A program made the translations under genes and the position numbers. The notes below the pieces were generated by a model. The model was not told the origin of the DNA and ran no database searches. It saw nothing but the letters and a program-made list of their open reading frames with translations. A DNA stretch of 63,818 nt, the filler included, from an uncultured bacterium (GTDB taxonomy: Bacteria; DAOPZR01): the NCBI GenBank assembly GCA_964637655.1. It is 4 parts of 4 records of this genome, joined end to end, with 100 filler letters (N's around TTAATTAATTAA, not from the genome) between each part and the next. Parts side by side here need not be neighbours in the genome. Positions count along the whole stretch, not along the records: positions 16,109 to 31,997 come from CAZWUZ010000052.1; 3 more parts are not named here. One strand, written 5' to 3'. Positions 1-63,818 of this stretch are shown here, piece after piece. Position 1 is the stretch's first letter; each line of letters starts with the position of its first letter.

Positions 1-69
1 ACCTGCGGGTGAAACCTGGCGTTGGCAATTATACCCAGATGCGGAATCGCTGCGGCCGACATCCTGTCG

Positions 70-98
70 TTGACGGCGGTCAGGCAGAGTGATATGCT
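70..98 (+). promoter_or_regulatory. sigma70-type promoter for the radical SAM gene
   Basis: TTGACG (70-75), 17-bp spacer, TATGCT (93-98), with extended -10 TG. Confidence 0.6.
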
Positions 99-234
99 AA
101 CCGTCACTATGTTCCGGTTCCCCCTGCGGGGCGCGCTTCCTTCTCGCGGCCACCTTACCATGCTGCGCATGGGCTCGGCCGCTCACAGTAGGATACGGTC
201 AGCAGCGGGAAAATGGCGCGGAGGCAGGGATTGA

Positions 235-1341
235 ATGTCCTATGGACTTCATTTTGCAATGTCGAATGTGATAGCGCGTCAGCACGCTGGCCTCCGCCGC
301 TGTAGCAATCTCGCCCTCTACAGTCTCGCCCTGCAGTCGCGTTGTCCTCCCCCATTTCTCGCCGTCCTCTGGATAACCGATCTCTGCAACGCGCAATGCG
401 CCATGTGCGGCATCTGGCGGACCAAGCCTAAGCGAAGTATTGAACCCGCACTCCTCGGCCGCACTATGCAGAACAGCCGGTATCTCCGGCAAGCGCCGAT
501 CTACGTCTTGACCGGCGGCGAGCCGCTGCTTCATCCGGCATTCAGCGAGATAACGACCTGCCTCGACGAGTATGCGCCGTACCAATTCCGCGCGGCGACG
601 AACGGCATCGGCACGACGATTATTCAGCGTCGGATCGAGGAGGTGCTCCGCGACTGCTCGGCGCCCTTCAGCCTCAAGCTCTCCCTGGACACCTTGGACG
701 CGACGCTCTTCGATCGAATCCGCGGCACGCGAGGCGGGCTTGCCCACTGGTTCGAGACTCTGGCCGTCCTGCGGGAGTTGCGCCGGGCGGCGCCACAGCG
801 TCTCCTCCTGACGCTCGGCGTCACGGTGATGCACGAGAATATCGGCGAACTCGATCGACTGCTCGATTTCGCCATCGAGCATGACCTCGATTTCTTCTTC
901 AAACCGGTGCAAGCCGCCATCACACTTCACTATCCTGAGATCGAATGTGGTGTCGCTCTGACTCAAGACGATTGGCGGCGCTATAACGAATTCCTGATCC
1001 GAATGAAGAATTACTACATGACGCACGGCCTGATTGCGCGAAAGCTCTACCTCGCCTATCTCGAGGTCATGGAAGGACTCTACGCCGGCCGGCCCTATCC
1101 CTATGATCCCGGCTTTCATTCGAGCGTGCATATTGATCCGGCCGGCAACGTCTTCACTGACATGGCCCTGCAGCAGGTGCGGGGCAATATAGCCGACCGG
1201 GACTTCGACGAGCTCTGGCAAGAGCTGAACGCGGACTATCGGGGATCGCACAACCAGGCGGTCGCGGCCGATCAAATCAATCTTTGCACCGGTGATATCG
1301 TGCCGGACTTGATCTGCAGTCGACTGCGTCTGCGACGATAA
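235..1341 (+). CDS. Radical SAM protein with degenerate SPASM/Twitch-like C-terminus
   Basis: CNAQCAMC (CxxxCxxC), TGGEPLL, TNG and SLD motifs; GGAGG upstream of the ATG. Confidence 0.85.
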   Translation: MSYGLHFAMSNVIARQHAGLRRCSNLALYSLALQSRCPPPFLAVLWITDLCNAQCAMCGIWRTKPKRSIEPALLGRTMQNSRYLRQAPIYVLTGGEPLLHPAFSEITTCLDEYAPYQFRAATNGIGTTIIQRRIEEVLRDCSAPFSLKLSLDTLDATLFDRIRGTRGGLAHWFETLAVLRELRRAAPQRLLLTLGVTVMHENIGELDRLLDFAIEHDLDFFFKPVQAAITLHYPEIECGVALTQDDWRRYNEFLIRMKNYYMTHGLIARKLYLAYLEVMEGLYAGRPYPYDPGFHSSVHIDPAGNVFTDMALQQVRGNIADRDFDELWQELNADYRGSHNQAVAADQINLCTGDIVPDLICSRLRLRR

Positions 1342-1684
1342 CTACCGCGGCCGTGCCGCCGGATTTACGAAGCGAACCACCTCGACCGAAGCGCCATACT
1401 GCGGCGCCGGCACGACGATCGTATCCGTGGCAATACAGTTTCGTCGAAGATGGTTTTGCAGAAACCGTCCGGATCGAAGAAGTCCATGTTGGTCGGGATG
1501 ACCCAGCATGCTTCGACATCAGCCAGGCGTGCCTTCCACTCCGCGAATTTTCTCGCCGCGATCCGCACGTATAGCAGTATCCCTCTGTCCACAAAGTTAT
1601 TGGACCACCGCCGCTGGCGGGCGGCAACGGATATTTTGCTGACGGGCGGCATAGCGGAAAAATCTCCCGGTCCGTGCCGTGCTG

Positions 1685-1693
1685 TGGTATAAT
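1685..1693 (+). promoter_or_regulatory. Extended -10 promoter element
   Basis: TGGTATAAT about 77 nt upstream of the ATG at 1770. Confidence 0.5.
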
Positions 1694-1769
1694 TGCACGG
1701 TAAGGATCGGGAGGCAGTCAGCAGGAGCGGAGGCGGAAGGGCTGAGCGCTCTTCCTGAATGGACCTGAC

Positions 1770-2735
1770 ATGCGGAAACTGACACTGGCTATCGGACTGA
1801 CGCTGCTGCTTGCGGTGGTGATGCTTGCCTCCGACTGGTATAACCGGAAAGCAGCGCCGCCACCGGCAACGCAGAAACGGCTCGCCATCGCGCAGTTCGC
1901 CCCGGAGGAGGGGTCGGCGGCGGCCGAGCGCGGTCTGCTTGCCGCGCTGGCGGAACAGGGGTGGCGCGAAGGCGACAACCTCATGGTGACGCGCAAGGAT
2001 GTCAACGCCATCATGAGCGCCATCCCGCCGCTGTTGCAGTCGCTCGACAGCGAGCGCTACGATGTGCTTGTCACCTTCACCACGCCGATGCTCAACGCCG
2101 CCTGCCGGGCGGTGCAGCACACGCCCATGGTTTTCGCCTACGTGACGGATGGCATTGCCGCAGGTGCGGGGCGCACGGATACCGACCACCTGCCGCATCT
2201 CACCGGGGTGTCGTCGTTCGACCCGGTGCCGGAGACGCTCGACCTGCTCCAGCGGCTCCTGCCGCGCGCGCGCCGGGTCGGCCTGCTGTACAATGCGGCG
2301 GATATCGCCGCGATGCGGGTGCTGACGGCGGCGGAACAGGAATGCACGCGGCGCGGTCTGGTGCCGGTTACGCTCGCGGTCGCGTCGACCAACGAGGTGC
2401 AGCAGGCGGCCCAGGGGCTGGTGGCGCGGGGTATTGATGTGCAGTGGTTCTTTACCGACAACACCGTCATTCAGGCGGCGCCCGCGGTCATGGAGACCAT
2501 GCGCCGCGCGGATATCCCGGTCATCGTCAACGAACCGTCGCTGTCCGACGGCAGCATCGCCTGTGTCGGGGTTGGCTGGGAGGGGGTGGGGCGGCGCGCC
2601 GGCCTGCTCGCGGCGCGTATCCTCGCCGGCGAATCACCGTCAGCCATCCCGCTGCAGCGGTATGTCAGTGTATCGGTGGCGCTGCATGCGGCTCATCTGG
2701 CGCGTTTCGGGATAGCGGCGGATACCGGCGCGTGA
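1770..2735 (+). CDS. ABC transporter substrate-binding protein (ABC_sub_bind family, putative aromatic amino acid binding)
   Basis: N-terminal hydrophobic anchor; PMVFAYVTD, LTGVS, RVGLLYN and TDNTV motifs. Confidence 0.8.
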   Translation: MRKLTLAIGLTLLLAVVMLASDWYNRKAAPPPATQKRLAIAQFAPEEGSAAAERGLLAALAEQGWREGDNLMVTRKDVNAIMSAIPPLLQSLDSERYDVLVTFTTPMLNAACRAVQHTPMVFAYVTDGIAAGAGRTDTDHLPHLTGVSSFDPVPETLDLLQRLLPRARRVGLLYNAADIAAMRVLTAAEQECTRRGLVPVTLAVASTNEVQQAAQGLVARGIDVQWFFTDNTVIQAAPAVMETMRRADIPVIVNEPSLSDGSIACVGVGWEGVGRRAGLLAARILAGESPSAIPLQRYVSVSVALHAAHLARFGIAADTGA

Positions 2736-3295
2736 GCGGCTTTGCGGCGCTGGTGCAGGCGCGGCGCAGCGTGCGCGCCTGCCGTCCTGACCCGGTGTCG
2801 CGCGACCTGCTCGATGCCTGCTGCGACGCGGCGCGCTTTGCCCCGTCCGCCTGCAACAGCCAGCCCTGGCGTTTCGTCATCGCGGATGATGCTGCGACGG
2901 TGGCGGCGCTGGCGGCGGCGGCGCGCGGCCCGCACGGCAGCGCGCTCAACGCGTTTGCGGTGCAGGCCCCGGTTATCGTCGCGGTCTGCGCGGAACAGGC
3001 CGCGCTCATCCCCCGCCTTGGCGGCTGGCTGCGCGGTACTGACTACGCCCTGATGGATTGCGCGGTCGCGGCGGAGCATTTCTGCCTGCGCGCGGCGGAG
3101 GCGGGACTGGGGACCTGCCTGCTCGGCTGGTTCAGCGAGCGCCGGGTGCGGCGCCTGCTCGGTCTGCCGCGACGGCAGCGGGTGGTGCTGCTCATCACCT
3201 GCGGCTGGCCGGCGGATGAAGCGCCCGCGACAAAGCTGCGCCTGCCGCTTGCTGCCATCCGCCGCTACCACAGTTGCTATCCTGACGGTAACTGA
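2732..3295 (+). CDS. Nitroreductase family protein
   Basis: RRSVR, APSACNSQPWRF and GLGTC motifs; GTG start overlaps the upstream stop (GTGA). Confidence 0.88.
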   Translation: MSGFAALVQARRSVRACRPDPVSRDLLDACCDAARFAPSACNSQPWRFVIADDAATVAALAAAARGPHGSALNAFAVQAPVIVAVCAEQAALIPRLGGWLRGTDYALMDCAVAAEHFCLRAAEAGLGTCLLGWFSERRVRRLLGLPRRQRVVLLITCGWPADEAPATKLRLPLAAIRRYHSCYPDGN

Positions 3296-3325
3296 CGCGG
3301 GCTGAAGCCCGCTGCTACCACGGCA
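3290..3325 (-). repeat. GTAG-type REP-like palindrome, copy 1
   Basis: Reverse complement contains GTAG-CA-GCGGGC-TTCA-GCCCGC; 36 bp identical to 3478-3513. Confidence 0.75.
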
Positions 3326-3353
3326 CACCGGCTGTCGGAATCATAGGCAATAG

Positions 3354-3460
3354 GCAACTATTCACCCTCATCCAACCTTCCCCCTCAGAGAGGGGGAAGA
3401 TCAAACACCCTCTCCCGCCTTTGGCGGGAGAGGGAAGGGTGAGGGTGGCTGAACAGTTGC
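3354..3460 (+). repeat. MITE/REP-like element, copy A
   Basis: Ends GCAACTATTCA and TGAACAGTTGC form a terminal inverted repeat; internal hairpins CTTCCCCCTC/GAGGGGGAAG and CCCTCTCCCGCC/GGCGGGAGAGGG. Confidence 0.8.
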
Positions 3461-3477
3461 GGTAAAAGGCAAGCGGC

Positions 3478-3513
3478 AACTGACGCGGGCTGAAGCCCGC
3501 TGCTACCACGGCA
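3478..3513 (-). repeat. GTAG-type REP-like palindrome, copy 2
   Basis: Exact direct repeat of 3290-3325. Confidence 0.75.
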
Positions 3514-3545
3514 AAGGATAATACCCTCGGCAGAACCGTTTGCGG

Positions 3546-4247
3546 TCAGGGTTTGCGGAAGGCGAGGAGCAGGTATTCGGGGAGTTCGGGCGGGTGCGGC
3601 GGCAGCGCGCTCAGCAGGTCAAGCCAGCCGAGGTTGTGCGCGCGCGTGCGGTAGTCATCGGCGCTGCGCAGGTAATAGGGCAAGCGCGTCTCCTGCAGCA
3701 GCAGTGTCCCCTGTTGCGGCGGCGGGAGGGTGGCGGTGAGGCCGGCAAAGCGGTCGTTACGCCGCGCCCGGTCGAGGACAAACGGCGGATGCTGCACGAC
3801 GATGACGCAGACCCCGCCGCGCGCCAGCAGCCGGTCGCACGTTTGCAGCAGGGCGCCCGCATCGGCGATAAACGGCAGCAGCATGACCGCGGTGATGATG
3901 TCGAATTCGCCGGCCGGCGGCAGGTCGCTGACCAGTTGCACTTCGGCGGGGAGTTGCGCACGGGCACGCGCGAGCATCGCACTTGACGTGTCGCAGCCAC
4001 TGACGCGGCAGCCGCGCGCGTGCAGTTCGCCGCAGAGCGCGCCGGTGCCGCAGCCGATATCGAGCGCGTCGCGCCCCTTCAATTCGGGAAAGACAAGGTG
4101 CAGAGCCGCGAGCAGCGGCGGCAGCAGAACTGCCGGGCTGTCAGCGTCAGGCGCGCCGGCCAGCGCATCCCACGGACTGCTGTCGCGGCGGAAGGTACAG
4201 GCGGCAGGGCGCGAACTGCGCCGGGTCGCGTCGCTGCCTTCCGGCAT
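3546..4247 (-). CDS. Class I SAM-dependent methyltransferase
   Basis: LDIGCGTG motif I, GCDTSSAML and FDII motifs; start uncertain. Confidence 0.8.
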   Translation of the reverse strand: MPEGSDATRRSSRPAACTFRRDSSPWDALAGAPDADSPAVLLPPLLAALHLVFPELKGRDALDIGCGTGALCGELHARGCRVSGCDTSSAMLARARAQLPAEVQLVSDLPPAGEFDIITAVMLLPFIADAGALLQTCDRLLARGGVCVIVVQHPPFVLDRARRNDRFAGLTATLPPPQQGTLLLQETRLPYYLRSADDYRTRAHNLGWLDLLSALPPHPPELPEYLLLAFRKP

Positions 4248-4252
4248 GCGGG

Positions 4253-5740
4253 TCAGCGGGCGGCAGTATCGGCGGCCGGCGTCGCGGCCGGCGCCGGCGC
4301 GGCGGCGGTGTCGGCGGCCGGAACAACGGCAGTGGTGTCGGTGACGGCCTGCTCATAGACCACGCGACTGGCGGTCAGCGCCGATTCCTCGGTCTGAATG
4401 CCGCCGGCAATGGTCGCGGTCATGAAGCAGGCGAGGCAGCCGGCGATCATTGCGCGCAGCCCGATCTTCGCGAGGTCGGAACGCCGTTCCGGGCAGAGCG
4501 CGCTGATGCCGCCGATCTGGATGCCGATCGAGGAGAAGTTGGAGAAGCCGCAGAGTGCGTAGATGGCGATGATGGTCGAACGCGGCGACAGCTTGTCGAG
4601 CATCGTCGACAGGTCGAGGTAGGCGACGAACTCGTTGATGACGGTCTTGGTCGCCATCAGTTCGCCCACCAGTCGCATATCCTCGCTGCGTACGCCCATG
4701 ATCCACGCCAGCGGGGCGAAACAGTAGCCGAAGAGGAGTTTCAGCGGCGACGGGGCGGTGGCTACCTCGGCGCAGAAACCGCAGACGGAACTGAGCGGCG
4801 TGAAGATGAGCGCGACGACCTTGTCGCCGAGCGCGATCAGCGCGATGAAGGCGATGAGCATGGCGCCGACGTTCATGGCGAGATGCAGCCCCTCGGTGGT
4901 GCCGCGCGAGGCGGCGTCGATGACGTTGGCGTCGATTTTCGGGATGTCGGTGTGCGTGCCGTCACGTGTCACCGGCACGTCGTCCTCGGGGCAGATCAGC
5001 TTGGCGAAGACCAGCGCGGCGGGAGCCGACATCACCGACGCCGCCATCAGGTGCCCGGCGATGGTCGGGAATTTGTCCATGAGGAACCCGACATACGCGG
5101 CCATGACGCCGCCCGCGACCGTGGCGAAGCCGCCGGTCATGATGCAGAAGAGTTCCGAACGCGTCATCTTCGCCAAATAGGGGCGGATGATCAGCGGGGC
5201 CTCGGTCTGTCCGACGAAGATGTTGGCGGAGGCGGAGAGTGTCTCGGCGCCCGACGTCTTCAGGGTTTTCTGCATCACCCAGGCGAACATCTTGACCACC
5301 TTCTGCATCACCCCGAGGTGATAGAGCACCGCCATGAAGGCGGCGAAGAAGATGATGGTCGGGAGCACGGAGAAGGCGAAGAAGGAACCGACATTGGCCA
5401 TGCTGCTGACGCTGGACGGCAGGAATTCCGTCATCGGCGCGAATGGCGACTCCATGCCGCATTTCGGCACACCGACCGGTACGTTGTTGTTGACGAGATT
5501 GCCGAAGACGAAAGAGGCGCCCGCCTTGGCGAAGCCAAGCAGCGCGACGATGACGTCGTTGACCGCGAAGAAGAAGGCCTTGCCTGCCTCGGTCTTGAGC
5601 ACGAGGAAGGCGAAGACGAGCTGCAGCAAAGTGCCGCCGATGACCACCCGCCAGGCGATATTCTTGCGGTTGAGCGACAGGCACCAGCCGATGAAGAGCA
5701 GCACCAGCATGCCGAGAAACGAGCGGAGCATCAGATCCAT
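4253..5740 (-). CDS. nupC: Concentrative nucleoside transporter (CNT/NupC family)
   Basis: VLPTIIFF, NIFVGQTEAPL, GFATVAGG, NEFVAY and CGFSNFSSIGIQIG motifs; AGGA RBS. Confidence 0.93.
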   Translation of the reverse strand: MDLMLRSFLGMLVLLFIGWCLSLNRKNIAWRVVIGGTLLQLVFAFLVLKTEAGKAFFFAVNDVIVALLGFAKAGASFVFGNLVNNNVPVGVPKCGMESPFAPMTEFLPSSVSSMANVGSFFAFSVLPTIIFFAAFMAVLYHLGVMQKVVKMFAWVMQKTLKTSGAETLSASANIFVGQTEAPLIIRPYLAKMTRSELFCIMTGGFATVAGGVMAAYVGFLMDKFPTIAGHLMAASVMSAPAALVFAKLICPEDDVPVTRDGTHTDIPKIDANVIDAASRGTTEGLHLAMNVGAMLIAFIALIALGDKVVALIFTPLSSVCGFCAEVATAPSPLKLLFGYCFAPLAWIMGVRSEDMRLVGELMATKTVINEFVAYLDLSTMLDKLSPRSTIIAIYALCGFSNFSSIGIQIGGISALCPERRSDLAKIGLRAMIAGCLACFMTATIAGGIQTEESALTASRVVYEQAVTDTTAVVPAADTAAAPAPAATPAADTAAR

Positions 5741-5776
5741 GGGGTGGAATCCTTTCCTCTGCAACAGGATGGGCTG

Positions 5777-5806
5777 ATGGTAGCACGCGCGCACGGGCAG
5801 CGTCAA
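5777..5806 (-). promoter_or_regulatory. sigma70-type promoter for nupC
   Basis: Minus strand TTGACG-N18-TACCAT with extended TG. Confidence 0.55.
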
Positions 5807-5827
5807 GCGCGGTATGCTATACTCAAC

Positions 5828-5948
5828 GCTGCTGTTCAGTCGCCCACGCATCTTGCAGAGTGACCCTTCCCGCGCCCGCCGCAGGCGGGAGCGGGTGGTT
5901 GCCTTCCCCCTCGGCGAGGGGGAAAGCTGGATGAGGGTGAACAGTTGC
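5828..5948 (-). repeat. MITE/REP-like element, copy B (inverted)
   Basis: Reverse complement begins GCAACTGTTCACCCTCATCC, has both hairpins and the CTCTGCAAGATGCGTGGG block shared with copies C and D. Confidence 0.8.
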
Positions 5949-5971
5949 TGCCCGCGCTCGGAGGATGGCTG

Positions 5972-6358
5972 ATGGCACGCGTGCTGTACCTGACGTATTG
6001 TTCACGGCGCAAGCGCCGGACACCGGAACGGCTCCCCGCACTGCAGCGCTACCGTTCGGCGCGTATCGGTGCGGTGGCGCGCGCGGCGGAGCGCGACGGT
6101 TGCGGCTTCCGCATCTTTTCGGGGAAGTACGGCCTGCTGCGCGCCACGCAACCCATCCCCTACTACGACCACCTGCTGCAGCCGGACGAGGTGCCGGCGA
6201 TGACGCGGCGCCTCGCGGCCGGCCTGCGCGGATATACCGCCATCGTTTTCTGGTATGCACCGGGCGATTACCTGACCCCGTACCGCGCGGCGCTGCGCAC
6301 TGCCGCGCGGCAGGCAGGGGTGCCGCTGCGCTGCCGCGCGCGCCGCACCTGGCGCTGA
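5972..6358 (+). CDS. Small DUF6884/YaaA-like protein
   Basis: CSRRK...A..RY...IFSGKYGLL...IPYYD pattern; GGAGG RBS. Confidence 0.65.
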   Translation: MARVLYLTYCSRRKRRTPERLPALQRYRSARIGAVARAAERDGCGFRIFSGKYGLLRATQPIPYYDHLLQPDEVPAMTRRLAAGLRGYTAIVFWYAPGDYLTPYRAALRTAARQAGVPLRCRARRTWR

Positions 6359-6359
6359 T

Positions 6360-9300
6360 ATGCTCCCCCCGCTGCAGTACGACGTCATTCTCGCCGGCTA
6401 CTGTATTGCGCTGACCGCCTTTGCTGCGGTTGCCCTGCTCGTCTCCCGCTCGAGCGAGGTGCGCTTCCCGTGGGCCTGGCTGAGCGGCTTCGCCGCGGCG
6501 CACGCGGCGAGTGTCGGACTGCACCTGCTCGGGTTCGCGATGATCCACCCGCTGCTCGCCGCCGGCCGCCTGCTGCTGCTCATCGCCTCGTTCATGCTGC
6601 TGCTCGAATTCACCCGCCGCGCCACGGCCGCGCTGGGGGGCGCCACCTTCGGACCCTGGGTGCATCTGCTGCCGCTGCTCCCCGGGTTGAGCGGTGCCTT
6701 TGGCGGCGAGCGCCCGTTGCTCACCACGGTTACGCTGATTACCGGGTGGAGTGGTATCGCCTGGGTGGTGCTGGTCGTGCTGCGCGTCTGGCGCATTGCC
6801 GCGCCCCGCCAGCAGCTGCTGCTCTTTGCCGTGCTCTCGGTGCTCGGCTTCTTCGGGCTGACGATGACCGCGCAGATGCTCGCGGTCCCCGGCCCCGCCG
6901 GCGTCTTTGCCGCCATGCTTGCCGATCTGCTTCCTCTGCCCGCACTGCGCACCCCCGAATTCTTCATGGCGGTGCTCTGGCTCTGGGCAGCGGCGGCGCT
7001 CTGGATCCAGGCGCATGCCGGGCAGCGCCCGATGCGCCTCGTCCCCTTCGGGCTGCTGCCGCTGCTGCTGGTCGTCATGGTCGGCGGCTGGCTGGCGGCG
7101 GAGCAGACGGAACAGTACGGGCGCCAGCTCAACGAGGAATTTCTGGTCGCGCGCACGCGCACCGCGGCCGCCGGACTGGCGCGCGACCTTACCGGTCGCC
7201 TGCACGGGGTGGCGGCTGACCTGCGCAATCCCGCGTTCTGGGAACTCTTCGCGCAACTCAACCATATCCGGGAGGTCAATCCCGACGTGCGCGACGCCTA
7301 CCTGCTCGGCGCGCGCGACGGGGAAATACTCTTCGTCGTCGATCCCGACACCACCATCTACACGCCTGACGACGAGGCACTGGTGGTGCCCGGTACGGTC
7401 TATGATGAAGCGTCGCCGGAGATGGCCGCGGTCTTTCGCACGGGCGAGGCGCTGGTTGAAGGGCCGCTCCCCGACCGCTGGGGGGTCTGGGTAACCGGGG
7501 TGGCGCCGGTGTCGGAAGCCGGGGCATCGCTGCCGCTGGCACTGGCGATGGACATCGATGCGCGCGACTGGCTGCGCACGCTCGGGCAGTACCGCATGTT
7601 CGCGGTGGTCACCGCCATGGTGCTGGCACTCTTCCTTATCGCCTCGTTCACCATCTTCGCCGTCTCGCGCGAATCAACCGACCGGGTGGCCGCTTCCGAA
7701 TCGCGCTTCCGGGTCATGTTCGAGAACGCCCCCGAGGCGATCATCATCTACAGCGCGGTTACCGGGCGCATCCTGCGGGCCAATCCCTTCGCACTGCAGT
7801 GGCTCGGCTACTCGCTGACGGAGATTACCGCGCTGACGCTTCCGGCTATCGAGACGGCGGGTCGCGAGAGCGTGCGTGCGGTGCTGCGCACCGGCATGGT
7901 CTTCGCCCGCGAGGCGCGCTATCGGCGCAAGGACGGCACCCTCGTCGATGTCGAGGTGACGCGTGGCGGCATCCGCTACCAGGGGGAAAACTGCCATCTG
8001 GCGTTCGTCCGCGACGTCACCGAGCGGCGGCAGGCGGAGGAGCGGGTGCGGCAGAGCGAGGCACGCTACCGCGCCATCGTCGAAGACCAGACCGAGTTCA
8101 TCGTGCGCCTGCTGCCTGACGGCACGCTCACGTTTGTCAACGACGCCTATTGCCGCCATGCCGGGCGCTTGCCGGCGGCACTGGTCGGCAGCGACTTCCT
8201 CACGCGCGCTGACGCGGAACTGCGCGACCGCCTCGCGCTGCTCGCGCCCGAACAGCCGCTGGTGACCGCGGAGTTCCGCCTCACCGGCGGTGACGGGGAA
8301 CGCTGGGAGGAATGGACGTTCCGCGCCATCGCCGCGCCCGACAGCGGCAGCGCGGAACTGCAGGCGGTGGGGCGTGACATCACCGCGCAGCGGCGCGCGG
8401 AGGAGGAACTGCGCGCGGCCAAGGCGGAGGCCGAGGCGGCCACCCGCGCCAAGAGCGACTTCCTCGCCAACATGAGCCACGAGATTCGCACCCCGTTGAA
8501 CGCGGTGATCGGCATGACCGGGCTGCTGCTCGGCACGCGGCTCGATGCGGAGCAGCGCGACTATGTCGAGACGGTGCGCGTCAGCGGCGACGCGCTGCTC
8601 GGAGTAATCAACGACATCCTCGATTTTTCCAAGATCGAGGCGGGACGGCTCGAACTCGAACAGGCGCCGTTCGACCTGCGCGACTGCCTCGAGGACGCGC
8701 TCGATCTGGTCGCAGTACGCGCGGCGGAGAAGGGGCTGGCGCTGGTGGCGCATTTCGACCCGTCGCTCCCGGCCGGGCTGACGGGCGATCTCGTGCGCCT
8801 GCGGCAGGTGCTGGTCAACCTGCTGACCAACGCGGTCAAGTTCACCGCGGCGGGTGAAGTGGAACTGACCGCCTACGCGGAGGTCACTGACGGGACCGCC
8901 ACGGTCACCTTCGCGGTGCGCGATACCGGCATCGGCATTCCCGCGGAGGCGCAGGCGAAACTTTTCACCTCGTTCACCCAGGCGGATACCTCGACCACGC
9001 GCAAGTTCGGCGGTACCGGCCTCGGGCTGGCCATCTGCCGCCGGCTGGTCGGTCTGATGGGCGGGCAGATTGCTGTCACCAGCACCCCGGGACAGGGGAG
9101 CACCTTCACCTTTGCCGTTGCCGCGCCGGTGGCGCCGGGGCATGCGCGTTCCGCTGAAACGGCAGCCCATGCGGCACTCGCGGGCTGCGCAGTGGCGCTC
9201 TCTGATGACAACGCCGCCAGTCGCCGCGTGCTGTACGACCTGCTGCGCACTGCCGGGTGCCGCGTGACTGACTGGGACGGATGTTCCCGCCCGGAGGCGA

Positions 9301-10340
9301 CACTGGCGGTCGCGGCCTTCAGCAGCGTCGGCGCCGCTGCCCGCGCGCAGGCCGCCTGCGCCGCCTGCGGCCCGGTACCCTGCCTGCTGCTGGTACCCCT
9401 CGGCGAGCGCCCGTCCGGCGGCTGCGGCGGCTGCGGCATCATCGCCCGCCCCGCCCGTCGTGAGCAGCTGCTCACCACGCTGGCCGCACTGCGTACCGGC
9501 AGCTGCCTGCAGGATGCCGCATCGGCCCCGGCGTCAGCGACCGCGCTCGCGCAGCGCTGCCCGCTGCGTATTCTCGTGGCCGAGGATAATGCCATCAACC
9601 GCAAGGTCATCCGCCTGCTGCTCGAACAGAGCGGCTATCATCCCGATATCGTCGAGGACGGGGCGCAGGCGGTGACAGCGGTGCTGGCCGGCGACTACGA
9701 CGTGGTGCTCATGGATGCGCAGATGCCGGTGCTCGACGGATTGTCGGCCACGTGCCGTATCCGCGCGGAGAAGACGGGCCGCCAGCCGCGCATCGTCGCG
9801 GTGACGGCCGGCGTGGCGGAGGAGGAGAAGCGCGCCTGCCGCGAGGCGGGGATGGACGACTATCTCCCCAAGCCGATCCAGGCGGCGGCGTTGCACGAAC
9901 TGCTCGAACGGCTCGCCCGGCAGGTGGCGCCGGCGGCAGCCGCCGCGCCGGCCGCGCTCCCCCCGCCGCCGTTCGCTGCCGACGGTGACTACGACCCGGC
10001 TGCGCTCGCGCAGATGACCGACGTCGGGCCGGACGGCGTGGCGGTGGCGCTCGAACTGCTCGGCATGTTCGCGGCCGACACGCCGGCGGCACTGGCTGAA
10101 CTTGCCGGGTTGCTGGCGCGCGGCGAGGCCGACGCGGTGCGCAAGGCGGCGCATGCGCTCAAGGGCGCCTGCGGGGTCATCGGGGCACCGGCACTCTGGC
10201 AGGCGGCACAGCGCGTCGAGTTTGCCGGCAAAGCAGGCGACCTTGCTGCCGCGGCAACCGCGCTGGCGGAACTGCGCGCCGCGTGGGAGCGTTTTCAGCC
10301 CGTGCTCAGCAGCGAGCAGCAGCGCCTGCAGCAGCTGTGA
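6360..10340 (+). CDS. Membrane hybrid sensor histidine kinase (multi-TM, 2 PAS, HisKA, HATPase, pseudo-REC, REC, Hpt)
   Basis: [15 protein letters not shown]-box, [32 protein letters not shown] receiver and AHALKGA Hpt motifs. Confidence 0.95.
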
Positions 10341-11839
10341 ACGCGCCGCGCGCGGCGGTGGTCGCCGCGGCACTGCTGACCACGGGACTCGCGCTGTGGT
10401 GGATCAGCGACGGGGCCGGTTCCACCGCAGCACTGGTACGCCTCCAGCCCGATGACGCCTATTACTACTTTCTGACCGCGCAGCATATCCGCGTCGACGG
10501 GATGTCCGCCTTCGACGGCAGTGCCCCCACCAACGGCTATCATCCGCTCTGGATGGCCTGCTGCGTGCTCTTCGCGCTGACGCCCGTGCGCGCCATGCTG
10601 CTCGGCTGGCTGCTGACGCTCGCGGCCGCCTCGTACCTCTGGCGCCTGCTGCGCCAGTGGATGGCACCGCCGGCCGCCGCGGCCGGCGTGGCGCTCTTCC
10701 TGCTCAATGCGCGCATCATCATGAACGCGCTCAACGGGCTGGAGACCGCGATGCACACGCTGCTCTTTGTCGCGGCGGTGCTGGCGGTGTGGCGGGCGGC
10801 AGGGCAGCCGTCGCGCGGTCGCGCCGCCGCTGCCGGGATCGCCATCGCACTGCTCTGGCTGTCGCGCACCGACGCGGCGTTTTACTGCCTCGCGCTGCTG
10901 GCGTGGTTCTGCTGGCAGGCGCCCGCGCTGCGTGCACGTGTCGTCGCGCTGGGTGCCGGCCTCCTCCCGCTCCCGCTGCTCTGGCTCGGGTGGAACCTGC
11001 ACGCGTTCGGCAGCATCGTGCAGACGAGCGGCAGCGCCATCCCGTTCGTGCTGCGCGAGGGAGGGCTGCTGGCGGCAACTCCGGGCGCAGAATGGCGGTA
11101 TGGCATCGGCAAACTTGCCGCGTGGCTGACCGATGGCGTCGGTTTTGCCACCGGCTGGCCCCCGGTGTTTTTCTGGGTGTCGCTCGGCGGCGCGCTGGTG
11201 CTGCTCGCCCGCAGCGGTGACGCGTTGCGTCCGCTGCGCCGCCTGCTCGTGCTGCTCTGGGGCGCGGCCGCGTTGCTTGTGCTTGTCCATACCCTCGTGC
11301 GCTGGCACCCGACACACTGGTATTTCCCGTCGCTGATCGTGCTGCACCTGCTGACGCTGACCCTCGCGCTGCGGCGCGTGCCGCCTGCCGCCGCGCGCCT
11401 GCTGCCGCTGCTGCTGGTGGTGCTGCTGCTCTGGCAGGGCGTGCAACTGTACGCGTGGCGGGCGGGGGATTACCCGTGGCAGACGGAACTGCTGGGCGCG
11501 GCGCAGTGGCTGCGTGTGCATACGCCGCCGGACGCCATCGTCGGGGCGTTCGACAGCGGCATCCTCGGCTGGTACAGCGGGCGCACGGTGGTCAATCTCG
11601 ATGGCGTGATCAACAACGAGGCGGCAACCGCCATCCGCGCGCGGTCGCTCTTCGCGTATATGCGGCAGCGCAAAGTGCAGTGGTATGCCGACCATGACCC
11701 GTACATGCGGCAGTTGTTCGCCCCGTTCGGCGGCGACCCGTGCGGCATGACCTACCGCGAGATGGCGGTCATCGACCATCCGGGGGTGGCGCTCAACGGC
11801 TGCCCGGTAAAGGTCTTCGCGCTCACCTGGCCGCAGTAA
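10337..11839 (+). CDS. Polytopic membrane protein, GT-C (PMT/ArnT/RgtA-like) glycosyltransferase-like
   Basis: DDAYYYF...TNGYHPLW, NGLET and NLDGVIN motifs; many TM helices; GTGA coupling to the kinase. Confidence 0.7.
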   Translation: MNAPRAAVVAAALLTTGLALWWISDGAGSTAALVRLQPDDAYYYFLTAQHIRVDGMSAFDGSAPTNGYHPLWMACCVLFALTPVRAMLLGWLLTLAAASYLWRLLRQWMAPPAAAAGVALFLLNARIIMNALNGLETAMHTLLFVAAVLAVWRAAGQPSRGRAAAAGIAIALLWLSRTDAAFYCLALLAWFCWQAPALRARVVALGAGLLPLPLLWLGWNLHAFGSIVQTSGSAIPFVLREGGLLAATPGAEWRYGIGKLAAWLTDGVGFATGWPPVFFWVSLGGALVLLARSGDALRPLRRLLVLLWGAAALLVLVHTLVRWHPTHWYFPSLIVLHLLTLTLALRRVPPAAARLLPLLLVVLLLWQGVQLYAWRAGDYPWQTELLGAAQWLRVHTPPDAIVGAFDSGILGWYSGRTVVNLDGVINNEAATAIRARSLFAYMRQRKVQWYADHDPYMRQLFAPFGGDPCGMTYREMAVIDHPGVALNGCPVKVFALTWPQ

Positions 11840-11880
11840 ATTCGTATCTTTTTTTTTCACTGACCAGCATGAACAGCGCA

Positions 11881-11986
11881 CAACGTTCACCGCGGAGCAC
11901 ACAGAGCACACGGAGCGGTTGCGGTATGCCAGTGGTGCCGCACTCTCCGCGCGGGAGAGACACACAGGGCAGCGGCTGAACAGTAC
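11881..11986 (+). repeat. CACAGAG-type intergenic repeat element
   Basis: TTCACCGCGGAGCACACAGAGCACACGGAG core as at 30961-31343; right end GGCTGAACAGTAC resembles the MITE end. Confidence 0.65.
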
Positions 11987-12005
11987 CTGAAAAGATACAA
12001 TTTCC

Positions 12006-12138
12006 GCAACTATTCACCCTCATCCAACCTTCCCCCTCGCAGAGGGGGAAGGCAAACACCCTCTCCCGCCCGCGGCGGGAGAGGGCAGGGTGGCCCACAG
12101 GGTCGCTCTGCAAGATGCGTGGGTGGCTGAATAATTAC
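12006..12138 (+). repeat. MITE/REP-like element, copy C
   Basis: GCAACTATTCACCCTCATCCAACCTTCCCCCTC ... GGGTGGCTGAATAATTAC; closely matches copies A and D. Confidence 0.8.
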
Positions 12139-12149
12139 CAATTTTCCAT

Positions 12150-12178
12150 TTGGCAGCAGGCATCCAATATGTTATATT
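12150..12178 (+). promoter_or_regulatory. sigma70-type promoter for the K+ channel gene
   Basis: TTGGCA-N17-TATATT with extended TG, 8 nt before the ATG at 12187. Confidence 0.55.
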
Positions 12179-12186
12179 CCCCGACT

Positions 12187-13188
12187 ATGGAGATGATGCG
12201 GCAGAAACTGTTCGTGGCGTTCGCTCTGGTGCTGGCGGTGTTCTGCACCGGGGTGGCGGGCTACCGGCTGATCGAAGGGTGGTCGCTGCTCGACGCGGTC
12301 TACATGACGGTGATCACGCTCGGCAGCGTCGGCTACGGCGAGACCAACCCTTTGCACCCGGCCGGGCGGGTCTTTACCATCGTGCTGATCGGCATGGGGA
12401 TGAGCGTCTACGTTTATGCCCTGACGACGATCACCGCCTTTTTCGTCGAAGGGGAACTCGGGGGCGTGCTGCGGAGGAAACGGATGCAGAAGAAACTCGC
12501 GAAACTTGCCGGGCATTACCTCGTCTGCGGCAGCGGGGCGGTGGCGCGGCATATCGCCGCGGAACTGGCGCAGACCGGGCGCCCGTTCGTCTTCATCGAC
12601 AGCGACGCGGCATCGCTGCAGCTGGCACAGGCGGAGTTTGCCGATGCCCCCTGGCTGCAGGGGAATCCCGCGGACGACGAAACGCTGCAGACGGCGGGCA
12701 TCGACCGCGCCGCGGGCGTGGTGGTGGCGCTCGACACCGACAAGGACAACGTCTTTGTTGTCATCACCGCACGCAGTCTGCACCCGCAGGTGCGCATCGT
12801 TACCGCGGCGCACGGCACGCACGCGCATGCCAAGTTGCGGCGCGCGGGGGCGGACGCGGTCGTGTCGACCGAGGCGATCGGCGGCCTGCGCATGGCCTCG
12901 GAACTGGTGCGCCCCACCGTGGTCTCGTTTCTCGACCAGATGCTCCGCTCGTCGGATGCGCCGGTGCGGTTCGAGGAAATCGCCGTCAGCGACTGCCGCG
13001 CGCTGGCAGGCAAAAAGCTGCGCGAGGCGGACATCAACCGCCGCACCGGCCTGATTGTCATCGCCATCCGCGACGCGCTGGCCGGTTGCTTCATCCATAA
13101 CCCGCCGGCAGACCACTGCCTGCGGGAACAGGATGTGATGATTGTGCTCGGGGACAGCCGGCAGCTCGCCGCGCTGCGGGAACTGTAG
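12187..13188 (+). CDS. Potassium channel with RCK (TrkA-N/TrkA-C) domains
   Basis: Two TM helices with a pore loop ending GSVGYG; HYLVCGSG, DKDNVF and AGADAVVS RCK motifs; start could be 12187-12196. Confidence 0.9.
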   Translation: MEMMRQKLFVAFALVLAVFCTGVAGYRLIEGWSLLDAVYMTVITLGSVGYGETNPLHPAGRVFTIVLIGMGMSVYVYALTTITAFFVEGELGGVLRRKRMQKKLAKLAGHYLVCGSGAVARHIAAELAQTGRPFVFIDSDAASLQLAQAEFADAPWLQGNPADDETLQTAGIDRAAGVVVALDTDKDNVFVVITARSLHPQVRIVTAAHGTHAHAKLRRAGADAVVSTEAIGGLRMASELVRPTVVSFLDQMLRSSDAPVRFEEIAVSDCRALAGKKLREADINRRTGLIVIAIRDALAGCFIHNPPADHCLREQDVMIVLGDSRQLAALREL

Positions 13189-13189
13189 C

Positions 13190-13978
13190 ATGACGCGGGC
13201 GAAGAAGGGGAAACGCCGCGCGCCGGAGGGGGCTGACCTGCCGGCTGCCGGGTCGGCTCCGTCCATGCCGCTGACGGGCTCCGCCCCCTGGTCACCCGTG
13301 CCCGTGACGCCGGAAACCACCGTTGCCTCGTTGCTCAAGATGCTGCGCCGCGCCCTGTGGGGGGCGATGGTGCGCAATGCGCTGGTGACGCTCTTTGCCT
13401 GCGGCTGCATCGCGCTGCTCGCGGTCATCATGCTCGAGCGCGAACAGCACCGGCAGCAGCTGCGCGAGGTTGAACTGCGGCGTGATTTCTACGAGCAGAA
13501 ACTGCGCCGCGCGGTGCAGGACCAGGCTGAGGCGCATCGCTACGACGGGTACTATCTTTCCGTCGACCTTGAGAATGACGAACTGCGCATCATGCGCAAC
13601 GGTGACGTCATCCGCCGCGCCATCTGCGCGCACGGGGCGGGACGCGTGCAGCGCGCCGGCCGCTGGTTCGATTTTTCCACCCCCGTCGGGCGCCGCACGG
13701 TGCTGCGCAAGGAGACCGACCCGGTCTGGATCCGTCCCGACTGGGCGTGGCATGAACAGGGGGAGACGCTGCCGCAGAACCTCACGCTGGCGCAGCGCGA
13801 GGTGCGCGGCATACTCGGCAAGTACCGCCTGCAGACGGGCGACGGCTACGATATTCACGGGACCAATGGCGGGGTGCGCCCGGGCGACTACTCGCACGGC
13901 TGCATCCGACTCAACGACGACGACCTCGAAGAGGTGCACAAACTGATCAGGGTCGGGGCGCCGGTCTACATCTACTGA
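13190..13978 (+). CDS. L,D-transpeptidase (YkuD family)
   Basis: IHGT...SHGCIRL catalytic motif; one TM helix. Confidence 0.88.
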   Translation: MTRAKKGKRRAPEGADLPAAGSAPSMPLTGSAPWSPVPVTPETTVASLLKMLRRALWGAMVRNALVTLFACGCIALLAVIMLEREQHRQQLREVELRRDFYEQKLRRAVQDQAEAHRYDGYYLSVDLENDELRIMRNGDVIRRAICAHGAGRVQRAGRWFDFSTPVGRRTVLRKETDPVWIRPDWAWHEQGETLPQNLTLAQREVRGILGKYRLQTGDGYDIHGTNGGVRPGDYSHGCIRLNDDDLEEVHKLIRVGAPVYIY

Positions 13979-14006
13979 AACAGGACGTACGGGGAGGGGA
14001 CGTACC

Positions 14007-15095
14007 ATGAGTGCTCACAAGTCGAAACTGCGGACCGCGCTGGAGTACGGCATCGCCGGCGGGCTCTTCATCCTGCTGCTGGCGTGGATGGCCGGCGTGT
14101 TCCATGACAAGGTCGGGGCGGACGCCCCGGTGCCCGCCCCGCCGCCGGTCACCGGCGCGCGTCTCACCGTGACGGCGGAAACGCTGGCGGCGACGAGCGA
14201 ACTGGCCGGTACCGTCGAACCCTACCAGCAGGCTGACCTGATGGCCAAGGTCAGCGGCACGGTGCAGGTGCTCAACGTGCGCGAGGGCGCGCGCGTCAGT
14301 GCCGGGCAGGTGCTCGCCGTCATCGAGTCGCCCGAACTGCAGGCGCAGGTGCTGCAGGCGAGCGGGGGCGTGCAGGCCTCGGCGGCGCGTATCGCGCAGG
14401 CGCAGCGCGACCTCGCCCGCTACGAGAACCTCTACCGCGAGGGGGTCATCTCGCAGCAGGAACTCGAACGGGTACGCACTGAGTTCGCCCTGTCGCGCGC
14501 CTCGGAGACGAGCGCGGCCGGTGCGGTCAACGCGGCGCAGGCGTTCGCTGACTACCGCTACGTGCGCGCGCCGTTCAGCGGACTCGTCGCCCGCCGCCAC
14601 GTCGATCCGGGCGCCCTGGTCGGGCCCGGCCAGCCCATCCTCACCATCCATGACCCGTCACGCTGGCGGTTCGTGGTCGCGCTGCGCGCGCGTGAATTGG
14701 GAACGCTCGCCATTGGCGACACGCTGACGGTCATGCTCGATGAAACGGGTGAAACACTGGCCGGGAAAGTGGCGGAAATCACCCCGGCGTTCGACGCGGC
14801 CAGCCGCAGCGCCACGGTCAAACTCGACCTGCCGTCGCGCCCGAACCTGCGCGCCGGGCTCTTCGGGCGGGTGCGTTATGCCGCCGGCGACCGGCAGGTG
14901 CTTGCCCTCCCGGCTGACGCGGTGCGCCGCGCCGGCACCCTCGCGTTTGTCCGCGTGGCTGTGCGGGTTGGTGACGGTGAAACCGCGGAAACGCGCTACG
15001 TGCGGCTTGGCGCAACACTGCCGGACGGGCGTTGCGAGGTGCTTTCCGGGGTGCAGCCGGGGGACATCGTGCTGACCGGTGCGGAGGCGCGGTGA
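14007..15095 (+). CDS. RND efflux periplasmic adaptor (MFP)
   Basis: KVSGTV..LNVREG..V.AGQVL lipoyl-like motif, coiled coil, APFSG and LRAGLFG. Confidence 0.9.
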   Translation: MSAHKSKLRTALEYGIAGGLFILLLAWMAGVFHDKVGADAPVPAPPPVTGARLTVTAETLAATSELAGTVEPYQQADLMAKVSGTVQVLNVREGARVSAGQVLAVIESPELQAQVLQASGGVQASAARIAQAQRDLARYENLYREGVISQQELERVRTEFALSRASETSAAGAVNAAQAFADYRYVRAPFSGLVARRHVDPGALVGPGQPILTIHDPSRWRFVVALRARELGTLAIGDTLTVMLDETGETLAGKVAEITPAFDAASRSATVKLDLPSRPNLRAGLFGRVRYAAGDRQVLALPADAVRRAGTLAFVRVAVRVGDGETAETRYVRLGATLPDGRCEVLSGVQPGDIVLTGAEAR

Positions 15096-15096
15096 C

Positions 15097-16008
15097 ATGC
15101 GGCACGAAACGCCCGACGAACTGAAAAACGCTCCGACCGGCTGGACCGCCGACATCGTCAAGGTCTTCCTGACCTCGAAGATGTCGGTCCTGCTCATCAT
15201 CGCCTCGCTGGTGGCGGGCGCCTTCGCGCTGCTCTTCACGCCGCGCGAGGAGGATCCGCAGATCATCGTCCCGGTCATCGACGTCGCGGTTGCCATGCCC
15301 GGCGCCTCGGTACAGGAGATCGAGCGGCTCGCTGCCACCCCGCTGGAAACCATCCTCAAGGAGATACCCGGGGTGGAAAACGTCTACACCATGGCGCGTC
15401 CCGGGTCGCTGCTCGCCACCGTCCGCTTCTACGTCGGGCAGGACCGCGAGCAGTCGCTGACCAAGGTCTTCACTGCGCTCGAGGCGAACCGCCACCGCGT
15501 CCCGCCGGGACTGCCGATGTGGCAGGTGACGCCCGTCGATATCGACGATGTCCCCATCCTCTCGCTGACCCTCTACGCGCGTGATCTGGCGGCGTCCGAC
15601 CTGCGCCGCATCGCGCTCGAACTGCAGCAGGATGTTCACCAGCTGCCCGATATCGGGAAGACCGCGGTGGTCGGTGGCGAGCGGCGCGAAGTGCGCCTGA
15701 CGCTTGACCCCGCCCGCCTCGCGGCACATCACCTGACACCGCTCGACATCGCGCAGCGCCTGCCGGCGGCCAACCTCAACCTGCCGGGCGACCGCCTCGT
15801 CAGCGGGCGGGAAACGGCGGTCTATGCCGGGCCGTTCCTGCGCCGCGCCGACGACCTGCGCCGCCTCGTGGTGGCGGTCAATGACGGCAAGCCCGTCTAC
15901 CTCGAAGACGTGGCGGACATCACTGACGGCATCGAGGAACCGCTCACCTATACCCGCATCGGGTTCGGGCCCGGCGCGCCGGCGGAGGTGCGCGGCGACG
16001 GCAGTGAA
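15097..16008 (+). CDS. RND efflux permease (AcrB/AcrD/AcrF family), truncated by contig end
   Basis: TPREEDPQI, MPGASVQEIE and DVPILSLTL motifs; no stop before the linker. Confidence 0.9.
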
Positions 16009-16108
16009 NNNNNNNNNNNNNNNNNNNNNNNNNNNNNNNNNNNNNNNNNNNNTTAATTAATTAANNNNNNNNNNNNNNNNNNNNNNNNNNNNNNNNNNNN
16101 NNNNNNNN
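16009..16108. other. Artificial contig linker
   Basis: 44 N + TTAATTAATTAA (stops in all six frames) + 44 N. Confidence 0.97.
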
Positions 16109-16203
16109 AGGGGGAAGGCAACCACCCTCTCCCGCCGCGGCGGGAGAGGGAAGGGTGGCCCACAGGGTCGCTCTGCAAGATGCGTGGGTGGCTGAATTGT
16201 TGC
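16109..16203 (+). repeat. MITE/REP-like element, copy D (partial, at contig start)
   Basis: Matches the 3' part of copy C; the contig breaks inside the repeat. Confidence 0.8.
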
Positions 16204-16216
16204 GAAAAAACAGGAA

Positions 16217-17425
16217 ATGGAGACGCTCATGAAAATGATGACGGTGCTGCTGGTGATGCTGGTCTGCTGTGCTATGCCGGTGCAGGGAAACGATTCGGCG
16301 ATGAACGACGGGGCGTACGGCCCGGAGCCGATGGGCTGGCGCGCGGGCGCGGAGAGCGTGATTCGCATGGAGGCGGAACATCTCACTATCGATTTCCACC
16401 GCGAGTATTCCGATGTGCGCGTGGTCTTTACCTTCCGCAACACGGGTCGGACAACGGCGAAGCAGCTGCTCGGTTTTCCCGACCTGTCGGCAGCCATCAC
16501 GGAAGCGGAACAGCTGAAAAGCGAGGTGGCTGATTACCTGAACCTGTCGGGGCCGATGCAGGATGTGCAGACCATCGTCAACGGCGAGTGGGTCGGCACG
16601 GAGCGGCAGGTCGGGTATATCGCGTCGTACTGGAGTGACACCGCGTGGTCGCCGGGAACGCCGGAGAACGGTGTCCCGATGGTCTGGTGGACGGCCTGGG
16701 TCGATTTTCCCGCCGGTGAGCCGGTGACGGTGGAGCGGCGCTACCGCGTGCGCAACGGCATCCAGGCGGGCGGACCGAACTGGTTCGAGTACATCACGCG
16801 CACGGGCGCGGCGTGGCAGGGAACCATCGGGCTGCTGACGGCGGACATTTACCTGCATGACGGGCTGACCAGCGACGACATCCAGTGGACGGACAACTGG
16901 GACGATACCGCGACGCGCACGCCGGCGCGCGGCAGCGGCTGGGAGATCATCACGCCGACGCTGCTGCGGCTGCAGTGGCGCGACTTCGAGCCGGCGCTGC
17001 AGGAGGACCGCACGCAGTTCAAGGTGATGACGCGTTACATCCCCTGGGATAACCGCGAAGGCCACCTGCTGTACGGGGCGCGCACGGGGGGTGACTGGCG
17101 CTGGCATGAACTGCTGGCGGACACGACGTTCAACCGCAACTGCCGCGACGCGCAGGGGCGTACGGCGCTGTATCTGGCGGTTGATAACCGGCAGGTGCAG
17201 AACGTGCGCGACCTGCTGGCCGTGGGAGTGAATGTGAACCTCGCGGACCGCGACGGACGGACGCCGCTGATGCTGGCGGCGATACAGGGTGAGGCGACGC
17301 TGGTACGCGAACTGCTCGCGCGCGGGGCGCGGGCGGCCATGCGGGACCGCAACGGGAAAACCGCGCGCGACTACGCGCTGCTGCTTGGCCGCGAGGCGGT
17401 GCTGCGCCTGCTGCCGCGGCGTTGA
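16217..17425 (+). CDS. Secreted DUF4424-like protein with C-terminal ankyrin repeats
   Basis: Signal peptide, then NDSA...IRMEAEHLTI...LGFP...YITRTGAAW.GTI; ankyrin motifs GRTALYLA, GRTPLMLA and GKTARDYA; start may be 16229. Confidence 0.75.
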   Translation: METLMKMMTVLLVMLVCCAMPVQGNDSAMNDGAYGPEPMGWRAGAESVIRMEAEHLTIDFHREYSDVRVVFTFRNTGRTTAKQLLGFPDLSAAITEAEQLKSEVADYLNLSGPMQDVQTIVNGEWVGTERQVGYIASYWSDTAWSPGTPENGVPMVWWTAWVDFPAGEPVTVERRYRVRNGIQAGGPNWFEYITRTGAAWQGTIGLLTADIYLHDGLTSDDIQWTDNWDDTATRTPARGSGWEIITPTLLRLQWRDFEPALQEDRTQFKVMTRYIPWDNREGHLLYGARTGGDWRWHELLADTTFNRNCRDAQGRTALYLAVDNRQVQNVRDLLAVGVNVNLADRDGRTPLMLAAIQGEATLVRELLARGARAAMRDRNGKTARDYALLLGREAVLRLLPRR

Positions 17426-17450
17426 CGCGCCCGCGGCGTACTGCTACGAT
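17422..17450 (+). promoter_or_regulatory. sigma70-type promoter for the SPFH operon
   Basis: TTGACG-N17-TACGAT with extended TG. Confidence 0.6.
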
Positions 17451-17487
17451 TGACTGACTACGCGGCTGCTGCCGCCCGGAGGCACCC

Positions 17488-18501
17488 ATGTTCGGTATCA
17501 GGTTCGTCAAGTTCCAGCCCACCACTTACGTGCTGCGCTACTGGAACGGCAAACTGACGGCGCAGGGGGCGGGGCTGTCGTTCTTCTACTACGCGCCGAT
17601 GACCTCGCTGGTCGCAGTGCCCGTCAGCAGCGTCGAGGCCCCGTTCATCTTCGAGGAGGTGGCGGCCGATTTCCAGGGGGTCACCATCCAGGGGCAGGTG
17701 ACCTACCGCGTCGCCGACCCGGTGAAACTCGCACAACTGCTCAACTTCACGCTTGACCAGACGGGGCGCGGCTATGTCGCCGAGGATCCGCAGAAACTGC
17801 CGCAGCGGCTGGTCAACGCGGTGCAGGTGCTGACGCGCAAGCAGGTGCTTGGCATGTCGCTGCGCGAGACGCTGCAAAGCGCGGAGAAACTGGCGACCGC
17901 GGTGGCGGCGGGCCTGCGCGAGAACGCGGAGATCACCTCGCTCGGGCTGGAGATCCTCAACGTCGCGCTGCTCGCCATCCGCCCGAACAAGGAAACGTCG
18001 CGGGCGCTCGAGGCGGAGACGCGCGAGCGCATCCTCAAGGAGGCGGACGACGCCATCTACGCGCGGCGCAACGCCGGGGTGGAGCAGGAGCGGACGATCA
18101 AGGAGAACGAGCTGAACACCGAGATCGCGGTGGAAAACAAGAAACGGCAGATCCGCGAGGCGCAGATGGAAGCGGAACGTGTGGTGCAGGAGAAGCAGCA
18201 GGCACTGCAGGCGGCGGCGATGGAATTCGCCATCGCGCAGGAGAAGGAAAAGGAAAAACTGGTCGCGGTGCAGGTGCAGAACGCGAAGGCGGAGGCGGAT
18301 GCCAGCGCGTACGCGGTCGGCGCCACGCTCAAGGCGTTCCACGGGGTCGCGCCGGAAACGGTGCAGGCGCTGGCGAGCATGGGGATGAAGCCCGACCAGC
18401 AGATCGCGCTCGCGTTCCGCGGTATCGCGGACAAGGCGGGACAGATCGGGCAGCTCAACGTGTCGCCTGACCTGCTCAGGGAACTGCTGCAGAAGCAATG
18501 A
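17488..18501 (+). CDS. SPFH/Band 7 domain protein
   Basis: GAGLSFFYY, DFQGVTIQGQVTYRV and AIYARRNAGVEQER motifs with coiled coil; GGAGG RBS. Confidence 0.88.
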   Translation: MFGIRFVKFQPTTYVLRYWNGKLTAQGAGLSFFYYAPMTSLVAVPVSSVEAPFIFEEVAADFQGVTIQGQVTYRVADPVKLAQLLNFTLDQTGRGYVAEDPQKLPQRLVNAVQVLTRKQVLGMSLRETLQSAEKLATAVAAGLRENAEITSLGLEILNVALLAIRPNKETSRALEAETRERILKEADDAIYARRNAGVEQERTIKENELNTEIAVENKKRQIREAQMEAERVVQEKQQALQAAAMEFAIAQEKEKEKLVAVQVQNAKAEADASAYAVGATLKAFHGVAPETVQALASMGMKPDQQIALAFRGIADKAGQIGQLNVSPDLLRELLQKQ

Positions 18502-19442
18502 GTGCGCCGGCGTTCGCCGAACGCAAGGTCGTGCTGGTGCGGCGCACGACGCGCCTTGACGAGCTGATCGCGCGCTTCAACTCGGCGGCGCAGGCGCGGT
18601 TCTACGTTGAGCACCAGGGTGCCGATTTCGGCGACTACGAGCGCGAACACGCGGACTATCACGCGGCGCTGGCGGCGGCGCGCGCGGCCCTGGCGCCGCT
18701 GACCCGCCTGCAGGAACTCGACCGCGCCTTCCTCCCCAATTATCTCTTCTCGCCCGACGACGTGGTGGTGGCGGTCGGGCAGGACGGCCTCGTGGCCAAC
18801 ACGCTCAAGTATCTCGACGGGCAGCCGCTCATCGGGGTCAACCCGGCGCCGCGGCGCTGGGACGGCGTGCTGCTGCCGTTCACCGCGGACGCGCTGGCAA
18901 CGGTGGTGCCCGAGGTGCTGCGCGGCAAACGGCAGGCGAAGATGGTGACGCTGGCGGAGGCGCAGCTCAACAACGGGCAGTCGCTGCTCGCGGTCAACGA
19001 CCTGTTCATCGGGCAGCGGACGCATGTCTCCGCGCGTTACGAGCTGCGGCAGGGGAAAAAACACGAGTGGCAGTCGTCGAGCGGGATCATCGTCTCGACC
19101 GGGCTGGGCGCGACGGGCTGGCTGAAAGGCGTCTTCGCGGGAGCGGCCGGCGTGGTACAGGGCGCGTCGGGAAAAAACGTGCAGCTCGCCCCGAAGAAAC
19201 AGTTCGCCTGGGATGCCGACTATCTCTGCTATGCGGTGCGCGAACCGTTCCCGACGCAGATCACCGGCACGAGCATGGTCTACGGCACGGTGCGGCGCAA
19301 CGCGCCGCTGGTGGTCGTCTCGCACATGGCGGAGAACGGCGTGATTTTCAGCGATGGCGTGGAGAAGGATTTCCTCGAGTTCAACTCGGGTACCAGTGCG
19401 ACAGTCACCCTGGCCAGGCGCCGGGGGCAGCTGGTGGTCTGA
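18498..19442 (+). CDS. NAD kinase-like protein
   Basis: VGQDGLVAN (GGDG-like), IGVNP, AVNDLFIG and SSGIIVSTGLGATGW motifs; ATGA coupling. Confidence 0.8.
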   Translation: MSAPAFAERKVVLVRRTTRLDELIARFNSAAQARFYVEHQGADFGDYEREHADYHAALAAARAALAPLTRLQELDRAFLPNYLFSPDDVVVAVGQDGLVANTLKYLDGQPLIGVNPAPRRWDGVLLPFTADALATVVPEVLRGKRQAKMVTLAEAQLNNGQSLLAVNDLFIGQRTHVSARYELRQGKKHEWQSSSGIIVSTGLGATGWLKGVFAGAAGVVQGASGKNVQLAPKKQFAWDADYLCYAVREPFPTQITGTSMVYGTVRRNAPLVVVSHMAENGVIFSDGVEKDFLEFNSGTSATVTLARRRGQLVV

Positions 19443-19539
19443 TTTCTCATCCCTGTCTCATCTGCAGTTCTGCTGCAACTTACGCAAAAAGCCTCCTGTC
19501 TGTGCAACTATGCGGGCATTCCCGCACAGGAGGAAAACA

Positions 19540-20085
19540 ATGAAATTGCGGACAGCGGCAACGGTTGCGGTACTCGGGTGCATGGTGGTGGCAACGGCGG
19601 CGATGGCGGACGGCGGCAGGAACCAGTGCAGGCGGGGGAACAGTATGATGCAGGTGCGGCACGGGCAGGTGCGGCATGAGACGTCCCGCCCGGCCATGAA
19701 CAGCAGCTGCCGCCAGCAGCAGCCGGCGCGGCAGGTGCAGTGCGAGCCGCGGCCGGTACCGTGTTGCGAGGCGCGCCCGCAGCCGCGGACGGAGTGCGGA
19801 CGCCAGGCCGAGCCGCGCCGGCATGAGGGGGAACGGTGCCGGCAGCAGGAACAGGTGCGCGGCGAAACGGGGCATACCCGGCCGGCGAACCATGGCACGG
19901 TGACGGACCCGGCAAACAGCGGTACCACCACGACGACAACGACTGAAAGCGGTACTACGACGGGCGGCAGCAGCACGTCGAACCCCCGCGTGCATGACGA
20001 CAACGGGCACGGCAACGACGTGGGGCATACCGACCCGTCAAACCCCGGCAACGGACAGGGGAATCACGGCACGCGGCACAACTGA
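19540..20085 (+). CDS. Secreted low-complexity hypothetical protein (181 aa)
   Basis: AGGAGG RBS, signal peptide ending AAMA-D, Arg/Gln/Cys-rich region, Thr-rich linker, C-terminal DNGHGNDxGxxDPSNPG motif. Confidence 0.7.
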   Translation: MKLRTAATVAVLGCMVVATAAMADGGRNQCRRGNSMMQVRHGQVRHETSRPAMNSSCRQQQPARQVQCEPRPVPCCEARPQPRTECGRQAEPRRHEGERCRQQEQVRGETGHTRPANHGTVTDPANSGTTTTTTTESGTTTGGSSTSNPRVHDDNGHGNDVGHTDPSNPGNGQGNHGTRHN

Positions 20086-20119
20086 AACGTCAAAACGGCC
20101 CGCCTGACGCGGGCGGCAG

Positions 20120-20158
20120 CAGACAAAAAACCCGGCCTGAGGCCGGGTTTTTTGTCTG
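20120..20158. terminator. Bidirectional intrinsic terminator
   Basis: Perfect inverted repeat CAGACAAAAAACCCGGCC-TGA-GGCCGGGTTTTTTGTCTG between convergent genes. Confidence 0.9.
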
Positions 20159-20170
20159 TGCGGTGCGGGT

Positions 20171-21304
20171 TTACGGCAGGAACTTCGACGGGTCCTTGAG
20201 CTTGTGCGGCAGGTACTCGTCGATGACGTAGTTGAGCCCCCACTTGGCGAGCGCCTGCTGCTCGGCGCGGACCCCCATGCGCATCAGCTTGTCGATGGCC
20301 TTCTGCCACGGCTTGTGGCGCTGGAAGAAGGGGTCGTTCTTGAGCGCGTCCTTGGCCCGCTTGATGTCGATCTCCTTTAGCGGGTGCGTGGGGAGCTTGA
20401 ACGCCTCGATGTCGTCCGGCGTCACCCCGAGGAAATGCGCCTTGGGGACGGAGAAGAAGCGCGAGACGTGTGCGGCATTGCCCGAGCCGACCTTGAGCGT
20501 GCGGTAGATGTTGGCGATACCGTACGGGTCGCAGTCGACGAAGACGTAGACGGGGATCTTTTTCTCGTCGGCGAGGCGGCGGATGAAGCGGCGGCAGGAA
20601 CGCGTCGGCACGCCTCCCATGCTGACGAGGATGCAGTTGGCCTTCTTCCAGAAGTTGTGCGCCGCCAGCCGCTGGAACATACCGCCGGTCTCGATGGCGA
20701 GGATGAACTTCGCCTTCGTCTCGAAGCCGAAGTGCTCGACCGACGAGGGGATGGAGTAGGAACCGCTGCCGAAGGCGGTGCAGTCGATGCGGATGGTCTT
20801 CTTGGTTTCCCAGTCGCGGTCGATGACGATGAGTTGGCCGGCGACCTGGCCGCCATGCTCGTCGGGGTAGAAGCGCAGTTCCTCGCGGCTGACATTCGAG
20901 GTGGAGAAGAGCGCCTCGATGTCGTCCATCACCGCGTCCGATTCCTCCTGCGCGTCGAACCGTGCCTCCTCCCAGTTTTTCGACTGGTAGTACGCGTCAC
21001 GCTTGGTGGCGAAATCGTCGGTCTCGACCAGTTCCTTGGAGAGCGCCATCAGGCGCATGGTCTGGGCGAAGGTGCGGATGGTGCCGACCGACATGGTGCG
21101 GTGCTTCTTCTGGCGCCCGATCTCGAAGTAGCCGAGCCGCTCGTCGTACTTGACGTTGGAGAGCGCGCGGATGGGAAAGGAAATTTCCGGTTTCTGGTTC
21201 TTGAGGATGCGCTGGTAGACGGCATCCGCCTCGCTGCTGATGCGCTCGATGACCTTCTTGTCGCCGGCGTTGGTGACGCCCGGCCGCTTGTCGTGCTTTT
21301 TCAT
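20171..21304 (-). CDS. top6A: DNA topoisomerase VI subunit A (Spo11-like)
   Basis: ATKRDAYY catalytic Tyr region, IETGG, GGVPTR, DCDPYG Toprim motif and AEQQAL. Confidence 0.95.
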   Translation of the reverse strand: MKKHDKRPGVTNAGDKKVIERISSEADAVYQRILKNQKPEISFPIRALSNVKYDERLGYFEIGRQKKHRTMSVGTIRTFAQTMRLMALSKELVETDDFATKRDAYYQSKNWEEARFDAQEESDAVMDDIEALFSTSNVSREELRFYPDEHGGQVAGQLIVIDRDWETKKTIRIDCTAFGSGSYSIPSSVEHFGFETKAKFILAIETGGMFQRLAAHNFWKKANCILVSMGGVPTRSCRRFIRRLADEKKIPVYVFVDCDPYGIANIYRTLKVGSGNAAHVSRFFSVPKAHFLGVTPDDIEAFKLPTHPLKEIDIKRAKDALKNDPFFQRHKPWQKAIDKLMRMGVRAEQQALAKWGLNYVIDEYLPHKLKDPSKFLP

Positions 21305-21305
21305 G

Positions 21306-23039
21306 TCAGTCGATGCTCCTGGTGCGCTCGAGGATGTCGGTCAGGTTGGCGACCGCCTTGTCCCGCTGCTTGTCGGGGAACTTGAGGATGTCCTGCAGCG
21401 CGGCGACGAGTTGCGGGATGTAGGTTTTGATATAGGATTTCTTTTTTTCCGCGTCCGCGATGCGGCCCTGCTTGCGGATGTGCAGGCCGAGGCGCCGCCC
21501 GCATTCCTGCAGCGCCAGTTTCATCTCCTTGGTGATTTCCGGGTAGGAAGCGATGGCCTCCTTGCTCTCGCTGGTGAACGGCACCCAGGCGGAGGCGATG
21601 TGCACGGCGACCACCAGCGGGGCGATGGGGAGCGCCCCCTTGGGATGGGTCAGTCCGTAGTTGCGCCAGACCGTGGAGGTGACGCACTTGCTGATGGCGC
21701 AGGCCGACTGCTGGTACTGCAGCGGCACGCGGTTGGCAAAGCGGATCAGTTCCGCCGGCTCCTCGCACGGCAGCTTGCCGCCGTAGGCGAGCGCCGCCTC
21801 GACAAGGAACGGGTTGCCGCGATAGACCGCGGGAACGCGCGACACTGCGGTATAAAGTTCCGCGTCGGGGACCAACCGCTTGAGCCCGGCCAGCATCAGT
21901 TCCTCGCCGATGGGCGACAGGCAGTTGGTCGGCGGGCGCTGGATCTTGGTCTGCTGGATGCCGTGGTAGAGCGCCTCGACCTCGTGCCGGGTCATCGCCT
22001 TCGGCTGGCGGCCGGGGGAAAGCTTGGCCGCGGTGCAGATGGCCTCGGCGACCGTGCCGCCGGCGCGGGAAAACTCATGGCTGAGAAAGCCGCGCAGGTT
22101 GCGCGCCGTCGTCGCCTTGAGCATCTGCATGAGCATGCCGAGTTCGACCCCGTACGGGTGCGGCTTGATCGCCACCGCCTCGACCGGGGGCTGCGCGGTG
22201 GCGCGCTCGTAATGTGCCATCTCCTGGTCGGGGGCCTTGTAGTCGAGCGTGACGTGCGGGTTGGCGACGAGCACCTGGTTGAGGTATTCCTCGACCGAGC
22301 GCTTGCCGCGCTGGAAGGTCGCCTCGAGCGCGATCTCGACGCGCGTGCCGTGCTCGGGCGCCCACTCAATCTCGATGTCCTTGGTCACCTCGGGCGCGTT
22401 CTTCTGCGTGTTGAGCATGATCTCGAAGTAGTGCGCGGGATGCTTGGCGCCGATGCGCGAGGTGATCCTGCACGGCTTGCCCGTGGTCAGCTGTCCGTAC
22501 ATCGCGGCGGCGGAGATGCCGATCCCCTGCTGTCCGCGTGACTGCTTGAGCCGGTGGAACTTCGACCCGTAGAGCAGCTTGCCGAAGATTTTCGGCACCT
22601 GCGACTTGACGATGCCCGGCCCGTTGTCCTCAATGATGACGGTGAAACGGTTTTCCGCGGTCTGGATCAGTTCGACCTTCAGCGCGGGGAGGATGCCCGC
22701 TTCCTCACAGGCGTCGAGCGCGTTGTCGACCGCTTCCTTGACCGTGGTGAGCAGCGCCTTGCGCGGGTTGTCGAAGCCGAGCAGGTGGCGGTTCTTGGTG
22801 AAGAACTCCGCCACGGAAATCTCGCGCTGCGATTCCGCCATCTCGATGGCGGTCTTTCTCGCCGGCGGGGGCGCCGGTTTGCGCGGGGCGCGCTCCTTTT
22901 TCTCCGCTTTCGCCGGGGAAGGCTTATGGGCCAGGCCGGGGAGGGCGGGCTGCGCGTGCTTCTTTGCCGCCTTCTTTGCGGCCGGTTTCTTCGCTGCGGG
23001 CTTTGCCTTTTTGGGCTTCGCCTTCTTTGCTGGTACCAT
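21306..23039 (-). CDS. top6B: DNA topoisomerase VI subunit B
   Basis: [48 protein letters not shown] and VPFTSESKE motifs; GGAGG RBS. Confidence 0.95.
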
Positions 23040-23150
23040 CACTGCCTCCGTGTCCTGTCGCGCAGCGCGGGCACACGCCCGACGCTGCTGGTGCGGCATC
23101 AACCTTGCATTGCGGGGAGTTATACCGTATCCCCTCCCGTAGCGGCCGGC

Positions 23151-23179
23151 ATGGTAGGTGAAATTCCCGCCGCTGTCAA
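23151..23179 (-). promoter_or_regulatory. sigma70-type promoter for top6BA
   Basis: Minus strand TTGACA-N17-TACCAT. Confidence 0.65.
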
Positions 23180-23193
23180 CCCGGGCGGCGGAA

Positions 23194-24354
23194 TCAGCCG
23201 TCGGCCGCCGCGAGTAGTTCGTCCAGTTTCGCCAGCAGGGCGCTGTTGTCCTGCTGCGGATGCTCCCGGGTGTATTGCGCGAGATTTGCCCGGTATTCCG
23301 GAAGACGGGAACGGAATTCGTTCAGGTGCGTGCGGAAACCGCCCGGGTCCCGCGCCACCTGTTTCCCGTCGCAGTGCAGGCCGTAACCGAGTTGCTCGAG
23401 GTAGAGCGCGTTGAGTGTCTGTTCAAACTGCCCGTCGAGCGGCAGCGAGAGGACGGGCTTGCCCAGGTGTACCGCTTCGCTCATCAGCGAGAACCCGCCG
23501 CCGGTGACGACCGCGGCAGCGCGGGTGAAGTCGGCGAAAAAGAGATCCCGGTCGCGCGGCTTGATACGCAGGTGGCGGTATCTGCCCGCGAACCGCTGCG
23601 GGTCGAAACCGTAGACAGTGCAGGGAATGCCGGCGGCTTCGAGCGCGTCGAGCAGCGGCACGAAGGTGGCGGAGGTGTGGTAGACCAGCAGTTCGTCACC
23701 CGTCATGACCTGCCCGGTGCGGAGGTCTCTGCCCGCCTGGAAAATCTCCTCGCGCAGGATGGGTGGGAACAGGAACGTGTTGTCTGCGCACTCCGGGCGC
23801 AGCGGCGGGTAGAAAAAGGTGGTGACGAGGTAGTGCGTGCTGCGATGCACCTTTGCCTCCGTGATGGCGGCGGCGAGCAGGCGGTCGAACCCGTACTGCG
23901 CGGGGATGTGCAGGGCGCGATGGTCGCAGCGGGTGATGATGCTCATATTGTCGATGTTGATGACCGGGAGCCCCTTCCAGCGGCCGTAGCGGTGAGCCAT
24001 GGTCTCGAAGTCGGTGACCACCGCGTCGAACGCCTGCTCCGGGATGGCATTGATGGCGTTCAACGCCTGCAATTCCCGGAAGTTGATCACCGCTGCCGAG
24101 GGGATGCTGCGCAGCAGCGAGACGACCGTATCGAGCCGGTCGACCCGATTGCCCGCGTATTTCATGAACAGGCCGCGGATCTCGTCCACCCGCACGGCAT
24201 GCTCGTCACGGAAGGCGGCGCGCAGGTACGGCTCCGCTTTGCCCGAGGCAAGTATGACCAGCCGGTGCCCCCGCGCCAGCAGGTGGCGGATGACCGCCTC
24301 CGAGCGCGTCGCGTGTCCCATCCCCTCGCCTACCACCCCGTAAAGCAGATTCAT
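23194..24354 (-). CDS. GT-B glycosyltransferase (MJ1255/VC2487-like)
   Basis: [32 protein letters not shown] and QFEQ.LNA.YL..LGYG motifs. Confidence 0.88.
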
Positions 24355-24400
24355 TTCTGTCTCTCCCCCCCTACCAGGCGTCAAAATAATGACGGATTTT

Positions 24401-24421
24401 TGTGGATAACTCTGTGGATAA
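24401..24421 (-). promoter_or_regulatory. Two tandem consensus DnaA boxes
   Basis: TGTGGATAA (reverse complement TTATCCACA) at 24401-24409 and 24413-24421. Confidence 0.7.
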
Positions 24422-24427
24422 CCTGTG

Positions 24428-25111
24428 TCAATGTGTCAGTATGGCCCCTTCCTTGGCCCCTTCCTTTCGCGCGATAATTACTCTGCTGGCATGATGTTGC
24501 ACAGCCAGCGGGGACGGGGAATGATTGATTGTCTTGCGGTGCCAGAAGCAGATATGGGTGGGGTCGAGGGTATAGTACCAGTTGTCGGCGAATTGCTGCA
24601 GGTCATGCCAGCACTCGGTCATCAGCACGAGGAGGCCGCCCGGGGAAACTGTTTCACACAAGTGCAGAAACTCGGCGCGCGGGTCGCGGAAATGCTCGAT
24701 GACCTCGGTGGCAAAGACGGCGTCGAAGGTGCCGGCCGGCAGGTCGGGAAAGAAGAGCGGGTCGAAATCAGCGCAGGCAAAGCCGCGCGCGCGCAGCAGG
24801 CCCGAGAGCACCGGCGTATGCCCGCAGCCGTAATCGAGGCAGCGCGCGCCCGGCGCGAGGTGCGGCAGCGCGGGGAGCAGCGCGCGTTCGAGGAAGGCGA
24901 CATAGCGCGGGTCGTCGGCGCGGTTGTTATGCTGCAGGTAGCGGGCGCGGGCTTCTTCGATGGTCGGATGCTGCGCCGGGTCGACGGTGACGATCTGGCA
25001 GCGCGGGCAATGCTGCAGCCGCCGCGGCAGCGTGCCGGCAGGTACCGGCACGGTTTCCGCCTGCCCGCAGAAGCGGCAGCACTCACCCGGGGCTGGAACG
25101 GTCGCGGTCAC
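24428..25111 (-). CDS. Class I SAM methyltransferase with N-terminal zinc-ribbon
   Basis: CRFCG...CPRC, ARYLQHNN, LDYGCG, EVIEH and WYY..DPTHICF motifs; GTG start in a GTGA overlap. Confidence 0.82.
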   Translation of the reverse strand: MTATVPAPGECCRFCGQAETVPVPAGTLPRRLQHCPRCQIVTVDPAQHPTIEEARARYLQHNNRADDPRYVAFLERALLPALPHLAPGARCLDYGCGHTPVLSGLLRARGFACADFDPLFFPDLPAGTFDAVFATEVIEHFRDPRAEFLHLCETVSPGGLLVLMTECWHDLQQFADNWYYTLDPTHICFWHRKTINHSPSPLAVQHHASRVIIARKEGAKEGAILTH

Positions 25112-25350
25112 GCGGCGTCTATCCCGTGGACGGAAACGGAGGCCGTCACGTTGTGTCCGTCCCATGGGCGGTGACAGTGACGGTCATGCTGTGTCCGTCC
25201 TAAGAAGGGGAACAGAGATGGTCGCGCTGCGTTTGTTCCGTGAACGGAAACGGTGGCAGTCACGCTGCGTCCGTCGCGTGAACCGGAATGGTGATGGTCA
25301 CGCTGTTTCCGTCCCCTGGGCGGGAACAGTGACGGTCATGCTGTGCCCGT
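25107..25350 (-). repeat. Degenerate 38-bp tandem repeat (6 full units plus a partial one) encoding chained mini-ORFs
   Basis: Units start at 25107, 25145, 25183, 25221, 25259, 25297 and 25335 with an exact 38-bp period; each begins GTC(A/G)YG on the + strand. Confidence 0.88.
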
Positions 25351-26956
25351 CGGTCGCGGCGGCCGCGGTCGCGCCGGCCACGGCAAAATCGTCCGCGATT
25401 TCCGCCAGCCGCGCGGGGGGGAGCGCCACGCCGGCAGCAACGGTGAAGCCGGCGGCGGCGGGATGCACGGTTATCGCCTGCGCCTGCTGCGCGGCATAAG
25501 CGAGGCAGAGTTCGTCGAAGGCATGGGCGAAACGTTCGGCATCGAGCAGCGCCGGCAGCGCGGGCGGCACGTCGACAGTAAAGCGAAGGCGCTGCAGCGG
25601 GTCGGTGGCGGCGAGGCGCTGCGCCAGCACGGCGCTGAACGCGGCGGCATCGTCGGCAACCGCGAGCAGGTCGGCACCCTGCTGCCGGTACGCATGCGCG
25701 GCGGCGGTGTCGCGCACGAGCGCGGCAGCGTCGGCCGGGGCGCGGGTGACGGTGCGCGGCAGGCCGCGCACGTCGGCGAAACAGTCGTCGAGCCGCAGCT
25801 GCAGGCGACGGAGCAGGCGCACGTCGAGGAAGGGGCGCAGTTCGTCACGGGCGAGCAGCGCGGCCAGCCGGCGCAGGGCGTTGAGGATGGTGACGACGCA
25901 GGCGACGCGCAGCGTTTCGCCGCGGGCGAAGGTGTCGAGCGCGGCGGCCAGTTCGTCGAGGATGCTGTCGAGCAGCGCATAATCGACGGCGGTGTCGAGG
26001 GCGGCGGCGGCTTCCGCCTCCCCGAGTTCCGCGAGTAGTCCCTGCGCGAACTGCAGGCGCGCGGCGACCGCGGTGACGGTGCGCTGCAGCTGACCGGCAC
26101 AGCGCACGGTGGCGGCCACGGTGACCTCGAGCTGCGCGGTGTCGAAGCGCTGCGGGTCGGGCTGGCGTTCCACCTGTGCCCGCGCGCGGCGCAGCAGCTG
26201 CCGCACCTTGTCACCCGGCATGACCGCGGCATGCGCGGCGAGCACGTACGGTGAGGGCTGCGTCTCGAGCAGCAACATGGCGGCGGCCGCGGTCTGCAGG
26301 TAGGCGGCGCGGTCCCAGCCGACGATGCCGGCGATGACGGGGTTGGCGGCATAGGTCAGGTCGCCCGTCAGGCAGAGCGGGCCGCAGGTGATGAGGACGC
26401 TGTCGGGACTGTGCCCCGGTGCGGCATGCAGTGTGAGTGCGAGCCCATGCCCGCGCAGTTCATGTCGTGGGAGTCCGCAGGGGGCGTCGGCGACAGGCGA
26501 TACCTGCCAGTCGACATGGGGAGCAGCACCGGCGAAGAGGGGGAGCGCAACGTCAACGCGCGGGGCGGGACGGTCGAAGAGCGCCGCCTGGGTGAGCGCG
26601 GCATCGCCGTCGCGCAGGGGGACAACCGCGGCCTGGTGCGCGGCCACGGTGTCCTGCGGCCGCACGAGTCCGGTTTCCCGGTCGAGCGCGGCGCTGTGGT
26701 CGCAATGGCAATGCGTGAGCAGGAAGAGGCGCGGCAGTGCGGCACAGTCGGGTGCGTCGAGCGGGGCGCGCACGCGCCCGGTATTGGCGCTGCTCCCCGG
26801 GTCGATGCAGACGATACCCGCAGACGTGCGGAGCAGCAACGTGGTGACGGCGAAGGGCTCCGCCGCGGGTGACAGCAGGAAACACTGCGTACCGGGCACC
26901 TGCGGCAGCGGCTGCCACGTGTCGAACACCAGCGCGGGGAAGGCAGTGCCATCCAT
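25298..26956 (-). CDS. MBL-fold metallo-hydrolase with C-terminal degenerate histidine-kinase-like region
   Basis: IDPG, THCHCDH, PGHSPDS and TGDL motifs; helical C-terminal half ending in an HATPase-like remnant. Confidence 0.75.
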   Translation of the reverse strand: MDGTAFPALVFDTWQPLPQVPGTQCFLLSPAAEPFAVTTLLLRTSAGIVCIDPGSSANTGRVRAPLDAPDCAALPRLFLLTHCHCDHSAALDRETGLVRPQDTVAAHQAAVVPLRDGDAALTQAALFDRPAPRVDVALPLFAGAAPHVDWQVSPVADAPCGLPRHELRGHGLALTLHAAPGHSPDSVLITCGPLCLTGDLTYAANPVIAGIVGWDRAAYLQTAAAAMLLLETQPSPYVLAAHAAVMPGDKVRQLLRRARAQVERQPDPQRFDTAQLEVTVAATVRCAGQLQRTVTAVAARLQFAQGLLAELGEAEAAAALDTAVDYALLDSILDELAAALDTFARGETLRVACVVTILNALRRLAALLARDELRPFLDVRLLRRLQLRLDDCFADVRGLPRTVTRAPADAAALVRDTAAAHAYRQQGADLLAVADDAAAFSAVLAQRLAATDPLQRLRFTVDVPPALPALLDAERFAHAFDELCLAYAAQQAQAITVHPAAAGFTVAAGVALPPARLAEIADDFAVAGATAAAATDGHSMTVTVPAQGTETA

Positions 26957-27009
26957 GGTCGCGATTGTAGCACGCGCGGCGCGTGGCAACAACAGCAGAG
27001 AACGCCGGC

Positions 27010-27038
27010 TTGACAGCGTCGGGCCGGCAGCGTACGCT
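27010..27038 (+). promoter_or_regulatory. sigma70-type promoter for the CapA-family gene
   Basis: TTGACA-N17-TACGCT, 10 nt before the ATG at 27049. Confidence 0.55.
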
Positions 27039-27048
27039 TGCCGCCACC

Positions 27049-28257
27049 ATGAGCATACTGCGCCTGTTTCTGATCGTGCTGCTGCTGGCGGGGGCGGGAT
27101 GTGCCCGCGCACCGGAGCCGACCGGAGTGCCTGTCGTGCCACACGAGGCGACGGGGACGCTGACGCTGCTCGGTGATGTCATCGTGCATACGCCGGTGGC
27201 GGCGGCGGCGTTCGACCGGCGGTCCGGCGACTACGATTTCCGCCCGATGTTCGCCCCCGTGCGCGAGCGGCTCAGCGCGGCGCACCTGACGACCGCAGTG
27301 CTGGAAACCCCGGTCTCCGACACCGGCCAGCGGGTGACGGGGTTCCCGCTGTTCAACGCGCCGCGGCGTATCGCGGACGCGCTGCAGTGGGCGGGGGTCG
27401 ACCTCGTCTTCACCGCGACCAACCACTCACTCGACCGCGGCGAGGCGGGTATCGTGCGCACGCTGCGCTACCTCGATGAACTTGGACTGCCGCACACGGG
27501 GACGCGCCTGCGCGCGCCGGCGCCCCCGTTCGTCATTCTCCCCGGGGGCGGGCTGCAGTTCGGTTTTGTCAGCTACACCACCGCCACCAACGGGCTGCCG
27601 GTGCCCGACGGCAAGCCGTGGCTGGTCAACCTGCTCGGGGAGACGAACGCGGCGGCGGATATCGCGGCGGCGCGCGCGGCGGGGGCGGACGTCATCGTCG
27701 CCGCCCTGCATGCCGGCTGGGAGTACCAGCGGCTGCCGTCCGACGTGCAGGAAGCGGCGGTGCAGGCGCTCATCGACGCGGGGGCGGACATCATCACCGG
27801 CAGCCACGTGCACGTGGTGCAGCCGTGGGAACTGCGCGTGGCGCGCGACCCGCAGACGGGGGCGCGGCGTACGGTCTTCGTCGCGTGGTCGCTGGGCAAC
27901 CTGCTCTCCAACCAGTACTGGCGCTACTCCGACTACGGGCTGGCGGTAACGCTGCAGGCGCGCAAACGGGCGGACGGAACGCTGCACCTGACGGTGCGCG
28001 AGGTTGTGCCGCTCTGGGTGCAGCGCGACGGCGGCCGCGGCTACCTGCTGCGCGATGTGGGCACGGCTGACGCGGGGGACACGGCGCTGCCGGCGGCGGC
28101 GCAGCGGCGGATGGCGGAGATCCGCGTCGAAGTGACGGGGCTGATGCGCCACTGGGAAACAGCGGCGCGACTGCCGCTGCACCCCGATACTGCCCCGCCG
28201 CCGCCTTTGGTGCGCACGGCCTCCCCGCCCCCCTCCTTGACGCGCAGCGACGGGTAA
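27049..28257 (+). CDS. CapA family (PGA_cap) metallophosphoesterase-fold lipoprotein
   Basis: Lipobox AGAGC; GDVIVH, LETP, ATNHSLDRG, HAGWEY, GSHVHV and SLGNL motifs. Confidence 0.88.
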   Translation: MSILRLFLIVLLLAGAGCARAPEPTGVPVVPHEATGTLTLLGDVIVHTPVAAAAFDRRSGDYDFRPMFAPVRERLSAAHLTTAVLETPVSDTGQRVTGFPLFNAPRRIADALQWAGVDLVFTATNHSLDRGEAGIVRTLRYLDELGLPHTGTRLRAPAPPFVILPGGGLQFGFVSYTTATNGLPVPDGKPWLVNLLGETNAAADIAAARAAGADVIVAALHAGWEYQRLPSDVQEAAVQALIDAGADIITGSHVHVVQPWELRVARDPQTGARRTVFVAWSLGNLLSNQYWRYSDYGLAVTLQARKRADGTLHLTVREVVPLWVQRDGGRGYLLRDVGTADAGDTALPAAAQRRMAEIRVEVTGLMRHWETAARLPLHPDTAPPPPLVRTASPPPSLTRSDG

Positions 28258-28296
28258 CCTATTATCACTGCCGGGCTACTGCCCGTGGAGAAGACC

Positions 28297-29595
28297 ATGA
28301 ACCAGACAGAGGCCTGCGCCCGCAGGGTTATCCAGGTGGAGGAACGGCCGCCGCTGCACCAGGCGCTGCCGCTGAGTTTCCAGCATCTCTTCGCCATGTT
28401 CGGCGCCTCGGTGCTCGTCCCGTTCCTGTTCAAGATCGACGCGGCGACGGTGCTGATGATGAACGGCATCGGCACGCTCATCTATATCTTCATCACGCAG
28501 GGGAAGATCCCCGCGTTCCTCGGCTCGAGTTTCGCCTTCCTCTCGCCCGCGTTCGTGGTGATCGCGGCGCAGGGGGGCGGCGACTTCGGCTACCGGCACG
28601 CGCTGGGCGGGTTCATCGCCTCGGGACTGCTGTTCATGGGTTTCGCGCTGATCATCAGGTACGCGGGGATCGGGTGGATCAACGTGCTCATTCCGCCGGC
28701 GGCGATGGGGGCGGTGGTCGCCATCATCGGGCTGGAACTGGCGCCGGTGGCGGCAAAGATGGCGGGGCTGGTGCAGGATGCGAACAACCCGGCGCTTTAC
28801 CTTGCGCCAAAGGCGCTGGCGGTTTCACTGTCGACGCTGACGGTGGTGGTGCTCGGCTCGGTGGCGCTGCGCGGCTTCCTCGCGGCCATCCCCATCCTCA
28901 TCGGGGTCATCTGGGGCTACGGGCTGTCGCTGGCGCTCGGACTGGTTGATTTCACCGCGGTGCACGCGGCCCCGTGGTTCGCCCTGCCGACGTACTACCG
29001 CCCCGAGTTCAGCTGGGCGGCGATCATCACCATCGTCCCGGCGACGCTGGTGGTCATCACCGAGCATATCGGGCACCTGATTGTCACGGGGAACATCATC
29101 GGGCGCGACCTGCCGCGCGATCCGGGCCTCTTCCGCTCACTGACCGGCGACGGCTTGTCGACGACGATCTCGGGGTTCATGGGCTCGGTGCCGACCACCA
29201 CCTACGGCGAGAACATCGGCGTGCTCGCCATCACGAAGGTGTACAGCGTCTGGGTTATCGGCGGGGCGGCGGTCATCTCGCTGGGCATCGCGTTTATCGG
29301 CAAACTCTCGGCGCTGATTGCCACCATCCCGCTGCCGGTGATGGGGGGCATCTGCCTCGTGCTGTTCGGGGTCATTGCCGCCTCGGGGATCCGCATGCTG
29401 GTGGAGAAAAAGGTCGACTACTCGCGTCCGCGCAACATGGTGCTGACCGCGGTGACGTTTGTCGTCGGACTGTGCGGGGCGCACCTGCAACTCGGCGCCG
29501 CGTCGCTGGCCGGCATGGCGCTGGCCACGGTTACCGCGATGGTGCTCGGACTGGTGTTCTTCGTCCTGGACAAACTGCACCTGACGTGTGACTGA
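28297..29595 (+). CDS. uraA: Uracil permease (NCS2/NAT family)
   Basis: QHLFAMFGASVLVP, LGSSFAF, EHIGH and PTTTYGENIGV signature. Confidence 0.93.
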   Translation: MNQTEACARRVIQVEERPPLHQALPLSFQHLFAMFGASVLVPFLFKIDAATVLMMNGIGTLIYIFITQGKIPAFLGSSFAFLSPAFVVIAAQGGGDFGYRHALGGFIASGLLFMGFALIIRYAGIGWINVLIPPAAMGAVVAIIGLELAPVAAKMAGLVQDANNPALYLAPKALAVSLSTLTVVVLGSVALRGFLAAIPILIGVIWGYGLSLALGLVDFTAVHAAPWFALPTYYRPEFSWAAIITIVPATLVVITEHIGHLIVTGNIIGRDLPRDPGLFRSLTGDGLSTTISGFMGSVPTTTYGENIGVLAITKVYSVWVIGGAAVISLGIAFIGKLSALIATIPLPVMGGICLVLFGVIAASGIRMLVEKKVDYSRPRNMVLTAVTFVVGLCGAHLQLGAASLAGMALATVTAMVLGLVFFVLDKLHLTCD

Positions 29596-29598
29596 GGG

Positions 29599-29829
29599 TC
29601 AGCGGGTGACGACGGGCGGGGTGCCCGGCGGGTGCATGTAGGGCAACTGGTCGCGGTGGCGCAACGGCTCGACGAGGATGGCGAAGGCAAGGAGCGCGAA
29701 CAACACGGCGAGCGTGGCCGTGAGCATCCATGACGGCAGGCCGGCATTGAGTGACGGACGGCGATGCCGCTGCCGGCGTGTGTACCAGTTGCGGAATCCC
29801 GCGGGTGCCGCGCGCAACCATGGCGCCAT
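29599..29829 (-). CDS. Small single-TM hypothetical protein (76 aa)
   Basis: AAGGAGG RBS 9 nt upstream; basic N-terminus and one hydrophobic helix. Confidence 0.55.
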   Translation of the reverse strand: MAPWLRAAPAGFRNWYTRRQRHRRPSLNAGLPSWMLTATLAVLFALLAFAILVEPLRHRDQLPYMHPPGTPPVVTR

Positions 29830-29892
29830 CTGCCGCCACCTCCTTACCTTGTATGTCGGCAGCTGCCGGCGGAAAGTTGATAACTGCCCACA

Positions 29893-30951
29893 ATGACAAT
29901 TTTGTGCGTGGTGAGCGGGCACGGGTTCGGGCATGCGACGCGCGTCGCCTGCCTGCTGCAGGAGATACAAAAACAGCGACGGGAAACCCGTATCCTGGTG
30001 CAGACCGTGGCGCCGGCCTGGCTCTTTCCCGGGGCGACGATACTGCCGGCGACCCACGATATCGGCGTGTGCCAGCGGGACGGGCTGACGGTCGACCTGC
30101 CGGCGACGCTGGCCGCGCTGCGTGCCCTGCAGGAGACGGAAACAGGGCGGGCGGCGGCGTTCCGGCAGCTGCTACGCGAAAAGCAGGTGCGCGTGGTGGT
30201 GAGCGATATCCCCGCGCTGCCGCTGCGGTGGGCACGGGAGTGCGGCGTGTACGCCATCGCCATCGGCAATTTTTCATGGGACTACATTTACGGCTGCTAC
30301 GCGGAGACGGAACCGGCGTTCAGGGAGTTTGCGCAGCATCAGGCGGGGGCGTATGCCGCGACCGACCTGTTGCTGCGCCTCCCGCTGGCCGGCCCGCTGC
30401 CTGCCTTTCGCGCGGTGCGCGAGGTGCCGCAGCTGGCGCGGCGCTCACGGCTGACGCGGGCGGAGGCACGGGCGGCGCTCGGGCTGCCCGCGGACCGGCG
30501 GATTATCCTGCTGACCTGCGGTGGTTTCGCCATGCCGGTGCCGGCGCATATCGGCGGGCTGGACCCTGACTGGCACTTCGTCAGTTTCGGTGAACTGCCC
30601 GGGTTCAGTGCGCCGCTGACGGTCTTCGATGCGGCGGCATCATTTCCGCACGAGGATGTGGTGGCGGCGGCGGATGTCGTCATCGGCAAGCCGGGCTACG
30701 GCACCATCAGCGAATGTCTCACGCAGCGCACGAAATTTCTCTACCTGCCGCGCGAGGATTATCCGGAAAACCGCTGGCTGGTCGAAGGACTGCACCGCCA
30801 CGGTATCGCGCGTGAACTCCCCGGGGCGGAGTACCATGCCGGGGTGTGGGGCGCACATATCCGGGCGCTGCTGGCAGATGACCGCCCGTGGCCGGAATTG
30901 CGCACCGACGGTGCCGCCGTCGCTGCCGCCGCGATTCTCGCTAAACTCTGA
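29893..30951 (+). CDS. GT-B fold protein (glycosyltransferase / arabinokinase N-domain-like)
   Basis: SGHGFGHATR, VVSDIP, NFSWD.IY and KPGYGTISEC motifs. Confidence 0.8.
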   Translation: MTILCVVSGHGFGHATRVACLLQEIQKQRRETRILVQTVAPAWLFPGATILPATHDIGVCQRDGLTVDLPATLAALRALQETETGRAAAFRQLLREKQVRVVVSDIPALPLRWARECGVYAIAIGNFSWDYIYGCYAETEPAFREFAQHQAGAYAATDLLLRLPLAGPLPAFRAVREVPQLARRSRLTRAEARAALGLPADRRIILLTCGGFAMPVPAHIGGLDPDWHFVSFGELPGFSAPLTVFDAAASFPHEDVVAAADVVIGKPGYGTISECLTQRTKFLYLPREDYPENRWLVEGLHRHGIARELPGAEYHAGVWGAHIRALLADDRPWPELRTDGAAVAAAAILAKL

Positions 30952-30960
30952 CATACTGTT

Positions 30961-31343
30961 GTACCACGGAGTACACGGAGAACGGCAACAGCTTGTTCAC
31001 CACAGAGCACGCAGAGCACACAGAGAACGGCACGGATGAGCGTGGCTCCCGCAGGCGGGAGCGAAAAAAGCACAGGCAAAAACTCTGTGCACAGCAACGG
31101 CTTGTTCACCGCAGAGCACGCAGAGCACACAGAGAACGGCACGGATGAGCGTGGCTCCCGCAGGCGGGAGCGAAAAAAGCACAGGCAAGAACTCTGTGCA
31201 CGGCAACGGCGTGCTCACTACAGAGTAAACAGAACACGCAGAGGAAAAATCGATGCGCCCAGCGGGCACTACCTTACTGGAATGGCGGAGCAGCGAACGG
31301 CACATCGCGACCGCTCCGTGTGTTCTGTGTGCTCTGCGGTGAA
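30961..31343. repeat. 109-bp tandem duplication of a CACAGAG-type element with an inverted terminal copy
   Basis: Units start at 30985, 31094 and 31203 (partial); 31314-31343 is a near reverse complement of the unit core. Confidence 0.85.
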
Positions 31344-31351
31344 AGGTATTG

Positions 31352-31997
31352 TCAGCGGGTGGCTTCGGGGGCAGGTTCCTGCAGCATGGGTTCGAGCATG
31401 GTGAGCCAGCCGTCCCAGATGCTGCGATAGGAGACGAGCGCGTCGTCAATCCAGCCGGCGGGCGGTCCGTACAGTTCCTCCAGGCGATGGACGGTATACT
31501 GCACGGCATCCATGCGCGCGCCCCTCGAGGACCCGCTCGTAGACGCTGATGGCGCGCTCGCGCACCAGCGTGTCCCGCTCCCGGTGCCAGGCATCGAGGT
31601 CGTCGGTATCGGCCATCGGTTGCGCGGCCAGTTCCGCCTGGTAGCGGTAGAGGCCGAGGATATCGTCGAAGGTGAGGCGGATCTGTGCCAGTTCGCGCCA
31701 GACGAACGGGCGGAATTTTTCCGTGACGCAATCGGGATTGTCGCGCAGCAGCTGCTGCTGCAGGGAGCGCCAGGCATCGAGGTCGGCGGCAGCGGCCGGG
31801 GTGACCGGCTGCAGCCCGGCAAACGGGTCGGCGGCAAGCACCTCGCCGGCGGCAATGAGCGTGCTGTCGCCGGCGTTGCCGGCGGCAACCAGCCCGGTAT
31901 CGACGTTGACGGTGAGCAGGCCTTCGGGCGAAACCTGCACAGTGAAATCGGTGCCGCGGAGGCCCAACCAGGCGGTGGCGGGGGCAACGCGGTAGCG
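31352..31997 (-). pseudogene. FecR-domain protein, 3' part, with an apparent 1-nt frameshift
   Basis: RYRVAPATAWLGLRGTDFTVQV FecR-like motif; coding frame switches at the C4 run 31521-31524; 5' end lost at the contig end. Confidence 0.55.
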
Positions 31998-32097
31998 NNN
32001 NNNNNNNNNNNNNNNNNNNNNNNNNNNNNNNNNNNNNNNNNTTAATTAATTAANNNNNNNNNNNNNNNNNNNNNNNNNNNNNNNNNNNNNNNNNNNN
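31998..32097. other. Artificial contig linker
   Basis: 44 N + TTAATTAATTAA + 44 N. Confidence 0.97.
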
Positions 32098-33243
32098 TGC
32101 TTCCTGCTGTTGGGGTGTGTCGTGCTGGCGGCCGGGTGCGGCAACAGCGGCACCGAAGCGGTGCGCATCGGGGTCATCGCGGAACTGACGGGCGACATCC
32201 CGGCGACGGGCGCCTCCTGCCGCAACGCGGCGGAGATGGCGGTGGCGGAGGCGAACGCGGCGGGGGGGATCACCCTCGGCGGCCGGCGTTTCCCGGTGGA
32301 AATCTGCGTCGAAGACAACGCCAACAAGGCGGAACAGTCGGCGGCGGCCGCGCAGAAACTCGTCACGCAGGAGAACGTTATCGCGGTCATCGGGCCGAAC
32401 GCCTCGCGCGGCGCCATCCCGGCGGCGGAAATCTGCGAGTCGATGCAGGTGCCGTTCATGACCCCGTGGTCGACCAACCCGAAGACCACGCTTGACGCGC
32501 GCACCAGCCAGCCGAAGCGTTTCGCTTTTCGCGCCTGCTTCATCGATCCCTTCCAGGGACGCGTGCTGGCGAAATTCGTGCGCGAACAGCTGCGCTTTAC
32601 CCGCGCGGCGGTGCTCTACGATGTCGCCTCCGACTACAACAAGGGGATTGCCGAGTTTTTCCGCCAGACCTTCACCGCCGCGGGGGGGACGCTTGTCGCG
32701 TTCGAGAGCTACACCACCGGCGACAAGGATTTCTCGGCGCAACTCACCAAGATCAAGGCGGCCAGCCCCGAGGTGCTCTTTCTCCCCAACTATTACAATG
32801 AGGTGCCGTTGCAGGTGCAGCAGGCGCAGCGGCTCGGGCTGAACGTGCCGGTCATCGGGGGGGATGCGTGGGGCAACCCCGAACTGGTGACGCTGGCGGG
32901 ACGTGCGGTGGAGAACTGCTACTTCAGCACGCACTATTCGGCGGAGGCGTCGACCCCGGCAGCGCAGAAGTTCATCACTGCCTACACCGCGAAATTCGGT
33001 GTGGTGCCCGATGACGTGGCGGCACTCACCTACGACGCTTTCGGGCTGGTGCTGCAGGCGGTGGCGGCGGCCGGGCGGCTCGACCGCATGGCGGTGCGTG
33101 ACGCGCTGGCGAGTATCACCAGTTTCGACGGGGTTACCGGCACCATGCAGTTCCAGCCGGGGTCGGGCGACCCGGTAAAAAGCGCGGTCATTCTGCAGGT
33201 GCGGGACGGCAAGTTCGCCTGGTTCGCCAACGCGCAGCCGTGA
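32098..33243 (+). CDS. livK: Branched-chain amino acid ABC substrate-binding lipoprotein (5' truncated)
   Basis: LAAGC lipobox; RIGVIAELTG, FRACFIDPFQG, DKDFSAQL and FDGVTG motifs. Confidence 0.9.
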   Translation, partial: CFLLLGCVVLAAGCGNSGTEAVRIGVIAELTGDIPATGASCRNAAEMAVAEANAAGGITLGGRRFPVEICVEDNANKAEQSAAAAQKLVTQENVIAVIGPNASRGAIPAAEICESMQVPFMTPWSTNPKTTLDARTSQPKRFAFRACFIDPFQGRVLAKFVREQLRFTRAAVLYDVASDYNKGIAEFFRQTFTAAGGTLVAFESYTTGDKDFSAQLTKIKAASPEVLFLPNYYNEVPLQVQQAQRLGLNVPVIGGDAWGNPELVTLAGRAVENCYFSTHYSAEASTPAAQKFITAYTAKFGVVPDDVAALTYDAFGLVLQAVAAAGRLDRMAVRDALASITSFDGVTGTMQFQPGSGDPVKSAVILQVRDGKFAWFANAQP

Positions 33244-33256
33244 CCAGCGCGGCGCG

Positions 33257-34132
33257 ATGACGTATTTTCTCCAGCAGGCGCTGAACGCGCTGCAACTCGG
33301 AAGCATCTACGCGCTCATTGCGCTCGGCTACACCATGGTCTACGGCATCCTCACCATGATCAACTTCGCCCATGGCGATGTCTTCATGGCGGGCGCCTTC
33401 GCCTGCCTCATTGCCGCGGCGACCCTCGGGCTGCCGTTCGTGCCGTCGCTGCTGCTGGCGATGCTCGCCACTGCCGCGCTTGGCGCGCTCATCGAGCGCC
33501 TTGCCTACCGCCCGCTGCGCCAGGCACCCCGCGTCTCGGCCATCATCACCGCGCTCGGGGTGGGGATCTTTCTCGAGCATCTCGTGCTGGCCGCCTACCC
33601 GTACCCGCAGAGCATTCCGCGCCTGCTCCCCGACACGGTCTGGACGCTGGGGGGGCTCACGCTGTCAGCAGTGCAGGTGCTGATCATCGCCGGGACGCTT
33701 ATCCTGCTGCTGGCGCTCGACCGGTTCGTTATGCACACCGACACGGGAATCGCCATGCGTGCCATCGCCTGGGACCGCGGCACGGTGCCGCTGATGGGGG
33801 TGTCCGTCGACCGGATCATCGCGCTCACGTTCGCGCTCGGGGCCGGGCTGGGGGGGGCCGCCGGCGTGATGTACGGCATGGCTTACCCGGTCATCGATCC
33901 GTACATGGGCGTGCTCATCGGCTGGAAGGCGTTTATCGCCGCGGTGGTCGGGGGCATCGGCGTGCTGCGCGGCGCCATGCTCGGCGGCTTTATTCTCGGG
34001 GCGCTGGAAATCTTCGTCGCCGCTTTCCTCCCGTCGACCTGGCGCGATGTCATCGCCTTTGTCCTGCTCATCATCCTGCTGCTGGTGCGCCCGCACGGCC
34101 TGCTCGGCTCGCCGCGCGTGCAGAAGGTCTGA
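33257..34132 (+). CDS. livH: Branched-chain amino acid ABC permease
   Basis: GSIYALIALGYTMVYG..INFAHG, KAFIAAVVGGIG and RPHGLLG motifs. Confidence 0.93.
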   Translation: MTYFLQQALNALQLGSIYALIALGYTMVYGILTMINFAHGDVFMAGAFACLIAAATLGLPFVPSLLLAMLATAALGALIERLAYRPLRQAPRVSAIITALGVGIFLEHLVLAAYPYPQSIPRLLPDTVWTLGGLTLSAVQVLIIAGTLILLLALDRFVMHTDTGIAMRAIAWDRGTVPLMGVSVDRIIALTFALGAGLGGAAGVMYGMAYPVIDPYMGVLIGWKAFIAAVVGGIGVLRGAMLGGFILGALEIFVAAFLPSTWRDVIAFVLLIILLLVRPHGLLGSPRVQKV

Positions 34133-34133
34133 C

Positions 34134-35122
34134 ATGTCGCAGCGCGGGCGCGGTCTGCTGCTCTTCGGTGCGGGCCTGCTGCTCGCCTGGGGGGTGCAGT
34201 ACACCGTCGCGGTCGACCTCTACGTGCAGCTCATCCTCATGTATATCGGCATCAATATCATCCTCACCGCGTCGCTCAACCTGATCAACGGCTACCTGGG
34301 GGAATTCTCCGTCGGGCATGCCGGGTTCATGGCCATCGGTGCCTACACCGCGTCGCTGGTGACCGTCACGCTTATCCCGACGGGCGACCCGCTCTGGCGC
34401 TTCCCGCTGGCGGTCATGCTGGGCGGACTGGCGGCGGCGGTGGCGGGGATGCTTGTCGCCATCCCGTCGTTCCGCACGCGCGGCGACTACCTCGCCATCG
34501 TCACCCTCGCCTTTCTGATGATCGTCAAGTCGGTGGTGGATAACCTCGAAGTGCTGGGCGGGCCGCGCGGCTTCCTCGGCATGGAGAAGCGGACCTGGAG
34601 GCCTGGGTCATCCCGATTCAGACGACGCTGCCGTGGGTGGTGTTCTGGACGGGGCTGACGCTGTGGCTGATCCGCAACTTCGTCTACTCGAAGTACGGGC
34701 GCGGGGTACTCGCCGTGCGCGAGGACGAGATTGCCGCCGAGCAGATGGGGGTGGATACGCGGCGGGTCAAGGTGTTCGCCTTCGCCCTGTCGTCGTTCTT
34801 TGCCGGGGTGGCCGGCGGGCTCTTCGCCCACCTGCTGCAGTTCATCAATCCCGCCTCGTTCAACATCATCAAGTCGACCGACATCCTCATCATGGTCTAT
34901 CTCGGCGGGGTGGGCTCGCTCACCGGCTCGGTGCTCGGCGCCACCGCCTATACCCTGCTGCTCGAGGTGCTGCGCCCGCTTGGCGTCTGGCGCATGGTGC
35001 TGCTGCCGCTGCTGCTCGTGCTGCTCATGCTCTTCCGCCCGCGCGGTATCTGCGGGTGGCGCGAATGGCGGCCGCTGCTTCCCCGGCGCGACCAGGCCGG
35101 GGCGACGGAGGAACACCCGTGA
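34134..35122 (+). pseudogene. livM: Branched-chain amino acid ABC permease, frameshifted near 34591 (may be a sequencing error)
   Basis: N-half (SVGHAGF, RGDYLAIVTL) and C-half (VREDEIAA, VYLGG.GS..G, RPRG) lie in different frames. Confidence 0.8.
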
Positions 35123-35889
35123 CGCTGCTGCACGTTGCGCACCTCACGCACCGCTTCGGCGGCCTGACCGCCATCAGCGATTTCAGCCTGACGGTCGAAC
35201 CGGGGGAACTGGTCGGCATCATCGGGCCCAACGGGGCGGGGAAGACGACCCTGTTCAACCTCATTACCGGGCGCTACCGCGCGACGGAGGGCCGCATCGT
35301 GCTCGACGGACGCGACCTGTCCGGCCTGCGCCCGGAACAGGTGGCGGTGCTCGGCATCGCGCAGACCTTCCAGAACATCCGCCTGTTTCGCGACCTGTCG
35401 GTGCTCGAAAATATCCGCATTGCCTTCTACGCGCGCACGCAGAGCGGGCCGCTGGCGGCGCTGCTGCACACCCCCGCGTTTCACTGCGAAGAGGACCGGC
35501 TGCGGCGCGCGGCGCTCGACCTGCTCGCCTGCTTCGGACTCGAGGCGCACGCGCGCACGGCGGCGGGCGCACTCCCCTACGGGCTGCAGCGGCGGCTGGA
35601 AATCGTGCGCGCACTGGCCGTCAGCCCGAAACTGCTGCTGCTCGACGAGCCGGCGGCGGGCATGAACCCGACGGAGATCGATGCGCTGCTGCAGTTCATT
35701 CTGCGCATCCAGGTGGAGTACGACCTGACGGTCATCCTCATCGAGCACCAGATGCGGCTGGTGATGAACCTGTGCGAACGCATCGTCGTGCTCAACTTCG
35801 GCGCGACCATCGCCGCGGGGACGCCGGACGAGGTGCGTGCCAACCCGGCAGTGCTCGAGGCGTACCTCGGGGAACAGGTGCCGGTCTGA
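35119..35889 (+). CDS. livG: Branched-chain amino acid ABC ATPase
   Basis: GPNGAGKT, LPYG.QRRLEI, LLLDEPAAG and IEH motifs. Confidence 0.93.
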   Translation: MTLLHVAHLTHRFGGLTAISDFSLTVEPGELVGIIGPNGAGKTTLFNLITGRYRATEGRIVLDGRDLSGLRPEQVAVLGIAQTFQNIRLFRDLSVLENIRIAFYARTQSGPLAALLHTPAFHCEEDRLRRAALDLLACFGLEAHARTAAGALPYGLQRRLEIVRALAVSPKLLLLDEPAAGMNPTEIDALLQFILRIQVEYDLTVILIEHQMRLVMNLCERIVVLNFGATIAAGTPDEVRANPAVLEAYLGEQVPV

Positions 35890-36593
35890 TGGAACTTGTG
35901 CTGCGCGGCGTGAGTGTGCGCTACGGGCCGGTGCAGGCGCTGCGTGACCTGTCACTGACCGTTGGTCCCGGGGAGTGGGTGACACTGCTCGGCGCCAACG
36001 GCGCGGGGAAGTCGACCGCGGTGCGCGCCATTTCCGGGCAGGTGCCGTACACCGGGGAGATCGTCTGGGACGGCGAAAACCTCGCCGGGCTTACTCCCGA
36101 GGCGCGCGTGGCGCGCGGGCTGGTGCAGGTACCCGAGGGACGCGGCATCTTCGGCAACCTGACGGTCGGGGAAAACCTCACGCTGGCGGCCTGGCAACAG
36201 CGCGACCGGGTGCAGCGGCGGCGCGACCGCGACCGGGTCTACGCGCTCTTTCCGCGCCTCGCGGAACGCGAGACGCAGCGGGCGGAGACGCTCTCGGGGG
36301 GCGAGCAGCAGATGCTCGCGCTGGGTCGCGCCCTGATGAGCCGCGCCCGCCTGCTGCTGCTCGACGAACCGTCGATGGGCCTCGCCCCGCTGCTGGTGCG
36401 CGAGATCTTCACCCTGCTGGCGGAACTCAACCGCGCGGGGACGGGCATGCTGCTGGTCGAGCAGAACGCGAATCTCGCGCTGCACCATGCCACGCGCGGC
36501 TACGTGCTGGAAACGGGTGCGTGCATCCTCACGGGGACGCGGGCGGAACTGAGCGGCCATCCGCGCGTGCGCGCGGCCTACCTCGGCGGATAA
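35889..36593 (+). CDS. livF: Branched-chain amino acid ABC ATPase
   Basis: GANGAGKS, VPEGR, LSGGEQQM, LDEPSMGL and VEQN motifs. Confidence 0.93.
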   Translation: MELVLRGVSVRYGPVQALRDLSLTVGPGEWVTLLGANGAGKSTAVRAISGQVPYTGEIVWDGENLAGLTPEARVARGLVQVPEGRGIFGNLTVGENLTLAAWQQRDRVQRRRDRDRVYALFPRLAERETQRAETLSGGEQQMLALGRALMSRARLLLLDEPSMGLAPLLVREIFTLLAELNRAGTGMLLVEQNANLALHHATRGYVLETGACILTGTRAELSGHPRVRAAYLGG

Positions 36594-37609
36594 GCGCGTT
36601 CGAGCAGGGCGCGCGCGGTGCGGTAGTCGAGGCGGCGGCGGCGTTTGCCTTCCTTCGTATTTCCTTTGAACGGCGATAACAGCAGGTCATGCGTGGCGGT
36701 GCGGTGACGCGCGAGGAGCGCGTTGACGCGCGCGGCCAGTGCGGGGATGTCACGCGCCGGCACGGTGGGCAGCGCGATGAGCGTGATGAGGCGCGAACTG
36801 TGGCGGATGCGCGCGCGGTCATAGCGCAGTTCGGCGGCGGGGAGGAAGGCGAGGGGGCGCGCGGGGTCGGTGCTGTCGACCGCGCGCAGTGCCAGTGCGC
36901 CGTCGGGATCATTGAAGCGCAGCGGGAGCGATCCGTCCGGCACCAGCCGGTGCCGCAGCAGCGCCCCGAGCGTCCCTGCCGGGGTCTCGTCCTTGAACAG
37001 GCGCACGCGCGCCGGCGGCTTGCGCACCCCGTCGAAGCAGGCACCGCAGGCGGGGCAGGAAGTGGCGGAGAAGGGGTGCCGTTCGAGCACGACGAGCAGT
37101 GCCAGTTCGGCGAGGTCGTAGCCGCTGTGCAAAAAGGTTTCCGGCACGATGGCCACCACGTGACGGGCCGCGGCGCGGCAGCGGTCGAGCGCGATGCGGT
37201 AGAGGTCGTCATGCTGCGGACTGGCGGCGAAGTGGTGCGCCACGCGGTGCAGCACGCGCTTGCGTCTCGCGCTGTACTTGGCGAGGTAGGGCGGGTTGGT
37301 GAGGATGAGCGTTCCGGGTTGCGGCGGGATGGCGCGCAGCGAATCGCGACGCGGCCAGCGCCCGCGCGGCTCGATATCACAACCGGCCAGGGTCCAGGTG
37401 CCGTGCGCCGCGACCGCGTCGAGCAGATGCCCGTCGCCGGCGAACGGATCGAGGATGTGTTTGACCCGGGCAGCACGGATGAAGGTGAGCACCTGCGGTG
37501 TCAGCCACGTGGGGCCTTCGGTGTAGAAGGCGCCGCGGGCGACACGCCCGGCGTCAATGGTGGCAAAGCGGCGGCGTTCGCGTGAGATGAGCATTCTTCC
37601 CGTGGCCAT
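36578..37609 (-). CDS. Solitary DNA amino-methyltransferase-like protein (N6-A/N4-C)
   Basis: Motif I LDPFAGDG precedes motif IV TNPPY; DDLY and IVPETF motifs. Confidence 0.75.
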   Translation of the reverse strand: MATGRMLISRERRRFATIDAGRVARGAFYTEGPTWLTPQVLTFIRAARVKHILDPFAGDGHLLDAVAAHGTWTLAGCDIEPRGRWPRRDSLRAIPPQPGTLILTNPPYLAKYSARRKRVLHRVAHHFAASPQHDDLYRIALDRCRAAARHVVAIVPETFLHSGYDLAELALLVVLERHPFSATSCPACGACFDGVRKPPARVRLFKDETPAGTLGALLRHRLVPDGSLPLRFNDPDGALALRAVDSTDPARPLAFLPAAELRYDRARIRHSSRLITLIALPTVPARDIPALAARVNALLARHRTATHDLLLSPFKGNTKEGKRRRRLDYRTARALLERAYPPR

Positions 37610-37684
37610 AGGCGGAGTATAGCACATTGACAGCAGCGACGGAAAGACGCTATACGTGGTGACAACACGCACGCGGAGGAGAGC

Positions 37685-39049
37685 ATGACCCGGGAATTGC
37701 AGCTGCAGGTGACCACGCGCCTGACCACTGACGGTATGGCGCTGCGCTGTCGCGGAAGGAAGTGGCGGCTGTCGTACCCTGATGGCATCTGGGGGGCGGC
37801 ACCGGCGTCACTCCGGCGGTTTCTGCATGAGCAGTTCGCGGCGCTTTTCACCATCAATGTGCCGCAGGTGAGCGGGGCCGCCGCGCTGACGCTCGATACC
37901 CCCATGCCGCTCTTCTGGCAGCGCTACCGCGCGGTGGTGCAGGAGAGCATCCCTTATGCGGTGGAGGGGACGCAGTACGACACCGCCACGGTCATCCGCG
38001 ACTTCCACAATACGCGCTATGGCTTCGCCGACGGTGTGCCGGCACTGCCGCCGGCGACCTGGCCGCGCCCGGGCGACACCGCCATCCTCCCCTTTTCCTG
38101 CGGCAAGGACAGTTTATCGACGCTGGCGCTCTGTCGCGAACTGGGACTGCGCCCCGTCTGCGTCTATATCGACGATACCGTCTCGCCGTCGGAAAACCGC
38201 CTCAAGCACCGGTATCTGCGCGCCATCGGACGCGACCTCGGGGTGCGGACGTACATCGTCCGCAACGAACTGGAGCAGTTTGCCGACGTCGACTACTGGC
38301 ACAAGCCCTCGTCGCTGCTCCCCTACAGCCACATGCTGACGGGGTTCATGCTGGCGGCGCTCCCGGTGGCGTACCGCGAGCGCGCGGCGTGGATCATCCC
38401 GGGCAACCAGCAGGACATGAACTACCCGTTCGTCAATAAGGACGGTTACCGCACCTACCCGTCGGTGGACCAGACCGCGGCGTGGCTGCGCGAACAGCAC
38501 CTGCTGGTGCAGCAGGCGACCGCGGGCCGGGTCGGGGTCTGCTCGCTGATCGAACCCTTCACCAACCTCGCCCTCATGGGACTGCTGACGCGCCGCTACC
38601 CGGAGGTGGCGCGACACGAGATCAGCTGCGATTCCCTCGATATCAGCGACGAGCCGCGCTGGTGCCATGCGTGCAACAAGTGTGCGCGGCTCTACCTGTT
38701 TACCGCGGCGGCGGGGATCGACCCGGCACTGGTCGGCTTCCACACGTCGATGTTCGGGAAGGGGAAGGAACGCTGCTTCTCGCTCTTCCGCGGGGAGGAG
38801 ACCGACTGTTACGAGATGTCGGTGCAGGCGCGCGACCAGCAGCTGCTCGCCTTCCGCCTCGCGGCGGACGCGGGGTTCACCGGCGCCTGTATCGACCGCT
38901 TCCGGCGCCAGTTCGCGCGGGAGGAACAGCGGCGGCATCGCGAACTGCTGCGCGCCTATCTCGACCTGCAGCCAGCCCCCAACCTCCCCGCGCCGCTGCG
39001 CCGCGACGTGGCGCGTCTCTACGCGGACCACCGGCGGCGCTCCTGCTGA
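37685..39049 (+). CDS. PP-loop (adenine nucleotide alpha hydrolase) enzyme, QueC/MurL-like
   Basis: FSCGKDS PP-loop; C-terminal SC...WCHACNKC cysteine cluster; GGAGG RBS. Confidence 0.65.
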   Translation: MTRELQLQVTTRLTTDGMALRCRGRKWRLSYPDGIWGAAPASLRRFLHEQFAALFTINVPQVSGAAALTLDTPMPLFWQRYRAVVQESIPYAVEGTQYDTATVIRDFHNTRYGFADGVPALPPATWPRPGDTAILPFSCGKDSLSTLALCRELGLRPVCVYIDDTVSPSENRLKHRYLRAIGRDLGVRTYIVRNELEQFADVDYWHKPSSLLPYSHMLTGFMLAALPVAYRERAAWIIPGNQQDMNYPFVNKDGYRTYPSVDQTAAWLREQHLLVQQATAGRVGVCSLIEPFTNLALMGLLTRRYPEVARHEISCDSLDISDEPRWCHACNKCARLYLFTAAAGIDPALVGFHTSMFGKGKERCFSLFRGEETDCYEMSVQARDQQLLAFRLAADAGFTGACIDRFRRQFAREEQRRHRELLRAYLDLQPAPNLPAPLRRDVARLYADHRRRSC

Positions 39050-39666
39050 TGAGCGCCCTGCCGGACACCGCCGGGCTGGAGCGCGACAAGTACGGCAGCG
39101 CCACGCGCCGCCGCCTGATTGCCCGCTACGCGCGCGCCTTGCAGGCCGGTCTTGACGAACTGGCCCCGGCCTCGGTTCTCGATGCGGGGACGGGTACCGG
39201 CGATCTCTGGACGCTGATGCCCGGCCCGCTGCCGCCGCTGGTGGGGGTTGACTGCGACCGCACCTGCCTGCGCACCAGCCGCCTGCCGCGCGGCCGCCTC
39301 GCCTGCGCCGACGCGGTGCGCCTCCCCTTTCCGTCGCGCAGCATCGACCTGGTCTTCGCGGTCGAGGTGCTCGAACACAGCGTCCACCCCGACGCGCTGC
39401 TGGCGGAACTGGTGCGCGTCGCCCGGCGTCATGTGCTCGTCGGGGTGCCGCAGGAGCCGTGGTTCCGCCTCGGCTGTCTTGCCGCGGGGCGGTACCTGAC
39501 GACACTGGGGAACAGCCCGAACCATCTGCAGCAGTTTACCGCGCGCACCTTTGCCGCGCTGCTCGCCCGCCACGGGAAGGTCATCCGCCGGCAGCGTTCG
39601 TTTCCGTGGCAGTTCGGGGTTATCGCGGTGCCGCCCGTGCCCGACGGGAAACAGGCGCCGGCGTGA
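39049..39666 (+). CDS. Class I SAM methyltransferase
   Basis: LDAGTGTG, LPFP..SIDLV..EVLEH and VPQEP motifs. Confidence 0.85.
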   Translation: MSALPDTAGLERDKYGSATRRRLIARYARALQAGLDELAPASVLDAGTGTGDLWTLMPGPLPPLVGVDCDRTCLRTSRLPRGRLACADAVRLPFPSRSIDLVFAVEVLEHSVHPDALLAELVRVARRHVLVGVPQEPWFRLGCLAAGRYLTTLGNSPNHLQQFTARTFAALLARHGKVIRRQRSFPWQFGVIAVPPVPDGKQAPA

Positions 39667-41308
39667 ACACCGCCCTGGCCGACCGCCGGTTCCGTTGCCT
39701 TGCCATACCGCTGGCGATGGCGGTGACCGCGCTGCTGCTCTGGGCGACCTTCCGCGATGTCGGCATCGGGGTCGACGAACTCAACTACCTGCAGCGCACG
39801 GAAGCGATGGCCGCCTACCTCGACGGGAGCAGGCGCGCGCTGGCGCGCGGCGACTGGCAACTGCCGCTGAGCGAGCCGTTCATTCTCAGCAGTTTCCACC
39901 GCGCCAGCAACCTGCCCGGGCACCCGGATTTCTTCCGCCTGGTCAANNNNNNNNNNGCTGGGCGCTGGCGCGCGGCGCGCTGACCGACATCTATGCCAAC
40001 CGGCTGGGCAACCAGGCGGCTTTCGTGCTGGTGTTCTGCCCGCTCTTCCTGCTGGTGCTGCAGCAGCGCACCGGGGGCGGCGCGGCGCTGTTTTTCTACG
40101 CGGCCCTGCTGGCCAACGGGCGCATCTTCCACGAACTGCACATGAGCACCTTCGACCTGCCGGTGATGACGATGTCGTTTGCCGCGCTGGCTGCCGCCCT
40201 TGCGGCTGACCGCCGGCGTATCGGCCCGCTGCTGGCGGCGGTGCTGCTCGGCTGCGCGCTGAATACCAAGCTGCAGGCGGCATTTCTCTATGGCGGGTTC
40301 TTCGCGCTGGCCCTGCTGCAGCGCAACCGCAGCAACGGGCGACTGCTGGCGGCCGCGCTGCTGGTGGCGCCCGCGGTCTACTGGCTCGGCCGGCCGTGGT
40401 TGTGGCATGACACCTGGTACAAACTGGCGGCCAACGCCGCCTACTACCAGTCGTGGAGCGCGCAGACCACGCTCTTCGGCTACTTCTACCGGCTGCCGGT
40501 CTGGTTTCTCGGCGAACTGTACGTGCGCAGCGGCGAGAGCGGCGGCGCGCCGTTCTACTACCCGCTGGTACTGATGTGGGCGACGCTGCCCGTCTTCGTC
40601 CTGGCGCTGCTCCCGGTCGGGGTGCATGCGCTGCTGCAGCGCCGGGAACGCGGCGACATCTTCATCCTCGGCGCGGTGGCCGCGTTTCTCGCCATGGTGC
40701 TGCTCCCCGCTGCCCCTAAATACGACGGGGCGCGGCTGTACGTCACCGTTTACCCGCTGCTCTACCTGCTGGCGGCGGAGGGCTACGCGCGGTTGCGTCA
40801 GCGCAGCGCGGTGGTGCGTCGCATCTGGTACCGGGCGGGCGCGTTGCTGCTGCTGGCGCTGCTGGTTGCCGGGCTGCTGCACCTGCGTCCCTACTACGAG
40901 GCCTGGTACAGTGACAGCGTCGGCGGGGTTGCCGGGGCCGCGCGCCTTGGGCTGGAGACGCAGACCACGGGCGCCTGTGTCAACGAGGCGTTTATCACCG
41001 GCGTGCTTGGCCGGCTGCCGGCCGGCACCAGCGTCAGGCTGCTCCCGGAAATCATGCCCATCCTGCAGCTCTACCGCGAGTACGGGATGCTGCGGCCCGA
41101 CCTTGACATCGACACGACGGCCCGGCCGCAGGTGGCGGTGGTAGTCAGCCGCCAGGGCTTCTACAGCGGCTGGCTGCACGCGCTGCTGGCCCGCGACCGC
41201 CCGGTGCTGGTCAGGGAGCGTGACGGGGTGCCGCTGATTCGCGTCTATGTCGACCCGCGTGACCGGGAGCGCCTGACCGCGTGTCTTGCCCCGGCGGGGC
41301 TGCGCTGA
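39663..41308 (+). CDS. GT-C (family 39/PMT-like) membrane glycosyltransferase, spans an N gap at 39947-39956
   Basis: GVDE motif after TM1, GHP, LNTKL and KYDGARLY motifs; many TM helices. Confidence 0.7.
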
Positions 41309-41338
41309 TTGCCAAACCGGCCAGCCGGCAGGTACAAT
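41309..41338 (+). promoter_or_regulatory. Internal sigma70-type promoter
   Basis: TTGCCA-N18-TACAAT. Confidence 0.5.
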
Positions 41339-41370
41339 ATGAACGCGACACGGGTGGAGTGAGGACCGGC

Positions 41371-42300
41371 ATGACCACGGTAAGCATAGTCATTCCCGCG
41401 CGGGACGAGGCGGAAAACATCGGGGCGCTGACCGCGCGACTGCTGCAGGCGGCGGCAGCGCTGCCGGCGTACCGCTTTGAATACGTGTTTGTCGACGATG
41501 CCAGCCGGGACGAAACGGCGGCCGGCCTGCGCGCGTTTGCCGCCGGGCGTGACGACGTGCGCCTGCTGTCGACCGGGATGGAACCGGGACTGACCAACGC
41601 GCTGCGCACCGGTTTTGCCGCGGCAACGGGCGACCTGATCGCGTTCCTGCCGGCCGATCTGCAGTCCGACCCGGTCACCGACCTGCCGCTGCTGCTGGCA
41701 CCGCTGGCGGAGGGAGCCGATCTTGTGCTGGGGGTGCGGCGTTCACGCCGCGGCTACAAGCGCCTGGTCACGCGCGTCTACCACGCGCTGGCGCGCACCT
41801 GTTTCGGGGTCAGTTTCCGCGACATGAACTGGATCAAGGCGTTCCGCCGCGAACTGCTCGACGAGTTCCACCTGCGTTACGAATGGCACCGCTACCTCCC
41901 GGTCTTCGCGCATCATGCCGGGCGGCGCGTGGTCGAGGTCGATACCGACGAGCGCGTGCGCACGCACGGGCGGTCGAAGTTCGGCCCGGTGAGCAGTTTC
42001 AAGGGGCTGCAGGATCTTATCACGCTGCAGTTCGACCTGTTCTTCCTGCGCCGCCCGATGCGCCTGTTCGGCACCGCCGGCATGCTGCTGCTGCTGCTCT
42101 CGGCGCTGCAGGCGACCGCGATGTTCACCTACCTCGTGGCGACGGGATTCACCGTCCGGCTCGGGGCGGGTATCTACGCGATGCTCATCCTGCTGGTCTT
42201 TGCCGGCTGCCAGTCGTTCGGTTTCGGGTTGCTGGCGGAGTACCTCGCGCAACTGCACGAGCAGCTTGCCACCCTGCAGAAACGTGAACGCGGGCGCTGA
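41371..42300 (+). CDS. GT2 polyprenyl-phosphate glycosyltransferase (ArnC/GtrB-like)
   Basis: VIPARDE..NI, VDDASRD, ADLQSDP, HRYLP and GRSKF motifs; two C-terminal TM helices. Confidence 0.88.
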   Translation: MTTVSIVIPARDEAENIGALTARLLQAAAALPAYRFEYVFVDDASRDETAAGLRAFAAGRDDVRLLSTGMEPGLTNALRTGFAAATGDLIAFLPADLQSDPVTDLPLLLAPLAEGADLVLGVRRSRRGYKRLVTRVYHALARTCFGVSFRDMNWIKAFRRELLDEFHLRYEWHRYLPVFAHHAGRRVVEVDTDERVRTHGRSKFGPVSSFKGLQDLITLQFDLFFLRRPMRLFGTAGMLLLLLSALQATAMFTYLVATGFTVRLGAGIYAMLILLVFAGCQSFGFGLLAEYLAQLHEQLATLQKRERGR

Positions 42301-43408
42301 CGGCTGCGTACCGGCGCTGCCCGGCGCCGGTCGCCGCGGCGTGCCGACCGCAGCGCGTACGGAGAGCGGCGAATACACGCTGCTGCTGCCGCAGCCGCTC
42401 CCCCCGCCGCCGGCCGGGGAAACCGTGCTCGCCTGCCGCGTTGGCGGCGACTGGCTGCCCGCGGTGACCCGCGCCGCCGACGGCACCCTGCAGGCGGGGT
42501 TCGATCTGCCCGTGGCACTCGCGGATAACCTGCTGCCGCTGCGTCCGGTACCGGCACTGCTGCGTCATGGCGGCGGGCTCCTCTCGGCACTCCCCGGCCC
42601 GGTCAAGCGCGGGGTGCGTGCGGTCGAGGGCATGCTGCGCGGGCGCAGGGAAGTCCCGCCCGATCCGGACAGCGAAGCACTGGCGACACTGCTCTGGCCG
42701 TCGCGCCCGTGGCGTACCGCTGACCCGTCGCTCTATCTCACGCTCGATATCGACCGCGCCTCGGCGCTGGCCAACCTGCCGCGCGTGGCGGCGGACCTCG
42801 AACGCAGCGGCTGGCGCGCGACCGCGTTTGTGCCGCTCTCCCTCTGGCGCACGCATGGCGCGCAGGCACCGGAGTCGCCGGCGCTCGATTACGCGGTGCA
42901 TGGTGACACGCATTGCCCCGGTGGCAGCCGCGGCGACCTTGCGGCCGCACTGCAGCACCTGCCGCCGCGCGTAGCTGCCGGCTACCGCGCCCCGTTCCTC
43001 CGGCTGGATGCGCCGGTGGTGACGGCACTGCAGCGTTGCGGGTTCCGCTACGACTCGTCGGTGAGCGCAACAGGATTTTCCACGGGGGCCTACGCGGTAC
43101 CGGGCAACGGCTTTCCCTGGCCTTTCCGCGTCGGGCACCTGCTCGAACTGCCCGTCACGCTGCCGCTCGACAGTACGCTGGTCTTTCGCGGCTCTACCAA
43201 CACGGCTATCATGCAGGCGTGGACGGAAACGCTGGTTGCCCGACGGGCGCAGCGTGCGCTGCTGCTCATGGCGGTGCATCCTGATGACCACCTGCTCTGC
43301 CGCCCGGGGCTGTATGAGACGTGGCTCCACGTCCTGGGCGAGGCGCAGGCGCAGGGTCTGGCCATCCGTGCGCTCGCTGACGGAATGGAACGATGGACCT
43401 CCTGCTGA
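42284..43408 (+). CDS. Polysaccharide deacetylase (NodB-like) family protein
   Basis: LTLDID, ATAFV, HGDTH, GYRAP, YDSS and ELP motifs; start uncertain. Confidence 0.72.
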   Translation: MNAGADGCVPALPGAGRRGVPTAARTESGEYTLLLPQPLPPPPAGETVLACRVGGDWLPAVTRAADGTLQAGFDLPVALADNLLPLRPVPALLRHGGGLLSALPGPVKRGVRAVEGMLRGRREVPPDPDSEALATLLWPSRPWRTADPSLYLTLDIDRASALANLPRVAADLERSGWRATAFVPLSLWRTHGAQAPESPALDYAVHGDTHCPGGSRGDLAAALQHLPPRVAAGYRAPFLRLDAPVVTALQRCGFRYDSSVSATGFSTGAYAVPGNGFPWPFRVGHLLELPVTLPLDSTLVFRGSTNTAIMQAWTETLVARRAQRALLLMAVHPDDHLLCRPGLYETWLHVLGEAQAQGLAIRALADGMERWTSC

Positions 43409-44793
43409 TCAACCCGGTGCATCCGCTGGCGGCGCGCTACGGCGGCTTTGCCGCCGCCAACGTTGCCCCCGTCTATCCGCCATTGGGACTGCTGGCACTG
43501 GCGGCGTGGTTGCGCGAAAAGACGGCGCATCGCGCACGCCTCCTCGATGCCGAAGCGGAAGCGCTCGACTTTGCCGCGCTCGACGCGGCGGTGCGGCAGG
43601 CGCCGGAAACAGTCATCGGTGTGACGCTGCGCACGTCGGCTTACCCGCCGCTGGTGCCGCTGCTGCGCGGCTGGCGCGCGGCGGGGAAGACCGTCATCGC
43701 GGGGGGCATCCACCCGACCATCGACGCGGACGGAGTGTTGCATGACGGCGCGGCTGAGTACGTGGTGCGGGGAGAAGGGGAACAGACACTGGCGGCGCTG
43801 CTCGACGCGCTCGCGGCGGGGCGTACGGTCGACGGCATCGATGGCGTGTCGTGGTGCGCGGGAGGAGACGTGCGGCACAATGCGCCGCGCGCGCTGCTGG
43901 AGAATCTCGATGAACTGCCGCTCCCGGCGCGCGACCTGGTGCCCATGGAACGCTACCGCGCCGGGCCGCAGCATTACCGGCAGCAGCCGCACACCAGCAT
44001 GATGGCCTCACGCGGCTGCCCCTTTGCCTGCACGTTCTGTTCGAGCCGCTCGCTCTGGGGCCGCCGCTATCGCGTGCGCAGTGTCGCTTCGGTCATGCGC
44101 GAACTCGACGACCTGCGCGACCGCTATGGCATCCGCGACGTCTGTTTCTGGGACGACCTGTGGGGGCTGCAGCCGGCGTGGGTGGAGGAATTCTGCGACG
44201 CGATGCGCGGGCGCGGCCTGACCTGGTCGTGCGAAGCGCGGGTCGACACGCTGACGGAGCCGCTGCTGCGGCGCATGGCGGCGGCGGGGTGTTTCTGCAT
44301 CTTTTTCGGGTTCGAGTCGCTCGATGCCACCCGCCTGCAGGCGTTGGGGAAGGGAATCACCCCGGAACAGATCGCGCAGGTGAGCCGCTGGTGCGCGGCA
44401 TGCCACATCGAAGTGCGGGCGAATTTCATGCTCGGGCTGCCGGGGGAGACACCGGCGGCAGTGGAGCGCGAATTCGCGCGCATCTGCGCGTTCAACTTCG
44501 ATTTCGTCAAATTCAACATTTTCACCCCCTACCCGGGGACGGAAGCGCGGGCGTGGATCGAACAGCATGAACCGGAACGCCTGCTTACCGACCCGGCGAA
44601 GTTCACCGGCTACTTCGCCACCTACCTGCCGGCCGGCTATGCCTCGCGCGCAGCACTCGAAGCGCTGCGCGACCGCCTGCTGCGCCGCTACTATTTCCGC
44701 CCGCGCTATATCGCGCGGCGGCTGCGGCGGCTGACGAGTGTTGCGGAACTGCGCCGCCACCTGGCGGGCGCGCGCGCGCTGCTCGGACGCTGA
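43393..44793 (+). CDS. Cobalamin-binding radical SAM protein
   Basis: PPLGL, GGIHPT, GEGE, SRGCPFACTFC, GFES, LGLPGET and TPYPGT motifs. Confidence 0.92.
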   Translation: MDLLLINPVHPLAARYGGFAAANVAPVYPPLGLLALAAWLREKTAHRARLLDAEAEALDFAALDAAVRQAPETVIGVTLRTSAYPPLVPLLRGWRAAGKTVIAGGIHPTIDADGVLHDGAAEYVVRGEGEQTLAALLDALAAGRTVDGIDGVSWCAGGDVRHNAPRALLENLDELPLPARDLVPMERYRAGPQHYRQQPHTSMMASRGCPFACTFCSSRSLWGRRYRVRSVASVMRELDDLRDRYGIRDVCFWDDLWGLQPAWVEEFCDAMRGRGLTWSCEARVDTLTEPLLRRMAAAGCFCIFFGFESLDATRLQALGKGITPEQIAQVSRWCAACHIEVRANFMLGLPGETPAAVEREFARICAFNFDFVKFNIFTPYPGTEARAWIEQHEPERLLTDPAKFTGYFATYLPAGYASRAALEALRDRLLRRYYFRPRYIARRLRRLTSVAELRRHLAGARALLGR

Positions 44794-44794
44794 C

Positions 44795-45520
44795 ATGGCC
44801 GACTACCTGACCAGCGAGGGGAAGCGCCTGACGGTGCCGGGCGGGGTGCTGCCACGCCTCGGCTATGCGCTGCTCGGGGTGCCGCATCTCGGCTATCGCG
44901 CACGGCTGCAGCGCTACCGTTCCTTCCTGCAGGACGTGCCATGCGGTACGATGGTCGAACTCGGCTGCGGCTACGGCTTTCTCGGGCGCGACCTGCCGGC
45001 ACGGTGCTATGCCGGGGTGGATACCGATGCTGACCGGCTGCGGCGGGCACGGGCGGGCGGGCGGGCGGCGGTGCGTGGCGATCTCTGTCGCGCGCCGTTC
45101 GCAGCGCACTCCGCTGACGTGGTGGTCATGGCGGAGGTGCTGGAACATTTGCCCGACCCGGAGACGGCGCTGGCGGAGGCCGCACGCCTGCTCAAGCCCG
45201 ACGGCATACTGCTCGTGAGCGTGCCCTATCCTGACGCCGGCGACTGCGACGCGTTCGGGCACGCGCATCCGGGCTATACGCAGGCCGCACTGCGTGACCT
45301 GCTGACCCGCGCGGGGTGGCAGGTGGAGCGCCTCGCACCGTATGGCGGGGAACTCTTCGCCCGTGCCTGGCGCGCGCAGCGCGCGCTCCCCGGCGGCATC
45401 GTCGCCGCCACGCTCTGGTTTCTGCTCATGCTGCCGCTGCTCTGGCTCGATCCGTGGCTGGCCACAACCCGGCAGCCCATCGGCTGGATCGTTCGCGCGA
45501 CCCCGGTCGGGCGGAAATAA
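44795..45520 (+). CDS. Class I SAM methyltransferase
   Basis: ELGCGYG, EVLEHL and LKPDG....VP motifs. Confidence 0.85.
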   Translation: MADYLTSEGKRLTVPGGVLPRLGYALLGVPHLGYRARLQRYRSFLQDVPCGTMVELGCGYGFLGRDLPARCYAGVDTDADRLRRARAGGRAAVRGDLCRAPFAAHSADVVVMAEVLEHLPDPETALAEAARLLKPDGILLVSVPYPDAGDCDAFGHAHPGYTQAALRDLLTRAGWQVERLAPYGGELFARAWRAQRALPGGIVAATLWFLLMLPLLWLDPWLATTRQPIGWIVRATPVGRK

Positions 45521-45522
45521 AC

Positions 45523-45553
45523 GACGCCCCGCCGGTATCGCCGGCGGGGCGTC
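45523..45553. terminator. Hairpin between convergent genes
   Basis: GACGCCCCGCCGG-TATCG-CCGGCGGGGCGTC, 13-bp perfect stem, weak U-tract. Confidence 0.7.
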
Positions 45554-45565
45554 TGTGGCTGAACG

Positions 45566-47749
<2,184 letters not shown>

Positions 47750-47913
47750 CGTGCTGCCTCCTTGTGCCGGTCTGACCGGCGGATTCGGTCGTTTCGCGGG
47801 GTGTCTAACCCTTGCGATTTCATAGTCATTGACCAATACTTCACGGCTCTACTCGAATGCAAGGCAACGACGGATGGGAGGTTTTCGTGCGCGGCGTTCC
47901 GTCAGCTAAAACA

Positions 47914-48013
47914 NNNNNNNNNNNNNNNNNNNNNNNNNNNNNNNNNNNNNNNNNNNNTTAATTAATTAANNNNNNNNNNNNNNNNNNNNNNNNNNNNNNN
48001 NNNNNNNNNNNNN
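47914..48013. other. Artificial contig linker
   Basis: 44 N + TTAATTAATTAA + 44 N. Confidence 0.97.
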
Positions 48014-48015
48014 AT

Positions 48016-49431
48016 TTCGGTGACAGCACCACCGCTATTGCCCGCACCCTGCTACTGCGCCCCGATCGCGTTCTGGCCCACCTGCTGCAGGCCATGCGCC
48101 TAGATTTCTTCGCCGCTCTCCTGCTGCCGCTCCTGCTGCTGCCGCTCGTTGCGCCCCGCTACCTTCTGCTCGTCCTGCCGGTCTTCCTGGTCATCCACCT
48201 GAGTAATAATCCTGCCCATCGTGACTACACCCTGTTTTATCACACCGAGTGTATTCCCGTATTGTGGGTCGCCACCATTGCCGGGTTGCGCCGTCTCAAC
48301 ACCGTCATGCACATCGCTGGTCATCCCCCCGCTGCGGCCATCTCCCTCCTGCTCTGCCTGGTCGCTGCCGGTTACTGGCTGTTTCTGTATGATGACGCCC
48401 GCCTGCCGGTACAGCTTCGCCTCTGGCCTCCGGCCAACAGCGATGCTCCGCTGCTTGACCATACCCGTACCCTTATTCCCGTCGACGCAACGATCGAGGC
48501 CGCGCGCGGCCTCTGTTTGCACCTGCCCCCCGGGCAGCGCGACTATTATCCTCCGCACAAGCTGCCCCCGGGACCCGAATACCTGCTTTTCTACATCGAT
48601 CCGCTCACCCGTGCGACCCCGGACGCACTCATCATCCTCAAGCACATCGCCGCCCTTACCGGCGAACACGGTTATGGGGTGCGCCTGGCCAGCAGCTGGG
48701 TCTACCTGCTGCAACGGGGTGTGCCGGTGCCGGCCGGCTTCGCCGCGCACCTCGATACCGCACTCGCCCGTGTCTGGAGCGGGCAGCTTGGCCGGCCAAT
48801 CGCGGAACGCCACCGGCCGTTCATCATCAGTGCCGAATTCTATCCACGCCAGCCCTGGCAGCGTACACCCCTGCGCTATGGCCCCGGCCGCGGCCTCGAT
48901 ATCGATGTCATCGCCGCATCCATGCCGCCGCAGTTTTCCCTCACCCGTTTTACCGGCGCACTCAACGATGCCTCATTCGCACACAGTTTTTTCCTGCCCG
49001 TCGAGGATGGCGAACATACGCGCGCAATCTTTCTGCCTGACAGCAACGCGGTTCCCGGCATCAATGACTTGTATCTCCGCGCGGAGACGGCCGATGGCGC
49101 CGTGTTGACCGCGCAGTTCCCCGTGCTGATCGACACCGCCCCCCCGACGGTCACGCTCCGCCGCGTTGCTGCTGCTGCCGGTGATCCATTGCGCCTGGAC
49201 GTTGCCATTGATGACGCTCACAGCACGGTAATCTGGTGGTATGCAGTCAATGATCCTGATGACTCCCGCCACCGAGCCGCGTTTTCCGGGTTGCTCGGGA
49301 ACAACTATGCCCGGCGCACCTACGCCTGTACGCTAACGCTGACGGAACCAGTCGCCACGGTCGATACGGTATACGTGGTTGCTGTCGATGCCTGCGGGAA
49401 TCAGGCTCAACAGGAACTCGTCCTCCGCTGA
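48016..49431 (+). CDS. DUF2079-like membrane protein with C-terminal beta-rich domain (5' truncated)
   Basis: Open from the contig start: FGDSTTAIARTLLLRP, TM helices, FYH..IP; C-terminal IDTAPP and AVDACGN Ig-like motifs. Confidence 0.6.
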   Translation, partial: FGDSTTAIARTLLLRPDRVLAHLLQAMRLDFFAALLLPLLLLPLVAPRYLLLVLPVFLVIHLSNNPAHRDYTLFYHTECIPVLWVATIAGLRRLNTVMHIAGHPPAAAISLLLCLVAAGYWLFLYDDARLPVQLRLWPPANSDAPLLDHTRTLIPVDATIEAARGLCLHLPPGQRDYYPPHKLPPGPEYLLFYIDPLTRATPDALIILKHIAALTGEHGYGVRLASSWVYLLQRGVPVPAGFAAHLDTALARVWSGQLGRPIAERHRPFIISAEFYPRQPWQRTPLRYGPGRGLDIDVIAASMPPQFSLTRFTGALNDASFAHSFFLPVEDGEHTRAIFLPDSNAVPGINDLYLRAETADGAVLTAQFPVLIDTAPPTVTLRRVAAAAGDPLRLDVAIDDAHSTVIWWYAVNDPDDSRHRAAFSGLLGNNYARRTYACTLTLTEPVATVDTVYVVAVDACGNQAQQELVLR

Positions 49432-49450
49432 ACAGGCACCGGCAGTCCGT

Positions 49451-50797
49451 TCAAACGTTGCCGGTGCTCAGGGCATACCGCGCCAGTTCGAAAAAAGAAC
49501 GCAACGGGAGCTGGCGCAGCAGGGCAACCAGCTTGCCCGGACGGTACATCGTTTGCCGGTACGCGCGGCGCGATACTGACAGGTATTCCGCCGCCGTCAT
49601 CCCTGCCGGCAGCAATGGCGGTGGACCGCTGAACACCCCGGCATCTTGCCGGAACAGCGCCTCCCGCTGCGCCGCTGTCAGTTCCGCTCCCAGCGCGCTC
49701 CCCGGGTAGGGGACGACACGGGAAAACTGGTTGAGATCGGCATCGAGTCGTCGCGCCACGGCAATGGTCGCTTCCATATCCGCCAGCGTTTCCCACGGAA
49801 ACCCGAGCATGTAATAGGCATGCGTGTAGAGCCCCGCCGCTTTGGCCAGGCAGATGGCCGTCGCCGCCTGTTCGAGGTTGATCTGCTTGCCGATGCGCCG
49901 CAGGGTTTCCGCACTCCCCGACTCGACGGCAAAGTCGACCTTCCAGAAGCCCGCGCGCCGCAGCAGCGCAAGCAGTTCCGCATCCACCCGGTCGACGCGC
50001 AGCCCGTTGGTCGTCTGCAGCAGCACTCCGGTATCCGCCGCAATCAACTGCCGGCAGATTTCCTTTGCCCGCTCCGTGTCGCAGGTGAAGTTGTCATCGA
50101 ATACGCACAGTTCCCGCACCCCAAACGTCCGCACCTGCCAGACCACTTCGCGCACGACATGTTCTGGTGAACGCGCCCGCCACTGCCGCCCCATCGGCTG
50201 GTAGCAGAAACTACAGGTGTGCGGGCAGCCGCGCGAAGTCATGAGGACGGAGAGCGGCCGCCTTTTACTCAGCAGCACGCGGTAGCGCGCCAGCGGCACA
50301 AGGTCGTACGCGGGAAACGGGAGCGTATCGAGGTCGGCGAGCACCCCGCGCGCACCGGTACACACCGCGGTGCCGTCAGTACCGCGTAAGTACAATCCAC
50401 GCACGCACGCAGAATCATCGGTTCGCAGGTATTCCGCCAGCGTTTCCTCTCCCTCGCCAGCCACAACCGCGTCGGCCTCGCCATCACCGAGAAACCAGCC
50501 CGGTTCCGCCGACGGCAACGGCCCGCCCACGATGATCTGCACCCGCGGGTAGCGCTCGCGCAGCCAGCGCAACCGTTCACGCGAGCGGGTGACATTGCCC
50601 GCGTGGATACTCAACCCGACATGAGTCACCTCTGCCGGCAGTTCGTGCAGCGGCGGCATCACCTGTGCATCGTGCACCGTACAGGCGATGTTCCGCGCGC
50701 GCAGGGAGGCCGCCAACGAGAGAATGCCGGGGGGCGGCAGCGTGTTGGCATACAGCCCGCGTTCGGCTGGCGCCTCGGCGATGAGCAGAATGCTCAT
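49451..50797 (-). CDS. Cobalamin-binding radical SAM protein
   Basis: PPPG, GGP.PS, GEGE, SRGCPHTCSFC, DDNF, VESG and LGFPWET motifs. Confidence 0.92.
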   Translation of the reverse strand: MSILLIAEAPAERGLYANTLPPPGILSLAASLRARNIACTVHDAQVMPPLHELPAEVTHVGLSIHAGNVTRSRERLRWLRERYPRVQIIVGGPLPSAEPGWFLGDGEADAVVAGEGEETLAEYLRTDDSACVRGLYLRGTDGTAVCTGARGVLADLDTLPFPAYDLVPLARYRVLLSKRRPLSVLMTSRGCPHTCSFCYQPMGRQWRARSPEHVVREVVWQVRTFGVRELCVFDDNFTCDTERAKEICRQLIAADTGVLLQTTNGLRVDRVDAELLALLRRAGFWKVDFAVESGSAETLRRIGKQINLEQAATAICLAKAAGLYTHAYYMLGFPWETLADMEATIAVARRLDADLNQFSRVVPYPGSALGAELTAAQREALFRQDAGVFSGPPPLLPAGMTAAEYLSVSRRAYRQTMYRPGKLVALLRQLPLRSFFELARYALSTGNV

Positions 50798-52305
50798 CCC
50801 GCGTTTCCCGTCAGCCGCCAGCGCAGCCAGCGGCAGAGATGCTGCAGGTAATGCCGGGCGTAGTAGTACTGGATACGCTCGCCGCGCACAACCGCGGTCA
50901 GCAGCATGAGCAGCGTCACCAGCGGTTCCGGAACATGCCGTAGCAGGGCAATCCGGTCGCCTGTCAGCAGCCAGCCACGCAGCGGGCACGGCAGCAGCGG
51001 CAGCACCTGCAGGAATTTCCGGTAGTGCTCATTCGCTGCCCGCAGGCGCGTGGCGGTCAGCGCCCCGGCCTGCAGGTAGGTCACTGCCTCGCCTTCCTCG
51101 ATACGCGACACTGCTTCCGTGGCCAGCGTGCCCGCCGCCAGCGCCCGGTCGATAATCTCCGTCTTGGGGAAATAGCTCAGCCAGTAGGTGGTAATACGCG
51201 GGCAGGCCGTGCCGGCGGCGAAGAGTTCCGCCGCTCGCCGGTGGTCCGCAACACTCTCCTCCGGAACGCCAAACATGTAGTCGGGCGTACAGGGGAGCCG
51301 CGTCGCCTCGCACGCCGCCAGCGCCGTCTGCACCTGCGCATCGCTCTCCGTCCGCCCGAGTATGCGCCGCCGCACATCGGCATTGACCGCCTGGATGCCG
51401 AGTTCGACCAGCGCGCAGCCGGCCGCCTTGAGCTGCGCCGCCACGTCATGATCAAGCTGCGCGGGATGCACGATGCACTCGAAGGGCAACCCGATAGTAC
51501 GCTGGTAGGCGGGCAGGAACGCCGTCAGCCAGTCGCGGCGTAGGGTGAAGCAGTCGTCCATGAACTTGACCGTGTGCAACGTCGGCCAGCGCTGCCGCGC
51601 CGTGCGCAGTTCCGCCAGCACGTGTTCCGGTGAACGGAAGCGCACGTATTCTTCACCGGGATAGAGCGTGCGCAGATAGTTGTGCGAACAGAAGGTGCAG
51701 CGGTAGGGACAGCCGCGCGACACGGTAATCCGGTAGATAAAACGCGCATCCGTCTGCGCGGCAAACACCTCCCGGTCGGGGAACGGCAGCGTGTCGAGGT
51801 CGCGCAGCAGCGGGCGCAGCGGGTTGCCGTGCAACGTGCCGTCAGGAAGCCGGTACCAGAGGTTGCGCAGCGTGCGCGGATCCCTGCCCGCCTGCAGGCA
51901 GTCGGCCAGTTCCGTGAGCGTTTCCTCCCCCTCACCAGCAATGACGTAGTCGACCGCATCATGCCGCAGTACCCGCTCCGGCACCATGGTCGGGTGTACA
52001 CCGCCGAACACCACCGGGCAGTCGCAGTCACGCTTCAGGCGCGCCGCCAATGGCACTGCCCAGTGCATCATGCAGCTCATCACCGAGAAGCCGAGCAGCC
52101 CGGGCCGCCAGCGTTTTGCCTCTGCCGCCAGCAGTTCGGTGAACGGCAGCGCTGCGCGCAGCCGCGGCATATGCAGGAAACGCTTGTCGTCGAACAGGGC
52201 CGGGTCAAACAGTATCTTCGTCTCATGTCCGCCACGCTGCAGCCAGGCGGCCAGCGACGCCACCCCGAGGTTTTCGGCACCCATGCAGACAAGCATGACT
52301 TTCAT
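50794..52305 (-). CDS. Cobalamin-binding radical SAM protein
   Basis: ENLG, GGVHPT, GEGE, SRGCPYRCTFC, DDCF and FGVPEE motifs; ATGA coupling. Confidence 0.92.
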   Translation of the reverse strand: MKVMLVCMGAENLGVASLAAWLQRGGHETKILFDPALFDDKRFLHMPRLRAALPFTELLAAEAKRWRPGLLGFSVMSCMMHWAVPLAARLKRDCDCPVVFGGVHPTMVPERVLRHDAVDYVIAGEGEETLTELADCLQAGRDPRTLRNLWYRLPDGTLHGNPLRPLLRDLDTLPFPDREVFAAQTDARFIYRITVSRGCPYRCTFCSHNYLRTLYPGEEYVRFRSPEHVLAELRTARQRWPTLHTVKFMDDCFTLRRDWLTAFLPAYQRTIGLPFECIVHPAQLDHDVAAQLKAAGCALVELGIQAVNADVRRRILGRTESDAQVQTALAACEATRLPCTPDYMFGVPEESVADHRRAAELFAAGTACPRITTYWLSYFPKTEIIDRALAAGTLATEAVSRIEEGEAVTYLQAGALTATRLRAANEHYRKFLQVLPLLPCPLRGWLLTGDRIALLRHVPEPLVTLLMLLTAVVRGERIQYYYARHYLQHLCRWLRWRLTGNAG

Positions 52306-53768
52306 ACGCGTCGCCCCGCCAGATGCAGCAGGTAATAGCGCAGGTAGAACCACGGGCGACGGTCATGCTGCAGCAGGCAATTGAGTGCCTCGCAGACCGT
52401 GGCCGCAGCGGCAGGAAGGTATGCCGCCAGCCGCAGCAGAAGCGGACTGGTACGCCAGCGCACCGGCAGTACGGTCAACAGTTTGAACAGCAGCCGGTAC
52501 TGTTTCGCCCGTTTTTGTACCGCGGCATCGGCCACCGAACCGCCGAGAAAGTACATTGCCTCTCCACCGCTGCGAATGCTCTCCTGCCGCTCGGCTGTCA
52601 GCGCGACCTCCTGTGCAACAATGGGCGTCTCCGGATGGTAGGCAAGATCGAAGCACTCGATGCGTGCCAGGCGGCGCCAGGGCGCGTAAAAAGCGAGCGC
52701 CGCGGGGTAATCCTCAGCTGCCTCGCCGGGAAAGCCGAAGATGTGGTCGACCTGAAACGGCAGACCGACGCGTTCGCAGGCAGCGAACGCGTTTGTAATC
52801 GCCGCGTTGCTCTCGTGGCGGTTGAGCACTTCCCGCCGCACGCGTTCGTTCACCGTCTGCACCCCGAGTTCGATAAGGAAGCACCCTGCCGCCCGCAACA
52901 GCCGGGCCCGTTCTTCATCAAGGCAGAGCGGGTGAGCCACGCAGCTGAACGGCACCCCTATATGGCGGCGATACCCGTCAAGCAGTTCGCGCAGCCAGTC
53001 GCGGTCGGCCGTCAGCACATCGTCGTCGAAATGCGCCACGCGAAAGGCGTATCGCTCCTTCGCCCACTGCAACTCCGCCAGCACCCGGGCCGGTGAGCGC
53101 CGGCGCGCATAGTGACGTTCCTGCGGGTAGAGCCGTTTGAGCACCGCGTGGCAGCAGAACGAGCAGGTGTAGGGACAGCCACGCCCCGCCGCTGTCTTGT
53201 AGAGGTAGGAAAAGGGCAGCACGCGCTCGAACAGTTCCTTGTCCGGGCGCGGCAGCGCGTCGAGGTCGGCAATGAGCGGGCGCAGCGGCTGCGGAACGAT
53301 ATGCCCGTCCTCCTTGCGCCAGACATTGCGGATGCCGGCACCAGTGCCGCCACGTGCGATGTCCTCCGCCAGTTCTGTCAGCGCTTCGTCACCTTCGCCA
53401 ACCAGCACATAATCAACCTGCGGGTTGGCAAGCACCGTTTCCGGTACCGAGGTGGGATGAATGCCTCCGAAGATTACCGGGACGCTGCTCCGCGCCTTCA
53501 CCTGCCGCGCAACCTCCAACGCCCAGCGGTAATAGACCGTCGGCACCGAGAACCCGACCAGGTCCGGCGCCGATGTGACAATCCCGGCGACCACACGGGA
53601 GGTGTGGTCGAACCGGCGACGCAGTCCCGGATGGTACAGGTAATGGTCAGGCCCGAACAGATCGGGATCGAAAACCAGCGTCACCTGGTGCCCGCGCTGT
53701 TTGAGCACCGCCGACAGGTATTCCAACCCGAATGATTCGACCGCGCGGTAGACGAACGTGATACGCAT
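52302..53768 (-). CDS. Cobalamin-binding radical SAM protein
   Basis: ESFG, GGIHPT, GEGD, GRGCPYTCSFC, DDD and FGFPGE motifs. Confidence 0.92.
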   Translation of the reverse strand: MRITFVYRAVESFGLEYLSAVLKQRGHQVTLVFDPDLFGPDHYLYHPGLRRRFDHTSRVVAGIVTSAPDLVGFSVPTVYYRWALEVARQVKARSSVPVIFGGIHPTSVPETVLANPQVDYVLVGEGDEALTELAEDIARGGTGAGIRNVWRKEDGHIVPQPLRPLIADLDALPRPDKELFERVLPFSYLYKTAAGRGCPYTCSFCCHAVLKRLYPQERHYARRRSPARVLAELQWAKERYAFRVAHFDDDVLTADRDWLRELLDGYRRHIGVPFSCVAHPLCLDEERARLLRAAGCFLIELGVQTVNERVRREVLNRHESNAAITNAFAACERVGLPFQVDHIFGFPGEAAEDYPAALAFYAPWRRLARIECFDLAYHPETPIVAQEVALTAERQESIRSGGEAMYFLGGSVADAAVQKRAKQYRLLFKLLTVLPVRWRTSPLLLRLAAYLPAAAATVCEALNCLLQHDRRPWFYLRYYLLHLAGRRV

Positions 53769-53842
53769 GGCGGCACTATACCTTTCCGCCTGTGCCGCCG
53801 CAAATTGTGGAAGGCGGCAGACAGATATGCTATCCTGCCGCC
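53769..53842. promoter_or_regulatory. Divergent promoter pair, both apparently leaderless
   Basis: Minus strand TTGCGG-N17-TATAGT-GCCGCC-ATG; plus strand TGC-TATCCT-GCCGCC-ATG. Confidence 0.6.
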
Positions 53843-54541
53843 ATGGCTGAACGGCTCCCTTCCCTTTCGATCTTCTTCCCGGCATACAACGACGCCGGCT
53901 CGATTGGCGCGCTGGTTGATGATGCCTACCGCATCGGCGGCAGCATCGCCCGCGAGGTCCAGGTCATCGTCGTTGACGACGGCAGTCGCGACAACACCGC
54001 CGTCGTATTGCGCGAAGCGCAGCAGCGTTATCCCGGAATGCAACTGGTCTCCCACGCAGTCAACCGCGGCTACGGTGCCGCACTACGCAGTGCCCTTGCC
54101 TGCTGCCACGGTGAGTGGGTTTTCTATACCGACGGAGACGGCCAGTATGATGTCGCTGATCTCATCACGCTGGCCGCACATACTGCCACGGCCGATTTCA
54201 TCACCGGCTACAAGAGGCAACGCGCCGACGCCTGGTACCGCCTTCTGTTCAGCCGTGCCTTCAACCGCATTGCCGGTCTGTTCTTCCGCATCCCGGTGCG
54301 TGACATCAACTGCGATTGCCGTCTCTTCCGCCGGGCACTGCTCGATGGTGTGACCTTCACGCAGACGGGCGGGCTTTTCGGGCTTGAACTGCTGCTGCAC
54401 GTGCAACACCGCGGTGCACGCATCATCGAGGTGCCGGTCCGCCACCTGCCGCGTCGTTTCGGCCATTCTCAGTTTTTCACGGTCCCCGGCGTCACCGGTG
54501 CCCTGCGTGACCTCTGGTGTTTGCAGCGGAAGCGGCGATGA
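53843..54541 (+). CDS. GT2 glycosyltransferase (dolichol-phosphate mannose synthase-like)
   Basis: FFPAYND, VDDGSRD, NRGYGAA and TDGDGQYD motifs. Confidence 0.9.
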   Translation: MAERLPSLSIFFPAYNDAGSIGALVDDAYRIGGSIAREVQVIVVDDGSRDNTAVVLREAQQRYPGMQLVSHAVNRGYGAALRSALACCHGEWVFYTDGDGQYDVADLITLAAHTATADFITGYKRQRADAWYRLLFSRAFNRIAGLFFRIPVRDINCDCRLFRRALLDGVTFTQTGGLFGLELLLHVQHRGARIIEVPVRHLPRRFGHSQFFTVPGVTGALRDLWCLQRKRR

Positions 54542-55533
54542 CCTTCTCCGGGATGCGCATCGTGGTCACCGGCGGCCTCGGCTTTATCGGCAGCAACCTT
54601 GTGCACGCGCTCGCGCGGCAAGGGGCGCACGTTGCCGTCATTGACGCGCTGCTCCCCGGACTGGGAGGAAACCGGCACAATCTCGCGGGCATCACCGGCA
54701 CCATCTCCGTACACGAGATCGACCTGCGCGCCACCGCAGTACTCCCCCGCCTGCTCGAAAACGCCGACGTTGTTTTCAACCTCGCCGGCGCGCTCAGCCA
54801 TATCGACAGCAGCCGCGATCCGTTCACCGATATGGAGTGCAACGTACGCGCGCAGCTGTCGCTCCTCGAAGCCTGCCGCGTCGCCTGCCCGCGGGCGGTT
54901 ATTGTCTTTACCGGCAGCCGCAGCCAGTACGGGCGAGCCGCCACGCTCCCCGTCAACGAAGATGCACCGTTACACCCCGTCGACCTCAACGGCGTTCACT
55001 GCGTCGCTGCCGAACAGCACCACCTGCTCTATCACCGATTGTATGGCCTGCGCACCGTCTGCCTGCGCCTGACTAATACCTACGGACCGCGCCACCAGAT
55101 GCAGCACGGGCGGCAGGGGTACCTCAACTGGTTCATCCGTCTCGCCCTCGAAGACCGGGAGTTGCCAGTTTACGGCGACGGCACACAACTGCGTGACTTC
55201 AACTATGTCGATGATGTCGTACACGCACTGCTGGCAGCCGCGACAACGCCTGCGGCTATCGGGCAGGTCTGCAACCTCGGCAGCGGGCAGGCAATTTCCG
55301 TGCGCGCCAGTGCCGAAGCGGTCATTGCCTCAGCCGGCAGCGGGCGGCTGCGCCTGCTCTCTTACCCGGAAACGCTGCGCGGCATCGAAGCCGGCGATTA
55401 CTGCGCCGATATCCGTCGGGCACATGCCCTCCTTATCTGGAGTCCCCGCGTTCCCTTTGCCGAGGGATTGCAGCAAACCATCACGTTCTACCGACAGCAC
55501 CCCGATGCGTATTTCTTCCCCGAAGTTCTGTAG
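54538..55533 (+). CDS. NAD-dependent epimerase/dehydratase (extended SDR)
   Basis: VTGGLGFIG, NLAG, NTYGP and GDGTQLRDFNYVDD motifs. Confidence 0.9.
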   Translation: MTFSGMRIVVTGGLGFIGSNLVHALARQGAHVAVIDALLPGLGGNRHNLAGITGTISVHEIDLRATAVLPRLLENADVVFNLAGALSHIDSSRDPFTDMECNVRAQLSLLEACRVACPRAVIVFTGSRSQYGRAATLPVNEDAPLHPVDLNGVHCVAAEQHHLLYHRLYGLRTVCLRLTNTYGPRHQMQHGRQGYLNWFIRLALEDRELPVYGDGTQLRDFNYVDDVVHALLAAATTPAAIGQVCNLGSGQAISVRASAEAVIASAGSGRLRLLSYPETLRGIEAGDYCADIRRAHALLIWSPRVPFAEGLQQTITFYRQHPDAYFFPEVL

Positions 55534-57013
55534 CCGGAACACGGCTGTCGCTGTCGCCGCGCTGGCCTACCTGTCTACCATGCTGCTGTACGGCCTGCGC
55601 GATGTCGCCCTTCCCTACGGTGATATCCACGAGTTCTATGACCTTCGGTTTGCGCCGTTCGCCACCGGTCGTCCGCTCACTTTCGTCCTCTACCGCGCCT
55701 GTGTTTCCGCTGCCTCGCTTGGCGATACGGTTCGTTATCTCCCCCTGCTGCTCAACACCGCCACCTTGCTCTGCCTCGGCATCTTCCTCTGGCGTCTGGT
55801 TGTGCGCGCTGCCGGCACCTTCGCCGGGGCAACCGCTCTGCTGCTGTTCGCAACCTCCCCTTTCAATCTCGCGCTTGGCTATGGGTTTGCTACCCATCAG
55901 CTGCATGCGCTGGCCTGTTGCCTGTTTGCCTGCTGGGCACTACTCGCGGGGAAAGGCCTTCCGGCACGCTGGAGTGTGGCTCTGGGGATGGCCGCTGCCT
56001 CTCTCTTCTCCTACACGGTCTATCCACTCATCGCTGCCTTCTGGCTGCTGCTACTGTTCGCGCGCGAATATCGTTCTCACCTGCCGCTTCTGACGGTATG
56101 CCTGTTGGCAGTCCACAGTCCGGTCTTGCTCATGCCGGAATGGCGTGAGGCGCGACTCGCCGACTATGCCGCCAATCTCGCGCTCGGTCCCCGCTACACC
56201 TCCACGCTTTCCTTTTCGTATTTCCCGCTGCTCGCCAGCATGAGCGAGGGCGCTGTCCGTTCCGGTGCCTGCCTGTTCGCCGCCATCGCCGGCCTTCCCC
56301 TCTGCCGACGGCGGTCATGCCTGATTCTGTGCATCCTGCTCCCGCTGCTCACCGTTTGGGCCATGCATTTCGCCGGTGCCTCAAAACTGTCCCGTACCTA
56401 TTGCTGGGTGCTGCCCTTCTGGTATGCTGCAGCCGGATTCGGCATCACGTTCCTCGCCCGCAGCGGCAGAGGAGGGCGTCTGCTGGCTGTTCTCGTGCTC
56501 GGTACTGCCATTGCCGCCGGCATGCAGCAACAGCAAACATTCTGGCGGATATTTCATACTGCCCCGCTCGTCGCCCGCGACTTCAATACGCGGGGAATCA
56601 GCGAAGTGATCTGCCTGGGAAACAGTGATTTCATGCCCGTCCCCTACGGTGTGCGTCACCGCAACGTGCAGTATTTTGAACTGGAGGGAATCCCGCCGGA
56701 AACTCCAATGCTGCTGAACCGGTATTCCGGAGTCATGCTCTACCGTACCATGGAAGAGCACCTGCGTCTTGCCCGGCTCTATAATTGGCTCCCCGCGCTG
56801 GCCACGTATCCCGGAGTATGTGAGTTGCCGCTGTTTGTAACCCATAATGAGGCATCGTTTCACTTCTGGTTGCGCCATCCGGAAATCGCTGCTGCGCCCG
56901 GTCCGGTAAAGCTCACCACGGTTGGAGTAGTACGCCATGCGCTCGCCACAGTCCCATGGACTGCTAGCGGGGAAAACGACTTGTACCGCGATGAACGCGT
57001 GCAGGTCGACTGA
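55505..57013 (+). CDS. Polytopic membrane protein, GT-C-like
   Basis: DIHE after TM1, GRP motif, about 10 TM helices, soluble C-terminal domain; family assignment tentative. Confidence 0.55.
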   Translation: MRISSPKFCSRNTAVAVAALAYLSTMLLYGLRDVALPYGDIHEFYDLRFAPFATGRPLTFVLYRACVSAASLGDTVRYLPLLLNTATLLCLGIFLWRLVVRAAGTFAGATALLLFATSPFNLALGYGFATHQLHALACCLFACWALLAGKGLPARWSVALGMAAASLFSYTVYPLIAAFWLLLLFAREYRSHLPLLTVCLLAVHSPVLLMPEWREARLADYAANLALGPRYTSTLSFSYFPLLASMSEGAVRSGACLFAAIAGLPLCRRRSCLILCILLPLLTVWAMHFAGASKLSRTYCWVLPFWYAAAGFGITFLARSGRGGRLLAVLVLGTAIAAGMQQQQTFWRIFHTAPLVARDFNTRGISEVICLGNSDFMPVPYGVRHRNVQYFELEGIPPETPMLLNRYSGVMLYRTMEEHLRLARLYNWLPALATYPGVCELPLFVTHNEASFHFWLRHPEIAAAPGPVKLTTVGVVRHALATVPWTASGENDLYRDERVQVD

Positions 57014-57169
57014 TAGCATGTCTTCCATCACCCGGTTGAGGATGAACTGTATGATGTCGTTCTGCTTTGTTCGTCATTCGGCATCAGCTGGTATGCTGCA
57101 CTGGGGCGCTCTGGGGTGTGCAGCTAGCGTAGCGGCCTGGTTGTGCATGGTGCCCATATGCTAAGTACC

Positions 57170-58225
57170 ATGCTAACACATCGCGCCACACAACGACGTC
57201 TGTTGCGCGCGGTCGCGGAGTGGTATGTACGTGCGGGGTTCGGTGGCGGGGTGCGCCCGCTTTCCGCCTCGGTCTATCTGACCAATGCCTGCAACCTCGA
57301 CTGCGAATTCTGTTACGTGAAGCAGGCGCGCCCCGCGTCCCAGACTATGCCACGGGCGATGTTCGACAGCGTTATCCGCGACCTCGGGGAACTCGGCATC
57401 GTCTATCTGTCGCTGACGGGTGGGGAACCGCTGCTCCTCCCCGACATCGTCGAGCGGGTCGCGCAGGCGCGCGCGGCCGGCATCCCCTACCTGCACATGG
57501 TAAGCAATGCGGAGTTGCTGACCGCCGACAAGGCCCGCGCGCTGCATGCAGCGGGTCTGACAGAGCTTTCCGTCTCGCTCGACGGTTGGGAAGCGGGTCA
57601 TGACCGCCGCCGGGGAAAAGCCGGGCTCTTCGCACAGGTCTGGCCGCTGCTGCAGGAAATCCGCCGGACGGTACCGGACCTGCTGCTCGTGGTCAATAGC
57701 GTGGTGATGGACGACAACCTCGATGAACTGCGCACGCTCACTACCGCGTCACGAAAGGCCGGGCTGTACCACAAGTTTCAGCCGGAACTGGCGTGGAACA
57801 ACGTGAAGCCAGCGCTCAACGAATCAGCAGCGGTTCGCCTCGCTGAATTCTGCACGACCATGGCGACTCAACCACACGTGCTCAACAGCCGAACCTTCCT
57901 GTCATGGATGCCGCGTTTCCGCCGCACCGGGCACGTCCCTGCTATCGCCGGCCCCTGCCTCTACGCCACACACCATGTGAAGATTATCGAAACGGGCGAC
58001 GTTTTCCCCTGCTATCTCGGCTGCGAAGGGCATTGCCGCTTCCACTATGATGGCGATCTGCACCGCCTGCTTGCCTCCGACGCCTATCGCGCCATGGTCA
58101 CGGGGTTGCGCGCCTGCCGCGCCTGCACGCAGCAGATGTTCGTCTGCTACCTCGAACCGCGCCTTGTCTTCCCGGTCGGGCACTACCTGCGCCACGCGCT
58201 GGGGCGACGCGGGGTGCGCCCGTGA
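57170..58225 (+). CDS. Radical SAM protein with SPASM/Twitch domain
   Basis: CNLDCEFC, TGGEP and SLDG motifs; C-terminal C...GDVFPC...CRAC....C. Confidence 0.88.
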   Translation: MLTHRATQRRLLRAVAEWYVRAGFGGGVRPLSASVYLTNACNLDCEFCYVKQARPASQTMPRAMFDSVIRDLGELGIVYLSLTGGEPLLLPDIVERVAQARAAGIPYLHMVSNAELLTADKARALHAAGLTELSVSLDGWEAGHDRRRGKAGLFAQVWPLLQEIRRTVPDLLLVVNSVVMDDNLDELRTLTTASRKAGLYHKFQPELAWNNVKPALNESAAVRLAEFCTTMATQPHVLNSRTFLSWMPRFRRTGHVPAIAGPCLYATHHVKIIETGDVFPCYLGCEGHCRFHYDGDLHRLLASDAYRAMVTGLRACRACTQQMFVCYLEPRLVFPVGHYLRHALGRRGVRP

Positions 58226-59673
58226 ACGTCCGCCGCGCCGCGTGGTGGGAGGACTGGGGCGTCCGCGGCCTCTACTTCTTCAACACCATTGATACCCACA
58301 CGCTGGTAGCCGTCACCGTCGCACTCGGTGTGTTGTACTGGCCGGTCGAGGCGTCGTGGATTCCCACCTCGACGGTATGCTCTGCGTGTGAAAGTTGTCA
58401 CCTTATCAGCTGGCGCACTATCTCCACCGGACTCTTCCTCGTGCTCCTACCACACTACGTTGCCTACCGGCTCGCCGATTTTCACCCTGCCATCATTCCC
58501 GTCGGCCTGCTGGTCGTCCTGGTCCATGTTCTCGATTCAGGCCGGTGGCTGCTACTCGGCCTGACTGCTGCCGCGGTGGCCGCCTATGTGCTGATCAGCC
58601 AGCTGTTCCTGCTGGGCCTTCCCAATGTTCTGGTCAAACGCGACTGGACCATCCCGTTCCGCATGATGATCAATGCGCTGACGACTATCGCCCCGACCAC
58701 CACCAGCACCCTGATGTCATTCATCTTCCCCTTTCTCATTGCCGGGGCGGCGGTCACGCTTGATTACGGCGGGGTCGGCCTCGCCGGCACAGGGTTGGCC
58801 GTACTCACGCTTGCCGCGCTCATCGTCCGTCGCGGCCTGCGTCGATACACACGGCCGCTGCCGCCCGTTGTGCTAAAAAAACAGCCGCAACAGGTCCGGC
58901 GCATCATCATGCTCAATATCGATGGCATGCGCCTGGACATATTTCGTCGCGCTGAATACGGGCTTTTCCGGGAATGGGAGCGGCAGGGAGTGTCATTCCC
59001 CCGTGGGCTGACCACAGTTTACCGTGCGCTGACCAACCCCGCCTTTGCCAGCATCCTCACCGGTGTGCATCCGCCGGTGCACGGGCTCCTTTCCAACAAT
59101 TACGGCGCGCGGATCAAAGTCACCGGGCTCCCCGACCTCTTCCCGACACGCCTCTACGGGTCGATGCATATCAGGCATTTTTCCAAACCGTCGTGGGAGT
59201 GCGCGGTGGCGACGCTCATCGGGCAGTCGACGCTCGACGCTGACCGTGCGCTCATGACGCAGCTGCGTGAAGATGTTGCTCATGACCGGCACAAACTCCA
59301 CATCTATGATTTGAGCAACGTTGACCACACGGGGCATGTCTACGGCAGTGAAAACCGTGCCTACGCCGATGCGCTTTTCCCCGCGCAGGAATTGCTGTGG
59401 GAGTTTTTCTGCCACCTGCGCGATACTGGCTTCTTTGCTGACGGAGCGTGTTTCCTGATGTCTGACCATGGCATTGCCGGCATCGACCATTCCTACATGC
59501 TGCATCCCGCCGAACGCTACGTGCCATTTATCGCCGTCGGGCCGGGGATGCCTGCAGGACACGCACTCACCCTGCCCGCGAACATCACCGATATTGCCCC
59601 AACAATATGTGCCCTGTTCGGCCGCCCGCCCGTTCCGGGCATGCTCGGCCGCATCCTCCCCTTGTGGGAATAA
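58222..59673 (+). CDS. Membrane-anchored alkaline phosphatase superfamily (NPP/phosphotransferase-like) protein
   Basis: N-terminal TM bundle; NIDGMR, LTNPAFASILTG, DHTGH, SDHG and DIAPT motifs. Confidence 0.8.
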   Translation: MNVRRAAWWEDWGVRGLYFFNTIDTHTLVAVTVALGVLYWPVEASWIPTSTVCSACESCHLISWRTISTGLFLVLLPHYVAYRLADFHPAIIPVGLLVVLVHVLDSGRWLLLGLTAAAVAAYVLISQLFLLGLPNVLVKRDWTIPFRMMINALTTIAPTTTSTLMSFIFPFLIAGAAVTLDYGGVGLAGTGLAVLTLAALIVRRGLRRYTRPLPPVVLKKQPQQVRRIIMLNIDGMRLDIFRRAEYGLFREWERQGVSFPRGLTTVYRALTNPAFASILTGVHPPVHGLLSNNYGARIKVTGLPDLFPTRLYGSMHIRHFSKPSWECAVATLIGQSTLDADRALMTQLREDVAHDRHKLHIYDLSNVDHTGHVYGSENRAYADALFPAQELLWEFFCHLRDTGFFADGACFLMSDHGIAGIDHSYMLHPAERYVPFIAVGPGMPAGHALTLPANITDIAPTICALFGRPPVPGMLGRILPLWE

Positions 59674-59751
59674 GTTCACTTGCCGGGCAAAGACCGCCCC
59701 AAAACAGGTTGGATTTGACGATACGTTGCCGATATGCTAAAAAGCCATCGT

Positions 59752-59826
59752 GGCGCCATAGTCTAGTGGTTAGGACGTCGCCCTCTCACGGCGAAAACAC
59801 GGGTTCGAGTCCCGTTGGCGCTACCA
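59752..59826 (+). tRNA. tRNA-Glu (anticodon CTC)
   Basis: Cloverleaf: acceptor stem GGCGCCA/TGGCGCT, anticodon arm TCGCC-CTCTCAC-GGCGA, GGTTCGAGTCC T-arm, encoded CCA. Confidence 0.95.
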
Positions 59827-59827
59827 C

Positions 59828-60904
59828 TTATTCCAGACAATTCTTCAGTATGTCTCCCCACTGAACAGCTTGTGCTCTGCCTTCAGGCACCGGCAGGGAC
59901 AGTATCTCGCGCAGCAACTTGTCGGCCACCGGCAAAACGTCCCGGGTCCCATACGCAGCGGAACGATGCAAACGGTAGGGATAATGTACCTGCGTCGGTA
60001 TGCCTTGAGCGTGCAGCAGGCGCCGCAACCGGTCACGCTGCGGCACACACATCACCAGCTGATGCCAGGCGTGCTCACCGGCGGTCTTTTGACTGACAGT
60101 TCCCACTACCGTCAACAGCGCACGCGCAGCAGCAGCGCGCCGGCGCCGGGCCGCTGCACTCTGCCGCAGACGCAGGCGCAGCACTGCCGCCTGCAGTTCG
60201 TCAATGCGACTGTTGGTACCCGGTTCGGTAAATTCGCGTTCGCTGCTCCGGCCGTAATCCGCCAGCTGCCGCAAGCGTCGCGCCAGCCGTGCGCTGTTCG
60301 TCACTGCCATCCCAGCGTCACCCAGCGCAGCGAGTGTCTTGGTCGGGTAGAAGCTGAACGCGCCGATGTCGCCGAAAGTACCGACCTGCCGGTTGCGCCA
60401 GCGGGCACCGAACGCCTGGCAGGCATCCTCGATCACGCGCAGGTTGTGGCGGCGGGCGAGGCGCAGGATGTCGTCCATCGGCGCCGGGCATCCGTAGATA
60501 TGCACGGGCAGCAGCGCCTTCGTGCGGGAGGTAATCTTTCTGTGCGCGTCAGCCGGGTCGAGGGTCCAGTCATCAGGTTTGACATCGGCGTACACCGGTT
60601 TTGCACCGGCCAGTTTGATGGCCGCCACCGTCGCCACGCAGGTAAATGCCGGCACAATCACCTCGTCGCCGGTGCCGATATCCAGTGCCCGCAGGGCTAG
60701 GTGCAGGGCATCGGTCCCCGAGGCAAGCGCTACCGCATGACGACAAGCGCAGGCGGAGGCAAACTCCCGTTCCAGGGCCGCCGTCTGCGGCCCTTTCAGA
60801 AATACCCCGCTGGCCAAGATACGGTCCCAAACCTTGAGAATGGCGCGGCGCTCTGCCGGCGGCACCCGCAGATCACGGAAGGGGGGCAGCCGGCGAACGG
60901 TCAT
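59828..60904 (-). CDS. DegT/DnrJ/EryC1/StrS PLP aminotransferase
   Basis: SGTDAL, VHIYG, EDACQA, SFYPTK.L...GDAG and NSRIDELQAA motifs. Confidence 0.93.
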   Translation of the reverse strand: MTVRRLPPFRDLRVPPAERRAILKVWDRILASGVFLKGPQTAALEREFASACACRHAVALASGTDALHLALRALDIGTGDEVIVPAFTCVATVAAIKLAGAKPVYADVKPDDWTLDPADAHRKITSRTKALLPVHIYGCPAPMDDILRLARRHNLRVIEDACQAFGARWRNRQVGTFGDIGAFSFYPTKTLAALGDAGMAVTNSARLARRLRQLADYGRSSEREFTEPGTNSRIDELQAAVLRLRLRQSAAARRRRAAAARALLTVVGTVSQKTAGEHAWHQLVMCVPQRDRLRRLLHAQGIPTQVHYPYRLHRSAAYGTRDVLPVADKLLREILSLPVPEGRAQAVQWGDILKNCLE

Positions 60905-62181
60905 TGCGTGCGCAGGGTGTACTTCTGCTTCTTGCCCTTCATCAGTTCTGCCGTGCCGGCGGCAAACGCGGCTGCGGTCAGGGGGCAGGCGATGTCGGAC
61001 ACCACCGCGCCGTTGAGGCGGACCCCCCCCTGCTGGATGAGCCGGCGGCCCTCGCCCAGCGAAGCGCAGATGCCCGCTTCGACCAGCAGTTTCACCAGCG
61101 GCTTGCCGGCGGCAAGGTCCGCCGCGCTGACCGTGATGACGTTCAGCGTCTCCGCCGCGGCCGTCGCTGCCGCATCGATGCCGCATTCCCGCCGCAGCAT
61201 CTCCCAATCGGCGTCTGGCATGCCGAACTGCTGCCGCTCGAAGGCCAGCGCCGCAGTCGCCGCGTCTCTGCCATGCACCATCTCCGTCACACGGAAAGCG
61301 AGGATGCTCTTCGCCTTGTTGAGGTCGCGGTCGCGCCAGGCGCTGTAGCGGACGATATCGTCGAGCGGGACAAAGGTGAAGAACTTGAGGAACCGTTCGA
61401 CATCGCGGTCGTCGCTGTTGCGCCAGTACTGGTAGAACTCGTTGACCGGGGTCTTCGCCGCGTCAAGCCAGACCGCCCCCTTCTCCGTCTTGCCCATCTT
61501 GCCGCCCGACGCGGTGGTGAGCAGCGGCAGGGTGAAGGCGCACGCCTCTTTCGTCGTGACACGGCGGATGAGGTCGATGCCGGCGAGCATGTTCGACCAC
61601 TGGTCATCGCCCCCCAGTTGCATCGTGCATTGTTCCGTGCGGAAGAGGTGCAGAAAATCATACGCCTGCAGCAGCATGTAGTTGAACTCGAGGAACGAGA
61701 GCCCGGCCTCCTTGTCGAGCCGCGCCTTGAAACACTCGGCGGTGAGCATGCGATTGACGGAGAAGTGTGCCCCTACGTCGCGCAGGAAATCGATGTAGTT
61801 CTGCTGATTGAGCCAGTCGCCGTTGTTGAGCAGCAGCGCCTTCCCCGCGGAGAAATCGAGGATGCGCCCGAGCTGCGCGCGGATCCCCGCGAGGTTCTTC
61901 GCCAGCTGCTCGTCGGTGAGCATGGAGCGCATGGCGTCCTTGCCCGACGGATCGCCGATGCGCGCGGTTGCCCCCCCGACAATGGCGATGGGGCGGTGCC
62001 CCGCGCGCTGCAACTGCGCCAGCGCCATCACCGGCAGCATGTGCCCGACATGGAGCGAGTCGGCGGTCGGGTCGAAGCCGGCATAGCAGGTCACCGGCCG
62101 GTCGAATACCGCGCGCAGGTCAGGCGTAGTGGTCTGTTTGATGAACCCGCGCGCGCTCAGAACGTCATGCACATTTTCCAT
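60901..62181 (-). CDS. tyrS: Tyrosine--tRNA ligase
   Basis: YAGFDPTADSLHVGH, LQAYDF, GGDDQW and KMGKT motifs; C-terminal S4-like domain with GKK. Confidence 0.97.
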   Translation of the reverse strand: MENVHDVLSARGFIKQTTTPDLRAVFDRPVTCYAGFDPTADSLHVGHMLPVMALAQLQRAGHRPIAIVGGATARIGDPSGKDAMRSMLTDEQLAKNLAGIRAQLGRILDFSAGKALLLNNGDWLNQQNYIDFLRDVGAHFSVNRMLTAECFKARLDKEAGLSFLEFNYMLLQAYDFLHLFRTEQCTMQLGGDDQWSNMLAGIDLIRRVTTKEACAFTLPLLTTASGGKMGKTEKGAVWLDAAKTPVNEFYQYWRNSDDRDVERFLKFFTFVPLDDIVRYSAWRDRDLNKAKSILAFRVTEMVHGRDAATAALAFERQQFGMPDADWEMLRRECGIDAAATAAAETLNVITVSAADLAAGKPLVKLLVEAGICASLGEGRRLIQQGGVRLNGAVVSDIACPLTAAAFAAGTAELMKGKKQKYTLRTQ

Positions 62182-62212
62182 ACGCATTCCTGTCGTTACA
62201 TTGATTGCGTAT

Positions 62213-62270
62213 AGTAGCGTATCGCACCGTCGGCGTCAACCTTGACGGCGACGGCGGAGTCGGGTATGGT
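62213..62270. promoter_or_regulatory. Back-to-back sigma70-type promoters
   Basis: Minus strand TTGACG-N17-TACTAT (tyrS); plus strand TTGACG-N17-TATGGT; coordinates approximate. Confidence 0.55.
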
Positions 62271-62317
62271 ATCCTCTGGCCGAGCGGCAGCAACCGCGGA
62301 AGGGGAATACCGGCGTA

Positions 62318-63818
62318 ATGGATTACAACGACACTGAACTGAGGCGACCGGTGGCGCAGGCGCGAGTGCGGCACTACGGACGCTGGCTGCTGGCGCTGCT
62401 GCTGGTGGCGGGGGCGGGGTATGCGCTGCTGCGGTACACGCAGCTGCCGCCGGCGCAGGCGCGGGCGCGGGTCATCATTCTCGGCTTCGACGGGCTGGAG
62501 TCGACGCTGGTCGAAAAGTGGGCCGCAGAGGGGAAACTGCCGGAGTTCAAGCGGTTCATCGACGCGGGGCAGTTCCACCGGCTGCAGACGACGAACCCGG
62601 CACAGTCGCCCGTCTCGTGGTCCTCCTTTATCTCGGGGAGCAACCCGGGAAAGCATGGCATCTTCGATTTCCTCTCACGCGACGCGCGCACCTATATGCC
62701 TGACCTGTCATTAGTGCGGCAGGACGAAACCAACCCCGGCGAATTTGTCAGTGCGCGGCGCGGGTTCACCTTCTGGCAGGCGCTGGAAGAGGCGCGCATC
62801 CCCACGCGCATCATCCACTGCCCCGTGACGTTTCCCCCTGAGGGGAGCAGCCATATCCTCGCGGGCATGGGCGTGCCCGACATCCGCGGCACGCAGGGGA
62901 CCTTCTCTTTCTACACAGAGGAGCAGGATGCGGGCGGGGCAACGGGCGGCACGGTGATGACGGTTGTCTTCACCGGCAGCGACGCGCGCGGCCGCATCAT
63001 CGGACCGCAGGTGGAGGGCAGCAGTACCCCGGCGGAAGTGCCGTTCACCATACGGCGTAGCGGCGGAGGCATCACCCTGATACTCAACGGCGGGGAGGTG
63101 CCGCTGGCAGCGGGGACATGGAGCGGGTGGCAGCGCTTCTCCTTCCCGCTGGGGATGGGGCAGACGGTCAGCGCCATCGGACGTTTTCATCTCATCAGCG
63201 CACAGCCGCTGCGCCTCTACCTCTCCCCGCTGCAATTCGACCCGGAAGCACCCTACCAGTCAATCAGCGTGCCGGAGGAATTCAGCGCGGAACTTGCCGA
63301 GGCCATCGGCCTCTACCATACGCTCGGCATGCCCGAGGAGACGTGGGGACTCAACGAGGGGCGGCTCAGCGAGGAGGCGTTCCTCGCGCAGTGCGCGACG
63401 CTTTTAGACGAGCAGGAAGCGATGCTGGCGCGCGAACTGCGCGACTGCGACGCGGGAGTGCTCCTCTGGGTGACGATGGTCAGCGACCGCATGCAGCATA
63501 TGTACTGGCGCACCATCGACGAGCGACATCCGCTGTATACCCCGGAACTGGTGGCACGCTACGGCAACGTACTGGCAGAGATGTACGCGCGCTGTGACCG
63601 CATCATCGCGAAGGTGCGCGCGCAATTGCGGCCCGAAGACACGCTGATTATCATGTCCGACCATGGTTTCTCCTCCTTCCGCCGCGCGGCCCATGTCAAC
63701 AGTTACCTGCGCGAGCGCGGGTTCCTCGTGCTCAATGATGGTGCGGATACCAGCGCGGAGTTTTTCGCGCAGGTCGACTGGAGCAGGACACGGGCGTATG
63801 CGCTCGGGCTGGGTGGTG
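62318..63818 (+). CDS. Alkaline phosphatase/type I phosphodiesterase family protein (3' truncated; absent from the ORF track)
   Basis: My translation from ATG 62318: TM anchor, RVIILGFDG, TTNPAQSPVSWSSF..G.NPGKHGIFDF, DRMQH and MSDHGF; open to the window end. Confidence 0.85.
   Translation, partial: MDYNDTELRRPVAQARVRHYGRWLLALLLVAGAGYALLRYTQLPPAQARARVIILGFDGLESTLVEKWAAEGKLPEFKRFIDAGQFHRLQTTNPAQSPVSWSSFISGSNPGKHGIFDFLSRDARTYMPDLSLVRQDETNPGEFVSARRGFTFWQALEEARIPTRIIHCPVTFPPEGSSHILAGMGVPDIRGTQGTFSFYTEEQDAGGATGGTVMTVVFTGSDARGRIIGPQVEGSSTPAEVPFTIRRSGGGITLILNGGEVPLAAGTWSGWQRFSFPLGMGQTVSAIGRFHLISAQPLRLYLSPLQFDPEAPYQSISVPEEFSAELAEAIGLYHTLGMPEETWGLNEGRLSEEAFLAQCATLLDEQEAMLARELRDCDAGVLLWVTMVSDRMQHMYWRTIDERHPLYTPELVARYGNVLAEMYARCDRIIAKVRAQLRPEDTLIIMSDHGFSSFRRAAHVNSYLRERGFLVLNDGADTSAEFFAQVDWSRTRAYALGLGG

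Follow-up and report, generated by a model that had tools for sequence, protein, structure and literature searches.

The window, by which we mean the whole stretch of DNA that was analyzed (63,818 nt), carries on its minus strand an MBL-fold protein gene, a 38-bp tandem array and a Methyltransf_23 gene (Table 1). TRF describes the array as 6.8 copies with 68% matches and 0% indels (score 192), which bears out the original prediction of an indel-free array with a 38-bp period. Searches with Pfam and NCBIfam identified the neighbors as a GT1_3 glycosyltransferase, topoisomerase VI A and B (Top6A/B) and a uracil permease, with two or several ORFs giving no match. Three plus-strand ORFs over the array (24960-25499, 24425-25174 and 25343-26038) have no Pfam match and were rejected as genes because they are antisense to two genes with homologs.

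Table 1. Coordinates of the features at the array locus, counted along the window.
Feature	Position	Strand	Description	Basis
MBL-fold protein gene	25298..26956	-	552 aa as database copy P0001; last 13 codons are unit 0; stop TGA 25300-25298	Pfam Lactamase_B
Unit 0	25302..25339	-	MBL terminal beta-strand and tail, S-MTVTV-PAQGTETA	
Whole 38-bp array	25095..25351	-	Partial unit 25351-25340, six full units and about 26 nt of a seventh	TRF, unit table
Mini-ORF 1	25260..25301	-	13 codons; GTG overlaps MBL stop, TGA overlaps following GTG	
Mini-ORF 2	25108..25263	-	51 codons; spans units 2-5 over the GCGA junction at 25225; TGA 25110-25108 overlaps methyltransferase GTG	
Nested mini-ORF of unit 4	25146..25187	-	ATG, 13 codons; outside the main chain; stop overlaps GTG 25149	
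Nested mini-ORF of unit 5	25108..25149	-	GTG, 13 codons; frame and stop shared with mini-ORF 2	
Methyltransf_23 gene	24428..25111	-	N-terminal CxxC...CxxC; start taken as GTG 25111, the first codon of unit 6	Pfam
Junction site of the one-unit relative	25083..25086	-	MBL frame ends at TGA 25085-25083, ATG 5 nt upstream; window one base shorter, without that ATG	X6 contig, hand translation

Along the minus strand the units start at 25339 (ATG), 25301 (GTG), 25263 (GTG), 25225 (GCG), 25187 (ATG), 25149 (GTG) and 25111 (GTG). They translate in that order as MTVTVPAQGTETA (unit 0), VTITIPVHATDAA, VTATVSVHGTNAA, ATISVPLLRTDTA, MTVTVTAHGTDTT, VTASVSVHGIDAA and VTATVPAPGECC; the third runs on into R, the last is the beginning of the methyltransferase, and each of the others ends in a stop. 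Retranslation gave exactly the mini-ORFs that had been read originally. The peptides share the pattern (M/V)-T-x-(T/S)-V-x-x-H-G-T-(D/N/E)-x-x. Compared pairwise, units 0-5 are identical at 23-33 of 38 positions (60-87%, hence differing by 13-40%), and there are about 50 differences from the unit consensus versus 0 indels. TGAC in columns 2-5 is the least variable part of the unit (per-column counts judged by eye, column windows not enumerated). The array is supported by a second study, in which Logan contigs of run X5 cover 25052-25347 with 1 difference. It is a single locus in the 3.99-Mb assembly, where blastn returned self-hits on its own contig (C52) and chance matches of at most 20 nt.

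The tetranucleotide RTGA is kept at five of the six unit junctions 1-6, the exception being GCGA in the unit at 25225. A scripted walk leads from the MBL stop to GTG 25301, from there to GTG 25263 and then to GTG 25111. As the original prediction had it, the mutated junction leaves the chain to the methyltransferase unbroken, the ORF from 25263 bridging it. Within the array RTGA is the Val/Met-Thr codon pair RTG-ACN, an in-frame start with an out-of-frame TGA. Given a period of 3n+2, a unit with GTG-ACC therefore forms a stop/start chain automatically. The data support amplification in situ, with the MBL gene and the methyltransferase joined by an unbroken chain of stop/start overlaps. The two genes are in one frame (6 x 38 = 228 nt) and have two stops between them, both TGA.

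The origin of the unit can be read from the MBL family. Distant MBL homologs number 208 and are 530-590 aa long. In the AF2 model of the MBL protein (pLDDT 93.5), unit 0 is assigned by DSSP to a strand at residues 539-543, and it aligned to the terminal h-x-h-x-h strand of homologs in 10 of 10 family members, with P next in 5 of the 10. On this alignment and model, what was amplified is the stretch of 38 coding bases with which the MBL gene ends at its 3' side (roughly D-G-H-S-V-T-V-T-V-P-x-H-G), predicted to encode its terminal beta-strand. They are not an amplified gene junction, as had been proposed; the true junction adjoins the 3' side of the unit in a one-unit relative. Foldseek of the model against the PDB returned the generic MBL domain alone (GloB, NDM-1 and similar), with no hint of function. 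A homologous-protein search returned the MBL protein itself only, and a scan of genome contigs with the MBL protein gave 3 partial matches at 26-36% identity. The MBL ATG at 26956 stands 7 nt past TGCTACAAT, and this spacing suggests one leaderless transcript beginning at that ATG.

Residues 1-9 of the methyltransferase (VTATVPAPG) duplicate the MBL tail. Its homologs begin 1-5 residues ahead of the first CxxC (G001, L017, L020, L021 and L022). A scan of the minus strand from 24300 to 27600 found 0 promoter-like and 0 terminator-like sites, with two terminator-like sites on the plus strand. There is no GGAGG-like motif and no clear SD-like site ahead of GTG 25111. The original prediction had set the relay against a methyltransferase with its own promoter and RBS. 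Of these, neither a promoter-like nor a clear SD-like site was found, but GGGACGGA, a weak SD-like candidate, occurs in each unit 6-11 nt ahead of the next start and could permit independent initiation. A leader-peptide attenuator was rejected on the ordinary fold of the region (z = -1.05), the missing minus-strand terminator-like site in 24300-27600 and the identity of the downstream gene, which is a methyltransferase.

A relative from another study, about 94% identical, carries a single unit on contig 18 of run X6, which is 1228 nt long with a depth of 7.84. The contig links 25086 to 25349, with 35 letters replacing 262. In its flanks, 18 of 304 and 30 of 452 positions differ from the window (about 6%), and 14 of 101 third codon positions in the flanks differ between the two lineages. 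Read by hand, the MBL tail of the relative is ..TD-RCS-VTVIVSAHA and a stop, and the methyltransferase then begins ATG-CGT-GAG, or M-R-E-C-C... The stop overlaps the ATG as ATGCGTGA, directly 3' of the unit, and the relative has no free-standing mini-ORF. That ATG is absent from the window, so that nearby in-frame starts lie only within array units. Because the homologs of the methyltransferase begin 1-5 residues before the CxxC, the one-unit arrangement is probably older, and the GTG start and VTATVPAPG extension of the window are probably derived. The copy-number comparison proposed at the outset thus finds that close relatives differ, with 1 unit in X6 and 7 in the window. Runs X1, X2 and X5 contain pieces of the 7-unit form with 0-1 differences, no single contig of these runs spanning the whole array, and the alleles seen are two.

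Minisatellites are abundant in this genome, with 282 TRF rows. Filtering for old arrays (at most 80% matches, at least 100 nt, period at least 12) left 28 rows, among which the period-38 array is the only old, indel-free locus whose period is not 3n. The other indel-free old loci (C162, C354, C439 and C47) all have 3n periods. The remaining non-3n rows that passed the filter sit where TRF lists arrays of another period at 92-97%; by inspection, they are alternative descriptions of young arrays. With few comparators, the lack of indels and the standing of the locus as sole old non-3n array are hints of constraint. The divergence of the units, 13-40% versus 6% in the flanks, indicates that the array has long persisted. 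Judged by sequence divergence, it is much older than the other non-coding arrays of the genome, which are 90-97% identical. A 52-bp intergenic array (C36) was considered as a second example, having 7 links and thus the longest RTGA chain of the genome, and was rejected because it connects no stop to the start of a gene.

Searches elsewhere returned the methyltransferase without the array. The 1.3-kb locus, compared with 61 genomes (G000 included), had one true match, G001, in the methyltransferase part only. The collection searched returned two genomes for this phylum, and the MBL homolog of G001 (30% identity) does not adjoin the methyltransferase. Scanning metagenome contigs for the methyltransferase gave 29 loci, at no more than 41% identity. 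When five window proteins were compared by tblastn with 32 fetched loci, only the methyltransferase matched, and TRF found no similar array there.

To assess selection on the units we compared codon phases and a neutral model. pN/pS was 0.67 in the mini-ORF phase and 0.74 and 1.33 in the others. The synonymous-bias check on the units thus reveals no selection on the peptides, since 0.67 is like the 0.74 of another phase. Pairwise differences by codon phase were 69/36/71, second positions varying about half as much as the others. The signal is weak (post-hoc one-sided P = 0.011; range test P = 0.074), and the conservative character first ascribed to the amino acid changes was not upheld. In the neutral model, the observed number of substitutions was placed at random without indels. 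The strict chain was kept in 9.5% of 30,000 runs; the figure was 26.5% with the last junction held as observed, and permuting the columns gave 25.3%. Five or more of the six junctions stayed intact in 4.6% of runs with all placements random and in 11.5% with the last junction held. Survival of the chain is not significant under this model. RTGA-linked ORF chains also arise by chance in this GC-rich genome, which contains 1037 with two links and 335 with at least three. As RNA, 25080-25360 does not fold in any unusual way, since 30 of 200 shuffles fold equally well. The GTCA...TGAC hairpins noted originally did not hold up either, because TGACCGTCA is palindromic in units 0 and 4 only and the fold is no better than that of the shuffles. 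Iteron or operator sites were rejected on the same count, the TGACCGTCA palindrome being left in just 2 of the 7 units.

Taken together, our results indicate that the array is most likely a tolerated by-product, a locally made analog of the mycobacterial MIRU repeats. We give a probability of about 0.5 to a locally generated minisatellite (VNTR) that arose in repeated rounds of tandem duplication involving the last 38 MBL coding bases, in which the coupling chain is putative, the peptides are by-products and the array is tolerated. At any copy number the MBL protein would have one complete terminal beta-strand and stop at the TGA of the second unit. Each further unit would add a short ORF, its stop overlapping the start of the one that follows, and the final stop would overlap the start of the methyltransferase. 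Because the period is 3n+2, both genes would be readable whatever the number of units. Ribosomes ending the MBL gene would reinitiate at GUG 25301 and, after terminating, again at GUG 25263; from there they would translate the 51-codon bridge and, on terminating at its stop, reinitiate at GUG 25111. The methyltransferase would so be kept translationally coupled, with direct coupling via ATGCGTGA in the one-unit relative. The data establish the anatomy of the array, its local origin, the difference in copy number and the absence of selection on the mini-ORF peptides; that reinitiation carries methyltransferase translation is inferred. The array is perhaps weakly constrained in length and frame, and is not a purpose-built device.

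The closest competitor is a purely neutral, decaying minisatellite, with overlaps that are an arithmetic left-over of the 3n+2 period and a methyltransferase that is initiated independently. We regard this as possible but somewhat unlikely. With minisatellites so frequent in this genome, a neutral origin calls for no special argument, and the C36 array has RTGA links without joining two genes. The simulations, in which the chain survived in 9.5-26.5% of runs, agree with it, as do the abundant chance RTGA chains, the range test and the similar pN/pS of two phases. What neutrality does not readily accommodate is the start of the methyltransferase, where neither a promoter-like site nor a clear SD precedes GTG 25111 and where, with the ATG of the relative lost, nearby in-frame starts are found only in array units. 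The 0 indels in the genome's only old non-3n array and its long persistence amid other, nearly identical non-coding arrays also argue against it. It is unlikely that the array was selected as a multi-step ribosome relay, in which a 3n+2 unit starting with RTGAC would suit any copy number, be freely changeable in length and set the amount of methyltransferase per MBL, and would also have supplied the methyltransferase with a new start codon plus nine N-terminal residues copied from the C-terminus of the MBL protein. Quite unlikely is a selected expression tuner, in which the number of reinitiation steps sets the methyltransferase-to-MBL ratio and the 1-unit and 7-unit alleles are adaptive. The statistics fit neutrality, just two alleles are known, with X1, X2 and X5 repeating the array of the window, and units at 60-87% identity are too diverged for frequent slippage, so the array is not a fast switch. 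Such a tuner would, however, account for 1 versus 7 copies in lineages about 6% apart, for the lack of indels with RTGA retained at 5 of 6 junctions, and for the fact that entry at 25301 and entry at the nested ATG 25187 both lead to the stop at 25108.

The remaining alternatives concern the products of the array. Peptides are in principle conceivable substrates of MBL-fold and methyltransferase enzymes, and the original prediction had offered the variant 13-residue peptides as substrates of the flanking hydrolase and methyltransferase. We find a role of this kind, or as RiPP-like precursors, very improbable. The common pattern that recommends it stems from the beta-strand in the tail of the MBL protein, and the low variability of second codon positions comes with a pN/pS no different from that of another phase. 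One unit has lost its start, two units are out of phase in the bridge ORF, and a free-standing mini-ORF is missing from the one-unit relative. No RiPP maturation enzyme was found among the neighbors scanned with Pfam and NCBIfam, and the family's only other genome does not have the MBL and methyltransferase genes side by side. A fused MBL-methyltransferase protein, made by stop readthrough or shifting, is scarcely credible, even though frame 0 runs from one gene to the other with exactly two stops, both TGA. In frame 0, units 1-2 and 4-5 would be Arg-rich and out of phase, and the two genes of the relative overlap in the ordinary way, each in a frame of its own. None of the 150 family representatives listed exceeds 633 aa, and a 4-Mb GC-rich genome offers no ground for suspecting a changed code.

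If the array is a neutral left-over, it is a neat curiosity only. If the relay works, one GTG-ACN Val-Thr pair and a 3n+2 period would make tandem duplication of a gene end harmless: the upstream protein ends normally, ribosomes pass on, and the next gene gains a start codon and an N-terminus. This would be a simple route to a MIRU-like architecture without a mobile element. Were the relay selected, frame-neutral VNTRs at gene junctions could be a general and evolvable means of tuning operon ratios in leaderless or SD-poor lineages. For annotators, such arrays make gene starts and ends ambiguous.

The original prediction did not recognize the arrangement as a described system. This was wrong, as the MIRU are a described analog whose repeats, in the account given in PMC12548453, have an internal ORF coupled at -4 nt to the neighboring gene. 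In a keyword search, which cannot show absence, MIRU were the only described analog found, and a junction repeat derived from a gene's own 3' end was not found. The mycobacterial interspersed repetitive units, or MIRU-VNTR loci (Supply et al. 1997, as summarized in PMC12548453 and PMC3184786), are short units of about 40-100 bp (PMC3184786), often in tandem and variable in number; the 38 bp of the present unit falls just under that range. Like the seven units between the MBL and methyltransferase genes, they lie between co-oriented operon genes. Their ORF runs in the direction of the genes with -4 nt start/stop overlaps, matched here by RTGA at 25301, 25263 and 25111, so that insertion or expansion need not upset downstream translation. 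In these same summaries, MIRU are dispersed over about 40-50 loci and are regarded as mobile, with insertion at start codons and 4-nt target repeats. The array here is instead a single locus that grew from the 3' coding end of the upstream gene. It belongs to an unrelated lineage, its units are far more diverged (68% matches), and it is likened to MIRU by architecture, not by sequence.

Termination-reinitiation at ATGA or TGATG is a second point of comparison; Huber et al. 2019 (PMC6728339) found strict coupling in 13 of the 14 pairs that they tested. Each link of the present chain is likewise an RTGA stop/start overlap, and the relative is a plain overlapping gene pair. The array differs in having three successive links through non-conserved mini-ORFs in place of one, and is here a reading of sequence. 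As in other bacterial minisatellites or VNTRs, the copies are local and head to tail, their number differs between related strains, and the same genome contains many such arrays. In contrast to these, the present array reaches from the end of one gene into the beginning of another, and its 3n+2 period, together with a start/stop pair inside the unit, leaves the frame undisturbed at any number of copies.

On the minus strand between the MBL-fold gene and the methyltransferase gene lies a 38-bp tandem array, which TRF describes as 6.8 copies with 68% matches, no indels and a score of 192, bearing out the original observation. Cut at 38-nt intervals from the ATG at 25339, this strand yields seven units, numbered 0-6 in gene direction. 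They begin, in order, with ATGAC, GTGAC, GTGAC, GCGAC, ATGAC, GTGAC and GTGAC, and translate as MTVTVPAQGTETA, VTITIPVHATDAA, VTATVSVHGTNAA.., ATISVPLLRTDTA, MTVTVTAHGTDTT, VTASVSVHGIDAA and VTATVPAPGECCRFCG.., with a stop closing all but the third and the last, which is the methyltransferase; the mini-ORF translations read earlier are exactly the same. Units 0-5 are pairwise identical at 23-33 of 38 positions. In a scripted chain walk, the MBL frame stops at 25300-25298 and a 13-codon ORF begins with the GTG at 25301, terminating on the GTG at 25263. From there an ORF of 51 codons crosses the mutated GCGA junction, and its stop at 25110-25108 overlaps the GTG at 25111, in agreement with the claim that the chain survives this junction. 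The proposed hairpins did not hold up: RNA folding gave z = -1.05, with as good a fold in 30 of 200 shuffles. The array has no second copy in the whole 3.99-Mb, 485-contig assembly. It is not an assembly quirk of a single data set, because Logan contigs of sequencing run X5, from another study, cover 25052-25347 with one difference from the window. The window contains 274 N and joins at least two contigs of the assembly: its positions 1-16008 are contig C51, and the array region is C52.

Features of the array locus and of the surrounding window
Feature	Coordinates	Strand	Description
TGCTACAAT	26964-26972	minus	7 nt ahead of the MBL ATG at 26956
MBL-fold gene	25298-26956	minus	upstream of array; 552-aa protein with Lactamase_B domain
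38-bp array	25095-25351	minus	
Methyltransferase gene	start taken as GTG 25111, stop 24428	minus	downstream of array; Methyltransf_23, N-terminal CxxC...CxxC motif
TTATCCACA pair	24401-24421	minus	two perfect 9-mers, 12 nt apart, between methyltransferase stop and glycosyltransferase ATG; also TRF row 24401-24427
GT1_3 glycosyltransferase gene	probable ATG 24354	minus	after methyltransferase
Topoisomerase VI subunits B then A	20171-23102	minus	downstream of glycosyltransferase, same orientation
Palindromic-core array	31015-31183 (C52:14907-15075)		core like CTCCCGCAGG..GGGAG

The array repeats the final 38 coding bases of the MBL gene, because alignment and a structural model both place unit 0 in the terminal strand of the protein. 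A full HMMER scan found 208 relatives at E <= 0.001 (25-33% identity, mostly 530-590 aa; at most 633 aa among 150 listed of the 208). In each of the ten that were aligned, a G-G/A motif is followed by a terminal strand with alternating hydrophobic residues (for example LIIEIP, CTITLP, LVLIIP and VRLVCP), and this strand lines up with MTVTVP, which opens unit 0. An AlphaFold2 model from 60 sequences (pLDDT 93.5, pTM 0.89) predicts residues 539-543 (S-M-T-V-T) to be the last beta-strand, pairing with strand 530-533. RTGA is thus the Val/Met-Thr codon pair RTG-ACN, which supplies a potential in-frame start and an out-of-frame TGA. The proposal of an amplified gene junction stands as to tandem amplification forming a chain, but what is repeated is the MBL 3' coding end. 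The family is uncharacterised. Its proteins, about 550-590 aa long, start with an MBL domain, continue with a long helical stretch and close with a C-terminal alpha/beta domain whose final G-G/A..h-x-h-x-h-P is, by eye, like the terminus of a histidine-kinase-type ATPase domain. In the 614-aa MBL ORF, Pfam matched only the N-terminal Lactamase_B, with no match beyond about residue 290.

In a unit of 3n+2 nt starting with RTGA, the frame of each start becomes the frame of the next stop, and any copy number of at least two yields a complete MBL tail, mini-ORFs joined by -4 overlaps and a downstream start. Suitable periods are one third of random periods. The chain is an arithmetic consequence of the period, and the architecture alone is not a sign of design. 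Chance RTGA-linked ORF chains are common in this GC-rich genome (1037 two-link, 335 longer).

Of the runs in which the locus was found, none listed as RNA, four were compared: X1 and X2 from one study, perhaps the source study, X5 from a second and X6 from a third. Pieces from X1, X2 and X5 are the same as the window's array or nearly so. The X6 contig (1228 nt, depth 7.84) aligns with the window on either side of the array, differing at 18 of 304 nt and 30 of 452 nt, and joins 25086 to 25349 via 35 other letters replacing 262. Reading these letters and the adjoining window bases by hand, the MBL frame is ..T-D-R-C-S-V-T-V-I-V-S-A-H-A with its TGA at 25085-25083, and the methyltransferase frame has a TGA and, seven codons later, ATG-CGT-GAG-TGC-TGC (M-R-E-C-C-R-F-C). 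By this hand reading, the X6 relative has an ordinary overlapping junction, ATGCGTGA, directly 3' of its unit. The copy-number comparison proposed earlier therefore gives one unit in X6 versus seven in the window, and the length gap is 227 nt, or 6 x 38 minus 1. The old junction in the window has one base fewer and lacks X6's ATG; therefore, the methyltransferase can start only at an RTG within the array. Homologous methyltransferases start 1-5 residues ahead of the first CxxC (MHCPLC in genome G001; MPVQCPLC, MKCRLC and MLKEVKCALC in metagenome loci). From these sequences, the X6-type start looks ancestral, and the nine-residue extension VTATVPAPG in the window is apparently a captured copy of the MBL tail. 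The phylum search, covering two genomes, did not find the array in G001, where the homologues (methyltransferase 48% identity, MBL 30%) lie on separate contigs without it. Metagenome and genome scans gave nothing above 41% identity.

Taken together, our results favor, at a probability of about 0.5, a frame-compatible junction VNTR that is tolerated and perhaps mildly constrained, because the methyltransferase would stay coupled to the MBL gene through two mini-ORFs whose peptides are by-products. The original interpretation was thus partly right. Six extra units (228 nt) put both genes in the same frame, as a read-through fusion would need; although the frame is shared, MBL still stops at the second unit, and we consider a fusion the least credible reading. 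Functional mini-ORF peptides are scarcely more credible. Pairwise differences among units 0-5 fall 69/36/71 by codon phase, and the low variability at phase 2 gave P = 0.011 in a post-hoc one-sided permutation and P = 0.074 in a range test. It is consistent with an inherited T/V/A/S/P-rich strand. By the Nei-Gojobori method, pN/pS for the mini-ORF phase is 0.67, and the other phases have 0.74 and 1.33, so that the suggested check for synonymous bias does not support the peptides and leaves no argument that they are under selection.

A neutral relic with an independently initiated methyltransferase is less probable than the junction VNTR, and a copy-number tuner under selection is unlikely. We placed the observed difference count of each unit randomly, without indels, in 30,000 runs. 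The strict chain was kept in 9.5% of runs (26.5% with the last junction held; 25.3% under column permutation), and at least 5/6 junctions were intact in 4.6% (11.5% with the last held); chain retention is not significant against this neutral model. The array nevertheless has 0 indels versus about 50 differences from consensus. Among the genome's 28 TRF rows with at most 80% matches, at least 100 nt and a period of at least 12 (four being this array), indels are absent elsewhere only at C162, C354, C439 and C47, whose periods are all multiples of three. Other non-3n rows have 4-23% indels at loci that also carry a 92-97% array of another period, and by inspection we read them as alternative descriptions of young arrays. 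That leaves ours as the only old non-3n array in the genome and, across these few loci, hints at a frame or length constraint. As to initiation, no GGAGG-like motif precedes the methyltransferase GTG, and scanning 27600 to 24300 gave no promoter-like site and no minus-strand terminator-like site. TGCTACAAT resembles the extended -10 box of a leaderless transcript, as does TGCTACACT, which precedes the ATG of the methyltransferase homologue in G001 by 6 nt (locus L014); therefore, leaderless initiation may be widely used in the lineage. The TTATCCACA pair, the sole perfect matches in the 63.8-kb window to the DnaA-box consensus, may mark a DnaA-regulated promoter or belong to an origin.

Window and X6 flanks are about 6% different. 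In the methyltransferase part, third codon positions account for 14 of 18 differences, or about 14 in 101 codons. The units are mutually 13-40% different; by hand count, the X6 unit differs from each window unit at 6-8 of 26 positions, and the unit region (25086-25351) differs from X6 at about 13/35, far above the flanks. Either the array predates the window/X6 split and collapsed in the X6 lineage, or change in this stretch outpaces that at synonymous sites. Young minisatellites abound in the genome: many of its 282 TRF rows have 2.5-4 copies at 90-97% identity, with periods of 39-127 nt (for example C3:7268-7547, C130:7149-7402, C49:12530-12740, C196:5094-5314 and C36:14359-14532). The C36 array, intergenic and located ahead of a glutamine-amidotransferase-like gene, has RTGA links that do not join two genes. 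By TRF consensus units, the palindromic core is common to arrays on C52, C130, C48 and C371 and may be a REP-like dispersed element.

At overlapping codons, termination-reinitiation was strictly coupled in 13/14 tested pairs (PMC6728339). Mycobacterial interspersed repetitive units (MIRU), according to PMC3184786, are 40-100 bp units in 40-50 copies per genome that contain ORFs, overlap neighboring genes at their ends and are transcribed polycistronically. PMC12548453 holds that their layout, with an ORF coupled to the neighboring gene at -4 nt, likely eases insertion with little effect on expression. The architecture is common to MIRU and our array, whereas in dispersal and mobility the array departs from MIRU, having arisen on the spot from a coding tail.
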